Shown here: positions 1 through 64,000 of the stretch, piece after piece
Numbering within the stretch: position 1 is the stretch's first letter
How the letters are laid out: every line of letters begins with the position of its first letter
Origin: an uncultured delta proteobacterium
Lineage (GTDB): Bacteria > Desulfobacterota > Binatia > UBA9968
Direction of reading: 5' to 3'
Length of the DNA: 64,000 bases
NCBI GenBank assembly: GCA_963745035.1
Contig: CAVUVW010000013.1
Coordinates: 1-64,000 of the forward strand
The notes under the pieces: generated by a model
What the model was told of the DNA's origin: nothing
Databases searched by the model: none
Seen by the model: only the letters and a program-made list of their open reading frames with translations
Made by a program: the position numbers and the translations under genes

Positions 1-230
1 TCCGTAGAACCGGATACCGACAAACATGAAAAACACCCGACACACGCTATCGACCTCGAAGTACTTAAGGCCATTAGAAGGACCGTCTTGTCCATCAGAC
101 GGCGGATCGATTCCGAAGACAACCGTTGGAAGTCACCTCCGGCCATCTGCCGCCCGGAAATTCAAGCAGCTCAAAAACTACTGGCCCAAATAGTGGCGAG
201 GATATTAACCAAGAAGGCAACGTAGAACAG

Positions 231-2433
231 ATGAACAACAACGAACCTATTAATACAGCCATCCACTGATCACACATGATCAATTGCGCCGGCTCGCGAT
301 CGTTTATATCAGGCAGTCCAGCGAGAAGCAGGTTCGCGATAACGTCGGCAGCACCGAATTCCAACGAGGCTTGACGGCAGTTGCGCGCTCCTACGGATGG
401 CCGGATTCCAAGATTCAAATCATCGATGAAGATTTGGGAATCACGGGCTCCTCGAGTGAGGGGCGGACCGGGTGGCGGCGGCTGCAAATGATGATGGCAG
501 CCGGCGAGGTCGGAGCGGTCTTTTGCGTCACCATCTCTAGGTTGTCACGGAAACTACTCGACTTTGAACTCTTTCGCCAGATTGCCGCAGAGAACAATAC
601 AATAATCTACACGGAAGGGCGATTTGTTGATCCGAATGATTCAAACGACATCCTTTTCTCGCAAATCGGGGCCATGCTCGCCTCGCACGAAAACCGCCAG
701 CGTGTGAGACTCCTGAGCCAGGCGAGAATCACCAAAGCCAAGCAAGGCAAGATGGTTTCGGTGTTGCCCGTCGGTTGGATCAAAGGCCCAGACGGCCGGT
801 ATGACTACGACCCCGAGACCAAGGACACAATCCGGACGATCATCGATACGTTTTTTCAAACCCGATCGATCCGTAAAACGGTCGTCGCGCTAAGAAAAGC
901 CGGGGTGCAAATACCATTCAGGCAACGTGACCATGTGTCGTTCAAAGAAGCGGGTATCGGACGGGTGAGAAACATTCTGTTACATCCCGCCTACACCGGT
1001 CTGTACGTTTATGGAAGAACACAATCGAAACCCCGCGGCGCCAGTCCTCGCCAATGGCCAATCACAGCGAATCAAAGTTCCCGAGGAACGGTGGATAAAA
1101 CATTTTAACCATCATCCGGCGTATATGACCCAAGAGCAACAAGAGGAGATCAAATCAATTTTGAGCAAGAATCGTTTTGAGGCTCGCCGCCGTCCCGGCC
1201 GCGGGCCGGCCATCCTTCAGGGATTACTCCGCTGCGCCGTATGCAACAATGCGTTAGCGGTAACTTATGACCGCCTTGATAGCTGGACCTATATGTGCGG
1301 CTGGAATACTGAACCGTGCACACGATTTACCAGCTGTGAATTCGAGACGAATGTGCTTGCAAGGGTTTTCAAAATGCTCGAATCCCCACCGCTTGAGATG
1401 TTGCAGGCAGCGTTGGAGGAGACTCGGCGCCAAAACGGACGCGGCTTGACTGGACTGAATCTGAGCGCGAACGGCTTGAGCATCGAACTGCGCAAGGCCC
1501 AGGAGCTAGTCGATCGAAGCTATGGCAAGCACCAGAGAGTCTATGATCATGCGGTCGAGAAATTCGAGGCAATCCTTGTAGAAAAAGAAAATTTCGAGCG
1601 GAAGGTCGCCATTCAGCAGGCGAAAAGCCAAGACATGGAAACTGATGAGGAGTTAAACGAGCTCTGCCGCCTCGCGAGCGACGTGCCGGCGTTCTGGCAT
1701 GATCCCGGCGTCTCCAACCAAGATCGAAAAGAGATTCTGCGCTGCCTCATCGATCAGATCCTCGTTAGAGCAACCAAAGAACGGATCGACGCGACAATCG
1801 TCTGGAAAACCGGCAGCCAAACGTCTCTAGCCATATGGCGCGGTTTCGGCCGGTACATTTTGATTCGCGAGCTCCATGGGCAAAACCTGACCACGTTACA
1901 GATAAAGCAACATCTTGCAGCCGGAAAGACTTCCACTGGCCAAATCGTAAATATCGGTTTGAGCCAAATACTTGTGATGCTACGCAAGATGAATCTCAAA
2001 CCAATCCGAACTCCAGCTAACTATTTTTCATTGCGGCAAATAGCGGCGGAGCTTAGCCAAGAGGGTAGAACTGCGGTATGGATTGCGAAACATTTTACCG
2101 AGCAGGGATTCCCGAGCGCATCGCATAAACCATGGAACCGGGCGATGGTGGACTGGCTGCTCGAGAGGAGTGGAACTAAACCTGAATCGTTAGAAGACCT
2201 TCATCGCAGCGCTTTTAACGAAGCGCGCGCACGAGGATTAAACTATCGAACAAATGGCAGTTGAGTTTAATGAAAAAAAGATCCGCCGGGGAAAGGACAC
2301 CGACCAGCCTTGGACGGCGCGCAATGTCCAAAAACGGTGGTTCGATCTTAATCGCCTCAAAGGTGGCCGACAACAGAAGCAAGCAACTGAACCGGATCTG
2401 TCGGAGTCAGTCGTTTTAAAGAAATCAGCATGA
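231..2433 (+). mobile_element. Large serine recombinase (resolvase + recombinase + Zn-ribbon domains), split by apparent frameshifts
   Basis: ORFs 284-1108 and 1011-2264 join into one protein: catalytic YIRQSS motif, SRLSR, LPVGW, Zn ribbon LLRCAVC..YMCG..C, coiled coil, RKEILRCLID. A further frame continues ..QPWTARNVQKRW.. to TGA at 2431-2433. Probable ATG at 231, out of frame by one indel. Confidence 0.85.
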
Positions 2434-2625
2434 GCACGAACACAACAACAGATGTTTTTTCTGCTAATTTCGAAACGAATTACTGATCCTCACTAGTGGC
2501 GAGCACAAATTCGTCGATCTTCTTTCTTTTTTGCATATTCTTCCGCGGTCACGGACATCATTTGAACGAACTTGTTCGATACCTGATCCGCCCCGCCCCT
2601 TTTGTCTTACGCTGTGGTTGGAAAC

Positions 2626-3660
2626 TTAGGTGTCTAATGTAGTTGGATAAAAGATTTCTTCGACACGCGCCAATTTTTTCGTCAGCCCTTCCTTAAACGA
2701 GGCCTGCGTCAGAATGTCCAACATTCTCTCGTTGGCGCGAATGCCCAGTGGATACGGGTCTTTTCCGAAGAGCGCGGCCTGGTGCTTGACGAGCTCCTCG
2801 ACAAAGAAGAAGTACCCGGCGCCGGCAGTGTGCGCTTGCTCGAACGCCAGCTCCTTGGATCGGCTAAAGGCCTTATAGAGCTCGAGCGCCACCCAGGGAT
2901 GCTTGTCCAATATGTGCTGTTTTACAACCACCATGTGGTTAACCGGCATGATTTCGGTCTTTTTGTGGTAGTCGGTAATTATGCTTCTGCCGCCATCAGA
3001 AAACAGGCGACGAATTCTCGGGTTACCGATAATCGGAGTACCTCCGTAGCGATCGATATTTCTGAAATTTTCCGTTCCTCGGTCATAATGTGGAGCAAAG
3101 CCCCATGCCCCGTCGATTTGCCCTTCATTCAACATCACGTCGAGCGTTTGGCTTTCGTCCAGCCAATGAAGAGAAATACCGGGAGGAGGATCTTTATCCA
3201 ATCCCAACAAAACGCCATGGCTCACGTCTTTCGTTCTGCCAATGTACCAATCCACGTCGCGAGGTTTGATATCGTAGAGTTCTTCTAAAACTATGCGCAT
3301 CCAGAGGGCCGCGGTCATTTGATAGTCCGGTATGCCGATTCGCTTACCTTTAAGGTCAGCCGCGCCCTTGATTTGCGACTGCTCGTTCACGTACAGGTTG
3401 AGCCACAGAAAAGCTTTGAGCAGAAATACCGGCAAAGCGCTCCATCGCCATTTTGAGCCATCGCTCTTTTCCCTGGCGATCAAAAAGTCGGAGATGGACA
3501 TCTCGGTCACATCGAACTCATCGAACTTGAGATTGCGAAAGAAAAGTTCCGCCGGATGAATCTGGACAAAATTGAGGTTTATATTTTCTGGAGTAATGAC
3601 TCCCTCTATTAACGGGGTGAGCCTGGGATTTTTAGAAAAGGCGATCGTTAGGTCCAACAT
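2626..3660 (-). CDS. 4,5-dihydroxyphthalate decarboxylase-like protein (periplasmic-binding-protein fold, no signal peptide), paralog 1
   Basis: Motifs ELFFR..EFDVTEMS, DLKGKRIGIPDYQMTAALWMR, P.NHMVVVK..HPWVALELYKAF, DPYPLG. GAGGAG RBS before ATG at 3660. Confidence 0.8.
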   Translation of the reverse strand: MLDLTIAFSKNPRLTPLIEGVITPENINLNFVQIHPAELFFRNLKFDEFDVTEMSISDFLIAREKSDGSKWRWSALPVFLLKAFLWLNLYVNEQSQIKGAADLKGKRIGIPDYQMTAALWMRIVLEELYDIKPRDVDWYIGRTKDVSHGVLLGLDKDPPPGISLHWLDESQTLDVMLNEGQIDGAWGFAPHYDRGTENFRNIDRYGGTPIIGNPRIRRLFSDGGRSIITDYHKKTEIMPVNHMVVVKQHILDKHPWVALELYKAFSRSKELAFEQAHTAGAGYFFFVEELVKHQAALFGKDPYPLGIRANERMLDILTQASFKEGLTKKLARVEEIFYPTTLDT

Positions 3661-3784
3661 TAGCAACTCCTCTGCGCTGCTGCCCGCTCGGTAGAATATT
3701 CATCGCGAACAAGTTCAACAAACACGCCCCGACAGGGTCGCGTGACATGATCGGCTCTAAAGTCAATCGATAGCAGATACGGAA

Positions 3785-4882
3785 CTACGCTTGCGATATT
3801 TGCAAACGCGTAGGGGGAAGCTCCACATTGATCTGTTGACCGGCGTTGATTTCGAACCAAGACGGCATTTCTCCTCTGATCAGGACCGAGCCGATCTCGA
3901 TCTCGCAGTGAAGCCGGCTGCCGACAAAAACAACTCGCTTTACAGAACCAACGAAGACATTCTGAACACCGCGGCGTTCTTCGGTGTGCAGGACGGGAGA
4001 TTCCGGACGAAACATGATCGTGACCTTTTCATTGACTCCCGTCGTTTTCGGCAGCCAGCACGACAACGCCCCGATCGGACTCTGGACGACGCCCATGCCG
4101 CCGTTGGTCGGAACCGTTTCAACCTGACCCGAGATGATATTGGCCTCGCCGACAAACTGGGCCACAAACCCATTGGTCGGTCGCAAGTAGATATCTCTCG
4201 AACTCCCGATCTGTTTCAACAATCCGTCTTGCATCACCGCAATGCGATCGGCGAGCACCAGAGCTTCTTCCTGGTCATGGGTCACAAAAATGGTCGTGAC
4301 ATGCAACCGGGTCACCAGCTCTCTTAGCTCAAGTCGCATCCCCTGGCGCAACTTGGCATCCAAGTTACTGAGCGGCTCGTCCAAAAGCAGCACCGCCGGC
4401 TCGTACACCAGAGCGCGGGCCAACGCGACCCTTTGCTGTTGTCCGCCGCTGAGAAGAGGAGCAGGACGATCGCCGAGCCCATCCATTTGGACCAAGCGGA
4501 GCGCGTTATTGACGCGCTCCTTCACTTCGCTTTTGGAAACCCGAAAGCCGCCGCGCACCAGCGGAAAAGCGACATTATCGAACACGGTCATGTGCGGCCA
4601 AATGGCGTAAGATTGAAACACCATGCCGACACCGCGCCGGTGAATCGGAACGATCAATTTCGTTTGGCCATTGTATATGGGCCTGTCGCCGATCCAGATT
4701 TCGCCGCCGTCGGGAGTTTCAAGCCCGGCGATACATCGCAACGTCGTGGTTTTACCGCAGCCAGACGGTCCGAGTAACGCAAAGACTTCTCCCGCTTGCA
4801 CCTCGAAGTCGACGCCTTCCACGGCCCCGACTTTTCCGGCCTCCGAAGTGTAAGATTTCTTCAGGTTTACGACTTTTAGCAT
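3785..4882 (-). CDS. ABC transporter ATP-binding protein (PotA/FbpC family, TOBE tail)
   Basis: Walker A GPSGCGKT, signature LSGGQQQR, Walker B LLLDEP, VTHDQ. Confidence 0.95.
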   Translation of the reverse strand: MLKVVNLKKSYTSEAGKVGAVEGVDFEVQAGEVFALLGPSGCGKTTTLRCIAGLETPDGGEIWIGDRPIYNGQTKLIVPIHRRGVGMVFQSYAIWPHMTVFDNVAFPLVRGGFRVSKSEVKERVNNALRLVQMDGLGDRPAPLLSGGQQQRVALARALVYEPAVLLLDEPLSNLDAKLRQGMRLELRELVTRLHVTTIFVTHDQEEALVLADRIAVMQDGLLKQIGSSRDIYLRPTNGFVAQFVGEANIISGQVETVPTNGGMGVVQSPIGALSCWLPKTTGVNEKVTIMFRPESPVLHTEERRGVQNVFVGSVKRVVFVGSRLHCEIEIGSVLIRGEMPSWFEINAGQQINVELPPTRLQISQA

Positions 4883-4969
4883 ACAGACAACCTTTTCCTG
4901 TTTACGATAATCTACTGTCGCGGCCCGTGAATTTCCGAAAAGACCCAATGACAACTGCGCCGTTCAGAA

Positions 4970-6748
4970 TCATGCGATCTGCTGCCCTGCACCGATCCTT
5001 CCGGTCAGTCTTTGAATAACCAGAAGCAGCACCGCCATCACAGAAATGAGCACGACGCTCACAGCCGATGCCTGAGCGACATGCCCGCTCTCCCATAACA
5101 CCCAGATTTGCGTGGCCAGCACTTTATTATTGGGTCCAAGCAACAACAACGGTATGCTCACCTCCCGGAAGACGAGTAGAGCGGTCCATAGCCCCGCAAA
5201 TGCCAGCGCAGAACCGACAAGCGGGACAATTACCCGCAGCATGGTCATCCACTTCCGCGCTCCGCAAACCGCCGCCGCGTCTTCCAGTTCCTGGCCAATC
5301 TGAATGAACGCTGCGTTGGTGATCCGCGTGCCGTAGGAGAGCCGATTCAACACGTTTGCCGCCACCATGATCCAGACCGTATTGTAAAAGGGCAGCCAAG
5401 GAAACCACCTGACTGCCAGAATCCCTAGGATCAACAGCCCGAAGGCAAACGCGAGTCCCGGGATCGCATGGGGAAGCATCGCGATCGTGTCTAGTGCTCG
5501 CCTACCGGGAAGGCGCGTACGAACCACCACCCAGGAAACCATGAAGCTGAAGAACAGCACCAAAACCGAAGTCGTCACCACCAACACCAATGTGTTCCGC
5601 ACCACTTCAAATCCGCCGATGAGAAAAAAAATATCTTCGTACCATTGCAAACTCACTAGAGATAGCGCCTGGGAAGACGGCATGCGCACGGAGGGAAGCA
5701 ACGATAACCACACCAACACCAGCAACGGTAAAAATACCGCCAAGCTCATGTACAAGAGCACAAATAGCAAACCGACGTAGCGAAACTTGCCCAGGTCGTA
5801 GGTTTTTGGCCGGTACCCTTTACCGGTGACCACCGCATAGCGATGGGACTGCTGCAAGGTGCGAAAGTAAAAATACAAAGCCAACAAACTCGGCCCGGTG
5901 ATGAGCAAACCGTAGACGCCGGCGATACCATAATTGACCGCCGCAAAACCCGCCGGCGGCCGCACGGCTACGTAAAGCCTGGTAGCCAGCACGGGGCGAT
6001 CGGCAAATCCGCCGAGCAGAGCGGCCACCTCAAAGATAGCGATGGCCGTCATGAACGTGTAAATAATACCGCCCAAAACAGCCGGCCGCAGAAGCGCCAA
6101 GGTAATCCAACGCGCGCTCCTCCACGCGCTCGCACCGGCAACAGCCGCGGCTTCTTCCAAAGCCGGGTCCATGGATCGCATGGGGCCGGACAACAAAAAA
6201 AACAACGTGGGAGTCAGCATCAGACCTTGGATAAAAGCGATGCCGCCGATACTGTTGATATCGAAGGGAGCTTGTTCAAGCTGAAAGACGCCCATCAGAA
6301 ACTGGTTGATGAGGCCCACTTGAGGGCTAAGCAATATAATCCATCCCATCGCTTTAACCAAACCAGGAACAATCACACTGACCGCGATCAGACTGATGCA
6401 GAAAGCCCGCATCGGCATGTTGGTCCGATTGAGCAACCATGCCAGCGGGAAACCAAAAAACAGGACGGTGATCACTGTCCCCAAGCCGACTAGAATGGTG
6501 TTGGGGATCACCTGGGTAAAAAGCGCGCGATCCAGTGTCTTGATATAGTTGTCCAGTCCCAGGCGCAGCTCGAACGGCCGCCCGGGGTTGAAGCTCGCCC
6601 AGAAGATGATCAAAGAAACGGCTAAGACAGCGATACAGATAAGCCATGCAAAAAAATAAGCCGCCGCGTTTCCGCCGGCGAATTTCTCCCAAACTCGGCT
6701 CGTCCATGCCGTCGCTTCGAACCGCTGTAGTGACTGAACTCTTTCCAT
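4970..6748 (-). CDS. ABC transporter permease, FbpB/ThiP-type with two fused membrane domains
   Basis: About 590 aa, hydrophobic, two EAA loops (LEEAAAVAGA; LEDAAAVCGA), linker VVTGKGYRP. Confidence 0.93.
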   Translation of the reverse strand: MERVQSLQRFEATAWTSRVWEKFAGGNAAAYFFAWLICIAVLAVSLIIFWASFNPGRPFELRLGLDNYIKTLDRALFTQVIPNTILVGLGTVITVLFFGFPLAWLLNRTNMPMRAFCISLIAVSVIVPGLVKAMGWIILLSPQVGLINQFLMGVFQLEQAPFDINSIGGIAFIQGLMLTPTLFFLLSGPMRSMDPALEEAAAVAGASAWRSARWITLALLRPAVLGGIIYTFMTAIAIFEVAALLGGFADRPVLATRLYVAVRPPAGFAAVNYGIAGVYGLLITGPSLLALYFYFRTLQQSHRYAVVTGKGYRPKTYDLGKFRYVGLLFVLLYMSLAVFLPLLVLVWLSLLPSVRMPSSQALSLVSLQWYEDIFFLIGGFEVVRNTLVLVVTTSVLVLFFSFMVSWVVVRTRLPGRRALDTIAMLPHAIPGLAFAFGLLILGILAVRWFPWLPFYNTVWIMVAANVLNRLSYGTRITNAAFIQIGQELEDAAAVCGARKWMTMLRVIVPLVGSALAFAGLWTALLVFREVSIPLLLLGPNNKVLATQIWVLWESGHVAQASAVSVVLISVMAVLLLVIQRLTGRIGAGQQIA

Positions 6749-6768
6749 TGCCAAACTGAGATGTTTCC

Positions 6769-7944
6769 TTACTTGCCCTCTCGCTGGGCGCGGTCTAACG
6801 CTTGTCCGTAGTTTTTCCCTTCCGGAGTTTCATACCAAAGAAACGCCGATAGGTTCTTCGGGCTGTCAAACCAAGTGATCGGATCGATGCGGCGCTTTTG
6901 TAATTCGCTCAACTCACCATTGGATATCCGCCCTGTGCCGAGATAGATGTTCGGGTGAGATGCGTGCTCCTGAAAGAGCTGACTGGCCTCTTCGCTCGTC
7001 GACCACAAAGTAAACAAGCTGGCGGCGTTGGGATGGCGCGTTCCTTCGAGCACGACATTCATAGCCCGATGCAGATTCGTTATATCCTGGAAAAAAGAAA
7101 GCCCGATGGGCGCATTTGCATCCAAGGCTTTTTGTTCAAAGTAATAGTAGGCGTTGGCATACAAGAATGACAATTCACCCAGTAGCAGCCGCTCGATTCC
7201 GGCGGCAAAAGCAAGCATATGCCCTTTGTTCCGTCCCCAGGATCTGACGGTATCGAGCCACTCGTTCTTGTCATATTTCAGGATTCCAAACATGGCTGTC
7301 GTAATCCACGGCGGCAGCGAGTACATCCCTTTGTATTTCGCATGCCCGTACTCTATGCGTGTTTTTGGCAGGTCCTTTTCAGAGATTCGCTTGGGATTGT
7401 AGAGGAGCGCGTCGGTTCGCGTGGCAAACGTGAAGCCAAATCCATCGAAAGGCGCGGGACTCAGTTTGTTCCTGACCTCGTAAGCCTTCGGATTGATCTC
7501 CTTCAAGAGCATTTCCCAGTTATCGATTCGTTTTATCGCGCGACCCTCCTTTAGCAGAAGCACTGCTTCATCCACAAAGTACCGGACATCGAAGCTTGGG
7601 GTGATACCGGCTTCGTGCTCCGCTATCGCTTTGTGCGCGTCTCCGGCAGAGCCTCTGCTGAGATCGATACTGATGCTCATATTGTCCAGACCGAACCGTC
7701 GCTTGAAAGCATCGGCCAGCGCTTTACCACCTTTCGCGCCCTGACTCGAAACCAGTGACAAGGTAAGGCGCCCTTCCCGACGCGCGCCCTCTACCAGTTG
7801 CTTCATCGATTGACTTACGGTTACGCGGCTGTCCGCAGCTGGTTTGCCTTGGGCACGACTACGGCCTGCGCCCAGCGCCAGGAGAAAGGTGGTTGCCAGG
7901 GTGGCCGCGACTAATGCTCTAAGATGTCGCTTCGAATCTCTCAT
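6769..7944 (-). CDS. ABC substrate-binding protein (Fe3+/thiamine/polyamine-type family)
   Basis: Signal-peptide-like N-terminus, EGARREG, LLYNPK, HPNAASLF. Lies in the ABC operon. Confidence 0.85.
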   Translation of the reverse strand: MRDSKRHLRALVAATLATTFLLALGAGRSRAQGKPAADSRVTVSQSMKQLVEGARREGRLTLSLVSSQGAKGGKALADAFKRRFGLDNMSISIDLSRGSAGDAHKAIAEHEAGITPSFDVRYFVDEAVLLLKEGRAIKRIDNWEMLLKEINPKAYEVRNKLSPAPFDGFGFTFATRTDALLYNPKRISEKDLPKTRIEYGHAKYKGMYSLPPWITTAMFGILKYDKNEWLDTVRSWGRNKGHMLAFAAGIERLLLGELSFLYANAYYYFEQKALDANAPIGLSFFQDITNLHRAMNVVLEGTRHPNAASLFTLWSTSEEASQLFQEHASHPNIYLGTGRISNGELSELQKRRIDPITWFDSPKNLSAFLWYETPEGKNYGQALDRAQREGK

Positions 7945-8015
7945 AACGTCCCTCGCCACGGCCGGTTTCTCCTCGATTTTTGAGAATCCGCCGGGACATC
8001 GCCACACGCCACAAA

Positions 8016-9164
8016 TCACTTGCCCTCGCGCTGCGCCCGGTCTATCGCTTGCGCGTATTTTTTCCCTTCGGGGGTTTCATACCAAAGGAACTCTTTCACG
8101 GTCTGGGGACTATCGAACCAGGTGATCGGCTTGATGTTTCGTTTCTCCAATTCGCTCACGATCGCAGTGGACAGCGGTCCCTTTTTTCCCAAGTACACGT
8201 TGGGCGCATAGGAATATTTTTGAAACACCAGGCTAGCCTCCTCGCCGATAGACCATAGGGTAAACAGCTTCGCCGCATTGGGATGCCGCGCCCCTTCCAG
8301 CACGACGTTCATGGCGCGATGCAGGGTTGTTAAATCCTCGAAAAACGAAAGCCCGATAGGTGCCTTAGGATCGCGATCTTTCTCCGCGTAATAATAGTAG
8401 GCGTTGGCCGATAGGAAGGCCAATTCGCCCAGGAGCAATCGATCGATGCCGGCGTTGAAAGCGAGCATGTGGCCTTTGTTTCGCCCCCACGACCTGACGA
8501 CGTTCAACCATTCGTCCTTGTCATACTTGAGAGTGCCGATGATCGCTCTCGTGATCCAAGGAGGCACCGAGTATTTTCCCTTGTATTTAGGGTTGCCGTA
8601 CTCTGTCAGTGTCTTGGGCAGCTCCTCCCTGGCAATCAGTTTCGGATTGTACAAGAGCGCGTTGGTTCGAGTGGCCCATGTAAACGCGTAGCCGTCAAAA
8701 GGTGCAGGGCTGAGTTTATCCCTCACCTTGTGGGCCTCCGGGGCAATCTCCGCCAGAATCGATTGCCAATTGTCGATTCGATTGATAGCTCCGGCATCTT
8801 TTAGGAGGAGTACGGCTTCGTCGACGAAATACATCGCATCGAAGGTTGGCGGAATGCCTGATTGATGCTCGGCTATGGCCTTATGCGCATCGCCCGCGGT
8901 GCCCTGGTTGAGATCGAAGGTGATCTTCATATCACCCAAACCAAACCGTCGTTTAAACGCTTCCCCGAGAGCTTCTCCTCCTTTGGCGCCCTGGCTGGTC
9001 ACGACAGTCACGTTCAACCGGCCCTCTTTGCGGGCTCCTTCGACGAGCGCCTTCAGCCCGGCCCCTTGGGCGCTCGCCGCATGCGCCGTAGACGGCATCG
9101 ATCCCGCGACGGCAAAGAGTCCCCACAAGCCTGCGGTGATCCAAGATTTAACCGGAGAAGTCAT
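8016..9164 (-). CDS. ABC substrate-binding protein, close paralog of 6769-7944
   Basis: Signal peptide ending AHA, EGARKEG, HPNAAKLF. Shares long stretches and the C-terminus RAQREGK with its neighbour. Confidence 0.87.
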   Translation of the reverse strand: MTSPVKSWITAGLWGLFAVAGSMPSTAHAASAQGAGLKALVEGARKEGRLNVTVVTSQGAKGGEALGEAFKRRFGLGDMKITFDLNQGTAGDAHKAIAEHQSGIPPTFDAMYFVDEAVLLLKDAGAINRIDNWQSILAEIAPEAHKVRDKLSPAPFDGYAFTWATRTNALLYNPKLIAREELPKTLTEYGNPKYKGKYSVPPWITRAIIGTLKYDKDEWLNVVRSWGRNKGHMLAFNAGIDRLLLGELAFLSANAYYYYAEKDRDPKAPIGLSFFEDLTTLHRAMNVVLEGARHPNAAKLFTLWSIGEEASLVFQKYSYAPNVYLGKKGPLSTAIVSELEKRNIKPITWFDSPQTVKEFLWYETPEGKKYAQAIDRAQREGK

Positions 9165-9232
9165 GAAAAACTTCCTCCCTAAGCGCGGTTCTCTTTTGCT
9201 TCCGAAATCTCTGTTGCACGCTTGCCTTCGCT

Positions 9233-11039
9233 TCAAATTCTTGTTTGTTGCTCTGTCTGGGCAATCTTTTGACCCGTAAGGTGTTGGGCGAGGAGAATGA
9301 TTGCGCTCATGACCAACACCATGACAACTCCCAGCGCGGAGGCTTCATTGAGACCGCCGCTTTCCCACTTGGCCCAGATCCGAACTGATAAGACTTGATT
9401 TTCAGGTCCGGCAAGCATCAGGGGCATGGAGACTTCACGAAACACCAATAGCCCGGTCCACAATCCGCCGAACACCAACGACGAGCGCACCAGCGGCGCC
9501 ACCACCCACCACATCGTCCCCAAGCGCCGCGCCCCGCATACCTGCGCCGACTCCTCCAACTCCCGCCCCACCTGCAACAATGCCGCGTTGGTGATCCGCG
9601 TCACGTACGACAGCCGATTGACCACATTGGCCAAAATGATGATCCCAAGCGTTTGGTACAAAGGTAGCCACGGCAGCCACTTCGCCGCCACGATCGCCAC
9701 CACCGTCAACGCAAACGCAAACCCCAGCCCCGGTATCGCGTGCGGCAGCATGGCAATCGTATCGATGACTTTTCTCCCCTTGACCCGCATCCGCACCACC
9801 ACCCAGGAAATCATGAAACTGAAAAACAGCACCACTATCGGCGTGACGATCGTCAATACGATCGTATTCACAATGACGTCCACCCCGCCGATCACGTCCA
9901 TGATCCCGTGGTACCAACGCAAGCTCACCAACGATAACGCTTCAGCGGAAGGCATCGCCAAATGCGGGAGCAAAGACGCCCACACCAACACCACCAACGG
10001 CAACACCACCGCCAACAGTAAATACAATCCGACAAACGCCGAAGCCATCATCCGCCCGCGCCCCAACTCAAAGTCCCTCGGCCGGTACCCCTTCCCCGTC
10101 ACCACCACATACCGATGCCCCCGCTCGATCACGCGCAGATAATAATAAAGCGCCACAAAACTCGGCACCGCGATCATCAACCCGTACACTCCCGGACATC
10201 CCGTAACGAGGAATACCGGCCGCATCGCCAATCGGATTGGTATTCAGGAATAGTTCGGTGGCGAGGACGGGAGTCTTACCGATGCCGCCCAACAACGCCG
10301 CCACTTCGAATATCGATATCGCCGTCATGAACGTGTAGATCGCTCCGCCCAAAATCGCCGGCCACAACACCGGCAAACTCACCCACCACATCGTCCGCCA
10401 TACCGTCGCCCCGCTCACCTGCGCCGCTTCCTCCAGCGCAGGATCCATCGACCGCATCGGCCCCGCCAACAAAAAAAACATCGTCGGCGTCAGCATCAAC
10501 CCCTGCACAAACGCCACTCCCCACACGTTGTCGATCGCCAACGGCGCCTGGCTCATCCCAAACACGTACATCAAAAACTTGTTGATCAGCCCAATCTTCG
10601 GACTGAGCAACATCACCCACCCCATCGCCTTCAAAAACCCCGGCACGATCACCGCCACCGCGATCAACGTGATCCACAACTCCCGATACGGCACATCGGT
10701 CCGATGCAACAACCAGGCTAAGGGAACACTGAAAAACAACACCACCGCCACCGTCCCCAATCCCACCATCGCCGTGTTCGGGATCACCCGCCGAAACAAA
10801 TATCCGTCGAACGCATCCACGTAATTCTGCAACGTCATGTCCGGCTGCGTCGGCACTCCCGCCACAAAGCTCATCCACACCACGAACAACACCAGCAACA
10901 GCACCACCCCACAGCCAAACCACGCAAAAAAAAGCGGCAGACGCACGCTCACAAATTCGCCTGCCGCCTCCGCGAGCCCTTGGCTCTTGTTAGACCATGC
11001 TACTGAGACAGCACCTTCCGCGGCGGGATCGTTCCTCAT
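9233..11039 (-). CDS. ABC permease (fused two-domain), one apparent frameshift near 10190
   Basis: ORFs 10068-11039 and 9233-10231 together match the intact permease 12245-14020. One extra base at ~10190 relative to that copy. Confidence 0.9.
9405..10972. repeat. Direct repeat copy A (permease core), nearly identical to 12405-13971
   Basis: Line-by-line identity at offset 3000, changing to 2999 after ~10190. Confidence 0.95.
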
Positions 11040-11060
11040 GCGCCCATTCTCATCACGCGT

Positions 11061-12197
11061 TTAGCGTCGGCCGGTGCGCGCCTTGGCCATTTCAGCGACG
11101 TAGCGCTTGCCTTCCTCGGTTCGATAATACCAAAGGAGCTTTTCCAGGCCCTCCTTGCTGTCGAACCAGCTCACCGGTTTGATATTTTTTTCCTTCATTA
11201 GGGTATTGAGCTGTTTTGAAATCGGCCCGGTGCCCAAAACGAGATTGGGACTGGTGATGTAATCGACTTCAAAAAACCGGTTGGCCTCAGGCGTCGTCGT
11301 CCACAGAGTAAAGAGTTTCGCCGCATTCGGGTTCTTGGCGTTCTTGCGAACCATGTGAAACACATACGAGTTGGCGGTGAGATCTTTGAAGAAACTGACG
11401 CCGATCGGCGCCTTGGGATTTTTTCCTTTGACCTCGAAAATATATTCGCCATTGGACGGTAGGAATTTGAACTCGCCCAACAACATCCGCTGCACGCCCG
11501 CCTCGTACGTCATGATTGCGGGATTCAACGCGCCCCAGGTCCGGACAATCTCCATCCACTTGTCCCTGGGGTAAATCAACGTGCCGAATTCAGCGTCGGT
11601 CACGAAGGGCGACAGCGAGAACGCACCCTTGTATTTTGGATTGCCCAAATCGGCGATGGTTTGAGGAAGCTCCGCTTCGGTAATCAGATCCGTATTGTAG
11701 TTCAAGCATTTGATCCGATTTGCCCAGAGGAAAGCATACCCCGCGATATCCAAAGGGCTGACTTTCTGCCGCACCGCGTAAGCCTCCGGTGAGATTTCTT
11801 TCAATATCGCTTCCCAATTGTCGACCCGTTCCAAACCGTCGGCTTCCTTCACTTCGAACGCTCGGTGATCGGGGCCATATAACACGTCGAACGTCGGAGG
11901 AATTCCACTTTTGCTTTCAACGATCGCTTTGGAGAACACCGTGGAGATATTCCCCGAGACATCGGCATTGATGCGCAGGTTCAATCCGAACCGCTTGTTG
12001 AATACCTGTGATATCGCTTTTGCGCCGTCGGTGCCCAGGGAGGATACCGGGTACCAGTTGAGCTGACCCTCCTTACGCGCGCCCTCGATCAACTGCTGCA
12101 GAGTTGGCGGCGCCTGCGCGCCGGACTTGGAAACCGGCCCGAATAAACCGGCGACGACTATCACAGAAAGCATCGCACGCCTAACCGTTCGTCTCAT
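11061..12197 (-). CDS. ABC substrate-binding protein
   Basis: GGAGG RBS, signal peptide, EGARKEG, NYNTDLI, NPNAAKLF. Paralog of 14048-15199. Confidence 0.87.
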   Translation of the reverse strand: MRRTVRRAMLSVIVVAGLFGPVSKSGAQAPPTLQQLIEGARKEGQLNWYPVSSLGTDGAKAISQVFNKRFGLNLRINADVSGNISTVFSKAIVESKSGIPPTFDVLYGPDHRAFEVKEADGLERVDNWEAILKEISPEAYAVRQKVSPLDIAGYAFLWANRIKCLNYNTDLITEAELPQTIADLGNPKYKGAFSLSPFVTDAEFGTLIYPRDKWMEIVRTWGALNPAIMTYEAGVQRMLLGEFKFLPSNGEYIFEVKGKNPKAPIGVSFFKDLTANSYVFHMVRKNAKNPNAAKLFTLWTTTPEANRFFEVDYITSPNLVLGTGPISKQLNTLMKEKNIKPVSWFDSKEGLEKLLWYYRTEEGKRYVAEMAKARTGRR

Positions 12198-12244
12198 GAA
12201 ACACCTCCAGGATGAACATTGAATATGACTGACGCATGGTACAA

Positions 12245-14020
12245 TTAACGCGAGCCCTCGGCGAACCTCCAACCCCATTGCCGCTGAGCGAGAGTGGCGA
12301 TGACACCCATCACGAGCACCATGAGCACGCCTAAAGCCGAAGCCTCACTGAAGTGGCCCTGGTCCCAGGTTTGCCAAACGCGCACAGAAAGCACTTGAGT
12401 TTTCGGTCCGGCAAGCATCAGGGGCATGGAGACTTCGCGAAACACCAATAGTCCGGTCCACAATCCGCCGAACACCAACGACGAGCGCACCAACGGCGCC
12501 ACCACCCACCACATCGTCCCCAAGCGCCGCGCGCCGCATACCTGCGCCGACTCCTCCAACTCCCGCCCCACCTGCAACAGCGCCGCATTGGTGATCCGCG
12601 TCACGTACGACAGCCGATTGACCACATTGGCCAAAATGATGATCCCAATCGTTTGGTACAAAGGCAGCCACGGCAGCCACTTCGCCGCCACGATCGCCAC
12701 CACCGTCAACGCAAACGCAAACCCCAACCCCGGTATCGCGTGCGGCAGCATGGCAATCGTATCGATGACTTTTCTCCCCTTGACCCGCATCCGCACCACC
12801 ACCCAGGAAATCATGAAACTGAAAAACAGCACCACTATCGGCGTGACGATCGTCAATATGATCGTATTCACAATCACATTCACCCCGCCGATCACGTCCA
12901 TGATCCCGTGGTACCAACGCAAGCTCACCAACGATAGCGCTTCGACTGACGGCATCATCAAGCGCGGCAATAGAGACGCCCATACCAACACCACCAACGG
13001 CAACACCACCGCCAAAAGCAAATACAATCCGACAAACCCCGAAGCCATCATCCGCCCGCGCCCCAACTCAAAGTCCCTCGGCCGGTACCCCTTCCCCGTC
13101 ACCACCACATACCGATGCCCCCGCTCGATCACGCGCAGATAATAATAAAGCGCCACAAAACTCGGCACCGCGATCATCAACCCGTACACCCCGGACATTC
13201 CGTAACGGGGAATCATAGACTCGGTTTGAAGCGGCCGTACATTCAGGAACAGTTCGGTGGCGAGGACGGGAGTCTTACCGATGCCGCCCAACAACGCCGC
13301 CACCTCGAATATCGATATCGCCGTCATGAACGTGTAGATCGCTCCGCCCAAGATCGCCGGCCACAACACCGGCAAACTCACCCACCACATCGTCCGCCAT
13401 ACCGTCGCCCCGCTCACCTGCGCCGCTTCCTCCAGCGCAGGATCCATCGACCGCATCGGCCCCGCCAACAAAAAAAACATCGTCGGCGTCAGCATCAACC
13501 CCTGCACAAACGCCACTCCCCACACGTTGTCGATCGCCAACGGCGCCTGGCTCATCCCAAACACGTACATCAAAAACTTGTTGATCAGCCCAATCTTCGG
13601 ACTGAGCAACATCACCCACCCCATCGCCTTCAAAAACCCCGGCACGATCACCGCCACCGCGATCAACGTGATCCACAACTCCCGATACGGCACATCGGTC
13701 CGATGCAACAACCAGGCTAAGGGAACACTGAAAAACAACACCACCGCCACCGTCCCCAATCCCACCATCGCCGTGTTCGGGATCACCCGCCGAAACAAAT
13801 ATCCGTCGAACGCATCCACGTAATTCTGCAACGTCATGTCCGGCTGCGTCGGCACTCCCGCCACAAAGCTCATCCACACCACGAACAACACCAGCAACAG
13901 CACCACCCCACAGCCAAACCACGCAAAAAAAAGCGGCAGACGCACACTCACAAATTCGCCTGCCGCCTCCGTCCAATGGGTCGAACGGATCCCTCTGATG
14001 GCGATGCTTTCGTCAACCAT
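12245..14020 (-). CDS. ABC permease (fused two-domain), intact
   Basis: 591 aa, two EAA motifs (LEEAAQVSGA, LEESAQVCGA). Confidence 0.93.
   Translation of the reverse strand: MVDESIAIRGIRSTHWTEAAGEFVSVRLPLFFAWFGCGVVLLLVLFVVWMSFVAGVPTQPDMTLQNYVDAFDGYLFRRVIPNTAMVGLGTVAVVLFFSVPLAWLLHRTDVPYRELWITLIAVAVIVPGFLKAMGWVMLLSPKIGLINKFLMYVFGMSQAPLAIDNVWGVAFVQGLMLTPTMFFLLAGPMRSMDPALEEAAQVSGATVWRTMWWVSLPVLWPAILGGAIYTFMTAISIFEVAALLGGIGKTPVLATELFLNVRPLQTESMIPRYGMSGVYGLMIAVPSFVALYYYLRVIERGHRYVVVTGKGYRPRDFELGRGRMMASGFVGLYLLLAVVLPLVVLVWASLLPRLMMPSVEALSLVSLRWYHGIMDVIGGVNVIVNTIILTIVTPIVVLFFSFMISWVVVRMRVKGRKVIDTIAMLPHAIPGLGFAFALTVVAIVAAKWLPWLPLYQTIGIIILANVVNRLSYVTRITNAALLQVGRELEESAQVCGARRLGTMWWVVAPLVRSSLVFGGLWTGLLVFREVSMPLMLAGPKTQVLSVRVWQTWDQGHFSEASALGVLMVLVMGVIATLAQRQWGWRFAEGSR
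12405..13971. repeat. Direct repeat copy B (permease core), nearly identical to 9405-10972
   Basis: Direct sequence comparison with copy A. Confidence 0.95.
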
Positions 14021-14047
14021 AAGTGCGACCGGAAGGAGCTTTCACAC

Positions 14048-15199
14048 TTATTTCCTTCCGGTCTGAGCTGCGGAGAGCTCGCGGCTGTATGCCCGGCCCT
14101 CGTCGGTTGCGTACCATCGCAGTAAGTCTTGATTCTTCTTGCTATCCCACCAACTGACCGGTTTGATATTCTCCTTGTCCAAGGCCTGGCTAATCTGGCG
14201 CGACATCGGCCCCGTCTTCAAGAGCAGGTTTCCCGTTGCCGCGTAGTCGAGATTTTCAAAGATCCGATTGGCCTCTGAAGTTGTCGCCCATAATGCGAAC
14301 AGCTTTGCGGCGTTGGGACTCTTGGCGCCTTTTCTAACCACGTGCCAGGCGTAAGTGAGCGGCGTTAGATCGTTGTAGAAGGCTAGACCCATGGGCGTTT
14401 TGGGATCTCTGCTTTTATATTTAAACACGTAGTAGTCGTTACTCTGGGCAAACTTGAACTCGCCCAAGAGCATTCTTTGTAAGCCCGCGTCGTAGGCAAG
14501 AATCGTCGGCTTCGACTTGCCCCAGGTGCGCACGACCTCGAGCCACTTGTCCTTGGGATAGACGAGAATTCCATATTCGGCATCCGTGATAAACGGCGGC
14601 ATGAAGTACATGCCGGCATATTTCGCATCGCCCATTTCGACGCGGGTTTTTGGCAGGTCTTTGGCGGCGATCAAATCCGTATTGTAGTTCATGACCTTGG
14701 CTCGAGTGCCCCAGGCAAAAGCGTAGCCGTTCAAATCCAACGGACTGACTTTATCTCGAACGGCGTAGGCTTCGGGCGAGATTTCCTTCAATAGCTCCTC
14801 CCAGCCCTCGACCCGTTCAACGGCGCCTTCAGCGAGCATTTGGAAGACAAAAGTTTCGCTCACGTACATGCCATCGAAGCTCGATGGCAAGCCCATCTTC
14901 AGTTCCTGAACGGTTTGGGAAAACTGCCGTGACGCGTCGCCCAACGTGCTGTTGAACTTTACGTTCAGGCCAAAGCGTTTATTGAAAGCTTGATTGAGTT
15001 CCTTCGCGCCGCGGTCGGTAAGCGATGTCACCAAGAAAAGATTCACCTGGCCTTCTTTGCGGGCGCCGTCGACCAGTTGTTGCACCGGGCGCGGCTTCGA
15101 AGGTTGTTCCGCGGCAACCGCCAAACCGCTGAAGATGAGCTGCAAGCTCACCACTGCAGAAATCACTACTGTCAAACCAGCTCTTTGCGCGCGCCTCAT
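14048..15199 (-). CDS. ABC substrate-binding protein
   Basis: GGAGG RBS, signal peptide, DGARKEG, SPNAAKLF. Confidence 0.87.
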   Translation of the reverse strand: MRRAQRAGLTVVISAVVSLQLIFSGLAVAAEQPSKPRPVQQLVDGARKEGQVNLFLVTSLTDRGAKELNQAFNKRFGLNVKFNSTLGDASRQFSQTVQELKMGLPSSFDGMYVSETFVFQMLAEGAVERVEGWEELLKEISPEAYAVRDKVSPLDLNGYAFAWGTRAKVMNYNTDLIAAKDLPKTRVEMGDAKYAGMYFMPPFITDAEYGILVYPKDKWLEVVRTWGKSKPTILAYDAGLQRMLLGEFKFAQSNDYYVFKYKSRDPKTPMGLAFYNDLTPLTYAWHVVRKGAKSPNAAKLFALWATTSEANRIFENLDYAATGNLLLKTGPMSRQISQALDKENIKPVSWWDSKKNQDLLRWYATDEGRAYSRELSAAQTGRK

Positions 15200-15384
15200 A
15201 CGGGGTCCTCCGGCGTCAAACAATCATCACTGGCCTTGGATAAAAAATGTATCTCATCCAAAGGCTCATACTTGCTCATGAACGAAGCAGATGCGTGCGA
15301 AGCCATTTGCGACTCGCGAGCTACACTCAAGGTTCGGAAACAGCCATAAAATCAAATCCGTTCCTGTGCTTGATTCTTCCTTGT

Positions 15385-16791
15385 CTAGTTAATCTTCTGC
15401 GCCGGCCTGATGAAATCAGGAACTTTCTCAACGCCCGGCACCTTGACGAGCTCAGGAAACTCTCTTCCGAAGGGCCGGGTCGCATCAATGCCCATGCCGC
15501 TGGAAGTCAATTCAGGCGCCAACCCGTCGGATGTGCCGCTGGCGCTTGCGCCTCCCCTGGGTCCGGACGGATCGAGCGCAATCTCCGTGAGATTGGACAA
15601 TATGATGACGTCCTCCGCGGGTTGAAATCGAGTCATCGTTGCCCACACGACCTGCTCGATATTTCGTATGTCGATATCGTCTTCGACTGCGATCACGCTC
15701 TTTACCGAAGGTTTATTGCTCAACATGTAGCTAATAACGTTGCGTGCTTCGAACTTCGAAGTCGGCCTCATCGAGACCACAGCGAGAAGCGCTTGTGCGC
15801 CGGCTGCCGGGAGATGAACCTCTTTGACGCCGGGAAACTTTTGTCGCAGATCCCATGTCAGCATCGGTTCCAAGCAGATTTGTTTCAAGATGTGGTTTTC
15901 AGTTGTCGGCATTCCTGTAAGACCCGCCAGAAAAATCGGTTTTTGCCGATGGGTGATGGCGGTAACTTGAACGATCGGTTTCGGTATGGCCGGATTATAA
16001 TATCCCGGGTATTCGCCGAATGGACCTTCCATCTCTCGGACGTTTGGCAAAGCGATTCCTTCGATGACGATCTCCGCAGTCGCCGGGACCTCCAGGTCAC
16101 AGGTTTTCGCTTTGACAAGCTCAACCGGCGCGCCGCGCAATCCGCCGGCCATGTTAAGTTCATCGACTCCGTAGGGAGCCTTGTAGCCCGCCGCAATGAG
16201 CAGCGCCGGATCGACGCCGAGAGCGATAGCGACGGGAACTCCTTTTCCCTTACGCTCGGCTTTCGCAAGATGTACCCGGACGGTTTGAGCGGAAATTCCG
16301 AGACGGTTCTTGCCCTTGAGTTCATTGCGATAAAGTCCCATGTTGCGAATACCGGTTTCTGGATCCTTGCTGATGGTCACTCCCATCGTAATGTAGGGGG
16401 CGCTGTCTTTCTCCGAGTAAAGTGGGATAGGAAGCTTGTAAAGATCGACGTTGTCTCCCTCATAGACGACCTCCTGGCAAGGACCGCTATCCACCATGCG
16501 CGGTGGGATCGGATTTTGGATGCCATCGATCATTGTCTTGCTTATTTCATCAACACCGCATTGAAGCGCATGGGCTGCGCCTTGAATTGTGGCGAATAAT
16601 CCTCCAGCGACCTGCATGTCATGACCTTTGACATTCTCGAACAGAAGTCCCGGTCCCTGTTGGTCGCTGGTCTTTCGAATATACGCCGCGATTTCGTATC
16701 GTGTTTCGACCTCTTTCTCGACTCTGATTAAGTGCCCCATCTCACCCAGATAGTTGAGAAACTGCCGCATGTCTGAAAATGCCTTGGCCAT
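15385..16791 (-). CDS. UbiD-family (prFMN-dependent) decarboxylase
   Basis: KDPETGIRNMGLYR, VPATAEIVIEG, EGPFGEYPGYY, VEDDID, LDPS, GIDAT motifs. Confidence 0.93.
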   Translation of the reverse strand: MAKAFSDMRQFLNYLGEMGHLIRVEKEVETRYEIAAYIRKTSDQQGPGLLFENVKGHDMQVAGGLFATIQGAAHALQCGVDEISKTMIDGIQNPIPPRMVDSGPCQEVVYEGDNVDLYKLPIPLYSEKDSAPYITMGVTISKDPETGIRNMGLYRNELKGKNRLGISAQTVRVHLAKAERKGKGVPVAIALGVDPALLIAAGYKAPYGVDELNMAGGLRGAPVELVKAKTCDLEVPATAEIVIEGIALPNVREMEGPFGEYPGYYNPAIPKPIVQVTAITHRQKPIFLAGLTGMPTTENHILKQICLEPMLTWDLRQKFPGVKEVHLPAAGAQALLAVVSMRPTSKFEARNVISYMLSNKPSVKSVIAVEDDIDIRNIEQVVWATMTRFQPAEDVIILSNLTEIALDPSGPRGGASASGTSDGLAPELTSSGMGIDATRPFGREFPELVKVPGVEKVPDFIRPAQKIN

Positions 16792-16972
16792 CTATTCGCT
16801 CCTTTCGCGTTCGAACTATTAAAGCAACTGGCTCAATACCTCTACCGCCAATTGCATCACAGATTCTTGCCACTTCGCTAAGCCAGCTACCGTTACCTTG
16901 AATTAACTTCTGACTATCCCCGACCGACAACCATCGATGCTAAGCAATTCGTTTTTCCGACAAGTCCAAGTC

Positions 16973-16997
16973 AGGCGGTTTATTCCGTAACCCGCCT
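16973..16997. repeat. Hairpin (REP-like or terminator/mRNA stabiliser) just downstream of the LigB-like gene
   Basis: Inverted arms aggcgg..ccgcct with partially paired inner bases. Confidence 0.45.
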
Positions 16998-17013
16998 ATG
17001 TGCCCTCCCGCAC

Positions 17014-18003
17014 TCATCCCAAATGGATTTGTGGGTCCTTTGCCCCATCGCCAGCGAGGTTCCAATAGCCCACTCCCATGGCCGTGCCCGCACTATATAG
17101 AGCCTGATAGTTCAAGAGGTCCGGACGCGCCCGGCCGATGGCGCCGAGTGCAATGATCCAACTGCGCATTTCATCGTTGCCGTTGTTGATCAGGTCTTCC
17201 GAAGTGAGCTGAGCGAGCATGCTGCCTTCACCTCGCGCCATTTGCTCCATGATCTGGCGATCAAATTCCTCGCTGATGGAACCCCAGGTAAAAGATCCTT
17301 TATAGTGCCGCCATGGAAAGCCCGCGGGAAAATGGGAAATTCCACCGGAGGCAAAGATCACCACACGCTCGTTGCCCGGCCGTTTGTCGATAATCTCTCG
17401 CAGCGCTTGGCCAACACTATAACATCGCCGCGGGCTGACGATGGGCGGATGCGTCGCATTGACGAACATCGGGATCACCGGAATATTGGCTTCAGGCAGG
17501 ATGCGGTCGAGGATCTGACAGTGCGCGTGGGACCGCAGCTCCGAGTCCGGAAAAGACTTGGAGTAAGAAATGTCGAAGTCTCTCTCGACCAGACCCTGCA
17601 GTAGGTCCTTAGCCAGCTCCGCATGAGCCTGGTACTTTGGCCCGCGCTCTCGCTTACCGCCTTCTCTGAGAGTCGAGTAAAACTCCGCGCCGACGTAGAG
17701 GCTCAGCTGCGGCCAATTTTCCTCGGAGAAGTTTTCATCTTGATCGTCGCCGACGAGGATCACTGCGTCAGGCCGCGTTTCCTGCAGTTTGGCTCTCAAG
17801 AAGTCGAGGCCGTCTCTGATCCATTTGTAGCGCGATTCCCGCACGTCCAAGGTTTCCTGCAGAGCTTTCGGGTGAAGGGCCGGTTCCGTCCCGTAACGGC
17901 GCTGGTAATTTTCGCGGTTCGCGGCACGGCCCTTGTCCCATTTTGTCGGCTCGACCACCGTCGCGGCGTGCGACGAAGCCATTCCAGCGGTAAGCGTGCT
18001 CAT
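17014..18003 (-). CDS. LigB-family (class III) extradiol ring-cleavage dioxygenase
   Basis: MASSH, PDAVILVGDDQDENF, HAELA, IPVIPMFVN, ASGGISH, GNDEMRSW. Confidence 0.88.
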   Translation of the reverse strand: MSTLTAGMASSHAATVVEPTKWDKGRAANRENYQRRYGTEPALHPKALQETLDVRESRYKWIRDGLDFLRAKLQETRPDAVILVGDDQDENFSEENWPQLSLYVGAEFYSTLREGGKRERGPKYQAHAELAKDLLQGLVERDFDISYSKSFPDSELRSHAHCQILDRILPEANIPVIPMFVNATHPPIVSPRRCYSVGQALREIIDKRPGNERVVIFASGGISHFPAGFPWRHYKGSFTWGSISEEFDRQIMEQMARGEGSMLAQLTSEDLINNGNDEMRSWIIALGAIGRARPDLLNYQALYSAGTAMGVGYWNLAGDGAKDPQIHLG

Positions 18004-18054
18004 CCTATCCTCCCGATCGTTTTAGGGTCGATCCAAAATTTCTTCGCCGCGCGT

Positions 18055-19333
18055 TTAGACGCGCACCTTGGCTTCCATTTCTTTGGCGAAGTCCTTCCAA
18101 TCCTTGGAACCAGGCACGACCGCTCGCGTCGACAAGATCCGAAACTGATTGAGTTGCGGATCTCTCACAACGTTTTTCGGCTCGCGGCCTTCCTGCAAAT
18201 CGCGGATCGCTTTGATGCGCACCTTGCGCGCGACCACGATGGACATGTCGCTCGAAACCAAATGTTCCCGGGTGCGGTCTTGAATCGGTCCGGCGCCTTC
18301 GATCACGCAAAGATCCTGCGCGTCGAAGTTGTAGCCGATACCGGTAAAAGTTTCGCGCTTCATCGATTCGCGATCCTGCAGGTAACGGTTGGCCTTATTG
18401 CGCACCGACCTGTAGTCGGAGGTTAGCTCCGTGTGTTGTTTTCGGATCGTCTCTTGATCCAGAGGATTTTCTCTGTCGAAAGTCCAGGTCCATTTCCAGT
18501 GATGCGTATCGTCGATCGGCACATGCCAGTTGATGCCGTAGGTCCCGGCATTGCCGGGAAATGCGATGAAATTGGGCAAGACAAACTCGTTGATTCGAAG
18601 GTGATATTCGTTGCCGCCGGGAAGCGGACGAATTCGGCAATTCCTCACGCCGTATTCCGTCAACTCGGCATCCGTGGTCTCGAGTCCCGGCGCCGCGCCG
18701 CGCGCGCAAAGGTCTCGATCCGGCGCGCTCGCCCCATTGCCGCCACGCCCGGCCGTACCGCCGTCATTCAAATAGTTATAATGCAGGAAGCTCAAGTGAG
18801 GGATATCGAAACTGCCCTCATTCATCTGCAAGTAATTCGCCTCGTGAAAAAGTTTTATCGCGCAGGTGTGACCTTGCGGCGCCGTGAGAAACTCGTAGTT
18901 GGGAAAACACGGCGGCGCTCCCGGCCCCATGTATGCGAATATTCCTCCCGCCTGCTCGTGGCACGGATAGGCGGTGTTGCTGGATCTGCTCCGATGCTCT
19001 CCTCCCCCGGGCTCCCACGGCTGGTCCAAACATCTCCCCTGCTTATCGAATAGCCAACCATGATAGATGCACCGCAGTCCGCCCTCTTCCACTCGCCCAT
19101 AACTCAAGTCCGCGCCCCGATGCGGACAATGGATCCCCAGCAATCCCAGCTTTCCCCTGCTCATCGCGGTACAAAACCAACTCTTCGCCCATGATCTTTA
19201 CCGGTATCGGCGCGCCCCCTTCGGGCAGCTCTTCGGACAGCGCGACGGGCTGCCAGTAGCGCCGCATCAACTCTCCCATCGGCGTGCCGCGATCGGTCTG
19301 CGTCAGTAAATCATTCTCTTCTTGGGTCATCAT
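18055..19333 (-). CDS. Rieske non-heme iron oxygenase (phthalate 4,5-dioxygenase/LigXa-like), paralog 1, with apparent frameshifts
   Basis: CPHRG..CIYHGW Rieske motif, EG..DIPHLSFLH mononuclear Fe motif, QD..VIEGAGPIQDRTREHL. Confidence 0.9.
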
Positions 19334-19375
19334 GGCAGTGATCTCCGGAATGTATTTGTCGAGCTCATCGAAACA

Positions 19376-20820
19376 CTACGATAACGACGGTCTTTTATGC
19401 TTCCACTCTGTCGCTGCTTCATAAGCGTTGGCAACCTGAAGCACAGTGCCTTCGCCAAAGGCTCTCCCGACAATCTGCAAACCAATAGGCAGTCCGTTGG
19501 CGGTAAAGCCGCAGCATACGCTCAGCGCGGGAAGCCCCGTCACATTGAAGGGCGCGGTACCCATAGACCGGAAGTTTACTCCGGTGTCGCGCAGGCTGAT
19601 CTTCTTGCCGTCGGCAATGACGAACCCTTGCTTGCATTCTTCGATGGCCGGAGCGGCCATCGGGCTGGTAGGCGTCACCAGGACATCGACCTGGCTGAGC
19701 GCCTCGTCAAACTCGTCACAAAGCAGCCGCCGCACTCGCTGCGCCGTCATATAGGTGCCGGCGGGAATGAGCATCGAGCTCACGATTTGACTCAACAGGC
19801 CGGGGCTGTAATCGCGCGGCCGCGTTTTCAAATAGGGAACGTGGGCGGATGCGTTCTCGGAACGGGTAATGCAAGCCCATACCGGCGACATCAGCTCCAT
19901 GTGCGGAATCCGTACGGTCTCAACCTTGGCTCCGAGCGTCTGCAGTTGGTCCAACGCGCCATCGAATGCCGCTTCGAACGTCGTGCACCATCAGATCGTC
20001 AAAATAGTTTTCGATCAAACCGATCTTCAGTCCTTTGGCCGGCGCGCCGATGAACTTGGAATAATCCGGAACCGGCTCATCGGCACAGCGTGGATCCTTC
20101 GGATCGTACCCCGCGATGGCCTGTAACACGATGCTACAATCCGACACTGTCTTGGACAGTATCCCGAAGTGATCCGTGGAATAACCGCCGCTGCCGTCGA
20201 CGCCACCGAAATGGCTCAACCGGCCGAACGTCGGCTTGAGACCGACCACGCCGCATACCGACGCAGGGTTCCGCACGGAGCCGCCGTTATCGGTTCCGAG
20301 TGAAGCCAGGCACAGACTCGCGGCGACGGCAGCGCCCGAGCCGCCGCTCGATCCGGCGGCAACTCTGCTCGTGTCCCATGGATTGCGAGTGGTGCCGTAG
20401 AACGGATTGATCGTGGTTCCGCCGGCGGCCCACTCGTGCATATTGGTCTTGCCTAAAACCACCGCGCCGGCTGTTTTTGATCCGTTCGACGATCGTCGCG
20501 TCATGGTCGGGCACCCACTCGGCAAGAGTTTTAGATCCGGCTGTCGTTCTCACTCCCTGGATGCAAATATTTTCCTTGACGGAAATCGGCATGCCATGAA
20601 GCGGGCCAAGATATTCGCCGCGGCCGATCTGGCTTTCAGCCGCTTGCGCTTGAGCGCGCGCCAAGTCTTCGGTTACCGTTGTGTACGCGACCAGCAAAGG
20701 ATTGAGCCGGCTAATCCGCTTGAGACAAAGCTCGGTCAATTCGACAGGCGAGACTTTCTTGCTGCGTATTTGGGGAGCGAGTTCGGTGATCGTCATCCCC
20801 TCGAGATCTCTTTCGGTCAT
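19376..20820 (-). CDS. Amidase-signature (GatA/AtzE-like) amidase, two apparent frameshifts
   Basis: GPLHGMPISVKE, GKTNMHE, GSSGGSGAAVA, GTDNGGSVRNPA, GLPIGLQIVG across ORFs 20287-20820, 19920-20525 and 19376-19954. Confidence 0.92.
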
Positions 20821-20996
20821 CTCTTTACCTGTTTGCGAGAAACCATCGGCAGCGGCATGACTCCGTCCAGTCCGTCGATGAAAAGCTGCTGGAACAGCAC
20901 GTTGGCTTCCTCGGCCTGTTGCGCGATGCGCTGGATCTCTTCCTCGTTCAGTCCCAATCGATATTGCTCGCTGATCTGTCTGACCGCTTCCTTCAT
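20817..20996 (-). CDS. 59-aa small protein, probable GatC/AtzG-like amidase partner (not in the ORF track)
   Basis: Manual translation MKEAVRQISEQYRLGLNEEEIQRIAQQAEEANVLFQQLFIDGLDGVMPLPMVSRKQVKR. ATGA overlaps with both the upstream Rieske stop and the amidase start. Confidence 0.75.
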   Translation of the reverse strand: MKEAVRQISEQYRLGLNEEEIQRIAQQAEEANVLFQQLFIDGLDGVMPLPMVSRKQVKR

Positions 20997-22284
20997 GATG
21001 CTCCGTTCATTTGTACTCTGGTCTCGACTTCGGTCTTCACGTAATCTCTCCAGTTCTTATCGCCCGGCACGACTTCGCTGGTGGAGACGATCCGAAACTG
21101 GTTCATCTTCGGATCGCGCACGACGTTCTTCGGCTCCCGGCCCTCCTGTAGGTCGCGAATCGCCTTGATGCGCAGTTTGCGCGCGACCACGATCGGCATA
21201 TCGCTCGAGGCGAGATGCTCCTGGGTGCGGTCCTGGATATAGCCGGCTCCTTCAATCACGCACAGATCTTGCGCGCCGAAGTTGCGCGCGATGCCGCAAT
21301 ACCATTCCTTTTTCATCGACTCGCGATCCTGTTCATAGCGATTCGATTTGTTGCGCATCGACCTGAAGTCCGGCGTCATCTCGGTGCGCATCCTGCGGGT
21401 GCCTTCCTTATCGAGTGCTTGCTGCCGGTCAAAAACCCAGGTGAACTTCCAGTGGTGCCGATCATCGATCGGGCACATGCCAATTGATGCCGTAACTCCC
21501 CATCGGGCTGGGGAATGCGATAAAATTGGGTAGCACGAATTCATTGACCTGGAGATGATATTCGTCAGGACCACGGTCGCGCCGAATCCGAAAATTTCGC
21601 ACGCCATAGTCGGTCAGCTCCGCATCCATCATCTCGAGACCCGGGGCCGCACCGCGCTTGTTGAGAGGTTTCGTCAGGATCTCAGTGCCGTTCGGTTTCA
21701 TGTTGGAGAGGCCGCTGTTGTAGTAGGTGTAATGAAGAAAACTGAGATGAGGAATGTCGAAGCTGCCTTCGTTCATCTGCAAGTAATTCGCTTCGTGAAA
21801 AAACTTGTCCGCATAGGTCCGCTCTGCCGGCGCCATGAGAAATTCATAATTCGGAAACAGCGGCGGCTCCCCAGGTCCCATGTACGCGAATATCCCTCCC
21901 GCCTGCTCATGACACGGATAGGCCGTGTGCTGGATCTGCTCGCCGATGCTCTCCTCCCCCAGGCTCCCACGGCTGGTCCAAACATCTCCCCTGCTTATCG
22001 AACAGCCAACCATGATAAATGCACCGCAGTCCGCCCTCTTCCACTCGCCCATAACTCAAGTCCGCGCCCCGATGCGGACAATGGATCCCCAACAATCCCA
22101 GCTTTCCCTGTTCATCGCGGTACAAAACCAACTCTTCGCCCATGATCTTGACAGGTATCGGCGCGCCCCCTTCGGGCAGCTCTTCGGACAGCGCCACCGG
22201 CTGCCAGTAGCGCCGCATCAACTCCCCCATCGGCGTGCCGCGATCGGTCTGCGTCAGTAAATCATTCTCTTCTTGGGTCATCAT
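20993..22284 (-). CDS. Rieske oxygenase paralog 2, apparent frameshifts
   Basis: Same Rieske and Fe motifs across ORFs 21907-22284, 21462-22052 and 20993-21607. Confidence 0.9.
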
Positions 22285-22314
22285 GGAGGTAGTCTCCTTT
22301 CCGCTAGTCGGGCC

Positions 22315-23350
22315 TCACGTGTCGAGCGTTGTCTGATGAAAGACTTCTTCAGCGGAGAACTTCTTTCTGATCAACCCCTGGCTTAAACAACCTTGCACCG
22401 CGATGTCGAGCATCTTGCGATTGGCGCGGACGCCGAGCTGGTACGGGTCTTCGCCGAAAATAGCCGCCTGCTGTTCGACATCGCTGCTGCCAAATAATAG
22501 CACCGTCGAGGCTAACTCGCGGGCACGCTCGTAGGCCACCTCTTTTGCGCGCTGAAATGCCTTGTAGAGCTCCAGCGCTACCCAGGGGTGTTCCCGCAGC
22601 AGACTTTCTTTGACAACGATGATGTGATTCGGCGGTATGACTCCGGTCCTGCGGAAATATTCCGTAACCACAGCGCGGCCGCGATCCTTGAACAGATTTA
22701 AAAATTTCGGATTGCCGGCCACCGGCACGCCGCCGTAACGGTCGATGGTCTCGAAATCTCCTATGCGCTGGAATGACGAAGGAATGAGCAGCGCCGCATC
22801 GAGCTCGTTGACGGTCGAGCATGAGATCCAAGGTATCGGTTTCCGCTATCCATTCGAGCTTGACCCCGGCGGGCGGATTTTTGTCCAGTCCCAGAACCGC
22901 CCCGTGGCTGACGCGCTTGGCGCGGCCGTTGTACCAGGCGATATCTTTCGCATCGATGCCATGGAGTTCTTTGAGCATGATGCAAAGCCATAAAATGGCG
23001 TCCATGGGGTAATCCGGCGCACCGATGCGTTTGCCTTTCAAGTCAGCCAGCGACTGGATCGCTGCCGCCGTATTGGCGTAAAGATTGATGAACAAAAAAC
23101 TCTTGCTCAGAAACACCGGGAGCGCCCGCCAGGCCCAGCGCGCGCCGTCGCTGCGTTCCATCGCCATCAGCGCGCACGCTATCGACATTTCCATAACATC
23201 GAACTCTTCGAACTTGAGATTTCGATAGAAGAGTTCCGATGCCGGGCTCACGACGAATTGGAGATCGATGTTGTGCGGCTTGACGGTTCCATCCATCAAC
23301 GGACGAACCCGGAGATTGCTCGAAAAACCGGCGGTCAATTGCAGGGCCAT
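22315..23350 (-). CDS. 4,5-dihydroxyphthalate decarboxylase-like protein, paralog 2 (frameshifted)
   Basis: ELFYRNLKFEEFDVMEMS, DLKGKRIGAPDY, PPNHIIVVK..HPWVALELYKAF, C-terminus TTLDT. Confidence 0.8.
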
Positions 23351-23362
23351 GGTGGTAATTCC

Positions 23363-25672
23363 TTACCGCTGCTCCGGAGAATCAGAACGTGCCTGCAGGG
23401 CTTGCAGCAATTTTTCAGTCTTGATCGGCACTTCGGTAATACGAACTCCCGTGGCGTTGTAGACGGCATTGCAGATCGCCGGAGCGACTGCGAGGATGCC
23501 GCCTTCGCCCATGCCCTTGGCGCCGTAGGGTCCGCGCCCGCCGCCCTCCTCCAATATGATGGTTTTGAACAGCGCCGGGAGATCTCTAAATCGCGGCAGC
23601 CGATAGTCGACCAAATTGGGATTCATCAGCCGGCCATTTTCATAAACCATGTCTTCAAAGAGCGCTTGCCCTAAACCAAAAATCGCCGCGCCTTCATCTT
23701 GGCCGCGGCACTGCACCGGGTGGATTATTTTTCCGGCATCGGTAAGCGAAATGTATTGGATCACCCTCACCGCTCCGGTGTTCTCGTCGACTTCGACCTC
23801 GGCAGCGCCGAAGCCGATTTCCCAAAAAGGCGTCGGCGAGCCGAGCGGCACGTTCGCGTCGGTGGGAAGTTGAAAAAAGCCGCGGCCGACAATTTCACCG
23901 CCGCTCTCGCCAAAACAGAGGCGCATGGCATCGCTGAGCTCCAGGCGTTGCTCGCGACATAAAATCGCGCCGTTCGCGAACTTCACCTCGGCGCGAGGCG
24001 CGCCCAAACGCGCCGCCGTGGATTGGAGCAGTTGCTCGCGCGCGTCGATGGCCGCGCTGAGCACCGCCGATCCCATCAGCGCCGTCGCGCTGCTCGCGTT
24101 GGTCGCCGTATCGAACGGAGTGTAGCGCGTATCGATCTCATCGACTCGAACCCTATCGGCTGTTATCGAGAATTCTTCGGCGACGATTTGCTGCATGACC
24201 GTCTGAACGCCTTGGCCGATTTCCACCGACCCGGAAATCACCGCGATGCTTCCGTCATTCAGTATTTTGACGTTTGCGTGGGCGGCTTTTTTGGTTCCGC
24301 CGCCATCCTTGAGCGCACAGGCAAGTCCTTTGCCGCGTTTGACACCGCTTGGGGTATGCGCTTGATCCTGTTTTCCCCATCCGATCGCGTCGGCAACTTG
24401 GGCCAGTGCGCCTTTGAGATCGCAGTCGGTCGGCGTGTCGCCCGCCGCGAAATCTTCGCCCTTGGTCAAAAGATTCTTCCTTCTGAGCTCGAGCGGGTCG
24501 AGCTTCATGCGTTGCGCGATCATGTCCACGTGGGACTCGTAAGAGAAGGCCACTTGCGGCCCGCCGAAGCCGCGAAAAGATCCGGTCGGCACGGTGTTCG
24601 TGTAGACCGCATAGGCATCGGTCAAAACATAGGGAAGGCGGTAAGGCCCGTGTCCCCGATAGCCGGCCTTCTCCGCCACGGACGGCGTGCTATTCACATA
24701 CGCCCCGGCATTGAGAAATAGTTCGCAGCGTCGCGCGATGAACGTGCCGTCTTTTTTGACCCCTGACTTCATGGTGATTTTTGCGCGCGGCTGGCAGATC
24801 GTCTTGAAATTTTCCTCGGCGCTGAAATTGACCCGCACCGGTCGCCGCGCCAATCGGGACAACGCCACCCCGATGATCGACGGCACCAGTCCCTTGGCCC
24901 CGCCGTATCCGCCGCCGACATAGGGGACGAGGACGCGAATATCGCTCAACGGCAGACCAAAGACTCGCGCGACTTCCTGGCGCAGCCCGAAAGGACCTTG
25001 AGTCGATGCCCAGATCGTCACGCCGTCTTTATCAAAATTGGCGACGCTGACGTTGCTCTCCATCGGATAGTGGTGCGCGCTGGGAAAATAGAAGGTATCT
25101 TCGAAAATGAAATCGGCGGCTTTGAAGCCCTCCTCGATGTCGCCGCGCTCATAGCGGAAATGATGACAGATGTTAGTCCGGTCATGCAGAATATAGGAAG
25201 CGCCGCGGCCGTACTGCGGCGGTCGCGCCCGCCGGACGGTTTCATGAATCAACGGGGCTTTTTCCGCAAGCGCTTCTTCGACCGTCGTGACCGCCGGCAA
25301 CTCTTCATACTCGACTTCGATGAGGTCAAGCGCTTTTTCGGCGATGCTCTCGTCGGTCGCGGCGACGGCGGCGACAATATCGCCGGCATAACGGACTTTA
25401 TCGAACGCGACCAAACATTGATCCTTGATCATGGCGCCAATGTAAGGCGTCGCCACCTGACAATTCTCGCGGGTGAGAACCGCCAGCACCCCAGGCATTT
25501 GCTCAGCCTTGCCGCCATCGATCCTAACCACGCGCGCATGGGCATGCGGGCTGCGAAGGACTTTCCCGTGAATCATGCCGGGGATACTGAGATCGCCCGT
25601 GTAGGCGGCTTTGCCGGTAACTTTCCCGTAGCCATCCACGCGTTCGATGTTTTTGCCAACGGCCACCGACAT
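23363..25672 (-). CDS. Xanthine dehydrogenase/aldehyde oxidoreductase family molybdopterin-binding subunit
   Basis: KVTGKAAY, RSPHAHA, GGGYGG, SFRGFGGPQ, EIGQG, GAKGMGE. Confidence 0.94.
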   Translation of the reverse strand: MSVAVGKNIERVDGYGKVTGKAAYTGDLSIPGMIHGKVLRSPHAHARVVRIDGGKAEQMPGVLAVLTRENCQVATPYIGAMIKDQCLVAFDKVRYAGDIVAAVAATDESIAEKALDLIEVEYEELPAVTTVEEALAEKAPLIHETVRRARPPQYGRGASYILHDRTNICHHFRYERGDIEEGFKAADFIFEDTFYFPSAHHYPMESNVSVANFDKDGVTIWASTQGPFGLRQEVARVFGLPLSDIRVLVPYVGGGYGGAKGLVPSIIGVALSRLARRPVRVNFSAEENFKTICQPRAKITMKSGVKKDGTFIARRCELFLNAGAYVNSTPSVAEKAGYRGHGPYRLPYVLTDAYAVYTNTVPTGSFRGFGGPQVAFSYESHVDMIAQRMKLDPLELRRKNLLTKGEDFAAGDTPTDCDLKGALAQVADAIGWGKQDQAHTPSGVKRGKGLACALKDGGGTKKAAHANVKILNDGSIAVISGSVEIGQGVQTVMQQIVAEEFSITADRVRVDEIDTRYTPFDTATNASSATALMGSAVLSAAIDAREQLLQSTAARLGAPRAEVKFANGAILCREQRLELSDAMRLCFGESGGEIVGRGFFQLPTDANVPLGSPTPFWEIGFGAAEVEVDENTGAVRVIQYISLTDAGKIIHPVQCRGQDEGAAIFGLGQALFEDMVYENGRLMNPNLVDYRLPRFRDLPALFKTIILEEGGGRGPYGAKGMGEGGILAVAPAICNAVYNATGVRITEVPIKTEKLLQALQARSDSPEQR

Positions 25673-25699
25673 ACTCTTCTCCTGATCTGAGAGCACGAG

Positions 25700-26188
25700 T
25701 TAACTGCCCGCGCTCTTCATTTCTTTTGCCGCATGCAAGATCGACTCGACGATCATCTGATAGCCGGTGCAGCGGCAGATGTTCGCATCCATATAAGCGC
25801 AAATTTGTTCCCGAGTCGGATCCGGGTTCTCCGCGAGCAAGCTCTTTGCCAGCAAGATCATTCCGGGAGTACAAAAACCGCACTGGAAACCCCCGCACTG
25901 GATGAAGGCCTTTTGCAGCGGATGCAAGCCCTCCGGACCTTCCAAACCTTCGATCGTCGTCAAGTCTTTGCCGTCGAGCTCAAAAGCGAACAGCGAACAG
26001 GAGCTCACGGCTTTCCCATCCAATAACACCGTGCACGTGCCGCAGACCTCCATGTCGCAGGATCTTTTTGTCCCGGTCAATGCCAATAGCTCGCGCACAA
26101 AATCGATCAGCAATTCTTGCGGCCGCACCTCTATTTCATTTTGCCGGCCATTGACGCGAAACTTTATGGGAACGAGACCTTCACTCAT
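25700..26188 (-). CDS. (2Fe-2S)-binding small subunit (CoxS-like)
   Basis: [25 protein letters not shown]. Confidence 0.95.
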   Translation of the reverse strand: MSEGLVPIKFRVNGRQNEIEVRPQELLIDFVRELLALTGTKRSCDMEVCGTCTVLLDGKAVSSCSLFAFELDGKDLTTIEGLEGPEGLHPLQKAFIQCGGFQCGFCTPGMILLAKSLLAENPDPTREQICAYMDANICRCTGYQMIVESILHAAKEMKSAGS

Positions 26189-27056
26189 CGTTCTCTCTCC
26201 CCGGACACTGACGCCGCAATCCTTCCCTAACCAGATTCTTCACGATCTGCCTTTTGTATTCCGCCGAGCCCCAGATATCGGCCAGAGGGTCGCAACCTCG
26301 CGCCGCGAGCGCTCCGAATTCATCGGCCTTGCCGGCGAGTTCCTCAGCGGATCTTCCGCGCGTCGCTTCCTCGAACTCCGTGACTCGCAGGGGTTTCGGG
26401 CCGACGCAGCCCAATCCCAAACGTGCTTCCGCGCAAGTCCCGCCGGTCCAACGAGTCAGTAGGGCTACCGTCACCATCGGCCACTCACCCGGACAGAACC
26501 TCAAATAATCGCCGCGAAAGTTGTCCGCCAGCTTAGGGATCTCAATATCGGTGAGCAGTTCGTCTTTTTTGAGAGCGGTTTCGTAATAATCCGTAAAAAA
26601 ATCTTTGATCGCGACGCGCCGCTCACCTTCGGAGTTGCCCAGAGTGACGACTGCGTCATAGGCCGCGAGCAATGCGCCGGGATCGGCGTGCGGCTCGGCG
26701 AAACACAGATTGCCGGCCAAAGTACCGACGTTTCGAATGCGCACATTGGCAAGGTCGCGCTCCATCTCGGCCAGCAAAGGGAAGTGCTGCTCGATGAGCT
26801 GCGACTTTTCCAAAGCCCGATGCGTGACCAGCGGTCCGACATGGAGCGTATTGCTCTGCGAGTTGAACTCCAACCGATCCAACCCGGGGATTTTCTTGAT
26901 ATCGACGATATGATTCGCTTTGATCAATCCCATTTTTAGCAGGAGGAGAAGCTCGCTGCCTCCCGCTAAAACGTTGATGTCACCGGCATGTTCCGACAAA
27001 AGCTTTAGCGCGTCCGGTAAAGAGCGCGGTTGGTGCAGTACAAACGGAGACAACAT
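26181..27056 (-). CDS. FAD-binding medium subunit (CoxM-like)
   Basis: LAGGSEL, IRNVGTLAGNLC.AEPHAD, DIWGSAEYK. Confidence 0.93.
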   Translation of the reverse strand: MLSPFVLHQPRSLPDALKLLSEHAGDINVLAGGSELLLLLKMGLIKANHIVDIKKIPGLDRLEFNSQSNTLHVGPLVTHRALEKSQLIEQHFPLLAEMERDLANVRIRNVGTLAGNLCFAEPHADPGALLAAYDAVVTLGNSEGERRVAIKDFFTDYYETALKKDELLTDIEIPKLADNFRGDYLRFCPGEWPMVTVALLTRWTGGTCAEARLGLGCVGPKPLRVTEFEEATRGRSAEELAGKADEFGALAARGCDPLADIWGSAEYKRQIVKNLVREGLRRQCPGRENDE

Positions 27057-27108
27057 CGGCGAGTTTCCTCGAGCTTACGATTTGAAACGGTATGCCGAAC
27101 AACTCCGT

Positions 27109-27137
27109 TTACTATCCACGTTGCCATTATCTGTCAA
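27109..27137 (-). promoter_or_regulatory. Candidate sigma70 promoter for the leftward catabolic operon
   Basis: Minus-strand TTGACA-N17-TAGTAA in the AT-rich divergent spacer between the CoxM-like gene and the LysR gene. Confidence 0.55.
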
Positions 27138-27168
27138 ACGCAATATGTTGATATTAGTATTCGATTCT

Positions 27169-28131
27169 ATGATATCTCTTTCCACCGACCATTTGCGTGC
27201 GTTTCTTGCCGTATATGAGGAAAACGGTTTCAGTAATGCCGCCGAAAAGCTGCACTTGTCCCAATCGGCGGTGAGCACTCAGGTACGGCTGTTGGAAGAG
27301 CGAATCGGATTGACGCTTTTTGATCGGTCCAAGCGGCCGCCAAAGTTGACCGACGTCGGCCGCACTATTCTCGATTTTAGCCGGCAGCTGGTCAACACGA
27401 CGGGAGACCTGGAGCGTTATCTCCAGGAGTTCTCGTCAGGAATTTCTGGAGAAGTAAGAATCGGCACGATAAGCGCGATCGGCACCCGGCTCTTGATACC
27501 GATCATTTGTAAGCTCTTGCAAAGCTCACCCAAGCTCAAGATCTCGACTTTGACGCAATCCCGCTCGCTCCTTTATGAAGCCGTGCGCCAGTCCGGCGTC
27601 GATTTTGCGATCGTACTATCGGACCGAAAGCCGGAACATCTTAAAGTCAAAGTGTTAAGAAGCGAACGGCTCTGCTTCGCCGTATCGCCGAAGAGTTCTT
27701 TGCGAACGAAGAGCGAGATTACGATCAAGGATCTCAAAACCGCGCCCTTCGTCATATCGCTCCCCGGCCGCGAATACACCAGAATGGTTGAAAGACTGCT
27801 CGAAGCAGCTGGGTTGAAAGAGATCAATGTGGTGATGCGCGTCAGTAACTGGGAGAGCATTCAAGAAGCGGTGCGCAGCGGAATTGGCATTGCCGTCCTG
27901 CCCGATTTTGTCATCGAGCGCGACCGTAAACAGCGGATCATAAGCGAACTAAATGTTAAGGGTGTCAATCTTCGAGCAGACATCATGCTTTTGGAGCATC
28001 CCTATCGTCATTTCGTCAGCCCGAACGTAGCATTCGTAAAAAATGCCTTGCTCTCTGGCTCTAAGTGTATGACTGCCTACTTTTCCGGATGGCTCAGTGA
28101 TTCCCTATACCTCCTGACTCCAAGCGCCTAA
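27169..28131 (+). CDS. LysR-family transcriptional regulator
   Basis: HTH LRAFLAVYEENGFSNAAEKLHLSQSAVSTQVRLLEERIGLTLFDR. Divergent from the Mo-enzyme operon. Confidence 0.95.
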   Translation: MISLSTDHLRAFLAVYEENGFSNAAEKLHLSQSAVSTQVRLLEERIGLTLFDRSKRPPKLTDVGRTILDFSRQLVNTTGDLERYLQEFSSGISGEVRIGTISAIGTRLLIPIICKLLQSSPKLKISTLTQSRSLLYEAVRQSGVDFAIVLSDRKPEHLKVKVLRSERLCFAVSPKSSLRTKSEITIKDLKTAPFVISLPGREYTRMVERLLEAAGLKEINVVMRVSNWESIQEAVRSGIGIAVLPDFVIERDRKQRIISELNVKGVNLRADIMLLEHPYRHFVSPNVAFVKNALLSGSKCMTAYFSGWLSDSLYLLTPSA

Positions 28132-29374
28132 CGTGATCTTTCCAATTCGTTGAGCTCGAAAGTGTCTGGCTGGCCGACACGATCCTGAATCGATTCATCT
28201 TCGCATCCCGCACCACGTTCTTCGGCTCCCTGCCCTCCTGCAAGTCCCGAATCGCTTTGATGCGCAGCTTGCGCGCGACCACGATGGGCATGTCGCTCGA
28301 CGCAAGATGCTCCTGAGTGCGGTCCTGGATATAGCCGGCGCCTTCGATCACACACAAATCCTGCGCGCCGAAATTGCGCGCGATGCCGCAAAACCATTCT
28401 TTTTTCATCGACTCGCGATCCTGCCCATAGCGATTCGATTTGTTGCGCGTGGAGTGAAAATCCGAAGTCATTCCGGTGCGTTGCGCTTGAACCATTTCCT
28501 TTCCCAGGGGTTTCACGCGAGAAAATATGAAGGTGTACTTCCAGTGGTGCCGGTCATCGATCGGCACATGCCAGTTGATGCCGTAGGTTCCCAAGCCGCC
28601 GGGAAACGCGATCAGATTGGGCAGCACGAATTCGTTGACCTGCAGATGATATTCGTCAGGACCGACGGTCGCGCCGGATGCGAATGTTCCGCAAACCATA
28701 TTCCGTCACTTCGACATCTATCGTCTCGCGACCTGGCGCTGCACCGCGGCGGTTGAGCTCTTCGCTCAACGTTTCACTGCCATTCGGTCTTCGACCGGTG
28801 ATGCCTTGATTGTAGTAGGTGTAATGAAGAAAACTGAGATGAGGAATGTCGAAGCTGCCTTCGTTCATCTGCAAGTAATTCGCCTCGTGAAATAATTTGT
28901 CCGCATAGGTCCGCTCTGCCGGCGCCATGAGAAATTCATAATTCGGAAACAGCGGCGGTTCTCCCGGCCCCATATACGCGAATATTCCTCCCGCCTGCTC
29001 ATGGCATGGATAGGCCGTGTGCGAATCTGGTCACGATGCTCTCCTCCGCCGGGCTCCCACGGCTGATCCAAACATTTCCCCTGCTTATCGAATAGCCAAC
29101 CATGATAAATGCACCGCAGTCCGCCCTCTTCCACTCGCCCATAACTCAAGTCCGCGCCCCGATGCGGACAATGGATCCCCAACAATCCCAGCTTCCCCTG
29201 CTCATCGCGGTACAAAACCAACTCTTCGCCCATGATCTTTACCGGTATCGGCGCGCCCCCTTCGGGCAGCTCTTCGGACAGCGCCACCGGCTGCCAGTAG
29301 CGCCGCATCAACTCCCCCATCGGCGTGCCGCGATCGGTCTGCGTCAGTAAATCATTCTCTTCTTGGGTCATCAT
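28094..29374 (-). CDS. Rieske oxygenase paralog 3, apparent frameshifts
   Basis: Same motifs across ORFs 28865-29374, 28656-28973 and 28094-28699. Confidence 0.9.
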
Positions 29375-29612
29375 GGAAGTTATCTCCGTGATCTATAGAC
29401 CATCCGAAAGCTCAGAGAGATTTCTCAAACTTTTGGTTTTCCTAACATCGCATGTCGAAGACTGTCAAATGCTTACCGATTTTAAGCGCAAATTCGCGAT
29501 TCTCTCGGCTAGACAAGATCTAGACTTGGCTCAATCGACAAATCAACGCAAGTGATGATATACGGATTTACAACAGTTCGTGAGCTCAAGTTTTTCTTTC
29601 AACGAGGGTGTA

Positions 29613-30624
29613 ATGAAGTACCAAGCGGTCTCCTTGCCAAAGCAACAAAAGCGAAATGCTGCAAAACTCTTGCTGTTAGGGCATCGGCTGCTGGTTTGCC
29701 TTGACGACAAATGCGTCGGCGCAAATGCAGAAAATTCGCATCGGCTATCCATCGTTCGCACCGGGTTTTGTCGTCGGTTGGATCGCTATGGAGTCGGGCA
29801 TTCTCAAGCAGCACGGCTTGGATGCCGAAATCATATACTTGAGAGGCGGACAGCAGCTCGTTCCGGCGCTGATGAGCCAGTCTGTGGACATCGCTCTCGG
29901 TTCGGATACCGGTATCTATAGCGCGCTACTCGAAGGCGCCGATCTCGTAAAAATCGGCACTACACTCAATTCCCTCGCCTTCGCTTTTGCGGTTCGGCCG
30001 GAGATAAAAAACGCCGCAGCACTGAAGGGCGCGATTATGGGCTCGAGTCGCGGCCGCGATCTCGCTTATGCCTCTCTGATTCGAGCGATCACCTCGTTGG
30101 GACTTTCACCGGAGAAAGACGTCAAAATCATTCCCGTGGGCGCGGGTGACCAAGAACGCATCCAAGCGACGGTCGGCGGCGCGACGGCAGCGCACGGTTC
30201 TTTTTCCGCCGTGGGAAGTTCAGGCCGAGACGAGTGGGTCTTAAAGTTCTCACGTCGATCGCGGATCCCCAGCTTGAACGGCGGAGTCAATACGACTAAA
30301 GCGATGTTATCGACGAAACGGCCGGTCGTAAAAATGTTTCTCAGAGCGTACCGGGAGGCCGCCCGCTACGCCCAGACAAACAGAGAGAAATCCGTCCTCG
30401 TTTTGCAAAAATATCTCAAGATGCCCGACCGCAGTCTCGCCGAGCACATGTACGAGGTGACCATGCCGCACCTCGAGCTCAGCCTGCATCCGACGGCGGA
30501 AGCGATTCAGTCCTCGCTCGATATTGTCGCCTATGCCAGTCCCAAGGCGAAAGAAGCCAAAACCACCGACTTTTGGGATACCAGCCTATTGAAGGAGTTG
30601 GACTCCGAAAAAACGTCTCGATAA
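29613..30624 (+). CDS. ABC substrate-binding protein, NMT1/SsuA/TauA-like (probable indels)
   Basis: KIRIGYPS, GILKQHGLDAEIIYLRGG, GLSPEKDVKII, FLRAYREA. Likely ATG at 29613 after GAGGG, with a frameshift in the signal peptide. Confidence 0.8.
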
Positions 30625-30651
30625 GTTATTCAATTCATCAAAGGAGAAGTA

Positions 30652-31608
30652 ATGGAACTAAAATTTCCGCTCATGCGCTACGACATCGTCCAACCGCTGT
30701 TGGACGGCAGAGTCACCGTGGAAGGAGTGACTCTTAAGCCCTTCAAGACCTCATCGATGGTTTTTACCGATGTGCCGCAACTACGAACCGGCGACTTCGA
30801 CCTTTGGGAGCTCAACTGGGGATACTTTCTGCCGGCGCTCGAGGCGGGATGGAAATTTATCGGCCTTCCGGTATTTCCCAAGCGAAAACCCGCTTATCAA
30901 TATATCTTCTGCAGAACCGATGCCGGGATCAACTCGCCAAAGGATCTCGAAGGGAAAAGAGTCGCAACCGGTCAGTACCGGATCGTCGTCGACATCTGGA
31001 TCCGGGGATTGTTGAAACACCAACACGGCGTCGATCCGTCCAAGCTAAAATGGCTTTCCCTGCGCGACGACATTTTCCCGATTCATGACGACAAAGTTCA
31101 GATCGAGATCGCCAAGGGCGATAAGAATCCTGTCGATCGGCTCACCGACGGCGAGGTCGACGCCATCATCACGGATATTTCCGACGTCAAACTTTTTCAT
31201 ACCCTCGAAAATAGCCCGAAGGTGAAACGGCTCTTTCCCGATTATGTGGAACGGGATCGCAATGTCTTTCGGGAAACCGGGATTTACGCGCCCATGCATC
31301 TGATCGTCATGAGCGAAGCTCTCGACCGGAAATATCCCGATCTTGCCGGAAAAATCTACGCCGCCTTCGAGCAAGCGAAGAAAGTCGCTTATGACGACAT
31401 CTTGAGCGACATGGCGGGGTTCACCTTGGTCAACCTGCGGGAGAAGATGCAAGAACAGATGAAGACCTGGGGCGATCCATTCAAATACGGGATGCGCGCC
31501 AACAAAGAGACCATCGACAGGTTCAATCAATACAACCTCGAGCAAGGCTTGGTGCGCACGGTGGTCCCTTTGGAAAAGCAGTTCGCGGCGAGTACCTTAG
31601 ACACCTAA
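30652..31608 (+). CDS. 4,5-dihydroxyphthalate decarboxylase-like protein, paralog 3
   Basis: YDIVQPLLDGRVTVEG, LPVFP, DLEGKRV, PMHLIV, DPFKYG, C-terminus STLDT. AGGAG RBS. Confidence 0.82.
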   Translation: MELKFPLMRYDIVQPLLDGRVTVEGVTLKPFKTSSMVFTDVPQLRTGDFDLWELNWGYFLPALEAGWKFIGLPVFPKRKPAYQYIFCRTDAGINSPKDLEGKRVATGQYRIVVDIWIRGLLKHQHGVDPSKLKWLSLRDDIFPIHDDKVQIEIAKGDKNPVDRLTDGEVDAIITDISDVKLFHTLENSPKVKRLFPDYVERDRNVFRETGIYAPMHLIVMSEALDRKYPDLAGKIYAAFEQAKKVAYDDILSDMAGFTLVNLREKMQEQMKTWGDPFKYGMRANKETIDRFNQYNLEQGLVRTVVPLEKQFAASTLDT

Positions 31609-31638
31609 GCGGCGCCGTCGGCGCGGAGGAAGGCTTTT

Positions 31639-32059
31639 ATGTCGCAAAAATCATCGGTGGGAATCAAAATTCTGGAAATCGATCACATCGTCATCAGATG
31701 CAAGGACGTCGAGCGGCAGTTGAAATTTTACGTCGACGTTCTCGGCCTGGAGCCCTACCGGATCGAGGAGTTCCGCGCCGGCAAAGTGTTCTTTCCCAGT
31801 GTCCGAGTTCATGACGGCATGATCATCGATCTGTTTCCACGGCCCAATGAAGAACCCGTCGGCGACGGCCCGCGCAACTTGGATCATTATTGCTTGACGA
31901 TTGCGCCCACGGATTTGAGCAAAGTAGCGGCCAGCCTTCAAGAACAGGGCGTAACTGTCGAAGGAGAAGCGAAAAAGCGCGTCCGGCGCGCGAGGCGATG
32001 GTTATTCGATTTACGTCAGAGATTTCGAAGGGAATCGAGTCGAGCTGCGATACTATTAA
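31639..32059 (+). CDS. VOC/glyoxalase family protein (frameshift near the C-terminus)
   Basis: IDHIVI..FYVDVLGL, NLDHYCL. The alternative frame gives GARGDGYSIYVRDFEGNRVELRYY-stop. Confidence 0.85.
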
Positions 32060-32561
32060 ATTGACATTTTACGTCGCCAGATCGCTAGAAAGAGGTAGCC
32101 CAAGATTAATTATGTTTAGCTGCGCGTCAGCGCTAAATGTCAGATAAAGGGGTCGTGGCGTCAACATAGCGGCAAGCCCATAAAAGCCAATCCGCGAAGT
32201 TATTTTTTTTGTCTTCGTTTTCTGCGGTGCAAGGTACCCATTCCGTCTGGCTCCCCCAAGTTCAGTCAAGCCAAGCTAAAGATCGTGATCGTTGAGGATG
32301 GACTTTAAGATGTCTCCTTTTTTCCTTTAGATGTATTGAAACGTAAGATCTCTTCACGGATGCCAACGAGAAACAACCAGGAGATTTAGCTGCGATGGAG
32401 GTAAATGGTTTGCTCAGATATAGCCGTAGGCATAGGCTGTTGAAACATATCACCTAGGGATCTGGACGATATTTCTCGTAGATTCCCGCTTTCTTCGGAA
32501 TCCAGATCTCCGAAACCACTGCACTCCGTGCCGGCGAACCATCCGAATCTCCGCATCGCCA

Positions 32562-33406
32562 TTACGTCGAATGGAGCGAATAGTCGATCGCCAGCCGTTC
32601 GGCGCCATAATATTCCTTGAGAAATTCGTGCTGACTTTCGTAGCGGCGCTTGGGTACCACGCGGCCCTGAAAAGAGACGACTAACGGATCGACATCGAAT
32701 GGATAAGGCGTGACGACGGCGCGGCTTTCATCCTCGATGGTGAAAGTCAGAATCGCGTCCGCTTTTCCCGGCCGGGTCGGCATAGGCATATTGCTCATGG
32801 TATTGCTCGGACCATTCTTGCGCTGCGGTGCTGTTGAACGGATAGCGATTGCAGACGAACTGCGCCATCTGATCGTAGACTTCCATCAATTTGAAATTCG
32901 TCCAGAATTGTTCGTCGGAAACGTGACCGCGATATTCCTCGGAGCTTCTGCAATTGCCTGAGCAGTTCGCGCGATAGCTCTCCTGCTCGGCGAGAAATTC
33001 TTTGACCTCGGGATAAACGGTAAAGTCCGGCATATACGGGAGCAGACCCGCGCCCCTGGGTCAGCAAACCGTCGGCGTGCAGAGAAACGATATAGCCCGC
33101 GTAGGGATCCTGCTCGGCTAGACGATCGATGCCGTGGCGGTAGAAATCCAGCCACACTTTGCCGCCAAGATGCTTGATGCTGCCAATATAATCCGGCGGC
33201 AAACCTTCGCTGTTGAGCTGCGGCTTGATCTCCCAGTCCCACCAGCCGGTGTCGTGCTCCTGCGCGGCCAAGACCATGGCCGCGTAAGGCGAAGGGCGCG
33301 CAAAAGAGTCGTTGCCCCAATGGGCAGCGAACCAGCCGGCGACCTTCGAATGATCGACTTGTAAGATCAGCAGCAGTCGTTCGTCGTCATAGGGACAGAC
33401 CATCAT
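32562..33406 (-). CDS. DUF3891-family protein, paralog 1 (frameshifted)
   Basis: LQVDHSKVAG..AAHWGN..AAQEHDTGWWDWE, DPYAG..VSLH, PYPFDVDP, matching my recollection of the DUF3891 pattern. Confidence 0.75.
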
Positions 33407-33449
33407 AAACTTATATCCTCCGCTATCCATTTCGAATCAATGACGCCGT

Positions 33450-34423
33450 CTACATTCCATGCAATTTCCGTCGTACCGTCCCGCCAAAAATATCATCAAG
33501 CTCAGACGCCGACCATCCGGTATTTTTTAATGCGGCGACAGTATCCTTCTCGGCGTTCGCCACATGCGGCACATCCGTGCCGAAAACCAATCGTGTCGAC
33601 GCCCCACGTCGCGCGCGCGCACGCCAACGCCGGACCATGAGTACACGCGGTGTCGAAGTAACAGCGGCGTAAATAATAACTGGGCGGGTGCGGGCAATTC
33701 GAAAAACGTTGGTAGCCGCGATCGATGCGGTCCAAGATCATCGCCAAACTCCCGCCGAGGTGCGACCAAACGATTTTCACGTCAGGGCACTCTTCGAGAG
33801 TCCCGGAGAGAGCGAGCTTGGTCGCCGCCATCGCCGTTTCGCCCGGATATCCAACGGAAAGAAAAGTTCCCGGATCGTTTTGCGGCGCGTCGCAGGGATA
33901 GGTCGGATGCACCAGCACCATCAACTTGCGGCGGCTCATCTCTTGCCAAAAGTGTCGGAGCTCGGGCGCTTGCAATTGGAAATCGCCGACATTGGTCGCG
34001 ATGCCGACGCCGCGCGCGCCCATACCAAGAGCGCGATCCAACTCGTTGCACCATCTCGTTAGCGCTTCGTGCACGGCAGGACGGCGACGAAGCGAAAACG
34101 ACTTGGATATTGCCGGCAAACCGCGGCAAGCCCGTCGTTGACAAAACGCGCCGCCGCGGCATCGCCGGAGCCGGCCCAACCAACATTCAGCGCGCCGACA
34201 GAAAGTATCGCCATACCGATGCCGGCTTCATCCATCGAAGCTAATCGTTAGGCAAATCGTCCTGCTCCGGCGGCATCGACATGACGTGGCTGCCGCGGTA
34301 GAGGAGCGACTGCCCGCGCGGGTTGTCGATGAGCTTGAAGTCCGTCCGGCTCTTGATCACTTCGGTGAAGCAGCCCGCGGGATAGACATGGGCATGAACA
34401 TCGATAATTTGCGAATCCGTCAT
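33450..34423 (-). CDS. Amidohydrolase_2 family protein (ACMSD/decarboxylase-like), frameshifted
   Basis: IDVHAH, VLVHP, ETAMAA, SHLGG, YFDT, FGTDVPH. Confidence 0.85.
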
Positions 34424-34444
34424 CGGTAGAATTTACTCCTAAAA

Positions 34445-36763
34445 TCAATTAGCTTCGCCTCGCTGCTCTTTTACCAACTGCAGAACATAGTCCGGTCTTG
34501 AGCGGCAATTTTTCACTTCGACACCCAAGGCATTCGACACGGCATTTGCCAACGCCGCGCCCGCCGCGGTGATGCCGCCTTCGCCCGCTCCTTTGACCCC
34601 GAGCGGATTGTGCGGACTGGGAAAATCTTCGGTCGAGATCAACTGCGCTTTGGGCATCTCCATCGCCGTCGGCAGCAGATAATCCATGAAGTTCGTCGCC
34701 AGCGGTTGGCCGTCTTCGTCGTAAACGAATTCTTCCAACATCGCGCCGCCGATTCCTTGAGCCAGACCGCCGGCCATTTGTCCTTCGATAATCATGGGAT
34801 TGATCTTGCGGCCGACGTCTTCGGTCACCAGATAGTCCAGGATCTTGATCTTGCCGGTTTCTGGTATCGACTTCCACCGCCGCGACATGCACGCCGTAAG
34901 GAAATGGCCGCTTATCGGTGGCGAAAAAATCTTCCTCGGAAATGCCCGGCGTCATGCCGCTTTTAAGCGCCGGACCGGGCAGCGCCAAGCGCGCGAGATC
35001 GGTAAAGCTGAGAGACCGCTCCGGCGCGCCGCGGGCAGACGACGCGACCGTCGCTAAGGATCAGGTCGGCGGCATCAATTTCCAAACTAGCCGATGCCAG
35101 ACCGCAGGAGCTTGTCTTTGACTTTGCGCGACGCGCCGACGGCGGCGCTGCCCGCCATCACCGTCGAACGGCTGGCGTTGCTGCCGTTGCCGTAAGGAAC
35201 CTTCGCCGTGTCGCCGTGCACGACGCGCACATTCATCGATGGAAACTTGCAGCTCATCGGCAACGATCTGGCTCAGCGCCGTCGCGATGCCTTGGCCGAC
35301 CGAGTTGCAGCCGGAATAAAGAACGACCTTGCCGGCATTGTCGATCTTCGACCCGGGCATACTCCCATGGCCCGATGCCGCTGGTTTCGACGAAGCAGCC
35401 GATGCCGACGCCGACGGCGCGGCCTTCGTGCTTTGCGGCGGCGCAGGTGGTCTTGAGACTTTTCATAGCCGAAGCGCTCCAAGCGCGCGCTCGAACTGGC
35501 CCGGCAAATCGCCGGTGTCATAAACCATATAGTGAAAAGGATGCTTGCCCAGATCATAGGGCATTTCTTCATGGCGAATCAGATTGCGCCGTCGCACGTC
35601 AGCGGGATCGAGCTTCAAACGATGCGCGATCATATCCATTAGCCGTTCGCGGACGAAATTCGCTTCGTAGCGTCCCGGGCTGCGGTAGGTGCCGACCGGT
35701 GTCTTGTTGGTCAGAACGCAAAAAACGTTGCAGCGATAATTTTTTACCCGAAACGGGCCGCGCAGCATGGCCGATGCGGCGATGGCGGGGACGCCGCCGT
35801 GGGTGCGCGTGTAGCCGCCCATGTCGAAGAGAATCTCGGCGTCCATCGCCATGATCGTGCCGTCTTTCTTCACGCCGATTTTGACTCGGTGATTTTGCTG
35901 GCGCGACTGATTCATCGCCTTGAGGTTTTCCGAGCGGTCTTCGATCCAGCAAATCGGTTTGCGAAAATGCATCGCGGCAAAGGGAATCAGAAAATCTTCG
36001 GGATAGAATTCGCCGCGCGCGCCAAAGCCGCCGCCGACTTCCGGCTCGATGAAATGGATGCAGCTCTGCGGCAGACCGATGAGCTCGGAGAGAATGCGCC
36101 AATTGGTATGGGTCATCTTGGTCGGTCCCCACATGGTCAAAAGACCGCGCCCCTCGTCCCACTCGGCGACCAAGCCGCGATTCTCCAGCGGCACGGCGGA
36201 ATGGCGTTGGGTCGAGAATTCCTCCTCGAACGATCAGGTCGCATCGCCGCCAAAGCGCCATCGACGTCGCCGACATTGACTTGAAAGTTGGCCGCGATGT
36301 TGTTTGGCGTCGCGTCATGGAGCTGCGGCGCTCCGGGCTGCATGCTCTGCGCGCGCGTCGGTGACGGCGCCCAGCGCGCGTATTCAACGTCGATCAATTC
36401 GAGGGCGTCCTCGGCGATGTAACGGTTCTCCGCGACGACCACGGCGACCGGGATCGCCGACGTAGCGCACTTTGTTCGTCGCAATCGGCGTTTGTTGCGA
36501 GCGCTCCAGCCCGGGAATAACGCCGGTGCGCATGGGAATAGTTTTCACTCCCGGCATATCGGCGCGGTGAGCACGCCGATGACTCCGGGGATGTCGAGCG
36601 CGGCGGCTGCGTCTATCTTGACGATCCGCGCGTGAGCATGAGTGCTGCGCAAGATCGCTGCATGCACCATGCCGGGGCGATGAATATCGCCGACATATTT
36701 GCCGATGCCGCGGAGAAGCCTCAGGTCTTCTTTGCGTTTAACTCTTGAGCCGATGTACGGCAT
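34445..36763 (-). CDS. CoxL/CutL-like molybdopterin-binding subunit (many frameshifts)
   Basis: MPYIGSRVKRKEDLRLLRG, RSTHAHA, EVGGGFGARG, TYRSPGR, SVGQG, NPLGVKGAGEGG. Confidence 0.9.
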
Positions 36764-36771
36764 AAAAATCA

Positions 36772-36806
36772 GTCTCGAGTTTCGGGTCTGGAGTCTCGGG
36801 TTTGCG
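36772..36806. repeat. Degenerate heptamer tandem repeat (about 5 units)
   Basis: gtctcga gtttcgg gtctgga gtctcgg gtttgcg, between the small and large subunit genes. Confidence 0.6.
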
Positions 36807-36835
36807 GTGAATATGTCGACCTTGCTCTTGGATCA

Positions 36836-37363
36836 TCAGTTTTGTGCCGTGCCGGATATTGCAGACCGTGAGCGCGTTAGACAGCTTTTTGCGTTCATGG
36901 TTTTCGCCGCTTCCTGGATCGCCGCGACGATATTTTGATAACCCGTGCAGCGGCATAAATTGCCGCTGATCCATTCGCGGATTTCCTCCTCGCTCGGATC
37001 GGGAATTTCTCTCAAGAGCGCCTCCGCCGTCAGCAGGATCCCCGGCGTGCAAAAACCGCACTGCAGGCCATGCAGCTCCCAAAATTTTTCTTGCAGCGGA
37101 TGAAGCTCGGTTGCGCTCGGCGCCAATCCTTCGATGGTTTTCAACTCGCGCCATTGGCTTGCACGGCGAACAGCAGACATGAGCGCACCGGCTCGCCGTT
37201 GAACAGAATCGTGCAGGCGCCGCACACGCCGTGCTCGCAGCCCACGTGGGTGCCGGTGAGCCCCAGATCGTCGCGCAGGAAATCGGTGAAAAGCTTGCGC
37301 GGCTCCACGTCACCGCGTGTACTCGCGGCCGTTGATCGTCAAGCGCACCTGTCGATCCTTCAT
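36836..37363 (-). CDS. (2Fe-2S)-binding small subunit (frameshifted)
   Basis: [39 protein letters not shown]. Confidence 0.9.
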
Positions 37364-38240
37364 CGCGAAGGGCCTCGTACCGATACGGCCGCGCGGTCTG
37401 CCGCCTGGACAAGAGCGCGGCGTGCCAACGCTTCACAGGCGCTGCGCCGGTACTCGGCGCTCGCATGGATGTCCGCATCTTGCTCCATGTTTTCGGTCGC
37501 CCGCCGCGCTGCCTCCATGAAAGCGGCGCTGATGGCTTCTCTCCCATCAGAAATTCCTCTGATGCGACGGGCAGGAAGCGGCTTCGCTCCCGTGAGAGTG
37601 AGCCGCGCATGGCGGATCTTCCCTTCGGCATCCAAAGCGATGACTGCTGCCGCCCCTGCCAACGCAAAATCGCCGTGACGGCGGCTCACTTCCTGATAGG
37701 ACCAGCCGGTATGCGCCGGCAGCCGGCACGATGATCTCGGTCAGCAACTCTTCCGGCTCCAGTGCCGTGGTCATATAGGAGACAAAAAATTCCTCGGCGC
37801 GAACCCTCCGCCGTTCGTCTCGGGAAGCCAGCACCATCGATGCATCGAGGCTCACCATCGCGACTGGCAGCTCGGCGGAAGGAAAAGCATGAGCCAAGCT
37901 GCCGCCGATCGTACCCCGGTTGCGGATCTGGATGTGGCCGATGAAACCCGCCGCCTCGCGGAGCAGCGGCCAACCTTCTGCGACCTCCGGCGACCGCTCA
38001 AGCTGCCGTTGCCGCATGGTCGCGCCGATGCGCAACACGCCATCTTGTACTCTGAGATAATCCAGTTCACCGATGCGGTTTAAATCGATCGAGATGAGCG
38101 GGCCGGAGCAGGCGAAAATTCATCAGCGGCACCAGGCTCTGGCCGCGGCGAGCGGCGGGCCCGTCGCCGAACTGCGACATCAGATTCAGCGCTTCATCGA
38201 GGCTGGTAGGATCATGGTAAGCAAAAGCCGCCGGTTTCAT
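37360..38240 (-). CDS. FAD-binding medium subunit (frameshifted)
   Basis: MKPAAFAYHDP, GHIQIRNRGTIGGSLAHA, SRRHGDFA, DIHASAEYR. Confidence 0.9.
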
Positions 38241-38258
38241 CTCGCCGCGTCCGCGCCA

Positions 38259-39104
38259 TCACGCCGAGGCGAGGGTATGCTCAATCGTGATCTTTTCCGC
38301 GCGGTAAAATTCGTCGAGAAACTCCTCGCCGTCCTTATAAACCCGATTGGGCACCAGCCGCGCGCTGAATGAAACCGGCAGCGGATCGATGTCAAAGGGA
38401 TACGGGCGCAGCACAGCCTTGTTCGGGCCGACGGTGTCGACCTCAATTTTCACCGCCGGTTTGCCGTGTCGAGTCGGCACGTCGACGTCATTCAGCGTGT
38501 TGCTCGGACCGAGCTTGCGCGCTTTGCTGTTGAGCGGATAGCGATTGCAAACGAACTGAGCGAGCTGATCGAAGACTTCCATGTATTCATAGTTCGTCCA
38601 GATCTGCTCCTCGGAACAGTGGCTTTTGAACTCGGCGGATTGGCGCAATTGGGCGAGTAGTCCAAGGCGCAGGTCTTCCTGATGATCGACGTAAGCTTTG
38701 ACCCGCGGGTCCGACGTGCGGTCCGGCGGATAGGCGTACTTGCCGTAGCCGGCGTTCATCAGCGCGACGCCGTGCATGGCCATGAGCATCGCCGCGTAGG
38801 GATCGCGCGTCAGCACTCGGTCCACCGAATTCTTGTAAAAATCCAGGCGAAGCTGGCCAAGATATTTTAGGCTGCCATCGTGGTAATCGAGCGGATAGCC
38901 CTTGTCGTTCAAGTTCGACGGCTACATTTCCCACTCCCACCAGCCGCTATCGTGCTCGTGGGCGGCCAACACCACCGATGAATACGGCTGCGGCCTATCG
39001 AACGCTTGATTCCCCCAGTGCGCGGCAAAGTGGCCGGCTACCCGCGAGTGGTCGATCTGCAACGCCAAGATGATCCGCGTATCGTCGTAAGGATAGGCCA
39101 TCAT
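38259..39104 (-). CDS. DUF3891-family protein, paralog 2 (one frameshift)
   Basis: LQIDHSRVAG..AAHWGN..AAHEHDSGWWEWE, DPYAA..AMH, PYPFDIDP. Confidence 0.75.
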
Positions 39105-39171
39105 TTTCTTTTACCTCATACGCCTTCGTAGGCAGGTCCGAGTCTTTTTGCATTCACAGACAAAGAACCGT

Positions 39172-39672
39172 TCAAAACAAAGTTCCGCCGCCGAGAATGA
39201 TCGCCACCGGCGCCTGGATGGAATTCATCGACTTCACGGCACCGGCGATGGCAGTCCGAATATCCTCCGCACGACTGACAAATTCGTAGCTGATACGCAT
39301 CGCATCGAGCAGCGGCGCAGTGCCCCAGCCCACTGGGACGGAAAACCATCTTTGATCGTGAAAGCCGCCCCGGTGAGCGATCAAGAGCAGCATCGGCACT
39401 CCGAAGGGAATCGGGCCGCGCATCAATGCATAGGGAGTGACAGCGAAGCCGGTGTTTTCCATGATCATGACCGGCTTCTTGCCGCCCAGCCAAGCGCCCA
39501 TGCACACACCGACGCCGTCTCCCTCGTTGGCGACCTGGATGTATTCGACCTGCGACTGTTCACTCAAAGGCTCATAGAGTTTTTTGAAGGCGGAATCCGG
39601 CAGGCATGCGGCAAAATTGATTCCCGAACCGATCAGCGAATCGAGCGTAAGTTTGGCCGCCTCAGGTTTCAT
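39172..39672 (-). CDS. Sulfopyruvate/phosphonopyruvate decarboxylase alpha-like subunit (ThDP Pyr domain)
   Basis: CLPDS, ANEGDGVGVCMGAWLGGK.P..IMENTG, LLIAHRG. Confidence 0.82.
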   Translation of the reverse strand: MKPEAAKLTLDSLIGSGINFAACLPDSAFKKLYEPLSEQSQVEYIQVANEGDGVGVCMGAWLGGKKPVMIMENTGFAVTPYALMRGPIPFGVPMLLLIAHRGGFHDQRWFSVPVGWGTAPLLDAMRISYEFVSRAEDIRTAIAGAVKSMNSIQAPVAIILGGGTLF

Positions 39673-39681
39673 TGCGTTTCC

Positions 39682-40293
39682 TCATATCGCACCTTCTAGA
39701 ATTTTGATGCCCTCTGTTTCCTCGATGAGGCGCACGAAACGAAACTTGTTTTCTTGGCCGCTGAAGTTCGGCCCGGCGCCGCGCTCATAACCCGGCTCGA
39801 CCTTGCACACGATCTCCGCAGGGCCGCCCTGAGAAATAAACTTCGAAAACTCGCCGGCGAACGCGTCAACGCTCTCCACGGTAGCGCAAGCCGCGAGCCC
39901 GGCTCCCTTCGCTAGAACGGACAGCTCCGTTCCGTGGGCGGTCTGGCTCGCCGGCCCGCCGCGGCTGCCATAGAGATGCTCGTTGTCGAACACGACGATG
40001 CAAAGATTCTTCGGCTTGTACGTGCCCACCACCGCAAGAATGCTCGGCGACAAGAGCTGGCTGCCGTCGGTATCGAGAGCGATGATTCGTCGATGAGGCA
40101 AGGCCCTGGCCAACCCGAAAGAGACCGGCGTGACCATGCCCATGCCGACCAGGTACAAGTTCATCGGACGATGCATGGTGTGGAAGCATTCATTGGTCGT
40201 TCCGGCGAGCGCCGCGACAACGATGTCCTTCTCCTCGAGAAAGCCGGAAAGCCGCAGCAGGATTTCTTTTCGCGTCACCTTAGCTCGCGCCAT
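39682..40293 (-). CDS. Sulfopyruvate/phosphonopyruvate decarboxylase beta-like subunit (ThDP PP domain)
   Basis: GMG..FGLA, LDTDGSQL..VVFDN..YGS.GG, a variant of the GDG-x-NN motif. Confidence 0.82.
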   Translation of the reverse strand: MARAKVTRKEILLRLSGFLEEKDIVVAALAGTTNECFHTMHRPMNLYLVGMGMVTPVSFGLARALPHRRIIALDTDGSQLLSPSILAVVGTYKPKNLCIVVFDNEHLYGSRGGPASQTAHGTELSVLAKGAGLAACATVESVDAFAGEFSKFISQGGPAEIVCKVEPGYERGAGPNFSGQENKFRFVRLIEETEGIKILEGAI

Positions 40294-40413
40294 TGTTGAC
40301 TCCCGTCTGTTCCATTAGGATCACCCATTACGATTTAGGTTGAAGCCGGTGGCTTCGTCAACAGGTCGTCATCCTTACAATCGCAAACTGATTAACAACC
40401 GATATTCCTCGGC

Positions 40414-41354
40414 TTAGTTGACTTCCCGCGCGATGGAAAAATCGACGAGCTTATCGAAGTTGACCGGCTTGCCCTCGAATTGACTGCCGAGAAGCGAGTT
40501 CTCCAACGCCTTTTTGGAAGCGATACCATTCCTCGTCGCATGCTTGACCACAAGCTCATAAATGTGTTCCACCGCGCTGGCCTCGATACCGCGCAGGTTT
40601 TTCTGGATGATCGCTTTGGTCTCGACGGGATAGCGCGCCATGTAGTCCAATGATCTCCCGACCGCTCGCACGACCTGTTCGCCTCTTCGCGGTCGGTTTG
40701 AAGTTTCTTCTGGCTCATCCCCAAACCGGCAAAAAGTGTTTCCATGTAATCGCCCAGCGGCAAAATGGTTTCTGGCCGAGCTTGTGGGCGATCAAGTTGG
40801 ATGGCACTTGCAGCACTGCCGCCGCAACGATTTTCGCTTCGAGCGCCGAAATGCGCGCCGCGTCCGTGCCGCTGCCGATGGCCAACAACTTTACGTCCTT
40901 ATCGGGATCGATATTGTTCGCTTTGAGCGCGAACCGAACCGCGTATTCCGTAGACGCGCCGTAGCGGCTGATTCCGACAGGCTTGCCGCGCAAGTCGTTG
41001 AAAGATTTGATCTCCGGGCGGGCGACAAGATCGAAGAAGGTTCGATTGTAGACACCCAGGATCGTGACTAACGGCGCGCCCGCCACCGCGGCGCGTAAAA
41101 CGCTCGAAGAGCTTTGCATGTAGTCGACGTCGCCGGTGATCAGCCCTTTGACGGCGAGGTCTGAACGCATGACGACGTATTCGACCCGCAAACCGGCATC
41201 CTCGAAAAACTTTCGCTCGATGCCGACCCAAATCGGCGTATTGGTCAAAACCACCGAAGAGGTCGCGATCACGATATTCTTGCCATCGGCTCTGGCAACA
41301 AAAGCGACAATAGATAAATCGAAGCGAACGAAAAGTTTTTCCAAGCGTCTTCAT
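40414..41354 (-). CDS. ABC substrate-binding protein, NMT1/SsuA-like (frameshifted)
   Basis: PIWVG..KFFEDAGL, DLRGKPVGISRYGA, IDPDKDV. Confidence 0.82.
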
Positions 41355-41395
41355 GTCCCGAAACTCCCGTTGTCAGTTGCATTTCCGCGTTTTCC

Positions 41396-42082
41396 TCAGT
41401 GCTGTCCCTCCAACCAATTTACGATATCGGCGAGGATCGGCGCGCGGTCCACATTGTTCAGATGATGATTGCCGCCCTCCACAGATCGATGCTGCGCCAC
41501 GGATTGCAGCTTCTCGTATAGAAGCTTGCCGTGCCCGTGCGGCACTGAAGCGTCTGCGGTGCCTTGAACGATCAAGACCGGTTTTTTGAGTCCGCCCACG
41601 ATCTCCATCGCGTCGGCGGCGCGGAAATGTCTTTCCTGAAGCGGACCGAAGCGGGCTTCCAGGATCGCGCGCGCGTTGGCGTTGTCTTCGAGGATTCGCG
41701 TCAGGCTGCAGAACGGCGCGATCGAAACTGCTCCGGCGAAACAGTTGTATTGGGTTGCGGCAACCAGCGCCATGGTCCCGCCCGTGGATTGGCCCATGGC
41801 CCAGACTTTATTGACGATTTGCCGTCATCGCGGCGGCGCAGGCGGCCATGTCGACCGGCCATAGACTCAAATCCGCTGGCCGGTGGAGCTGCCGTAGCCG
41901 CGCTGTTCGAAACGCAGCACCGTGTAGCCGCGGCCGGCCAACATTGCAAGCAAGTCGTCATAGGGCGTGCCACCGCCCCAGCCATGGCAGAACACGATGC
42001 CTTCGTCGCGGCTCTTTGCCGGCGTCCACATGGCGCAGTGGAGCAGCGCGTCGCTGCTCTTGATGTAGAAGGATATCGGCAT
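41396..42082 (-). CDS. Alpha/beta-fold hydrolase (frameshifted)
   Basis: CHGWGG oxyanion motif, RGYG, nucleophile elbow GQSTGG, QGTADASV, GGNH. Confidence 0.88.
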
Positions 42083-42098
42083 AATCGCTCGACTCCCG

Positions 42099-42766
42099 TC
42101 AATTTTTCATGAACCGCTCGTAGAGACCGTTGGTACCGATGACTTTCAGCTGCAGGGATTTTTTCGCGGCGGCGGTCGCCTTTTGCTGCAACTCATCGGT
42201 GGTCGCATAATGTTTCAAGACGTAGGCGCCCAGATTGGCGTGATCGTCTTCCTCCTCGGCGTGCTCGCCGTAGAAGCGCAACAGCGAAGGGTAGGGATAA
42301 TATTTCTTCGTGGCTTCGTACATGCGATTGCCGGCGCGCGTGTTGGTGCGCTCGTTGCCGAAATTGTTCGCCGCCGCGATCTCGACGATATGGCCGCGTG
42401 AAAGCCAGTAGTAAAAATAGGGCGTGGTGAACTCGGGAATGAGCTCCATACGGCGCATCTCGTCCGGGTCTCGGCCGATCTCTTTGGCGAATTCGACAAA
42501 TACTCCGGATGAGGCGCTTCTTCGTGGGTGTAGGCTATGTATTTCAGCCCCAAGTCCGGATCGGGGCAGCGTTGAATCCAGGAGCATAAGATCGAGGGGA
42601 TATGTTTGAGATAGGCATACCATTGGCCCATGATCTGAAAAAGCTGCTCTTTGCTCAGTTTGCCGCTGCACCAAGCGTCATAATATGGAGACGCGATAAC
42701 CTCGCGCCGGAGCGGTTCGAGCTCGCGATCCAACCATTCGACAAATTCATCGCCGGACATTGCCAT
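42099..42766 (-). CDS. Heme-oxygenase-like diiron (CADD/PqqC/TenA-fold) protein, paralog 1 (frameshifted)
   Basis: GKLSKEQ, HEEAPH, GNE, EHAEEEDDH metal-ligand pattern. Confidence 0.75.
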
Positions 42767-42794
42767 AAGACTTCCTTTCTGTCTTCCCTGACTG

Positions 42795-43832
42795 TCATCT
42801 GATTTCTTCGGGGATGATGCGTCCATCGTCTACGATGGTTTTGCCATCGAGCTCGAATTTCGCGCGGCGTAGGATCAAATCTTCGTGCGCCATGGTCTTG
42901 TTCTTGCCGCCCAAGCGATAGTTCGCGCCAAAGGCGATCTGCACGTTGCCGTAGGTCGATCTGACCTCGCGGGCGCCCTCTTCAGTGCCGCGCTGGGCGA
43001 TCTCCGACCAACGCGCGCGGTGATCGGTGCCCCAGCCGATGTGAGAGATAATGTAGGCTTCAGGGTCCCGCGCTTGCTCCATGTGGTCTTGTAACAAGAC
43101 CGCGTCCACGCCGCCGTCGATGCGTTTGATCACGCCGTTGACGACTTCGATGCGCACCGGTTCGGTGACGTAACGGCCCAGCATGACCATCAAATCGCCG
43201 ACGTCGAGAACCAACATGCCGTTCGCAGATTCTTCTTCCGGCGCGCAATAAAGAAAGCCCGAGGGCCAACTGTCCCATCGGCCTTTCTCATCGCTGATGC
43301 CGAGCTGGGTTAGCGCCGGACGGCCGCGCTTGCGCATGGTCAGGTCTGAACCCGCTTTGGACGCAAGCCGTATTTCGGTCGCGCCGTCGAGCCATCTCGC
43401 GCCTTTTATTGTTCTTTGGCGCACGTCGTCCGTGGGAAAGCAGCGGCGCAGCTGATCCTCGTTCGCCTTGACCTGAAGGACCCTCGTGCCGCCGGCGAGG
43501 ACCGCGCCCAATCCTTCGCCATAGATGTAAAGCGTGCTGCCGGTGGACAGGTCGATGACAAAGTCGGCGCTCTTTAGCACCGTGAGTACCGGCGCAAGAT
43601 TGATGCTCTTGCCTTCCGCCTCGGGCAAGAACGGAACTTTAACTTCGAAGATGCTTCCGGCAAGCTCCTTACCGGCAGCCAAGAACGCGGCGACATAATT
43701 CGGATTGGTTCTCGTGTCGGTGAAGAGCACGACCGTTTCCTTCCGATCTACCTTGCATAGACGCAATTCGGCGAGCGCCATGCCGACCAGGTCGCCGCCG
43801 ATCTCACCGGAAATGGGAAAACGCACAGTCAT
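42795..43832 (-). CDS. 2,5-dihydroxypyridine 5,6-dioxygenase (NicX/PicD)-like protein
   Basis: SKAGSDL, GRWDSWPSGF, LVLDVGD, DPEAYIISHIGWG, HED (H-x-D) resemble NicX as I recall it. Confidence 0.8.
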   Translation of the reverse strand: MTVRFPISGEIGGDLVGMALAELRLCKVDRKETVVLFTDTRTNPNYVAAFLAAGKELAGSIFEVKVPFLPEAEGKSINLAPVLTVLKSADFVIDLSTGSTLYIYGEGLGAVLAGGTRVLQVKANEDQLRRCFPTDDVRQRTIKGARWLDGATEIRLASKAGSDLTMRKRGRPALTQLGISDEKGRWDSWPSGFLYCAPEEESANGMLVLDVGDLMVMLGRYVTEPVRIEVVNGVIKRIDGGVDAVLLQDHMEQARDPEAYIISHIGWGTDHRARWSEIAQRGTEEGAREVRSTYGNVQIAFGANYRLGGKNKTMAHEDLILRRAKFELDGKTIVDDGRIIPEEIR

Positions 43833-43874
43833 AGACTTTCCTCCAAACTACAGATCCTCGCCCGTAGCGAGTGC

Positions 43875-44858
43875 TCATTTGCCGATTTCCTTCTCCAGCT
43901 GACTTACATATTGCGCATCGATCAGATTATCGGTTACCAGCTTGGCCACGTTGGGATCCGATTTGCCGAGGAAGTCCTTGACTACCCGGACACCGTCGAC
44001 CGCGGGAGATGGAACATCCTTGTATAGGGGCCCGTGAACCCTCCAGGTCTCCTCGAGTGCGGCCGAATCCTTGAGCTGCATGAACTGGGCTAGTCCCTTT
44101 ATCGCCGCGTCTTTGTTGGATTTGTAAATCCGGAGACCTTTTCCCATGGCCGATAGAACTTTATAGACTTCGTTGCCGCGCCGCTGCTGAGTGCTGCGCA
44201 GCACCACGAAGGAGGCGGCGGAGGAGGGGATTCCGAGGCTTGCCAGATCGACCAATAAATTCAGCCCCGCTTGTTTCGCGAGAAGAGTCAATGGCGGCGC
44301 GACAAAGGTCGCCTGCACCACGCCGCTCTTCAGCGCGGCAAAACGCGAGGTTTGAGCGCCGATCTGAATCAAGGCGACATCTTTCTCGGGCGTAAGGTTC
44401 AGCTTCCCGAGCACCGCGCGCGCAAGAAACTCGGTGTAGTCGCCCAAGCGATCGATGGCCAATTTCGCGCCTTTCATATCGGCGGGTGATTTGATCTCCG
44501 GGCTCGTTATCAGCGTGAGGACTTCTTTATCCATCACGCCACCGACAAATTTCACTTCAGCGCCCTGAGCCGCCGCTCGAATCGGACTGGCCGCGGCGAC
44601 AATCATCATCTGCACATCGCCGGCAACAAACGCTTGGGTGATCTGCGGTCCGCCGATATAGACAAACTGCGCGCGGATGCCCTGCTGCTCCAGCAGGCGT
44701 TGCTGTTGAATGAGACCGATAAAGCCATAGGTACCGCCGTTGGATGAGTAGCCGATCGGAAAGTCGGCAAGCGGCGTGGCCGCGTCGGCGCGAAATGGCA
44801 GCGCGCCAAGGGCGACGAGAACAGGGAGCCACGCCAGTCTTTGAGCCGTTCGAAACAT
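43875..44858 (-). CDS. ABC substrate-binding protein, NMT1/SsuA-like
   Basis: Signal peptide, IGYSS, LTPEKDVALIQIG, RFAALKSG, VAPPLT. Confidence 0.85.
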   Translation of the reverse strand: MFRTAQRLAWLPVLVALGALPFRADAATPLADFPIGYSSNGGTYGFIGLIQQQRLLEQQGIRAQFVYIGGPQITQAFVAGDVQMMIVAAASPIRAAAQGAEVKFVGGVMDKEVLTLITSPEIKSPADMKGAKLAIDRLGDYTEFLARAVLGKLNLTPEKDVALIQIGAQTSRFAALKSGVVQATFVAPPLTLLAKQAGLNLLVDLASLGIPSSAASFVVLRSTQQRRGNEVYKVLSAMGKGLRIYKSNKDAAIKGLAQFMQLKDSAALEETWRVHGPLYKDVPSPAVDGVRVVKDFLGKSDPNVAKLVTDNLIDAQYVSQLEKEIGK

Positions 44859-44890
44859 GGGCGTTGCCGGAGTCGGATCCTCGGAATTCT

Positions 44891-45577
44891 CTACGAAGCA
44901 GCGCCCTGCCAGTTTTTGATAAAGCGATCGCATAGCGCATTCTGGCCGAGAATCTTTAGCTGCAAGGATTTCTTGGCCGCGGCTGCCGCCTTGTATTGCA
45001 GCTCGTCGGTCGTCGCGTACTTCTGCAAGACGTAAACACCGAGGTTGGCATGGTCGCCTTCTTCTTCTGCGTGATCTTCGAAGAACTTGATCAGTGAAGG
45101 ATACGGATAGTACTTCACCGTCGCTTCGTGCATGCCCCGGCCCCGGCGCGTGTTGGTCCGTTCGTTACCGAAGTTGTTGGCGGCGGCGACTTCCACGATG
45201 TGGCCGCGTGAGAGCCAGTAGTAGAAATAAGGCGTAGTAAATTCCGGTATCAAAACAGCTTGACGCATCTCCTCGGGGTCGCGCCCCATCTCTTTCGCGA
45301 ATTCCACGAGGTATTCCGGATGCGGCGCTTCCTCGTGCAAATAGGCGATATACTTCTGCTGCACGTCGACATACGGACAGTTCTGAATCCACGCCGCGAG
45401 AATATGCGGGATCTCACGGAGGTAAGCATAGCGTTGCTTCATCAATTCAAAAACTTGCTCCTTGCTCAACTTGCCACTGCACCATGCTTCGAAATAGATA
45501 GATGACGATGCTTCACGACGCAGCGGCTCCAGCTCGCGATCCAACCATTCGACAAACTGTTCACCTGACATGGCCAT
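44891..45577 (-). CDS. Heme-oxygenase-like diiron protein, paralog 2
   Basis: Close paralog of 42099-42766: YLHEEAPH, GNE, DHAEEEGDH. Confidence 0.78.
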   Translation of the reverse strand: MAMSGEQFVEWLDRELEPLRREASSSIYFEAWCSGKLSKEQVFELMKQRYAYLREIPHILAAWIQNCPYVDVQQKYIAYLHEEAPHPEYLVEFAKEMGRDPEEMRQAVLIPEFTTPYFYYWLSRGHIVEVAAANNFGNERTNTRRGRGMHEATVKYYPYPSLIKFFEDHAEEEGDHANLGVYVLQKYATTDELQYKAAAAAKKSLQLKILGQNALCDRFIKNWQGAAS

Positions 45578-45686
45578 CGACAAATCCCTCCGCTGTTGCA
45601 AACACGACGCTTCTATTTCCCTGGATTCCTTTGTACCCACGGGACCAAGGGAAACTCTCGTCTCCGCCGTTCCTCGGGGGTGCACC

Positions 45687-46502
45687 TTAGCTCGCGACCC
45701 TCAACATGATCTCTTCATCGAGCCCCAGTTTATCTATTTCGCTCGCGGCCAGACGCAATTTTTCCCCAAGCATGCCTTGCTCCCTTTTGGTCAACGAGCC
45801 TGATGGGAAGGCGACCGTCAGGGCTGCGACACAAACCCGGTCGTGATTTCTCAACGGTACCGAGATGGCGCAGAGTCCCTTGGTGCTCTCCTCGTTGCTG
45901 GTTGCGAAGCCCCGCAGCCGAACGTTGGCAAGCTCGGCTAAAAATCGCTCGAACGAGGTTATCGTCGTGCTCGTCAAGCGTCTCAGCCGCGCGCCTCTGA
46001 ATCTTCGTTTAACCTCGAGATCGCCAAGCTCGGCGAGCAAAACCTTCCCGGACGCGCTCGCGTAGGCGGCGGCACTAGAGCCCACCTCGACGGTGACTCT
46101 CACCCTGCTGGTTCCGTCCAGTCGCTCGACAAAGATAACCGAAACTCCGTCGAGAACGCTCATAGTTACCGTATGGCCGCTTTCCGAGACGAGTTGGCGC
46201 ATCACGGCGCGCATCTTTGCGCGCCGGTCCACATTCAAATAGCCGGCGCCTACTGAAAAGGCGTTGACGCCGATTTTATAACTCCGCTGCGTGTCATCGC
46301 GCTCGAGAAATCCGTACCGTTCCAGGGTGGCGAGCACCCGGAAGGTCGTCGACTTATTGAACCCGAGTAGCCGCGCGGCTTCGCTGAGTCCGAGCGGCCG
46401 GCCTAACTCTTTGAGCTTGAGCAACAACTGGAGCCCCTTGGATAGAGACGACAGCGGCTTCTCGGTTTGTTTCACCGGTTTGGATGCAGAACTATTAGCC
46501 AT
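45687..46502 (-). CDS. IclR-family transcriptional regulator
   Basis: HTH SLSKGLQLL..KSTTFRVLATL, SASGKVLLA, T.TTIT, RGFA..NEE, AISVP. Confidence 0.94.
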   Translation of the reverse strand: MANSSASKPVKQTEKPLSSLSKGLQLLLKLKELGRPLGLSEAARLLGFNKSTTFRVLATLERYGFLERDDTQRSYKIGVNAFSVGAGYLNVDRRAKMRAVMRQLVSESGHTVTMSVLDGVSVIFVERLDGTSRVRVTVEVGSSAAAYASASGKVLLAELGDLEVKRRFRGARLRRLTSTTITSFERFLAELANVRLRGFATSNEESTKGLCAISVPLRNHDRVCVAALTVAFPSGSLTKREQGMLGEKLRLAASEIDKLGLDEEIMLRVAS

Positions 46503-47007
46503 TATTTTATCCCGCGCCTTCGGCTTTTGAGTTTTAAACCGGCTGTCCCTTTAGTCGCCTCGAGACCTTGTGCACTCCCCTTGACGCGCGGGGTCGCCAC
46601 GCCGACAACACTTCTGCGGTGGGAGGCCGGCCTTCACTCATACTCGCGAGCCGACCCTTCGCCCGGTTGGTTCATTATTATAACCGACGGTTACAAAAAC
46701 TTAGCCCAGCCTTATTGAAAGGGCAGTTTGATGTCAAGAAGCTCAACGAAGAGAAAGTATACTCTTGCGCGATCAGCACGAGCGTGTTTCCGCAAAGAGG
46801 GATGAAGGCCGGAATCTGTCCGCGATGGCTTCGGTAGATTTTCCATGACTGCTCTCTTCCTATGAGAAAAACGATGCCTATCGTCAATCCTCAAGCCGCC
46901 TACAGTTTTGATCGAAAGCCACAACGACAACTAACCTGGCCGAATCGCGTGATCGGAGCACAGGCGATCCCATCGCAGGCTGAGGATAGCCGGGCGAGTT
47001 TTACGGT

Positions 47008-47993
47008 CTACTTGGATGGCAATTCCCGCTTGAGCTTTTCGACGAAGCGCGTGTCGATGATCTCGTCGACGTTCAATTTAGCCACTTTGGGATCGTTCTG
47101 GCCGAGAAAGTCCTTGACCATTTTGATGCCGGCTATCGCCGGCGCAGGGATATCTTGAAAGATTTTGGCGTGGCTGCGAAACATCTCGTCGAGCGCTTCG
47201 GCATCGTTCACCTTCATGAAGCGCGCCAGACTGCGGATCGCCGCCTCCCGATTATTCTTGAACAGGCGCAGCGCTCGGGCGATAGCGCGCAGCACCCCAT
47301 AGACTTCTTTTTCCTGTCGCTCAGCCGTCGACTTCATGATGACGATGGAAGCAGAGGTCGACGGAAAACCCAGGTCGGCCAGGTCGATCAATGAGCGGAA
47401 GCCCGCCTTCTTCGCGATCAACGTCAATGGCGGCGCCACGAAGGTTGATTGAACTTGACCCGTTCGAAGCGCCGCAAAACGGCCCGTCTGCCCGCCGATC
47501 TGCAGGAGAACCACATCTTTTTGCGCTTCAAGACCGAGCGCTCCAAGACTTTGCGAGCGCGAAAATCCGTGTAATCGCCGAAGTCGTCGATCGCCATGCG
47601 GGTACCTTTGAGTTCAGCCGGTTTAGTAATATTTGATCGGCGATCACCGTGAATGTTTTCCTTGTCCGTGACCCCGCCGATAAAGCGCACGTCCGCGCCA
47701 TGAGCCGCCGCGCGAACCGGGCTGGCGCCGGCGACGATGGCCATGCGAATGTCTCCCGCGATCAGCGCCTGAGAGATCTGCGGACCGCCGATGTAGACAA
47801 ATGTCGGTCGGATTCCTTCCTGCTCTAGAAGTTTCTGCTCCTCGATCAGCGGAATGAACCCGTAGGTGCCCCCGAGCGAGGAATAGCCGATGGGAAAGTC
47901 ACTCTGCGCGCTCGCCGCTACAACCGGGACAATACAGGCGCCTACAAGAAAACTATTAAACCATTTGCCTTTGCCAAAGATCCTACCGAGCAT
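47008..47993 (-). CDS. ABC substrate-binding protein, paralog of 43875-44858 (frameshifted)
   Basis: DFPIGYSSLGGTYGFI, FVYIGGPQI, RFAALRTG, VAPPLT. Confidence 0.83.
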
Positions 47994-48150
47994 GACTCCT
48001 CCTGGATGAGAACTTGCTTCCGTCCGGATTGTCGTGAAAAACCCGTCCAACACGGTGCTTTCTACGCGATGTTACGTTGCCAAATTGTGGGGACATTCTT
48101 AACGATGCGGTCCTTTCTCTCTGCCTATTTGCGGGAACGCCGAACCATTG

Positions 48151-49104
48151 TCACGTCCCTAGAGTACTCGGATGAAACATTTCTTCCGGGTCGAACTTAC
48201 GCGCCGTAATACCCTGGCGATGGCAGTACTCGAGCAGTTTGTTCACCTCCCGTTTGGTTTTCCGAAATCCCCAGAGGTATGAATCTTGGCCGGCGATAGC
48301 TTGCTCTTCCTCCCACAAAGCGCGGTACCAGAGCGCGGTCTGATGCACCCGTTGCCACTCGAGCCACTCGTAGCATTTCTTTTTCGACTCCTGCCAGGCG
48401 TTGTACATGCTCATGGCAACCCATGGATCTTTTTCCAGAACGGAGTTTTTTATCAATAGAGTGTGCATGATCGGAAAGAAACCTGTGCGCTTGAAATAGT
48501 CACGCTCCAGGTCTGCGTAGTTCGGAAACAGAAAATCGACATCGGGATGAACGTTCGGCGCCCAGGTCCCGGTGGTGATCGCCGCATCGATGCGCACCGC
48601 CGGCGAGTAGATCGAATTGCTTTTGCTCTTTCGGAACGATTTCTATTTTCAACCAAGCGGGCGGCTTCCAATCGCCGACGCCCGAAACACGGTCTGCCAC
48701 CCAGGTCACCGATTTCGGATCGAGACCGTATTCGTCTTCGAGCAGCCCTCTTGCCCAAACCGCGGTCGTCGTCAGCCAATTCTGTACGCCGATGCGCTTG
48801 CCGTTCAGATCGGCAGGCGACCGGATGCCGGCGCGCTTGTTGATGTAGATATAGGAATGGCGAAACATGCGTTTGACGAAAATCGGAATCGCCGTGTAGC
48901 CGAGGGTTCTATAGTGGAGATCGGCGACGTAGGTGCCGGTATAGAACTCGGCGACATCGAATTCCTTGCCGTCGATCTTCGTCTGCCGTCCCGGGCTTTT
49001 GTTGACGAGAATTCCAGATCGATACCTTCCGGCTTGACCGTCCCGTCGATCAGCGCTCGGGCGCGGTCATATGGACCGCAGGTCATGGATAATATCAAGG
49101 ACAT
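48151..49104 (-). CDS. 4,5-dihydroxyphthalate decarboxylase-like protein, paralog 4 (frameshifted)
   Basis: CGPYDRARALIDGTVKPEG, RMFRHSYIY, DLNGKRIG, TGFFPIMH, PWVA, C-terminus STLGT. Confidence 0.83.
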
Positions 49105-49105
49105 G

Positions 49106-50098
49106 CTAATGAAGTTTGAAAACTCGGTTGAACTCTTTGCCGAGCTGCTCGTACTCTTCGGAGCTCACGTGCATGGTAAAAGTCTTCGCGCCTTTGAGAC
49201 GCGGATTCTTAGAGCCCATGCCGATCCTTCCCGGACTGCGACCTTTGTCCTGCAGCAGCTTTTGACCTTCCGCCGATAGCATGAAGTCGATAAATACTTT
49301 GGCCGCGTTGGGTCGCGGCGCGTTTTTGAGTAGAGAAATCTTGTTGGGATCGCCGCCGACCAGCGGATTCGGCGCCACCCACTGGAGCGGCGCGCCTTTC
49401 TCTGCGTATTCATCGACTCTATGCTGGTACAGCGATACCGCCACAGGAAACTCGCCCGCCGATACCAGCTCGCTGATCAAGAGTGTAGCCCTTGCGAAAA
49501 TTTATCTGTTGATCGGCGAGCCGGCGCCAAAACTCCAAGCCTTTGTCTTTTCCCCGCGCCTTCATGAGCGCGCCGAACAGATAATACTCTTCGGCGTCCC
49601 AACCGAGCTGTCCTTTCCAGCGAGGGTGGAGCAAATCTTCATAATTCTTGGGAGCAACTTCGGCGGAAACGAGCCTGCTGTTATAGCCGATGACATAGAT
49701 CGTCTGATGCAATCCCATGCCGAAACCATCCGAATCGCGCCAATCGGCGGGAAAATTCGCGGCTTCGCTGGATTGATACCGGTCGAGCGAGCCTTTCTCT
49801 TTCAAGATTCCCGATTGAATGCCGCTGACCGCCACGACGTCGCCGAGAAATTTGTTGGCGCGGTGCTCGCTCAAGAGACGGGTCAGTGTTCTCTCGCTGC
49901 TTGCCCTGACGGTTTCGACTTTCAGCGGCGCATATTTTTTCTCGAAAGCTTTGACGACATAGTCGGCATCGCTCGGTCCCCATGAGGTGTAAAAACGACT
50001 CTGCCTTCTTGCTTGGCTTTGGCGAGGTCTTGGGCGAGGCCGGCGCCAAAAAATAACGGCACACTCAGAGCCACTAGGATGCTTGCGGCGCGCCTCAT
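49106..50098 (-). CDS. ABC substrate-binding protein (Fe3+/thiamine-type family), frameshifted
   Basis: GYNSRLV, DLLHPRWKG, GAPLQW, PRPNAAKVFIDFMLSAEGQ. Confidence 0.85.
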
Positions 50099-50111
50099 GA
50101 AACCCCCTTGG

Positions 50112-51091
50112 CTATTTATAGACGCTGCTTAGAAATCCTTCCCGATCCAATTCATCCATCACGCTCGTATCGACGAATTCACGCCAATCGCGCTGTTCTT
50201 TCACCTGCATGAATTCGAGAAACACCGTCGCATCTTCCGGGCCCGGATGAGGAAGTCTGAGGAAATACTTTCAGCCAAAAATCATAGGTCTCCTGAAGAA
50301 TCTTGGGATCGGTTTCCCGCAGATTTTTGCCCAACACTCTGGTGCCGAATTCACGATCGGTGCGAAACCGCGCCAGACCCGCGACAAATGCCCTTCATGA
50401 AATTCTTCACTGTTTCGCGCTGCGACTTGATAAAGGATTGGCGCGCCGTGATCTGGTTGATCGGGTATTGAATGCCGCTGCCCACCAGATCGTAGAGCGG
50501 CCGCAGTCCGAGCTCGCGCGCCCGCAACGTGAACGGCGGAAGCAGCAACGTTCCTTGGACCGTTCCCGCTGCCAGCGACGCCAAGCGCGTGCCGAAGTCG
50601 CCGACCTGCAACATGGCAACATCTTTGTCGGGATCGAGACCCAGTTTTCTGAGCGCATATTGCATCGCCACGTAACCCGAGCCGCCGACGGTGCTCACCG
50701 CGACTCTTTTACCTTTCAATTCGGATGCGTCGCGAATATCTTTGCCGACGTAGAGCGTATAGGGAAATACGCCGACGGTTCTGGCGATGATGACCGTGTC
50801 CGCGCCTTTGAGCCGGGCGTTGACCACTGCGGCGCCGCCGGTGGTGCTGATCTGAATGTCGCCGCCGATCAAGGCGCGCGTCACCGGCTGGCCGCCGGAA
50901 AACTGGATGACTTCGAGATTCTTGATGCCGTACTTCTCGAAGTAGCGGCCTTCTTTCGCGGCCCAGAGCGGCGCCTGCGTGGCGCTGAAGATGGTGCCGG
51001 CGCGCAGCGGTTCTTGCGCGGGGAGCGATGGCAGCGAGAAGAGAATTAGCCGCAGCAGAATGCGAAATGTCGGGAGGGGATTATTGACCAC
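50112..51091 (-). CDS. ABC substrate-binding protein, NMT1/SsuA-like (frameshifted, start uncertain)
   Basis: PLWAAKEGRYFEKYG, LKGKRVAVS, GLDPDKDV, RLASL, PPFT. Confidence 0.83.
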
Positions 51092-51113
51092 GAAGAGCGC
51101 GAAGGATCCGAAG

Positions 51114-51216
51114 TTCCCTCTTGGAAAAACATTTGACTTAGGGGAGATTTTCGTGAATCTTCGTAGCGACTTTGCTGCATGAAGAAATCCCCTGATCCCC
51201 TTTTCCAAAGGGGGAA
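51114..51216. repeat. About 100-bp imperfect palindromic REP/MITE-like element
   Basis: Outer arms ttccctcttggaaaa / ttttccaaagggggaa and inner arms aggggagattt / aaatcccct. Intergenic. Confidence 0.6.
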
Positions 51217-51249
51217 ATTTTGCTGTGGCGAGTTGGTAGCAACAAGTGC

Positions 51250-52732
51250 TTATCCATAGATGGTCTCACGCCATTTTGCTCGGACTTGGTTTTTCAATTC
51301 TTCGCTCGATTCAGCGATGGGTGGAAACTGATGCCGCCGGTCGTAGGGCATGCAGGCGTCGATCAGACAGCGCGAGCTGTGGCCTTTGTTCTCGGGCGGA
51401 ATGCAGACGTCGAGCGAGCCGCTCGCGGCGCGGCGGATGATTTCGACGGCTTGATCGGGGTCGCACCTTGTCGCCATTGCCCAGAGCACGTCGAACTCGC
51501 TCGTCGGATCGATGTCTTCGTCCACTACGACGACGAAGCGTCCGTTGTAGGCGCCGCCGAGAGACTGTGACGCGAGGAAGAGCGCTTGGCGCGAATGGCC
51601 GGGATAGGCTTGTTTGATCGAAATCACGTTGAACAGACTGCCGATGCCGGATTCGAGCGACCACACGCCTTTGACGTTGGGCAGGCCGGCTTTTTCCACC
51701 CGATCCCAAAGTTGCGCGGCGCGAATCATTCCCTTGGAGAGCGAATAATCGGTCGGCGGACGGCCCGGACGCGCGACGCAGAGGATCGGATCGTTGCGGT
51801 AATAGATGCGCTCGATGCGCAGCACCGGCGTGTCTTCCATTCGCGTGCCGTAATAGCCGAGCCATTCGCCGAAGGGTCCGTCGGGTTTGATGTCGCCCGG
51901 ATGCAGAAATCCTTCGATGGCGATTTCGGCATGGGCCGGAAAAGGCAGGCCGGTGACTGGACCTTCGACGAGATCGTAGGGTCGGCCTCGGATGCCGCCG
52001 CAATAGTCGTACTCGGAATAACCCAGCTCGATTGGATTACCCGCCGCCAGAAGCAGCAGCGGGTCCTGGCCGACGCATAAAACAACCGGGCAAGGTTTGC
52101 CTTGCTTGAAATATTTCTCCATGTGCATGCGTCCGTGCTTCCCGGCCGACGACATGAAAAGTCCCACCGATTTCTCGTCGTGCACCATGGCGCGATAAGT
52201 GCCGAGGTTGAGCCAGCCTTCTTCCGGATCGCGCGTGACGGCGATGCAGGCCGTGCCGATAAATCGGCCGCCGTCGAGCTCATGGACTTTCGGCACGGGG
52301 AATTTGAGCACGTCGACGGCGTCGCCCGACATCGTGTTTTCAAACACCGGTCCGGTCTTCACGATCCGCGGCGGCATCGGTTGAAGCTTGTTGAGTTTTT
52401 CTTTGAATCGGCTGACGAGCTTCAGTCCCACGCTGTCCATCGGCAAGCCGGCCATAAGCGCGAGACGGCGATAGGAAGTTTGCTGGCCGAAGAGAATGCG
52501 AAAGCCTTGTGGAGTAGCCTTTGATCTGATCGAACAGCAGCGCCGGGATCGTGCCCGTGCGCTCGCGGTAAATCAGCTCCGCCATGGTGCCGATCTCCAG
52601 GTCCCAATCGGCGCCGTCGATGCGCTTGAGCTCGCCCATCGATTCGACGAGCTCGAGCCATTGCCTGACGTCATCATAAGGCCGCGGCAGATTGCCTTCG
52701 TGCAGCGGCTCGGTTTTTTCCGGAAGCACCAT
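51250..52732 (-). CDS. UbiD-family decarboxylase, paralog 2 (one frameshift)
   Basis: DGGRFIGT, NLGTYR, PAHAEIAIEG, DGPFGEW, VVVDEDIDP, WAMATRCDP. Confidence 0.92.
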
Positions 52733-55028
52733 TCATTTCTCCTCTCGATTCTTTGAGCTGCTCGCGCAGTTTCTCAGCCGACATCGGCAGATCCTTGATG
52801 CGCACGCCGGTCAAGCGCGCGACCGCATTGGCGACCGCCGGCGCGATGCCGAACACGGACATTTCCCCAACGCCTTTGGCGCCGTAGGGCTCCGAATCAT
52901 AATTCTTTTCGACGATAATCGGCGTCGCCGCCGGGATATCGCGCATGGTCGGGATTTTGTAGTCGGCGAAGCTGGCGTTGGTGATCTTTCCTTCGTCGAA
53001 CAGCAAACCCTCCGAGAGCGCGTAGCCGAGTCCCATCATGATGCCGCCTTCGATCTGGCTGGTGACCGCCAGAGGGTTGATGGCTCTGCCGACGTCGTGC
53101 GCCGAGGCGACGCGGATGAGCTTGATCACACCGGTTTCGCGATCCACCGCCACTTCGACCGCCTGCGCGCCAAAGGGCCAGCCTGGCGCGCTGGCGTCTT
53201 TTGTTTGCTTCGACGCATCTTCGGCCCACAGCCGTTTGCTTTGACTGGCGCCGACGCCGACGATTTCTGCTGTTCGCGATTGCTCCAAGAACTGCGGTCC
53301 AAAGTCAACGGCCGCTGGCCGTCAGCGCTGACTTTTCCGTTGGTGAAGCGAATCTGCTTCAATCGGCAAATTCCAAAGTTGCGCTGCTTTCGCCACGATT
53401 TGCCGGCGCGCGTCGAGCAGCGGCGAGCTTTACCGCGGCGCCGACATACGGCGTCACGCGGCTCGAATAGGTGCCGTGATCGAACGGCGTCAACTCGGTG
53501 TCGGCGATGACGACGCGAACTGCGCTGAGCGGCACGTCCAATTCTTCGGCAACGATCTGTCCGAGGCTCGTGCCGGTGCCGCCGCCGACGTCGGTGGCGC
53601 CGATAAACAGTTCGACCTTGCCATCGCCAGCGATGCGCACGCGCGCGTTGGAAGAGGAGGCGGAAGTGGTCGGCGACTTGTGCAGCAGCGCGACGCCGAA
53701 GCCATGATTCGCCGGCGCGCGCTTCTTCCAGCGCTTGAGCTCAGCACCGACCTTCAGCAGACACTCGCGCAGCGCGATATGGTTGGCGCGATCGCCGGCC
53801 GGAGTTTCGTCGCCGGTCTCAAGACAGTTTTTCAGCCGGAGCGCGACGGGATCGATGCCGAGCTTTTGCGAAATCATATCCATCTGCGATTCGCCGGCCC
53901 AGACCGCTTCGGGTATGCCGAGGCCGCGAAAAGGGCAGCCGCGCAGTTTGTTGGTATAGACCAAAGTCGAGCTGACGCGAATGTTGGGAATCTTGTACGG
54001 CCCGACGCCGTCTTTGAGCGCGCGATTGCTGCCGGCCAGTCCCTCGGCATAGGCGCCGGTGTCCCAGGTAAATTCCATCGCGCGCGCCGTGATCGTGCCG
54101 TCTTTTTTGACGCCGGTTTTGACCCGCACCATTGCCGGCACCGAACCGGCGGCGGCAAAAAATTCTTCGGCTCGGCTGTTGACGAGACGCACCGGTTTGC
54201 CGGTTTTGAGCGCGAGCGCGGCGGCATAGGGTTCCAGGCGCATGGCGTTCTTGCCGCCGAAACCGGCGCCGACTTTGCTGCCGATGACGCGAATTTTATC
54301 TTCCGGCAAATCGAACAATTCCGCCAAGCCGGAGCGCACAAGAAAAACTTTTTGCGTGCTGGTCCAGAGCGTCAGGCGATCGCCGTTCCAGTGCGCGACT
54401 ACCGCGTGCGGCTCGAGCGAACAATGCTGCACTTGCTGCGAGCGGAAGGTGTCGATCGAAGATCTCGTCGGCTTCGGCAAAGCCTTGATCGATGTCGCCT
54501 TTCGAGAAAGACGTCTGGTGGGCGATGTTGGTTCCGAATAACCGGATGCCAGTCGCGCGCCGAGGACGGTATTGAGCCGATAGGAGCTTAACTGCTCGTG
54601 AACCAAGGGCGCGTTTTCTGCGCAGCGCCTCATCGACGGTGAGCGCGGCGGGCAGCTCTTCGTAATCGCATTCGATAAGATCGAGCGCCTGCTCCGCGGT
54701 TGCTTCGTCGACGGCCGCAACCGCGGCGATGACATCACCGACGTAGCGCACCTTGTCGCCGGCGAGAAGCTGTTCGTCCTGAACGCCGAAGCCGAAGCGC
54801 TTCGCCGGTACGTCGCCGGCGGTGAGAACCGCCGCGACGCCGTTCAGCGCCCGCGCGCGGCTCACATCGAGGCGGCGAATCTTGGCGTGCGGAACGGAGC
54901 TGCGAAATAACTTGGCGTGGAGCATCTCCGGCAGGGCGACATCTACGGTGTAAATGGCGCGGCCGGTGACGCTGTCGGGACCATCCAGCCGCGGCAGCGG
55001 CTTGCCGACGACCTTGAAGTTGTTTCAC
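52674..55028 (-). CDS. Xanthine dehydrogenase family molybdopterin-binding subunit (frameshifted)
   Basis: VVGKPLPRLDG, RSSVPHA, GAGFGGK, PFRGLG, DVGRAINP, GAKGVGE. Confidence 0.9.
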
Positions 55029-55029
55029 G

Positions 55030-55440
55030 ACGCGGATTGGCGTTTTCGGCGGCGCGTAGAGTTGGAGGAGATTGCCATCGGGGTCGAAGAAATAAAAACC
55101 TCTGTCCGGTGGGGCGATCGACGGTCGGGATGTCATAGACTTTCACGCCCCAATCTTTCATCTTCTTTGCCGCGAGCTCGAAATCTTCCGGCGAGACCAT
55201 GAAAGCTTGGTGGGTCGCGCCGTCTTCTTTCACGGCGTCTTTTTCGATCGGCTTTGGCCGCTGAAAAAGCACCACCATGGAATCGCCCGAGCGAAGATCG
55301 GCGCGATTCAAGTGATCGCCCATGTCGTCGCGATTAAGCTTGGCGATCGTCATTCCCAAAATCTCGGTGTAAAATTTCACTGCGCGTTCCACGTCGTTTA
55401 CCGGAATGCCGATATGGTAAACGCCCTTCGTGGTGATCAT
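55030..55440 (-). CDS. VOC/glyoxalase family protein (frameshift near the C-terminus, end approximate)
   Basis: VYHIGIPV.D..FYTEILG, HQAF, YFFDPDGNLLQL. Confidence 0.85.
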
Positions 55441-55518
55441 AGACCCTCCTTACCTTCAACACATGCTATGCATGGTAGAGTTCAAGCCGTTCTCATGGAC
55501 CGCTTTTCTCATGTCCAT

Positions 55519-56573
55519 CTACTGAAAGGCCAACGGATACATGCGTTTTGGATTCTCGAAACAGATCTTTTGTTTGGTCTCGGCGCGGACATCCTCGCGC
55601 GCCATGAATCTCTCGATATTCTCGCGAAACTCCGAACGCGGCTCATGAGGAAAATCCGTCGCGCAAAATAGGATATCGTCGCGAAACAAATCGGCGATCT
55701 GTCGCGATGCCGCGATCTTCCAGCTCGCAGTGAATGAAGATCCGGCCGCTCTTGAGGTGTTCGGAAGGGAGTTTTTTGCATGCTGGGACCTGGGTATTGC
55801 GATGTTCGTATTCCAAATCCAGCCGCTCCATCAAATACGGCACCCAACCGCAACCCGCTTCGGCGTACGCCACGTTGAGTTTGGGAAACTTATCGTACAC
55901 TCCGTTGTAGATCATGCTGGTCATCTGAATCATTTGGCCAAAACCATGACTGAGAGCGCGAACCTCGATCAGCCGATCGAAGGAATCGACGCCGATGCCC
56001 TGTGTGGGCGCGGCATGAACGGCCAGCAGCGCGCCAAGTTCCTGCGCCGTCTCATAGACCGGAAAATATCTCTCATCGCCAAGGGGCTGGCGCAACCCGA
56101 CCGCCGGAAGAACAGCGCCCACGAATCCAAGTTCATTGACGGCGCGTTTCAATTCCTTAACCGCGTCAGGAATCGATTGAAGCGGGATCAAAGCCATCCC
56201 TTTCAGTCGTTTTTCCGGCTTGGTGAAAGTTTCGTATAAATAATTGTTATAACCGGTCGGCAACCGCGCAGGCCCAATCCTTGTCTCTGACCAGACCGAA
56301 CGTCAGTCCCGCGGTCGGATACAATACCGACCAAGCGATTTGATCTTCGTCGAGAAACTCCTGCCACTCCTTCAAGCTGCCTTTTGCGATATAGCGGCCC
56401 TTGCCGTCAGCGACTCTTCGCGCCTGGCGGTGAAAACCGTCCAGAGTTGGAAAAAACGGAAACGCCAACAGGTCTTCCCGACTTTTGAAAGGCGCCGGCA
56501 AAAATTGCAAAAGTTCCGCATCGCTCTCTACAACATGTCCATCCGCATCGATGAAGCCTTTGATCTTCGTCAT
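55519..56573 (-). CDS. Amidohydrolase_2 family protein (frameshifted)
   Basis: IDADGH, VLYPT, YNNYL, AVHA, EAGCGW, ATDFPH. Confidence 0.87.
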
Positions 56574-56787
56574 TGAAATTCTCCCTCATCGGCTATCGAT
56601 TGTCCTGGCTTTTATTCAACCATCACCTCACTGCGCCATCTATGCGCTGAGGACGTAACAGGCGCGCCGCTTAACGACCGATGAACTAGGGCTCCTCCTA
56701 ATTTTCACCGGCGTTGAACTTCTCTATTCGAATCCAAAATACCTTGTGTGTTGAAACGGGTACTCGGTTCGAAAACAGTCTTGGTCG

Positions 56788-57876
56788 CTACGCGGATCTT
56801 TTATAGTATTTCTCCATCAAGTTTTCAACGCCGGCTTTGTCACAAGCCTCCTGAAACATTTTCGGCACGATGGGATCTTCATCCTCATACTCGATCTGGT
56901 TGCCGCCTAACTTGACGTCGATATCTACTTTGCCTTTTCCTTCGCCCCACATCTCGTGGTACTTCTGGCTGCCCCAACGCAGAGCCAAATACCGAACAGG
57001 TTCTGCTCCCGCATTGAAGTGCTGGTGATACCAATTGCCTGGAGGGACTATCAGGCTTCCGGGCTTCCAGTCGTAGCGCTTGATCGGCTGGCCTTGTGGC
57101 CACATGAGAGAATATCCTTGGCCACTCAAGATAATGACGTGCGCGCCAGGTCCGTGAAAATGCGCTTTCTTGTACGAGCCCACTGCAAATTCCGAAACGT
57201 GACCACACAACGTATTCTCGGAAAGCTCGAGGCGAACCTGAGAGCCGCCGCCGCCCCTTTCCTTCCAGTCGAGCAATTTCAGATTCTTTACATCGGCAAC
57301 GAAGTTCGTCTGCCACGTTCTTCCCGCATACCAGGTGCCAGGATTGCTGAAATAGTCCGTCTGCGAGTTGAAACGATCCGTAAAAACGTAGTCGCAATTG
57401 AATATAAAATCCGTGTTGTGCAGCAGGTTCATCATGCACGGCGCGCTCGTCACGGCGAGATAGCGCGCGGGCTCGCTGCCGTTGCCGTTGAAATGCTGGT
57501 ACCAACTATTTAAAGGTGGAGAAAAAACCGAGCCTTCCTGCCATTCAAACGTGTGCTTGGACCCCGGATGGTTCCATATCGTGGTCGCGCCGCGTCCGCT
57601 CACAACATAGATCAATTCTTCGAACAGGTGTCGTTGCGGCTTGAGAGCCTGTCCCGGGGGAATTTCGCAGATGTAAGCGTCATTGGTCTCGCCGGTTCCT
57701 GTAAGACAAATCCGACAAGCTAATCCCCCGGTGCGCGCCCACGGCTCGAGTGGAGCTTTCCGAATATCTTCAAGAAAAAATCCCTCGATGAGCGGAATTT
57801 GTTCACTCGCTACCCAACTCCTGTACGTACTTTGGTTTTCAGCGATCGGTCTGGTGGAAATCTTAGGTTCTTCCAT
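56788..57876 (-). CDS. Bicupin protein (gentisate-dioxygenase-like superfamily), paralog 1
   Basis: [30 protein letters not shown] and KAHFHGPGAH..WYHQHFN. Confidence 0.85.
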   Translation of the reverse strand: MEEPKISTRPIAENQSTYRSWVASEQIPLIEGFFLEDIRKAPLEPWARTGGLACRICLTGTGETNDAYICEIPPGQALKPQRHLFEELIYVVSGRGATTIWNHPGSKHTFEWQEGSVFSPPLNSWYQHFNGNGSEPARYLAVTSAPCMMNLLHNTDFIFNCDYVFTDRFNSQTDYFSNPGTWYAGRTWQTNFVADVKNLKLLDWKERGGGGSQVRLELSENTLCGHVSEFAVGSYKKAHFHGPGAHVIILSGQGYSLMWPQGQPIKRYDWKPGSLIVPPGNWYHQHFNAGAEPVRYLALRWGSQKYHEMWGEGKGKVDIDVKLGGNQIEYEDEDPIVPKMFQEACDKAGVENLMEKYYKRSA

Positions 57877-57915
57877 TGCGCTTCTCCGAGATCAACCGAT
57901 GAATCAATGGACCGC

Positions 57916-58971
57916 TCAGATTGCTACTCTCGATTGAGTGCCTTTTCTTTTGCACTCGGCGAGAAAGGTTCGATGAACCTCGGGGTCTTGATCTTTGTAC
58001 TCGATCTGAGTTCCTCCCGACTTGATGTCTTGATCCGTCTTCGAGAGATCTTCGACTTTGTAAGTGAAACCCCACGGCTTCAAAGCGAGATAACGAACCG
58101 AGTCAGTGGAGGGATTGAAATGCTGATGAAACCAATTGGCGGGTGGCACGAAAAGACTATTTGGACGCCAATCGATCCGGATGCGAGGCCGCCCTTCCTC
58201 CCAAAGAAAGGAATATCCTTCGCCGGAAAGAATCACGATGTGCGCGCCCGGTCCATGCCGATGGCCTCTCGGGTAAGTACCGGACGGATACTGCTCGAGG
58301 TGAGCGCTCATCGTATTACAGGCCAGGTGGAGCCGGATTCCCGTGGCTCCCTGACCTCTCAAACTTCGATCCCTGAGTCCAAAGTCTCTCACGTCCGCGA
58401 TAAGATTGGACTCCCACGTCCGGTGGCTCGCGACTTCTCTTCCCTTTCCGTTGTAGTAGCCTTCTTCGCCGTTGAACCTGTCGCGAAATTCGAAGCCGTT
58501 GCCGAAAATGAAGTCGATATTGCGGAAACGGTTGATCATCTGGGGCGCGTCGGTCAGCGCGACTAAGCGAGCGGTCTCGTTTCCCTGCGCGTTGAAGTGC
58601 TGGTGCCAGGCGTTTAGGGGCGGGGAAAAAAGGCTGCCCTCTTGCCACTCGAAGGTCTGTTTTGCCCCTCCCTGATGCCAAACACTTGTGGCACCTCGAC
58701 CTTTGACGACGTAAATCAACTGCTCAAAGAGAAAGCGCTGCGGCCGGGTTTCGCTTCGGGGAGGCAGCTCAAGTACATAGGCGCCACAGGTACGCCCCGA
58801 CCCTACGAGGTTGACGAACGATCCGCTAACCCCAGTGCGCTTCCAGGGTGCCACCGGAATTGCGGTGAGATCTTCCACGCAATGACCGCGCACGATCGGA
58901 ATTTTCTCCGTCTCCTGCCACAGATCGTAAGGCGTCTCATTCGAGTAAGCTGCTGTTGCCGTCAAATCCAT
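57916..58971 (-). CDS. Bicupin protein, paralog 2
   Basis: PQRFLFEQLIYV, GHRHGPGAH, WFHQHFN. Confidence 0.85.
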   Translation of the reverse strand: MDLTATAAYSNETPYDLWQETEKIPIVRGHCVEDLTAIPVAPWKRTGVSGSFVNLVGSGRTCGAYVLELPPRSETRPQRFLFEQLIYVVKGRGATSVWHQGGAKQTFEWQEGSLFSPPLNAWHQHFNAQGNETARLVALTDAPQMINRFRNIDFIFGNGFEFRDRFNGEEGYYNGKGREVASHRTWESNLIADVRDFGLRDRSLRGQGATGIRLHLACNTMSAHLEQYPSGTYPRGHRHGPGAHIVILSGEGYSFLWEEGRPRIRIDWRPNSLFVPPANWFHQHFNPSTDSVRYLALKPWGFTYKVEDLSKTDQDIKSGGTQIEYKDQDPEVHRTFLAECKRKGTQSRVAI

Positions 58972-58984
58972 TGTTAACTTCGTC

Positions 58985-59977
58985 CTAGCGCAGTTTTTTA
59001 AAAAATCCTTCCCTTTCCAATTCGTCGATCACACGTTCATCGATAAACTGCTCCACATTGATTTCACCCTTCGCTTCACGGTCCCGGTCGCTCACCAACT
59101 CAAGCGCATTGCGGATGCCGTCGCGCTCGATCCGCGGCGGAAAAGAAAACTTCGGCGCGAAATAATCATAAGTCGCGTCGAGGACTTTCGAGTCTTGCTG
59201 CTTGAGGCGCTTCGCGTACACGGCTATCGCTTTTGCTTTGTCGGTTTTGAAATCGTAGATCGCTTCGCTGTAGGCGCGCACGAACCGCTTTACCGTTTCC
59301 CGATTTTTCTCCAGAAAGGAGCGCCGCACCGTGATCACGGTCTGAGGAAAGGCCGCCTTCAAATCGCTCAGGTGAGCGAGAATATTCATGCCCAGGCGAG
59401 ACGCGACTATGGTCTCCGGCGGCGACAGTACCGTCGCGTCGATCGCGCGCGTGGACAATGCCGCAAGCCGCTCCGGCGCGCCGCCACTGGCGAAGATCGT
59501 GACCGCTTGCCGCGGGATATTCCATTCTTTGAGAGCGAGCGTGATCGCCAGATCGGTGGAACCACCGAAGTTGAGAATGCCGATTTTCTTGCCGATCAGG
59601 TCCGAGGGCTTGCGAATTTCTTTTTGCGCCACGACGCTGAACGGAAATCTGTTGAGCGCCGCCGCGACAATGGTGATGTCGCCGCCGCGCAGACGGATGG
59701 GAATCGGCGCGCTCGCCGAGCCCTGCGCGAAATCGCTGCTTCCGGAGATCAAGGCCGCCATGCCGCGCGCGCTGCCGGCAATCAGCACCAACTCGGCTTT
59801 CAAGCCATGTTTCCTGAACAGCTCCAAATCCTTGGCGGCCCACAACGGGCCTTGAAAGCCGGCGTGGCCGTCATAACTGACCACCACGCCTTCCTGCGCG
59901 CAAATGCCGAAAGGAATTGCCAACGCAAGGACAAATGCCGCGAGGATTCTTCGCAGGAGTGCTGGACGTAGACTCAT
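58985..59977 (-). CDS. ABC substrate-binding protein, NMT1/SsuA-like
   Basis: Signal peptide, PLWAAKD..FRKHGL, DLIGKKIG, ERLAAL. ATGA overlap with the upstream gene. Confidence 0.87.
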   Translation of the reverse strand: MSLRPALLRRILAAFVLALAIPFGICAQEGVVVSYDGHAGFQGPLWAAKDLELFRKHGLKAELVLIAGSARGMAALISGSSDFAQGSASAPIPIRLRGGDITIVAAALNRFPFSVVAQKEIRKPSDLIGKKIGILNFGGSTDLAITLALKEWNIPRQAVTIFASGGAPERLAALSTRAIDATVLSPPETIVASRLGMNILAHLSDLKAAFPQTVITVRRSFLEKNRETVKRFVRAYSEAIYDFKTDKAKAIAVYAKRLKQQDSKVLDATYDYFAPKFSFPPRIERDGIRNALELVSDRDREAKGEINVEQFIDERVIDELEREGFFKKLR

Positions 59978-60721
59978 CGCTCTCCTCTGGCGGCTGCATT
60001 CATGCAGGCATCGAGAATCGCGCCATGCAAATCGATGCAGCTCAGAGCGCAATATTCGAGCGTATAGCCGGGCCTCACCTCAGCGCCGTCCTCCAAGAGA
60101 CGCCGTAACACCATTTTGCGGAAGTCTCCATGTCCCATAACGCCACCCTCATGCTCCCGCGTATCGGCTTCCTCATGAAGAGAAAAATACACCGCCTGCT
60201 CCGGGGTCAGCCCGTAGTGGGTCGTTAGAGCCGTGAACACTTCGCCCGCCCAATGACCGAACTGCTCCTCGGTCGCGCCCGCGGCATAGAACTCCGCCAC
60301 CGTGCCCTTCCCAGACCATGGCCCGGAAGTAATCGATTTTGGCGCGGAACTCGGCGAGCATCGGAGAAAGGAAAACTTCATCCTCGCTGATGCCCAGCGC
60401 TTTGGCTGTTTGTACGACCACGTGAATATGGCCCGGCGGTTTCGGATGGATTAGCTCATCGGCCAATTTTTCCGCCATGGCCGCCATCAAATCGCGGTGT
60501 TTACGAAAGAAGTGGATGTGTTTGTGATAAGACGCCGCCTCGAGGGTATTGATCTCGATCGTGTACGCCGCCCAGTTCTTGAAGAACAGACGGAAAGTGT
60601 CTTTAGAAAGTTTTCCCGCGACCAGACCTTTCATAAATTGCGAGCTGCTGACTCGTTGCCTGCCAGCGGTCGGCGACTTGCCGATAAATTCCGTCGACGT
60701 AAGCTTTGGCTTCGTCGCCAT
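59974..60721 (-). CDS. Heme-oxygenase-like diiron (CADD-like) protein, paralog 3, distinct subfamily (frameshifted)
   Basis: GKLSK, ADELIHPKPPGH, ATEEQF, YFSLHEEAD ligand pattern. Confidence 0.75.
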
Positions 60722-60771
60722 TCATTTTGACATTCATCGTTGTTTCCTCGCTCGATTGATCGTTGCGCAAC

Positions 60772-61838
60772 TCAGAATTTTAAGCCGCACCTCGACCCCT
60801 CGCTTCGCGCATTCACTAGACAAAGGTCTGATGAATCTCGGGGTCTTGATCTTTGTAATCGATCTGCGTTCCGCCCGCCGATTCGACTTCCAGGGTCTTC
60901 ACCAGATCTTCCACCTGATAAGTAAAACCCCACGGCTTCAGAGCCAGATAGCGGGCCGGTTCTTTTCCAGGATTGAAATGCTGATGAAACCATTTGGCCG
61001 GCGGCACGAAGAGCGTGCCCGGCCGCCAGTCGATGCGCGTGCGCGGCTTTCCCGGCTCCCACAATAACGAGTATCCTTCTCCCGAAAGAATCACGATGTG
61101 CGCGCCCGGCCCATGCCAATGAGCCCTCGGGTACGTTCCCACCGGATATTCTTCGATGTGAGCGCTGATGGTGTTCGCTGAGAAATGCAACAGAATGCCG
61201 CTCGCTCCCTGGCCGCGGGCGCTGTGGTCGATGAGCTTAAATCCTGGAACATCCGCGATGAAGTTTGAATCCCAGGTGCGGTGGCCTTCAACGATCTCTG
61301 CCTTTGCCGCTGAAGTATCCTTCTTCGCCGCTGAACCGATCGGAAAAAGCGAATGAGTTATTGAAAATAAAGTCCAGATTACGAAACCGATTGATCATGA
61401 CAGGCGCATCCGTCAGTGCCACGAATCTTGCCGGCTCATCACCTTGGACGTTGAAATGCTGGCGCCAGGTGTTGAGGGGCGGCGAGAACATGCTGCCCTC
61501 CTGCCATTCGAACGTGTGCTTGCGGCCCGTCTTCGTTCCAAACGCTCGTTGCGCCGCGCCCCTTCACCACGTAGATCAACTCTTCAAAAAGGTAACGTTC
61601 GGGCGTGGTTTGACCTTGGGCAGGGATCTCGCACGCGTAAGCGTCACAACTACGCCCGGCACCCGATCAAATTAATAAATGCGCCTAAAGCGCGTTTGCG
61701 TTTCCACGGTTCAACGGCAACCGTTCTCACGTCATCGATGGCAAGGCCTTTGTAAACAGGCACGCCTTCCGTTTCTTGCCACACTTCATAGGGCGTCTTA
61801 TCGATGTAGGCCGAATGTTTGGTTAGATCCAAGCTCAT
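60772..61838 (-). CDS. Bicupin protein, paralog 3 (frameshifted)
   Basis: [45 protein letters not shown]. Closest to 57916-58971. Confidence 0.85.
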
Positions 61839-61947
61839 AACTATGCCTCGCTTCGACGATTGCTCTGAACATTTGTCTCGTCCTATCTGGTCGCAGCACG
61901 CTGTATCTAGTTCGACTTAGAGCCCGACTGGTGTGAGGTTTCGCGCT

Positions 61948-62031
61948 GGTTCTTTACACCATTGGGAATTCGTGGCGGTACCGGAACAGTGTAAAGAACC
62001 GCTCTTATACGTCTCATTCACGTTAACGTGA
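61948..62031. promoter_or_regulatory. Inverted repeat plus perfect palindrome upstream of the cupin operon
   Basis: ggttctttacac (61948-61959) pairs with gtgtaaagaacc (61989-62000). Perfect 14-bp palindrome tcacgttaacgtga at 62018-62031. Confidence 0.55.
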
Positions 62032-62222
62032 TGCGTCTGTCACTTTTAAGACTTCTAATAAGACTTCTCGCCATTTTGACCTGAACGGAAGATTGCGAGA
62101 CTGCGGCAAGAGTTCGGGACTGTTCTCGATCAACGCCGAAGGTGATTTGCACGGAGATGCCGAAAACTCTGCGTCCTCCTGCAGGATCGTGCGGAAGCGG
62201 TTGCAGTATGCGATCACCCTGA

Positions 62223-63278
62223 TCAATTATCCGACGCTACGAAGAGCACGCGGTCCGCCGGCAAATCCATTGGTAGCCTCTCCCAATTGTCTCCCTGGTC
62301 TTTGCTTACCAGGATGTCCCCATGTCCTTTTTGTGTGGCGTCCGCCGAACGCCCGCGTGACACGGCGCCGAGGCCGGCATAAACAATCGAGGGATTTTCC
62401 GGATGCTGCGTCAACGCCCAGACCATCTGCTTCATTTCGTCCGGCAACCATTTTCCCGTGCCTACACGCTCCCAGCTTTCGGCGAGATCGCGGCTGCGGA
62501 AGATCGCGCCCTGGGCGCGCTCCGGACGATCCCAATAACCAGGCGACTTGTCTGCCGCCGCAACCAGCATCGTCGGAGTGGCGCCCGGCAAAAAAACAAA
62601 ATCATGAAAATAATCGCGCGTAAACCCGTTTTCTGCTCGCTGCCATCCTTGCGCCGGATCATTCGTTTTGAAGAACCCTCGAGCGCTGGCGACAAAATAC
62701 AGATCTTTGCGTCCTGGCGCGCTGCTGATGTGATGAATGTCCAAATAATCGATGCCGGCGCTGACATCCTCCCAGCTCTCGCCACGATCGAAGCTGCGAA
62801 TAATCCCGCCATGCTCCAAGCACACGTGAAGAATGTTTGGGTCATCGGGATGGACGAAAATATGGCGCACATGCTCGCGGTGCGGTGGCCGCGGATAGCT
62901 CCATTTTGCTTTCACCTGCGACGGCAAGGCCTGGACGCCAACAAGCTCCTCCCAACTTTTACCGTCATCTTCAGATCGATAGAGATGGATGGGCTCGACG
63001 CCGACATATACGACGCGCTCATCGGTAGGGTCTACCGTCACGGCGCGCACGTTGCCTTCGAATACGCGCCGCCAATTCTTGCCCGCATCATCAGTTCGAT
63101 ACAAGCCGTCCTGCGTGACACCTAGATAGACGACGTTGGGCCGGCTTCGTAACCCATCGATGGCATCGATGGTGCCGGTCTCGAAGGAAACCGCGACGTT
63201 CTCCCAGGAACCGTTCTTGGAACGCCAGACAAATAAGCCTTCTTGAGTGCCTGCATAGATTCGCACTGGACTTGTCAT
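62223..63278 (-). CDS. BNR/Asp-box beta-propeller protein (YCF48/sialidase-like fold), no signal peptide
   Basis: Repeated Asp boxes RTDDAGKNW, RSEDDGKSW, RSFDRGESW, SKDQGDNW. Confidence 0.88.
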   Translation of the reverse strand: MTSPVRIYAGTQEGLFVWRSKNGSWENVAVSFETGTIDAIDGLRSRPNVVYLGVTQDGLYRTDDAGKNWRRVFEGNVRAVTVDPTDERVVYVGVEPIHLYRSEDDGKSWEELVGVQALPSQVKAKWSYPRPPHREHVRHIFVHPDDPNILHVCLEHGGIIRSFDRGESWEDVSAGIDYLDIHHISSAPGRKDLYFVASARGFFKTNDPAQGWQRAENGFTRDYFHDFVFLPGATPTMLVAAADKSPGYWDRPERAQGAIFRSRDLAESWERVGTGKWLPDEMKQMVWALTQHPENPSIVYAGLGAVSRGRSADATQKGHGDILVSKDQGDNWERLPMDLPADRVLFVASDN

Positions 63279-63364
63279 GACAGAGCTCCTTTCAATTGGC
63301 CGTAACCGTTGACGTTACTGCGCGCCGGCAAGCCTTCGGCCTTGCCAATCTCCATCGACCAATC

Positions 63365-63827
63365 TTATTGTTGCGCCAATTCTTTCACCGCAGCTAAAAC
63401 CTCGCTGTAGGTCCCGCAGCGGCACAAGTTTCCCGACAGATAGTCACGCGTCTGTTCCTCAGTCGGATGAGGATGGTTCGCAAGCAATCCTTTCACAGCC
63501 ATGATCATACCGGGCGTGCAATAGCCGCACTGAAAAGCTTGATGCTTGAGAAATGCCTGTTGCACCGGATCGAGCTCGCCGTCGTGTGACAGACCTTCGA
63601 TGGTGATTATGTTTCTGCTCTCGGCGTTTGCGGCAAGCATGAGACAAGAGCTCACTGGCCGGCCATCGACCAAGACCGTGCAAGAACCGCAGACACCTAC
63701 GCCGCAGCCTTCGACGGAACCCTTGAGCGAAAGATCATCGCGCAAGCACTCCAACAGCGTCTGATTCGGCCTCACTGTGAACTCTTGCTCTACCCCGTTA
63801 ATCGTCGTCTGAGATCGTGATCGGCAA
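63365..63827 (-). CDS. (2Fe-2S)-binding small subunit (N-terminal frameshift)
   Basis: GCGVGVCGSC, QCGYCTPG, NLCRCGTY. Confidence 0.92.
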
Positions 63828-63828
63828 G

Positions 63829-64000
63829 TTAGCTCCCCCTTTTTTCTGCATTGAGCATAGCAACGATCTTGTCCGGCTTTATCGGCAAATCTCTTATGCG
63901 AATTCCACCGAGCGCATTGGCAATGGCATTGCCGATGGCCGGCGCCACCGGCGGCAACGCCGCTTCGCCCATACCTTTGGCGCCGAAGGGGCCGTCGGGA
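63829..64000 (-). CDS. C-terminus of a xanthine dehydrogenase family Mo subunit (truncated by the window edge)
   Basis: Manual translation PDGPFGAKGMGEAALPPVAPAIGNAIANALGGIRIRDLPIKPDKI. Confidence 0.88.
   Translation of the reverse strand, partial: PDGPFGAKGMGEAALPPVAPAIGNAIANALGGIRIRDLPIKPDKIVAMLNAEKRGS

What the first reader, a model, noticed from the sequence alone, without database searches (positions are those of the whole stretch)
9405..13971. Extreme strand-compositional skew confined to the homogenised repeat segments
Seen: the repeated permease core is C/A-rich on the plus strand. Hand counts of two illustrative lines: 10861-10920 has C28 A24 G6 T2; 10741-10800 has C28 A15 G10 T7. 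The roughly equivalent stretch of the third, non-repeated permease (6601-6660) has C9 G13. The shared Rieske N-terminus is skewed the same way (22021-22080: C28 G12). The skew therefore seems to follow the repeated segments rather than protein hydrophobicity, giving GTG/GGG/TTG-rich codons. Inference: the homogenising process may carry its own mutational or repair bias (strand-biased heteroduplex resolution or an ssDNA intermediate). I do not know of a described mechanism with this signature.
Basis: partly seen in the sequence, partly recalled or inferred. Interest (0 to 1): 0.78.

Follow-up and report, generated by a model that had tools for sequence, protein, structure and literature searches.

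The report
Skewed, recoded repeat in transporter genes
Two neighbouring copies of a membrane transporter gene share a near-identical 1.6-kb core whose silent codon positions are almost all G, which fits a known but unexplained class of skewed, gene-converting repeats called GRINS.

Summary
The two tracts (9390-10972, 12389-13971) are the cores of two tandem fused ABC-importer permease genes on the minus strand. They are the two most GC-skewed stretches of the 7.4-Mb genome. The A/T half of the skew is ordinary membrane-protein composition. The G-over-C half is not: about 82% of fourfold-degenerate sites are G, against 36% genome-wide. Neither amino acids, replication strand, protein family nor transfer explains it.

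The skew is older than the present homogenisation. Metagenome relatives at 72-81% protein identity keep it although their fourfold sites have turned over. Two lineages each homogenise the same two blocks independently. One relative whose array collapsed to a single copy has lost most of the skew.

Other repeats and mosaic tracts in this genome are not skewed, so a bias inherent to homogenisation in general is not supported.

Best reading: a new GRINS member in which skew and inter-copy conversion are linked. The direction of cause is unresolved.

The parts
12389..13971 (-). GRINS copy in permease gene P3: the homogenised, G-recoded core
   Evidence: 96.3% identical to 9390-10972. Mean |GC skew| 0.34 and mean |TA skew| 0.31 in 150-nt windows, r +0.53. 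Fourfold skew 0.67.
9390..10972 (-). GRINS copy in permease gene P2
   Evidence: Mean |GC skew| 0.33 and mean |TA skew| 0.31, r +0.45. Fourfold skew 0.64 on the called part.
12245..14020 (-). P3, a fused two-domain ABC importer permease of 591 aa
   Evidence: Two BPD_transp_1 stretches. 58% identical to P1. NCBIfam hits only below cut-off; best is PhnU2 at 120 bits against a cut-off of 593.
9233..11039 (-). P2, the same permease read as two ORFs (10068-11039 and 9233-10231) because of one extra base at 10190 relative to P3
   Evidence: Whether the extra base is real is unresolved.
13181..13300 (-). Central dip in G3 inside P3 (P2: about 10181-10300). It holds a ~27-nt copy-specific patch at 13214-13240 (P2: 10215-10241).
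   Evidence: Fourfold sites C10 G9. Alignment. The dip is present in all lineages. Two patch types are shared across lineages.
12245..12388 (-). Copy-specific, unskewed 3' end of P3. The unskewed stretch starts at about codon 511 (about 12490), inside the repeat.
   Evidence: P2 versus P3 70.8% identical over codons 511-591, which stay orthologous across lineages. G at 17-35% of fourfold sites.
4970..6754 (-). P1, the third paralogous permease, not homogenised; the comparator
   Evidence: Fourfold skew 0.19. Mean |GC skew| 0.105 but mean |TA skew| 0.30.
14048..15223 (-). SBPd, the binding-protein gene upstream of P3
   Evidence: SBP_bac_8. Fourfold skew -0.19. Only ~74% identical in patches to SBPc.
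11061..12278 (-). SBPc, the binding-protein gene between P3 and P2
   Evidence: Homologous to the SBP genes, with no Pfam hit at E 0.001. Fourfold skew -0.02.
6769..9236 (-). SBPa (6769-8019) and SBPb (8016-9236), further binding-protein genes of the operon
   Evidence: Fourfold skew 0.04 and -0.01.
3785..4954 (-). The only ABC ATPase gene of the cluster
   Evidence: ABC_tran. Fourfold skew -0.03.
21944..22243 (-). Rieske/LigXa-like oxygenase N-terminal homogenised tract. Other copies lie at 29034-29333 and, over its first part, 18992-19291. It is a milder, shorter skewed repeat.
   Evidence: 97% identical between copies 2 and 3 inside genes that are 86.5% identical overall. GC skew 0.34 against 0.12 expected; fourfold skew 0.35-0.39 on 46 sites. 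Too short for the GRINS length criterion.

Best explanation

Shown:
- A unit of binding-protein gene plus fused ABC-importer permease gene was duplicated in tandem before at least two soil lineages split.
- Two blocks of the permease (about codons 31-240 and 276-510) are kept nearly identical by recurrent gene conversion in each lineage.
- The first ~30 codons, a 9-codon linker patch and the last ~80 codons stay copy-specific.
- Inside the converted blocks almost every free position on the sense strand has been driven to G and away from C. About 82% of fourfold sites are G. TTG is used over CTG and TTT over TTC. Val is used in place of Ile, Leu and Phe.
- The T-over-A half of the skew is plain membrane-protein composition.
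- The G-over-C half is a long-standing property of this permease lineage that is actively maintained. It is not a scar of the latest conversion.

Inferred: skew and conversion sustain each other. A low-complexity sense strand rich in G runs makes the cores recombine more readily. This is what the GRINS authors propose, and what has been proposed for the GC-skewed vls cassettes of Borrelia. Conversion then spreads and preserves the recoded sequence. When the array collapses to one copy, the skew decays.

Unknown: what first pushes the sites to G.

My confidence by part is about 0.85 that this is a GRINS and a maintained trait of the clade, about 0.55 that the skew is tied to inter-copy recombination, and about 0.35 that the skew is the cause rather than the product.
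For: GRINS criteria are met. The tract is 1583 bp at 96.3% identity. Mean |GC skew| is 0.33-0.34 and mean |TA skew| 0.31 in 150-nt windows. The two skews correlate at r +0.45 and +0.53, against +0.07 in P1 and -0.06 in the rest of the window. GC skew is largest at codon position 3: 0.61, against 0.36 at position 1 and -0.05 at position 2. Val is enriched, 65 against 37-46 in unskewed homologues.

The usual explanations fail:
- Amino acids: skew 0.31 observed against 0.05 expected.
- Membrane proteins: 275 genes with GRAVY above 0.6 average -0.03.
- Protein family: 70 other BPD_transp_1 genes average -0.04, and 18 other fused ones reach at most 0.19. All 37 homologue rows from species genomes lie between -0.15 and +0.21.
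- Replication strand: + and - strand genes within 300 kb average -0.071 and -0.079.

The skew is a clade trait. Of 22 metagenome rows at 72% protein identity or more, 18 have fourfold skew 0.42-0.84. The SBP, ATPase and P1-type genes on the contigs with a skewed permease lie between -0.26 and +0.23. The profile along the gene, with its central dip and its fall at the 3' end, recurs across lineages.

The skew is maintained. Identity at shared fourfold sites between lineages is about what composition alone gives: 0.705 against 0.641, and 0.562 against 0.554.

Concerted evolution occurs in two lineages. Block 1 is 99.7% identical (P2/P3) and 99.0% identical (L040/L048) within a lineage but 84% between lineages. 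The 3' ends are 71% and 67.5% identical within a lineage yet remain orthologous across lineages.

There is a link to copy number. L044 reads SBPd-type, permease, SBPb, SBPa, which is a collapsed array. It groups with the two skewed tandem lineages (89/89), is the closest of all to ours in protein (84%), and has tract skew of only 0.31.

A precedent exists. vls cassettes have a mean coding-strand GC skew of 0.52 that is conserved, and the non-converting homologue vlsH lacks it (PMC11499132, passages).
Against: - Lineage C (L041/L043/L052, one locus) and L047 show no second permease within about 4 kb upstream or within 0.4-2 kb downstream. They still have tract skew 0.65 and 0.61. Their contigs are short, so a copy elsewhere is not excluded.
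- Part of the central unskewed stretch is identical between the copies, so conversion and skew do not coincide base for base.
- In lineages B and C the unconverted ends are moderately skewed (about 0.3-0.46), so the boundaries are sharp only in this genome.
- The tracts hold no canonical G-quadruplex motif.
- The L044 case is a single event, and its placement has only 89/89 support.
- The TA criterion of GRINS is met here for a trivial reason. P1 has the same TA skew without being a GRINS. At fourfold sites T is depleted, not enriched.
- Nothing here measures recombination rate.
Confidence: 0.55

Rival explanations
1. The skew is a by-product of the homogenising process itself. A strand-asymmetric bias in heteroduplex repair or in recombination-associated synthesis favours G on the sense strand, so every round of conversion pushes free sites to G.
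For: - Skew and converted blocks co-localise inside one gene: 190 of 233 fourfold sites are G inside the blocks against 29 of 88 outside.
- The two lineages with proven concerted evolution have the strongest skew, 0.74-0.83.
- The collapsed single-copy L044 has 0.31.
- A second homogenised tract in the window (Rieske N-terminus) is also skewed beyond its amino acids.
- Among within-lineage variants at fourfold sites, the minor allele replaces a majority G in 30 cases and creates a G in 15. This fits a force that favours G acting against mutation, but selection would give the same result.
Against: - No such bias shows in 92 other repeated segments (mean -0.02, maximum 0.39).
- Nor does it show in 25 other mosaic high-identity tracts, whose difference from their own flanks averages -0.004, with 9 up and 16 down.
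- An identical but unskewed stretch lies inside the tract.
- Base-specific mismatch glycosylases act symmetrically on the two strands, so they give GC enrichment and not G-over-C. This point rests on established knowledge and was not tested here.
- The ssDNA cytosine-deamination signature (a gain of T) is absent: T is 3% of fourfold sites against 12% genome-wide.
- Lineages C and L047 are skewed with no visible partner.
Confidence: 0.2
2. Selection on the transcript or on its translation, unrelated to recombination. One form is a C-poor, G-rich mRNA that offers no loading site to the Rho terminator. That would let a weakly translated permease gene in the middle of a long operon be transcribed through to the downstream SBP, P1 and ATPase genes. 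Another form is NNG-biased translation control. Conversion would then be confined to these blocks only because constrained silent sites keep the copies alike.
For: - The pattern looks like pressure at the nucleotide level to maximise G minus C. It acts at all free positions, including the first position of Leu codons and the choice of Val. That fits a composition-reading process better than tRNA adaptation.
- The skew is conserved while silent sites turn over.
- P2 and P3 lie upstream of six and four further operon genes.
- That Rho prefers C-rich, G-poor RNA is recalled knowledge. My literature search for a link to codon use listed 2 papers, neither on this point.
Against: - L044 keeps its mid-operon position (SBPd, permease, SBPb, SBPa) but has lost most of the skew.
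- In L047 the skewed permease is the last gene before an opposite-strand gene.
- About 70 other ABC permease genes in the genome show no such skew.
- This reading gives no reason for the skew to stop at codon ~510 and to dip at codons 241-275.
- No expression or termination data are available.
Confidence: 0.12
3. Recent transfer of the permease core from a donor with G-rich codon usage, pasted into both genes.
For: - The tract has higher GC3 (0.79) than the genome mean (0.71).
- The sharp boundaries resemble a recombination joint.
Against: - The whole locus co-diverges with its flanks in relatives. SBP genes are 72-83% identical and sit in the same order.
- The skew is present in several lineages whose silent sites are saturated relative to each other.
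- No homologue in 61 related genomes or in the species collection is closer than 65%, and none of those is skewed.
- There is no plasmid match.
- I know of no genome with ~80% G at fourfold sites (recalled, not searched).
Confidence: 0.03

Closest known systems
[quoted passage not shown]
   Same: - A duplicated coding segment longer than 500 bp and more than 80% identical, with mean |GC| and |TA| skew above 0.15. It also exceeds the 25% figure given in PMC10394414 (passages).
- The two skews are positively correlated.
- The skew is strongest at third codon positions.
- Val is enriched.
- Copies are more alike within a genome than between related genomes, which indicates gene conversion.
- The encoded protein stays functional-looking.
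   Different: - The host gene is an ABC-importer permease in an uncultured soil bacterium of the same order as a genome titled Candidatus Binatia. It is not a polyketide synthase or a transposase of the five phyla surveyed there.
- The TA skew is explained by membrane-protein amino acids and is shared by the non-GRINS paralogue.
- At fourfold sites only G rises while T falls. The transition-only tautomer model sketched in that paper predicts a rise in both.
- The skew has one sign throughout.
- The skew persists across lineages with saturated silent sites, which is older than the 'recent activity' described for PKS GRINS.
- Which other gene families the paper lists is in its SI Appendix, which I could not see.
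vls antigenic-variation cassettes of Lyme-disease Borrelia (PMC11499132, passages read)
   Same: - A gene-conversion substrate with a pronounced, conserved coding-strand GC skew (mean 0.52) and clustered G runs.
- The non-converting homologue lacks the skew, as P1 and L044 do here.
- No conserved G4 arrangement.
   Different: - There is no expression site with an array of silent cassettes.
- Conversion here homogenises a constant core and does not diversify variable regions.
- The organism is a free-living soil bacterium and the product is a transporter, so there is no immune-evasion role.
GC-biased gene conversion in bacteria (recalled concept; my search listed 5 papers, none read)
   Same: Recombining sequence has raised GC3: 0.79 against a genome mean of 0.71.
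   Different: gBGC is symmetric between strands and raises G and C alike. Here C falls to about 10% of fourfold sites while G rises to about 82%.

Membership tests
GRINS (PMC8256042) | Duplicated region longer than 500 bp | tested here: met
   1583 bp in each copy.
GRINS (PMC8256042) | More than 80% DNA identity to another region of the same cluster or genome | tested here: met
   96.3% over 1587 columns, with copies 3 kb apart in one operon. I measured this with BLAST, not with the authors' pipeline of 150-nt windows.
GRINS (PMC8256042) | Mean absolute GC skew and mean absolute TA skew above 0.15 (150-nt windows, step 30) | tested here: met
   |GC| 0.332 and 0.340; |TA| 0.310 and 0.306. The TA part is also 0.30 in the non-repeated paralogue P1, so here it reflects amino-acid composition.
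GRINS (PMC8256042) | GC and TA skews correlated across windows (paper: r 0.70 in GRINS, 0.09 outside) | tested here: met
   r +0.45 and +0.53 in the tracts, +0.07 in P1 and -0.06 in 14021-64000. This is weaker than the paper's average.
GRINS (PMC8256042) | Skew most marked at third codon positions | tested here: inconclusive
   Met for GC skew: position 3 is 0.61, position 1 is 0.36 and position 2 is -0.05. Not met for TA skew. It rests on T at position 2, and at fourfold sites T (8) does not exceed A (12).
GRINS (PMC8256042) | Amino-acid shift towards Gly, Val, Cys and Trp and away from Pro, Thr, His and Gln in positively skewed regions | tested here: inconclusive
   Val 65 against 37-46, Trp 17 against 12-15, Gly 35 against 30-32. 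Cys, Pro, Thr and His show no clear change.
GRINS (PMC8256042) | Signs of gene conversion (paralogous copies closer than orthologues) | tested here: met
   Block 1 is 99.7% and 99.0% identical within lineages against 84% between them. The 3' ends remain orthologous.
vls-type segmental gene-conversion system | One expression site plus a contiguous array of promoterless silent cassettes; conversion diversifies variable regions | tested here: not met
   Both copies are full-length genes in one operon, each with its own SBP gene. Conversion homogenises the core.
vls-type segmental gene-conversion system | High, conserved coding-strand GC skew confined to the converting DNA | tested here: met
Replication-strand compositional asymmetry | The sign and size of silent-site skew follow the replichore and are shared by neighbouring genes on the same strand | tested here: not met
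   41 other minus-strand genes of the window average -0.069. + and - strand genes within 300 kb average -0.071 and -0.079.
Transcription- or ssDNA-associated cytosine deamination | C is lost to T on the exposed strand, so T rises at fourfold sites | tested here: not met
   In the tract blocks of P3 the fourfold sites are G190 C23 A12 T8, so T is 3.4% against 11.9% genome-wide.
GC-biased gene conversion | G and C both enriched, with no strand asymmetry | tested here: not met
   C is depleted to about 10% from a genome value of 43%.

The most novel reading that the evidence does not exclude
Inter-copy recombination itself generates or is required for the skew. On this reading a strand-asymmetric, G-favouring conversion bias operates at this locus, the skew builds up while two or more copies convert, and it decays once the array collapses to one copy, as in L044. 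That would give GRINS their first mechanism and would be a form of biased gene conversion not described so far.
Probability: 0.2. Interest if true: 0.85.

Novelty: new member of a known kind. Interest (0 to 1): 0.55.

Why it matters
GRINS were described in 2021, almost entirely from polyketide synthase genes, and their origin and maintenance were left open.

This locus is a clean, small example in an unrelated gene (a transporter permease) and in an uncultured soil lineage. It comes with a natural series of relatives:
- two lineages that convert the same blocks independently;
- lineages with no visible second copy that are still skewed;
- one collapsed array that has lost most of the skew.

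The series shows three things:
- The skew outlasts complete turnover of silent sites, so some force maintains it.
- The force is G-over-C. It is not the joint G-and-T gain expected from the transition model sketched for GRINS.
- It is not a general property of repeats in the same genome.

This makes the question 'does skew drive conversion or does conversion drive skew' testable with a 5-kb cassette.

For annotation, it warns that extreme codon usage in one gene need not mean transfer.

Tried and rejected
- **Amino-acid composition or hydrophobicity as the cause of the G/C skew.** Rejected. G at fourfold sites is 85% in predicted membrane segments and 80% in loops of the tract.
- **Family trait.** Rejected.
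- **Replichore effect.** Rejected.
- **Transfer.** Rejected as above. There is no plasmid match.
- **G-quadruplex motifs.** The genome holds 88 canonical motifs and none lies in the first 16 kb of the contig. G runs of 3 or more are 25-26 per kb in the tracts, against 9.8 genome-wide and 14 in P1.
- **R-loop-forming-sequence test.** I used a definition recalled from memory. It gives 104 sites genome-wide, of which 6 lie in this window. All 6 are on the coding strand: 3 lie in the permease tracts and the other 3 in or just beside the three Rieske N-terminal tracts. However, only 3 of the 104 fall in the 2.4% of the genome that is repeated, all 3 of them in the permease tracts, so there is no general enrichment. 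The Rieske sites are Gly/Glu codons. I treat this as a hint only.
- **Overlapping genes.** Long open frames on the same strand (+2 frame) and on the antisense strand follow from the composition: G at position 3 removes stop codons. The antisense product would be His/Gln/Arg/Pro-rich. I did not pursue this.
- **RNA families.** None at E 0.1 in 2000-16000.
- **Promoter- and terminator-like sites.** Not above the shuffled expectation.
- **The genome's second outlier.** C15:359395-360321 is a DppB-like permease with fourfold skew 0.57. It is single-copy and has a different signature (CTG 40 against TTG 7, TTC over TTT, GC3 0.88), so it is not a replicate of this phenomenon.
- **First mosaic-tract scan on called genes.** It was too strict and found 1 case. 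I replaced it with the genome-level scan. In that scan strand and frame were chosen automatically, and at least one pair received opposite strands, so single rows are unreliable.
- **Polarising within-lineage variants by majority rule.** The result is 30 G-to-other against 15 other-to-G. The method is weak, and the rows mix paralogues and strains.
- **Laying public runs.** This was meant to settle the extra base at 10190. Two contigs of one DNA run lack a base at 10190, and one contig of an RNA-library run lacks a base at 10194. Those contigs carry 9-13 other differences and may be P3 or relatives. Contigs of two metatranscriptome libraries cover 18 of 30 bins each. That shows presence in an RNA library and is no proof of transcription.
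- **Copy number in lineages C, L047 and L051.** It could not be settled from short contigs.
- **The tree.** It used 14 rows. Left out were P2 (split), the partial rows L049, L050, L053, L058_0, L060_3, L060_4, L070, L072, L073 and L076, and the duplicates L041, L052 and L046.
- **Unpublished genomes.** Two of the 37 rows (L026 from G035, L033 from G005) come from unpublished genomes. No claim depends on them.
- **Supplements.** Those of PMC8256042 (gene families with GRINS, codon-position figures) were not available to me.

Full report
**What is there**

The window is the first 64 kb of contig 13 of a 7.4-Mb, 28-contig genome assembled from a metagenome (92.6% complete, 5.8% contamination). 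A genome of the same order holds the same record as one titled 'uncultured Candidatus Binatia bacterium'.

On the minus strand lies one long transporter operon. Its order is:
- SBPd (14048-15223)
- permease P3 (12245-14020)
- SBPc (11061-12278)
- permease P2 (9233-11039)
- SBPb (8016-9236)
- SBPa (6769-8019)
- permease P1 (4970-6754)
- the only ATPase gene (3785-4954)

The permeases are fused two-domain proteins of about 590 aa with two BPD_transp_1 domains. NCBIfam gives only sub-threshold hits, the best being PhnU2 at 120 bits against a cut-off of 593. P3 and P1 are 58% identical. The surrounding genes point to aromatic catabolism: LigXa-like Rieske oxygenases, LigB, UbiD, an amidase and a molybdenum hydroxylase.

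**The observation**

The repeat is 9390-10972 against 12389-13971, 96.3% identical over 1587 columns. The SBP genes beside it match only in patches of about 74%. About 540 nt of coding sequence are 100% identical.

The two tracts are the two most GC-skewed regions among 74,112 windows of 600 nt in the genome. Splitting the skew by cause gives a clear result:
- The T-over-A skew of P3 is 0.30, close to the 0.25 its amino acids predict. The unrepeated P1 has the same value.
- The G-over-C skew is 0.31 against 0.05 expected.

At fourfold sites P3 has skew +0.60. That is rank 1 of 4414 genes of at least 200 aa (mean -0.080, SD 0.125). The called part of P2 ranks third.

Within P3, G fills 190 of 233 fourfold sites inside the two homogenised blocks and 29 of 88 outside them (P 5e-16). 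Membrane segments (85% G) and loops (80% G) do not differ.

The codon pattern favours G and avoids C at every free position:
- GTG 61 of 74 Val, GCG 38 of 45 Ala, GGG 25 of 44 Gly.
- TTG 46 against CTG 16.
- TTT 20 against TTC 9.

T and A at fourfold sites fall rather than rise. The counts are G190 C23 A12 T8, against genome shares of G 36%, C 43%, A 9% and T 12%. The pressure reaches amino acids too. Val numbers 65 in the tract, against 37-46 in unskewed homologues, at the expense of Ile, Leu, Phe and Ser. Position-1 skew is 0.36 against 0.12-0.22.

**Controls**

| Control group | n | Fourfold GC skew |
|---|---|---|
| Membrane proteins (GRAVY above 0.6) | 275 genes | mean -0.03 |
| Other BPD_transp_1 permease genes of the genome | 70 genes | mean -0.04, SD 0.16 |
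| Other fused permeases | 18 genes | maximum 0.19 |
| Other minus-strand genes of the window | 41 genes | mean -0.07 |
| Homologues in related and species genomes (65% identity or less) | 37 rows | -0.15 to +0.21 |

Within 300 kb the two strands do not differ. Two of the 37 homologue rows come from unpublished genomes (G005, G035) and are not needed for the claim. So hydrophobicity, family, replication strand and local context are all excluded.

**Relatives**

A metagenome scan returned 38 loci.
- Of 22 permease rows at 72% protein identity or more, 18 have fourfold skew 0.42-0.84.
- The four exceptions are L076, which covers only the unskewed 3' end; L044 (0.25); and L045 and L046, one sequence (0.23).
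- The 18 rows at 59% or less lie between -0.20 and +0.33, and 17 of them are at or below 0.12.
- On the contigs that hold a skewed permease, the SBP, ATPase and P1-type genes lie between -0.26 and +0.23.

The profile of G at fourfold sites along the gene recurs across lineages. It is high in codons 31-240, dips at 241-270, is high again to about 510 and is low after that.

Between lineages the shared fourfold sites are no more alike than composition predicts: 0.705 observed against 0.641 expected for our lineage against lineage B, and 0.562 against 0.554 against lineage C. The silent sites have therefore turned over while G-richness was kept. The skew is maintained by a force acting now, and it is not left over from one event.

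**Concerted evolution**

In the last 81 codons P3 groups with the P3-type ends of other lineages and P2 with the P2-type ends. P2 against P3 is only 70.8% identical there, and L040 against L048 in lineage B is 67.5%. So the duplication predates the split of lineages A (ours) and B.

In block 1 (codons 31-240) P2 and P3 are 99.7% identical and L040 and L048 are 99.0%, but the lineages differ by 16%. Block 2 behaves likewise, at 95.9% and 88-100%. Lineage B has at least three units.

The 9-codon linker patch exists in two types that are shared across lineages and swapped between positions. For example, the P3-position gene of L039 carries the P2-type patch.

**Link to copy number**

L044 reads SBPd-type, permease, SBPb, SBPa. 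Its upstream SBP is 72% identical to SBPd against 51% to SBPc, and its permease 3' end is P2-type. It is therefore an array collapsed to one hybrid copy.

In protein it is the closest of all non-A lineages to ours (84%), and it groups with A and B (89/89). Its tract skew is 0.31, against 0.74-0.83 for A and B and 0.60-0.65 for the outgroups C, L051 and L047. Parsimony makes this a secondary loss. It is one event only.

Against a strict dependence on a partner stand two cases. Lineage C (L041, L043 and L052 are one locus) and L047 show no second permease within about 4 kb upstream or within 0.4-2 kb downstream. The contigs are short, so this is not decisive.

**Is the bias a property of homogenisation in general?**

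No.
- The 92 other repeated segments (at least 250 bp, at least 88% identical, at least 50 fourfold sites) average -0.02 (SD 0.15, maximum 0.39).
- A genome-wide scan looked for mosaic tracts of at least 200 nt at 97% identity or more, inside alignments whose remainder is 90% identical or less. It gave 25 usable cases outside the window. Tract minus remainder averaged -0.004, with 9 positive and 16 negative. Frame and strand were chosen automatically in that scan, so single rows are unreliable.
- Inside the permease tract itself, most of the central unskewed stretch is identical between the copies.

The Rieske N-terminal tract is a real second case in the window. Its GC skew is 0.34 against 0.12 expected, an excess reached by 0.02% of 5000 random 99-codon segments. 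Its fourfold skew is 0.35-0.39 on 46 sites. It is short and milder.

**What is known**

[quoted passage not shown] I read its Results, Discussion and Methods. The definition is:
- a duplicated region longer than 500 bp;
- more than 80% identity to another region;
- mean absolute GC and TA skews above 0.15 in 150-nt windows.

The described properties are correlated skews, greatest intensity at third codon positions, enrichment of Gly, Val, Cys and Trp, and gene conversion between copies. The authors report GRINS across phyla and in other gene families, mostly transposases. They state that origin and persistence are unknown. They suggest an error-prone, tautomer-based transition bias (C to T, A to G), followed by easier conversion of low-complexity sequence.

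Applied here, both tracts pass with |GC| 0.33-0.34, |TA| 0.31 and r +0.45 and +0.53. P1, the SBP genes, the ATPase gene and the rest of the window fail on GC skew. Of 106 repeated segments of at least 500 bp in the genome, 5 pass: these two, and three borderline ones with |GC| 0.155-0.178.

Later papers that cite GRINS, in the listing and in the passages I read, deal with polyketide and peptide synthetases. I saw no mechanism and no transporter case.

A second precedent is the vls cassette region of Lyme-disease Borrelia. Its coding-strand GC skew averages 0.52 and is conserved. The non-converting homologue vlsH lacks it, and the skew is thought to serve conversion (PMC11499132, passages).

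**Mechanism**

Shown: a maintained, sense-strand G-over-C pressure on all free sites of two blocks that also undergo recurrent conversion in at least two lineages.

Inferred: the two are coupled. I favour the GRINS and vls view that the skewed sequence, rich in G runs (25 runs of GGG or longer per kb against 9.8 genome-wide), raises inter-copy recombination, and that conversion preserves the recoded state. I favour it because homogenisation elsewhere in this genome leaves no skew, and because I know of no repair bias that yields pyrimidine-to-G changes on one strand.

It would explain L044 equally well.

The fourfold-site spectrum (G up, T down) does not fit deamination. It also does not fit the transition-only model sketched for GRINS. 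At twofold sites the shifts (T over C, G over A) do fit that model.

A transcript-level selection such as Rho avoidance fits the 'maximise G minus C' pattern. But L044 keeps its mid-operon place and still lost the skew, and the boundaries inside the gene would be unexplained.

**Verdict**

The thing is a new member, in a new gene family and a new lineage, of a known but mechanistically open class. Its main value is the comparative series, which makes the cause-or-effect question testable.

Noticed in passing
window 19376-20820, 20993-22284, 28094-29374: Several genes beside the operon are read as overlapping ORF pieces: an amidase in three pieces and two LigXa-like Rieske oxygenases in three pieces each. 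P2 is split by one base as well. The cause is either indel errors of the assembly or a cluster of decaying genes.
   Followed up: partly
G000 C15:359395-360321 (outside the window): A single-copy DppB-like ABC permease has the genome's second-highest fourfold GC skew (0.57), with GC3 0.88. It uses CTG (40) over TTG (7) and TTC over TTT, which is a different signature. It lies near a contig end among repeats and a chimeric-looking neighbour gene, so it may be foreign.
   Followed up: partly
window 13214-13240 and 10215-10241; L039, L040, L042, L044, L048, L051: The 9-codon linker patch between the two permease halves occurs in two old types (VRPLQTESM-like and TNPIGDAAG-like). Both are found in several lineages and are exchanged between the P2 and P3 positions. 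It looks like a polymorphism across lineages that conversion shuffles.
   Followed up: partly
G000 C13:1060811-1063581 (outside the window): An internally repetitive 2.2-2.4 kb stretch (copies 84-87% identical, with short 97% tracts) shows fourfold GC skew of about -0.6 to -0.7 on the automatically chosen strand and frame. It is either a second skewed repeat of opposite sign or a wrong strand call.
   Followed up: no
G000 contigs C3, C6, C7; window 4-1891 versus C11:325347-327223: Contigs C3, C6 and C7 overlap over 10-14 kb at 94-98% identity. The start of the window repeats the end of contig 11 at 94.5%. This points to strain mixture or uncollapsed variants in the assembled genome.
   Followed up: no
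window 8900-11300: Contigs from two rhizosphere metatranscriptome libraries cover 18 of 30 bins of the P2 region, and one 177-nt piece has no differences. The locus is present in RNA libraries, which may also hold DNA.
   Followed up: partly
L042, L048, L060 (lineage B): The related lineage carries at least three tandem units of binding-protein gene plus permease. Two of the SBPc-type units are about 96% identical over the binding-protein gene as well, so unit number varies between lineages.
   Followed up: partly

Follow-up and report, generated by a model that had tools for sequence, protein, structure and literature searches.

A conserved gene cluster of an uncultured Candidatus Binatia bacterium predicted to encode an undescribed variant of N-heterocycle catabolism

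An operon-like block of ca. 16 genes in an uncultured soil Candidatus Binatia bacterium is best read as a conserved catabolic cluster that degrades a substituted pyridine-type ring, which is probably hydroxylated or carboxylated, and as a working copy whose broken reading frames are assembly errors (probability of this reading, about 0.5). The pyridine-ring chemistry is suggested by two anchors, a homolog of the dioxygenase NicX and a molybdenum hydroxylase related to 6-hydroxypseudooxynicotine dehydrogenase (Kdh). An undescribed N-heterocycle route had been proposed in a preliminary description of this DNA; the conserved cluster and the pyridine-ring anchors stand, while the IclR-headed layout is not a shared feature of the relatives.

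Pfam, NCBIfam, and PDB searches recovered all 15 families named in that description, in the same order and on the minus strand, between positions 32562 and 46502 of the window (the whole 64,000-nucleotide stretch analyzed). The block reaches past 46502 to a third NMT1-type binding protein, SBP0, which adjoins HO-like 1 in relatives (Table 1). The IclR gene is no conserved member, since it lies between these two genes only in the window genome and at locus L027, and all its NCBIfam equivalog matches fall under their cut-offs. No curated NCBIfam cut-off was met by any cluster enzyme. The cluster lacks a NicC/PicB-type hydroxylase, a maleamate amidase, and a maleate isomerase, as had been noted before; many members of the maleamate amidase and maleate isomerase families are found elsewhere in the genome, which proves nothing. 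The window as a whole forms a catabolic island, containing three sets of Mo-hydroxylase genes, two UbiD genes, LigB, three Rieske genes of the LigXa type, and no fewer than seven binding proteins of the NMT1 type.

Table 1. Genes of the cluster and their state in the window as assembled
Feature	Position	Strand	State in the window	Basis
SBP0, NMT1/SsuA-type periplasmic binding protein, signal peptide	47011..47993	-	3 frame changes	
IclR-family regulator, 271 aa	45687..46502	-	intact	Pfam HTH_IclR and IclR_C
HO-like 1, haem-oxygenase-like (HDO) protein	44894..45685	-	intact	PF14518
SBP1, NMT1/SsuA-type binding protein	43878..44933	-	intact; true start probably downstream of 44933	Pfam, NCBIfam
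NicX-like non-haem Fe dioxygenase homolog, 345 aa	42798..43832	-	intact	PDB 7cn3 match
HO-like 2, HO-like 1 paralog	42102..42808	-	1 frame change near 42495	
Alpha/beta-fold hydrolase, 228 aa in relatives	41399..42082	-	2 frame changes, near 41874 and 41816	
SBP2, NMT1/SsuA-type binding protein	40417..41360	-	up to 4 frame changes (4 in the frameshift-aware alignment to the G012 ortholog)	Pfam, NCBIfam
ThDP subunit "beta," TPP_enzyme_C domain	39685..40293	-	intact	Pfam
ThDP subunit "alpha," TPP_enzyme_N domain	39175..39672	-	intact	Pfam, NCBIfam
DUF3891_a	38262..39104	-	in-frame TAG at 38922-38924 (Lys there in relatives)	
FAD subunit, CoxLMS-type molybdenum hydroxylase	37363..38240	-	7 frame changes	Pfam, NCBIfam
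[2Fe-2S] subunit, molybdenum hydroxylase	36884..37440	-	3 frame changes	Pfam, NCBIfam
Molybdopterin-binding large (Mo) subunit	34453..36763	-	16 frame changes	Pfam, PDB
Amidohydro_2 (ACMSD-type)	33459..34436	-	5 frame changes	Pfam, PDB
DUF3891_b	32560..33406	-	5 frame changes	Pfam

Among solved structures, the Mo large subunit is closest to Kdh of the nicotine pathway (PDB 7dqx; E value of 2.3e-169 over residues 2 to 758), which outranks CoxL and quinoline 2-oxidoreductase. Kdh hydroxylates a pyridine ring and has the three-subunit make-up of the cluster enzyme; apart from this Kdh-like enzyme, no other gene of the nicotine pathway was recognized in the cluster. For the Amidohydro_2 protein, a probable nonoxidative decarboxylase, the closest PDB matches are decarboxylases of the ACMSD type (2.8e-24). 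For the alpha/beta hydrolase, the family assignment held, the similarity being only to generic esterases. In the same way, the enzyme first called ComDE-like does consist of split ThDP families, with separate TPP_N and TPP_C subunits as in the ComDE/phosphonopyruvate decarboxylases that are its best NCBIfam and PDB matches, but it falls under every cut-off for those enzymes (ThDP beta, 97.8 bits against 221.5 for TIGR03846, with PDB 9iz3_B at 8.6e-13; the other ThDP score, 96.4 against 147.95 bits), the scores being reported as less than half of the cut-offs, and no genes for coenzyme M or phosphonates lie around it. The two DUF3891 proteins (46% identity between the G012 copies) are read as metal enzymes and may be HD-domain-like.

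The second anchor, the NicX-like protein, is homologous over its full length to the 2,5-dihydroxypyridine 5,6-dioxygenase of Pseudomonas putida (PDB 7cn3; E value of 1.8e-57, residues 19 to 344). The iron-ligand positions His265, His318, and Asp320 are kept, whereas the fourth ligand, Ser302, is replaced by Ala, and the three residues that bind 2,5-dihydroxypyridine, Glu177, His189, and His105, by Gln, Ser, and Tyr, respectively; all four substitutions are fixed in the seven Binatia-type sequences aligned. As described for the P. putida enzyme (PMC7910607), alanine substitution of the four iron ligands leads to loss of activity. Given the replacements in the cluster protein, it probably acts on some other, substituted ring, so that cleavage of 2,5-dihydroxypyridine should not be assumed, and it may not act on any pyridine.

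The two HO-like proteins (73% identity for the G012 copy of HO-like 2) form a very small clade, with 94 matches at an E value of ≤1e-3 and only 9 at ≤1e-30 among 1.84 billion representatives. The fold of the G007 ortholog of HO-like 1, compared by means of a predicted model (pLDDT of 95), resembles a TenA homolog, CADD, UndA, PqqC, and HrmI with TM values of 0.75 to 0.8. A set of three His and three carboxylates, composed of the Glu and His of an EExxH motif, Glu175, His205, Glu or Asp at position 209, and His212, is invariant or nearly so in the family alignments, position 209 being acidic in almost every one of 27 sequences. This set agrees with the account of HDOs in PMC13108848, and the seven-helix fold and ligand pattern are common to those described there (CADD, UndA, SznF, and HrmI), from which the cluster proteins differ in their own small clade, catabolic context, and two copies per cluster. 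A search with an HO-like profile found a NicX-like gene beside HO-like genes at 27 of 39 metagenome loci, distant lineages included, while 10 of the other 12 end at a contig edge on the expected side and 2 have no NicX-like gene. The distant HO-like proteins (37 to 41% identity) adjoin a near-canonical NicX (7cn3 match, 8.3e-136) that keeps Glu177, His189, and Ser302. In all seven genomes of a sister genus, the HO-like pair is replaced, beside the same NicX-like subfamily, by two TauD-family oxygenase paralogs. The oxidative step may come from the diiron proteins, as suggested earlier, an idea that gains indirect support from this tight linkage across lineages and from the TauD pair.

Several of the families would also suit organosulfonate metabolism, which counts against the N-heterocycle reading, and the cluster could act on an organosulfonate, organophosphonate, or other non-heterocyclic substrate. 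The SsuA-like proteins would then import it, the ThDP enzyme would decarboxylate a sulfo- or phosphonopyruvate-like acid, the Mo enzyme would oxidize an aldehyde, DUF3891 (HD-like) and HO-like proteins would be C-S- or C-P-cleaving oxygenases, and the NicX-like protein, with its unlike pocket, would have drifted to another reaction. The best NCBIfam matches do point this way, being the SsuA family for the binding proteins, sulfopyruvate/phosphonopyruvate decarboxylase for the ThDP subunits, and glyceraldehyde dehydrogenase for the Mo subunits, but all of them score far under the cut-offs and the families are large and functionally broad. DUF3891 has weak structural matches to PhnZ and TmpB, among others, at Z scores of 5 to 6.5 that lie within the stated noise range of the tool. 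Luciferase-like monooxygenases in variant loci and the TauD-family genes of the sister genus would also be at home in such a pathway. However, in the PDB the pyridine-ring hydroxylase is a much closer match to the Mo subunit than any aldehyde oxidoreductase (3.5e-54 at best), and the near-canonical NicX beside distant HO-like pairs retains Glu177, His189, and Ser302. We therefore regard a non-heterocyclic substrate as unlikely.

The prediction that these genes co-occur elsewhere was borne out by the gene neighborhoods, in which other Candidatus Binatia MAGs carry a co-directional, syntenic block. The block is whole and in the same order in G012, G008, L027, and L025 plus L026 and partial in G007 and L031, and the HO-like/NicX-like/hydrolase core was found again in metagenome contigs; most of the syntenic loci are kin and hence not independent. 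The same loci bear on whether the cluster is no more than two or more independent modules placed next to each other in a large catabolic island, each for a different compound, with one running from SBP0 to SBP2 (HO-like genes, NicX-like gene, and hydrolase) and the other made of the ThDP subunits, DUF3891, Mo hydroxylase, Amidohydro_2, and the second DUF3891. The island itself, with its several Mo-hydroxylase sets and many ring-catabolism genes, would fit such a patchwork, and relatives have genes inserted at the joint and inside the second part (two SDR genes in G012; FAD_binding_2 and a binding protein in L026), while L030 and L066 pair HO-like genes with Amidohydro_2 and DUF3891 in the absence of NicX, ThDP, and Mo large-subunit genes. 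Nevertheless, the two parts are adjacent and co-directional in G012, G008, L027, L054, and L083, and HO-like genes re-associate with DUF3891 or Amidohydro_2 in the rearranged loci L030, L049, and L066, which speaks for a functional link between the parts and makes independent modules rather improbable.

Nine of the 15 genes are split in the window as assembled, which the earlier account did not mention, and six are open (intact in Table 1). A frameshift-aware alignment to the intact orthologs of the same-genus genome G012 (locus L019) called for 43 frame changes of one or two bases, plus a single TAG, in the interval from 32560 to 42808; a few of the changes, close to gene ends, may be alignment artifacts. 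Taken at face value, the frameshifts and the TAG would be true decay, with the pathway dead in this strain and alive in its relatives; the breaks are indeed concentrated at 32.5 to 42.8 kb, with the four genes upstream intact, and the TAG of DUF3891_a is covered by no contig among those listed. However, short-read contigs of a near-identical population carry a frame-restoring indel at every predicted site that they cover. Those of X1 (0 to 4 mismatches per piece) do so at five of five sites, all in the FAD subunit, with no indel over 1,738 bases free of predicted breaks, although, if they stem from another sample, they are no strict proof that the window strain is intact. The frame is also restored at 32945, 36452, 37317, 37521, 41822, 41876/41878, and 42499 (a G inserted in an X3 contig, in HO-like 2), by contigs of X2 and X3, of X1 at two sites, and of all four runs compared (X1, X2, X3, and one more) at the hydrolase sites 41822 and 41876/41878. 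Across the ThDP alpha region, an X1 contig spans 38966-40286 with one mismatch and no gap. Relative to G012, dN/dS is 0.047 to 0.114 in broken and 0.038 to 0.098 in intact genes, and the Mo subunit (91% identity to its G012 ortholog once frame-corrected) shows a lower dN than any other gene (0.055; dN/dS of 0.047), which would be hard to reconcile with neutral evolution lasting until 16 indels had built up. Similar broken patches occur in unrelated genes of the window (an amidase at 19376-20820, a second Mo subunit at 52674-54925, and SBP0), and the assembly has few contigs but a completeness of only 92.6%. Given the restoring indels and the equal constraint on broken and intact genes, the breaks are very probably assembly errors, decay is distinctly unlikely, and the cluster is most likely functional in the organism.

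That these genes make a secondary metabolite or cofactor is very improbable, for although the validated HDOs, as covered in PMC13108848, all serve natural-product or cofactor biosynthesis and the pABA synthase CADD is the PDB entry closest in sequence to HO-like 1 (2.8e-5), the cluster contains no NRPS, PKS, ligase, methyltransferase, or exporter, its partners are typically catabolic (Mo hydroxylase, ACMSD-type decarboxylase, ring-cleavage dioxygenase, uptake binding proteins, and IclR), and it is set in a catabolic island. Catabolism of an N-heterocycle has a ready comparison in the pic cluster for picolinate of Alcaligenes faecalis JQ135, as far as its account in bioRxiv 10.1101/530550 goes. 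The two clusters share a three-subunit Mo dehydrogenase, a step that decarboxylates a ring carboxylate, ring cleavage by a NicX-type dioxygenase, and a hydrolase for the open-chain amide. However, where pic has the four-component Rieske oxygenase PicB, our cluster has no Rieske or flavin hydroxylase and two HDO-type proteins instead, its dioxygenase lacks the dihydroxypyridine-binding residues of NicX, the amidase PicF and the isomerase PicG have no counterpart, and the ThDP alpha/beta enzyme, two DUF3891, and three binding proteins are extra.

With the families assigned and the ligand residues, synteny, and linkage established, the individual reactions can be proposed; what the two HDO proteins, the DUF3891 proteins, and the split ThDP enzyme do is inferred. 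The NMT1-type binding proteins would capture the compound, the Kdh-like molybdenum hydroxylase would hydroxylate the ring beside the nitrogen, and the ACMSD-type enzyme would take off a ring carboxylate. One or both haem-oxygenase-like dimetal proteins may then carry out an O2-dependent step, either a hydroxylation or an oxidative C-C cleavage, to yield the substrate that the NicX-like Fe(II) enzyme, of a subfamily with a remodeled pocket, would open. The alpha/beta hydrolase would cut the acyl group off the open-chain amide, and the split ThDP enzyme would decarboxylate a 2-oxo-acid fragment or side chain. As predicted from its protein families, the cluster would thus be a real and so far undescribed variant of N-heterocycle catabolism.

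The genes between 32560 and 47993 probably encode the breakdown of a substituted pyridine-type ring; this is the most economical reading of the cluster, with reactions and a substrate that we infer. The family assignments, the conservation of ligands and the linkage of the genes are established. Searches against Pfam, NCBIfam and the PDB bore out the families and the order, all on the minus strand from 46502 down to 32560, that the preliminary description had listed. The assembly (7.43 Mb in 28 contigs) has a completeness of 92.6% and a contamination of 5.8%. The cluster contains no permease or ATPase, and ABC-transporter genes lie 20 to 40 kb away. A promoter and terminator scan over 31900-48300 returned no more sites than shuffled sequences and is therefore uninformative on operon limits. 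The entire window (1-64000) is a catabolic island with three Mo-hydroxylase gene sets, two UbiD decarboxylases, a LigB dioxygenase, three LigXa-type Rieske oxygenases, cupin dioxygenases and no fewer than seven NMT1-type binding proteins that have no permease next to them.

Cluster genes in order, followed by other features of the window. Frame changes are the one- or two-base changes needed against the intact orthologues of G012, a genome of the same genus.
Feature	Coordinates	Strand	Identification	Frame changes
SBP0	47011-47993	minus	NMT1-type binding protein; in a split-gene patch	
Cluster, IclR to DUF3891_b	32560-46502	minus		
IclR		minus	HTH_IclR, E 3.8e-14; IclR_C, E 4.5e-42 (Pfam)	
HO-like 1		minus	PF14518, haem-oxygenase-like (Pfam)	
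SBP1		minus	NMT1-type binding protein (Pfam)	
NicX-like		minus	no Pfam match; PDB search	
HO-like 2		minus	PF14518 (Pfam)	1
Alpha/beta hydrolase		minus	Pfam	2
SBP2		minus	NMT1 binding protein (Pfam)	4
ThDP subunit		minus	TPP_enzyme_C (Pfam)	
ThDP subunit		minus	TPP_enzyme_N (Pfam)	
DUF3891_a		minus	PF13030, in pieces (Pfam)	
FAD subunit, CoxLMS-type enzyme		minus	FAD_binding_5, CO_deh_flav_C (Pfam)	7
[2Fe-2S] subunit (FeS)		minus	Fer2, Fer2_2 (Pfam)	3
Molybdopterin (Mo) large subunit		minus	Ald_Xan_dh_C, MoCoBD_1, MoCoBD_2 (Pfam)	16
Amidohydro_2		minus	PF04909 (Pfam)	5
DUF3891_b		minus	PF13030, in pieces (Pfam)	5
Serine recombinase pair	284-2264			
Amidase, signature type	19376-20820		three pieces	
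Split-gene patches	19376-22145			
Intact Mo-hydroxylase set	23363-27056		divergent LysR regulator	
Second Mo large subunit	52674-54925		three pieces	
Split-gene patches	52674-56263			
Short ORF	60173-60721		TENA-like	

The NicX-like protein is homologous over its full length to NicX, the 2,5-dihydroxypyridine 5,6-dioxygenase of Pseudomonas putida (7cn3_A; E 1.8e-57, 197.8 bits, residues 19-344). According to the NicX paper (PMC7910607), iron is bound by His265, Ser302, His318 and Asp320, 2,5-dihydroxypyridine is held by His105, Glu177 and His189, and replacing the iron ligands with alanine leads to loss of activity. In the window protein, His264, His316 and Asp318 stand at the positions of His265, His318 and Asp320, and all three are invariant in nine sequences. 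The fourth iron ligand, Ser302, is replaced by Ala300, with alanine in 7/7 Binatia-type sequences and serine retained in the distant loci L085 and L086, and His105, Glu177 and His189 have become Tyr104, Gln176 and Ser188. All four altered residues (Ala, Gln, Ser and Tyr) are common to the 7/7 Binatia-type sequences aligned. Because Ser302, Glu177, His189 and His105 are replaced, the name 2,5-dihydroxypyridine dioxygenase is not warranted. Judged by these residues, the Binatia NicX-like proteins are a distinct subfamily, and the window protein is most likely a ring-cleaving Fe(II) oxygenase acting on a related substrate.

The best match of the HO-like proteins among solved sequences is weak (CADD, 2.8e-5). 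The AF2 model of the orthologue in G007, another related genome (87% identical; pLDDT 95.1), has the seven-helix haem-oxygenase-like fold, and Foldseek matched it to the TenA homologue 3oql, CADD 8va9, UndA 4wwj and PqqC 1otw at TM 0.74 to 0.81, and to HrmI in a similar range (0.75 to 0.8). Glu119, His122, Glu175, His205 and His212 are invariant in one alignment of these proteins (A4), position Glu209 is Glu or Asp in nearly all sequences of another (A3), and the 3 His/3 carboxylate positions are conserved down to 20 to 30% identity. In the PDB sequence search, five of the ligand positions align with CADD residues that we take to be its metal ligands. Haem-oxygenase-like dimetal oxidases/oxygenases (HDOs) follow the rule of a 3 His/3 carboxylate (3H/3C) ligand set on the core helices, as stated in PMC13108848, and the HO-like proteins carry the predicted HDO dimetal ligand set. 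Thiamine/HMP salvage, with NMT1/ThiY-like binding proteins and a TenA-like fold, was rejected because the HO-like proteins keep the full metal ligand set; the lack of a TPP riboswitch or any other Rfam match (E ≤ 0.1) in 30000-50000 also counts against it. The clade is tiny, with 94 members at E ≤ 1e-3 and 9 at ≤ 1e-30 among 1.84 billion cluster representatives, and HO-like 1 and 2 are paralogues, 73% identical in their G012 copies. The genome from which the window comes encodes at least nine further, more distant HO-like (PF14518/TenA-like) proteins with 23 to 31% identity, which together with the TENA-like ORF of the window suggests that the family has expanded in the lineage.

Orthologues of all three Mo-hydroxylase subunits are intact in G012. 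The best solved relative of the large subunit is 6-hydroxypseudooxynicotine dehydrogenase (E 2.3e-169), followed by CoxL (1.4e-145) and quinoline 2-oxidoreductase (2.1e-122), with aldehyde oxidoreductases far behind. Against the NCBIfam models for CO dehydrogenase, xanthine dehydrogenase, glyceraldehyde dehydrogenase and 4-hydroxybenzoyl-CoA reductase, all subunits scored below the cut-offs, the best match being glyceraldehyde dehydrogenase alpha (687 bits for a cut-off of 790). The Amidohydro_2 protein, without an NCBIfam match, has ACMSD as its nearest solved relative (4ign, 2.8e-24), and then further non-oxidative decarboxylases (gamma-resorcylate, 5-carboxyvanillate and uracil-5-carboxylate). 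KpiC, an amidohydrolase that reportedly acts as a 3,4-dihydroxypyridine dioxygenase, was dropped as an analogue, since the KpiC paper places it in Pfam01979 (Amidohydro_1) and not in Amidohydro_2. The alpha/beta hydrolase resembles generic esterases only. The ThDP subunits resemble sulfopyruvate and phosphonopyruvate decarboxylases at scores well under the curated cut-offs, missing those of ComDE (TIGR03845, 96.4 against 147.95 bits; TIGR03846, 97.8 against 221.5). The nominal best matches of several families would suit a non-heterocyclic substrate, for instance a sulfonate or phosphonate, which we hold to be rather unlikely.

For DUF3891 (PF13030), which the G012 copy matches at 144 bits for a Pfam gathering score of 24, 630 homologues were found, none with a function in its name. 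The model (pLDDT 82.5) had no Foldseek match in the PDB at E ≤ 0.001; in the Atlas only DUF3891 clusters matched, and no HD family appeared against Pfam at E ≤ 10. VIA-align listed many HD-domain proteins, PPX/GppA, HD-GYP, PhnZ, TmpB and PgpH among them, at Z 5.1 to 6.5, inside the noise range stated for the tool. The metal motif of HD proteins runs H...HD...H...D; in DUF3891, His19, His51-Asp52, His111 and Asp179 are shared by all 18 sequences aligned. The structural list and the invariant residues are a lead, and no more, towards an HD-like protein.

The gene neighbourhood, whose conservation had been proposed as a check, keeps its order with all genes open in the same-genus genomes G012 and G008, in L027 and across the two contigs L025 and L026, and it is partly present in G007 and L031; that this order joins two independent neighbouring modules seems unlikely. 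The IclR gene stands between SBP0 and HO-like 1 only in the window and L027, and is absent from the cluster in G012, G008 and G007, where SBP0 directly precedes HO-like 1. Two SDR genes lie between the FAD subunit and DUF3891_a in G012, and in L026 the ThDP genes are preceded by an FAD_binding_2 gene and a further binding protein. Searching with a profile of the HO-like proteins brought up 39 metagenome loci (one of them, L052, is the same contig as that of G008), usually in the order SBP0, HO-like 1, (SBP1), NicX-like, HO-like 2, hydrolase, SBP2. The NicX-like gene is on the contig in 27 of the 39; among the other 12, 10 break off on the side where the gene should lie and 2 (L062 and L066) are variants without the gene. 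The majority of the loci are related to the window at 65 to 95% identity, so that they amount to few independent observations.

More independent are the distant loci L084-L087, the pair L030 and L066, and a sister genus. L084-L087 have two tandem HO-like genes (37 to 41% and 24 to 28% identity) with an NMT1 binding protein alongside and, where the contig reaches, a near-canonical NicX gene (7cn3 match, E 8.3e-136) that keeps Glu177, His189 and Ser302 and has Phe in place of His105. Their order is luciferase-like monooxygenase, NicX, NMT1 binding protein, 3-hydroxyacyl-CoA dehydrogenase-like protein, HO-like A (also matching DUF3050), HO-like B (also matching TENA) and UbiD. In L030 and L066, HO-like genes are joined to Amidohydro_2 and DUF3891 without NicX. 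In the sister genus (L013-L018, L021 and L022; genomes G034-G040), the Binatia-type NicX-like protein is 68% identical with the same Gln/Ser/Ala pocket, and in 7/7 genomes that have its gene, two tandem paralogues of the TauD/TfdA family (57 to 59% mutual identity) lie downstream and a divergent SDR gene upstream, with no HO-like gene there. Taken together, the HO-like pairs and the TauD pairs indicate that two paralogous non-haem-iron oxygenases recur as partners of NicX-type genes. On another Binatia chromosome (L028:10714-11349), an isolated HO-like gene with 78% identity to HO-like 2 stands tail-to-tail with a gene for intradiol (Dioxygenase_C) ring cleavage, and no other cluster member is nearby.

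As assembled, 6 of the 15 genes from IclR to DUF3891_b are open in the window (ORF lists). When the intact orthologues of G012 (locus L019) were aligned to the window DNA by a frameshift-aware dynamic program, 43 one- or two-base changes were needed between 32560 and 42808, a few of which, at gene ends, may be alignment artefacts; 26 fall in the three Mo-hydroxylase genes, which are hence not open. The frame-corrected proteins are 73 to 91% identical to those of G012 (Mo subunit, 699/768), a range equal to that of the intact genes (NicX-like, 305/345), and codon-wise dN/dS relative to G012 is 0.047 to 0.114 in broken genes and 0.038 to 0.098 in intact ones, with the lowest dN in the gene with most breaks. 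As a direct check, the Logan contigs of four publicly available metagenome runs were aligned to 32400-43000. Pieces of run X1, near-identical to the window (0 to 4 mismatches each), have two bases inserted at 37724, one base deleted at 38090 and three bases added over 38128-38226. They thus differ at precisely the five sites at which a change had been predicted within their cover, and over 38299-38714 and 38966-40286, where none was predicted, they have no indel. Among those listed, frame-restoring indels stand at 32945, 36452, 37317, 37521, 41822, 41876/41878 and 42499, from runs X2 and X3, with X1 at two sites and all four runs at the hydrolase sites. The breaks, those in the Mo-hydroxylase genes included, are thus very probably consensus errors of the assembly, as judged from the contig comparison and dN/dS, an argument that is slightly weaker if X1 is another sample; real decay of the cluster in the source strain is decidedly unlikely. 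An in-frame TAG in DUF3891_a (38922-38924), a sense codon in 18 aligned homologues (consensus Lys), is a substitution, unlike the indels, and lies outside the stretches covered by the listed contigs. The split-gene patches beyond the cluster, which also take in a LigXa-type gene and an Amidohydro_2 fragment, fit the pattern of patchy consensus errors. In a genome-wide ORF-coverage scan, the spurious long frames of G+C-rich DNA interfered, and the scan establishes no more than the existence of low-coverage patches. Where frameshifts are dense in this assembly, they mimic pseudogene decay, and comparison with orthologues and short-read contigs reveals the errors.

In the catabolic route proposed here, the compound would be taken up by the binding proteins and hydroxylated beside the ring nitrogen by the Mo enzyme, a ring carboxylate would be lost through the Amidohydro_2 enzyme, and the HO-like proteins would perform an O2-dependent step before the NicX-like enzyme opens the ring; deacylation by the alpha/beta hydrolase may follow, and the ThDP enzyme may decarboxylate a 2-oxo-acid fragment or side chain. 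A more specific proposal, to which we give about one chance in four, is that the HO-like proteins are the first catabolic HDOs and make the NicX-type substrate, that the NicX-like protein cleaves a substituted dihydroxypyridine and that DUF3891 takes part in this route as a novel HD-like metalloenzyme. The O2-activating dimetal HO-like enzymes would then act on a hydroxypyridine derivative, by hydroxylation or by the oxidative decarboxylation or C-C cleavage typical of HDOs, and replace the hydroxylases of the pathways already described, which are flavin (NicC, HspB), Rieske (PicB) or soluble-diiron enzymes, and the subfamily with the Gln/Ser/Ala/Tyr pocket would cleave the substituted ring. 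A biosynthetic role of the cluster is very improbable.

Four enzyme types are common to the cluster and the pic/nic pathways. The pic/nic hydroxylase, amidase and isomerase are not in the Binatia cluster, in agreement with the preliminary description: no flavin (NicC) or Rieske (PicB) ring hydroxylase was found by Pfam and NCBIfam between 32560 and 47993, nor are maleamate amidase and maleate isomerase in the cluster. Elsewhere in the genome, PF17645 has 14 matches (13 over the cut-off) and PF00857 has 23 (22 over), none assignable to the pathway, and the number of such amidase- and isomerase-type families decides nothing about it. Beyond the pic/nic set, the cluster contains two each of HDO and DUF3891 proteins, a split ThDP enzyme and three binding proteins, and the pocket of its dioxygenase differs from that of the pic/nic enzyme. 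A search of the open-access literature, with most subscription journals outside it, returned no paper on Binatia and pyridine, none on DUF3891 and no report linking HDOs to dihydroxypyridine or NicX to PF14518.

Binatia are abundant uncultured soil bacteria, and what is known of their catabolism comes, to our knowledge, from genomes alone. If the proposal holds, the cluster would represent a new enzymatic solution to the degradation of the pyridine ring, carry HDO chemistry over from biosynthesis into catabolism, mark out a NicX subfamily that acts on another substrate and give DUF3891 its first functional context.
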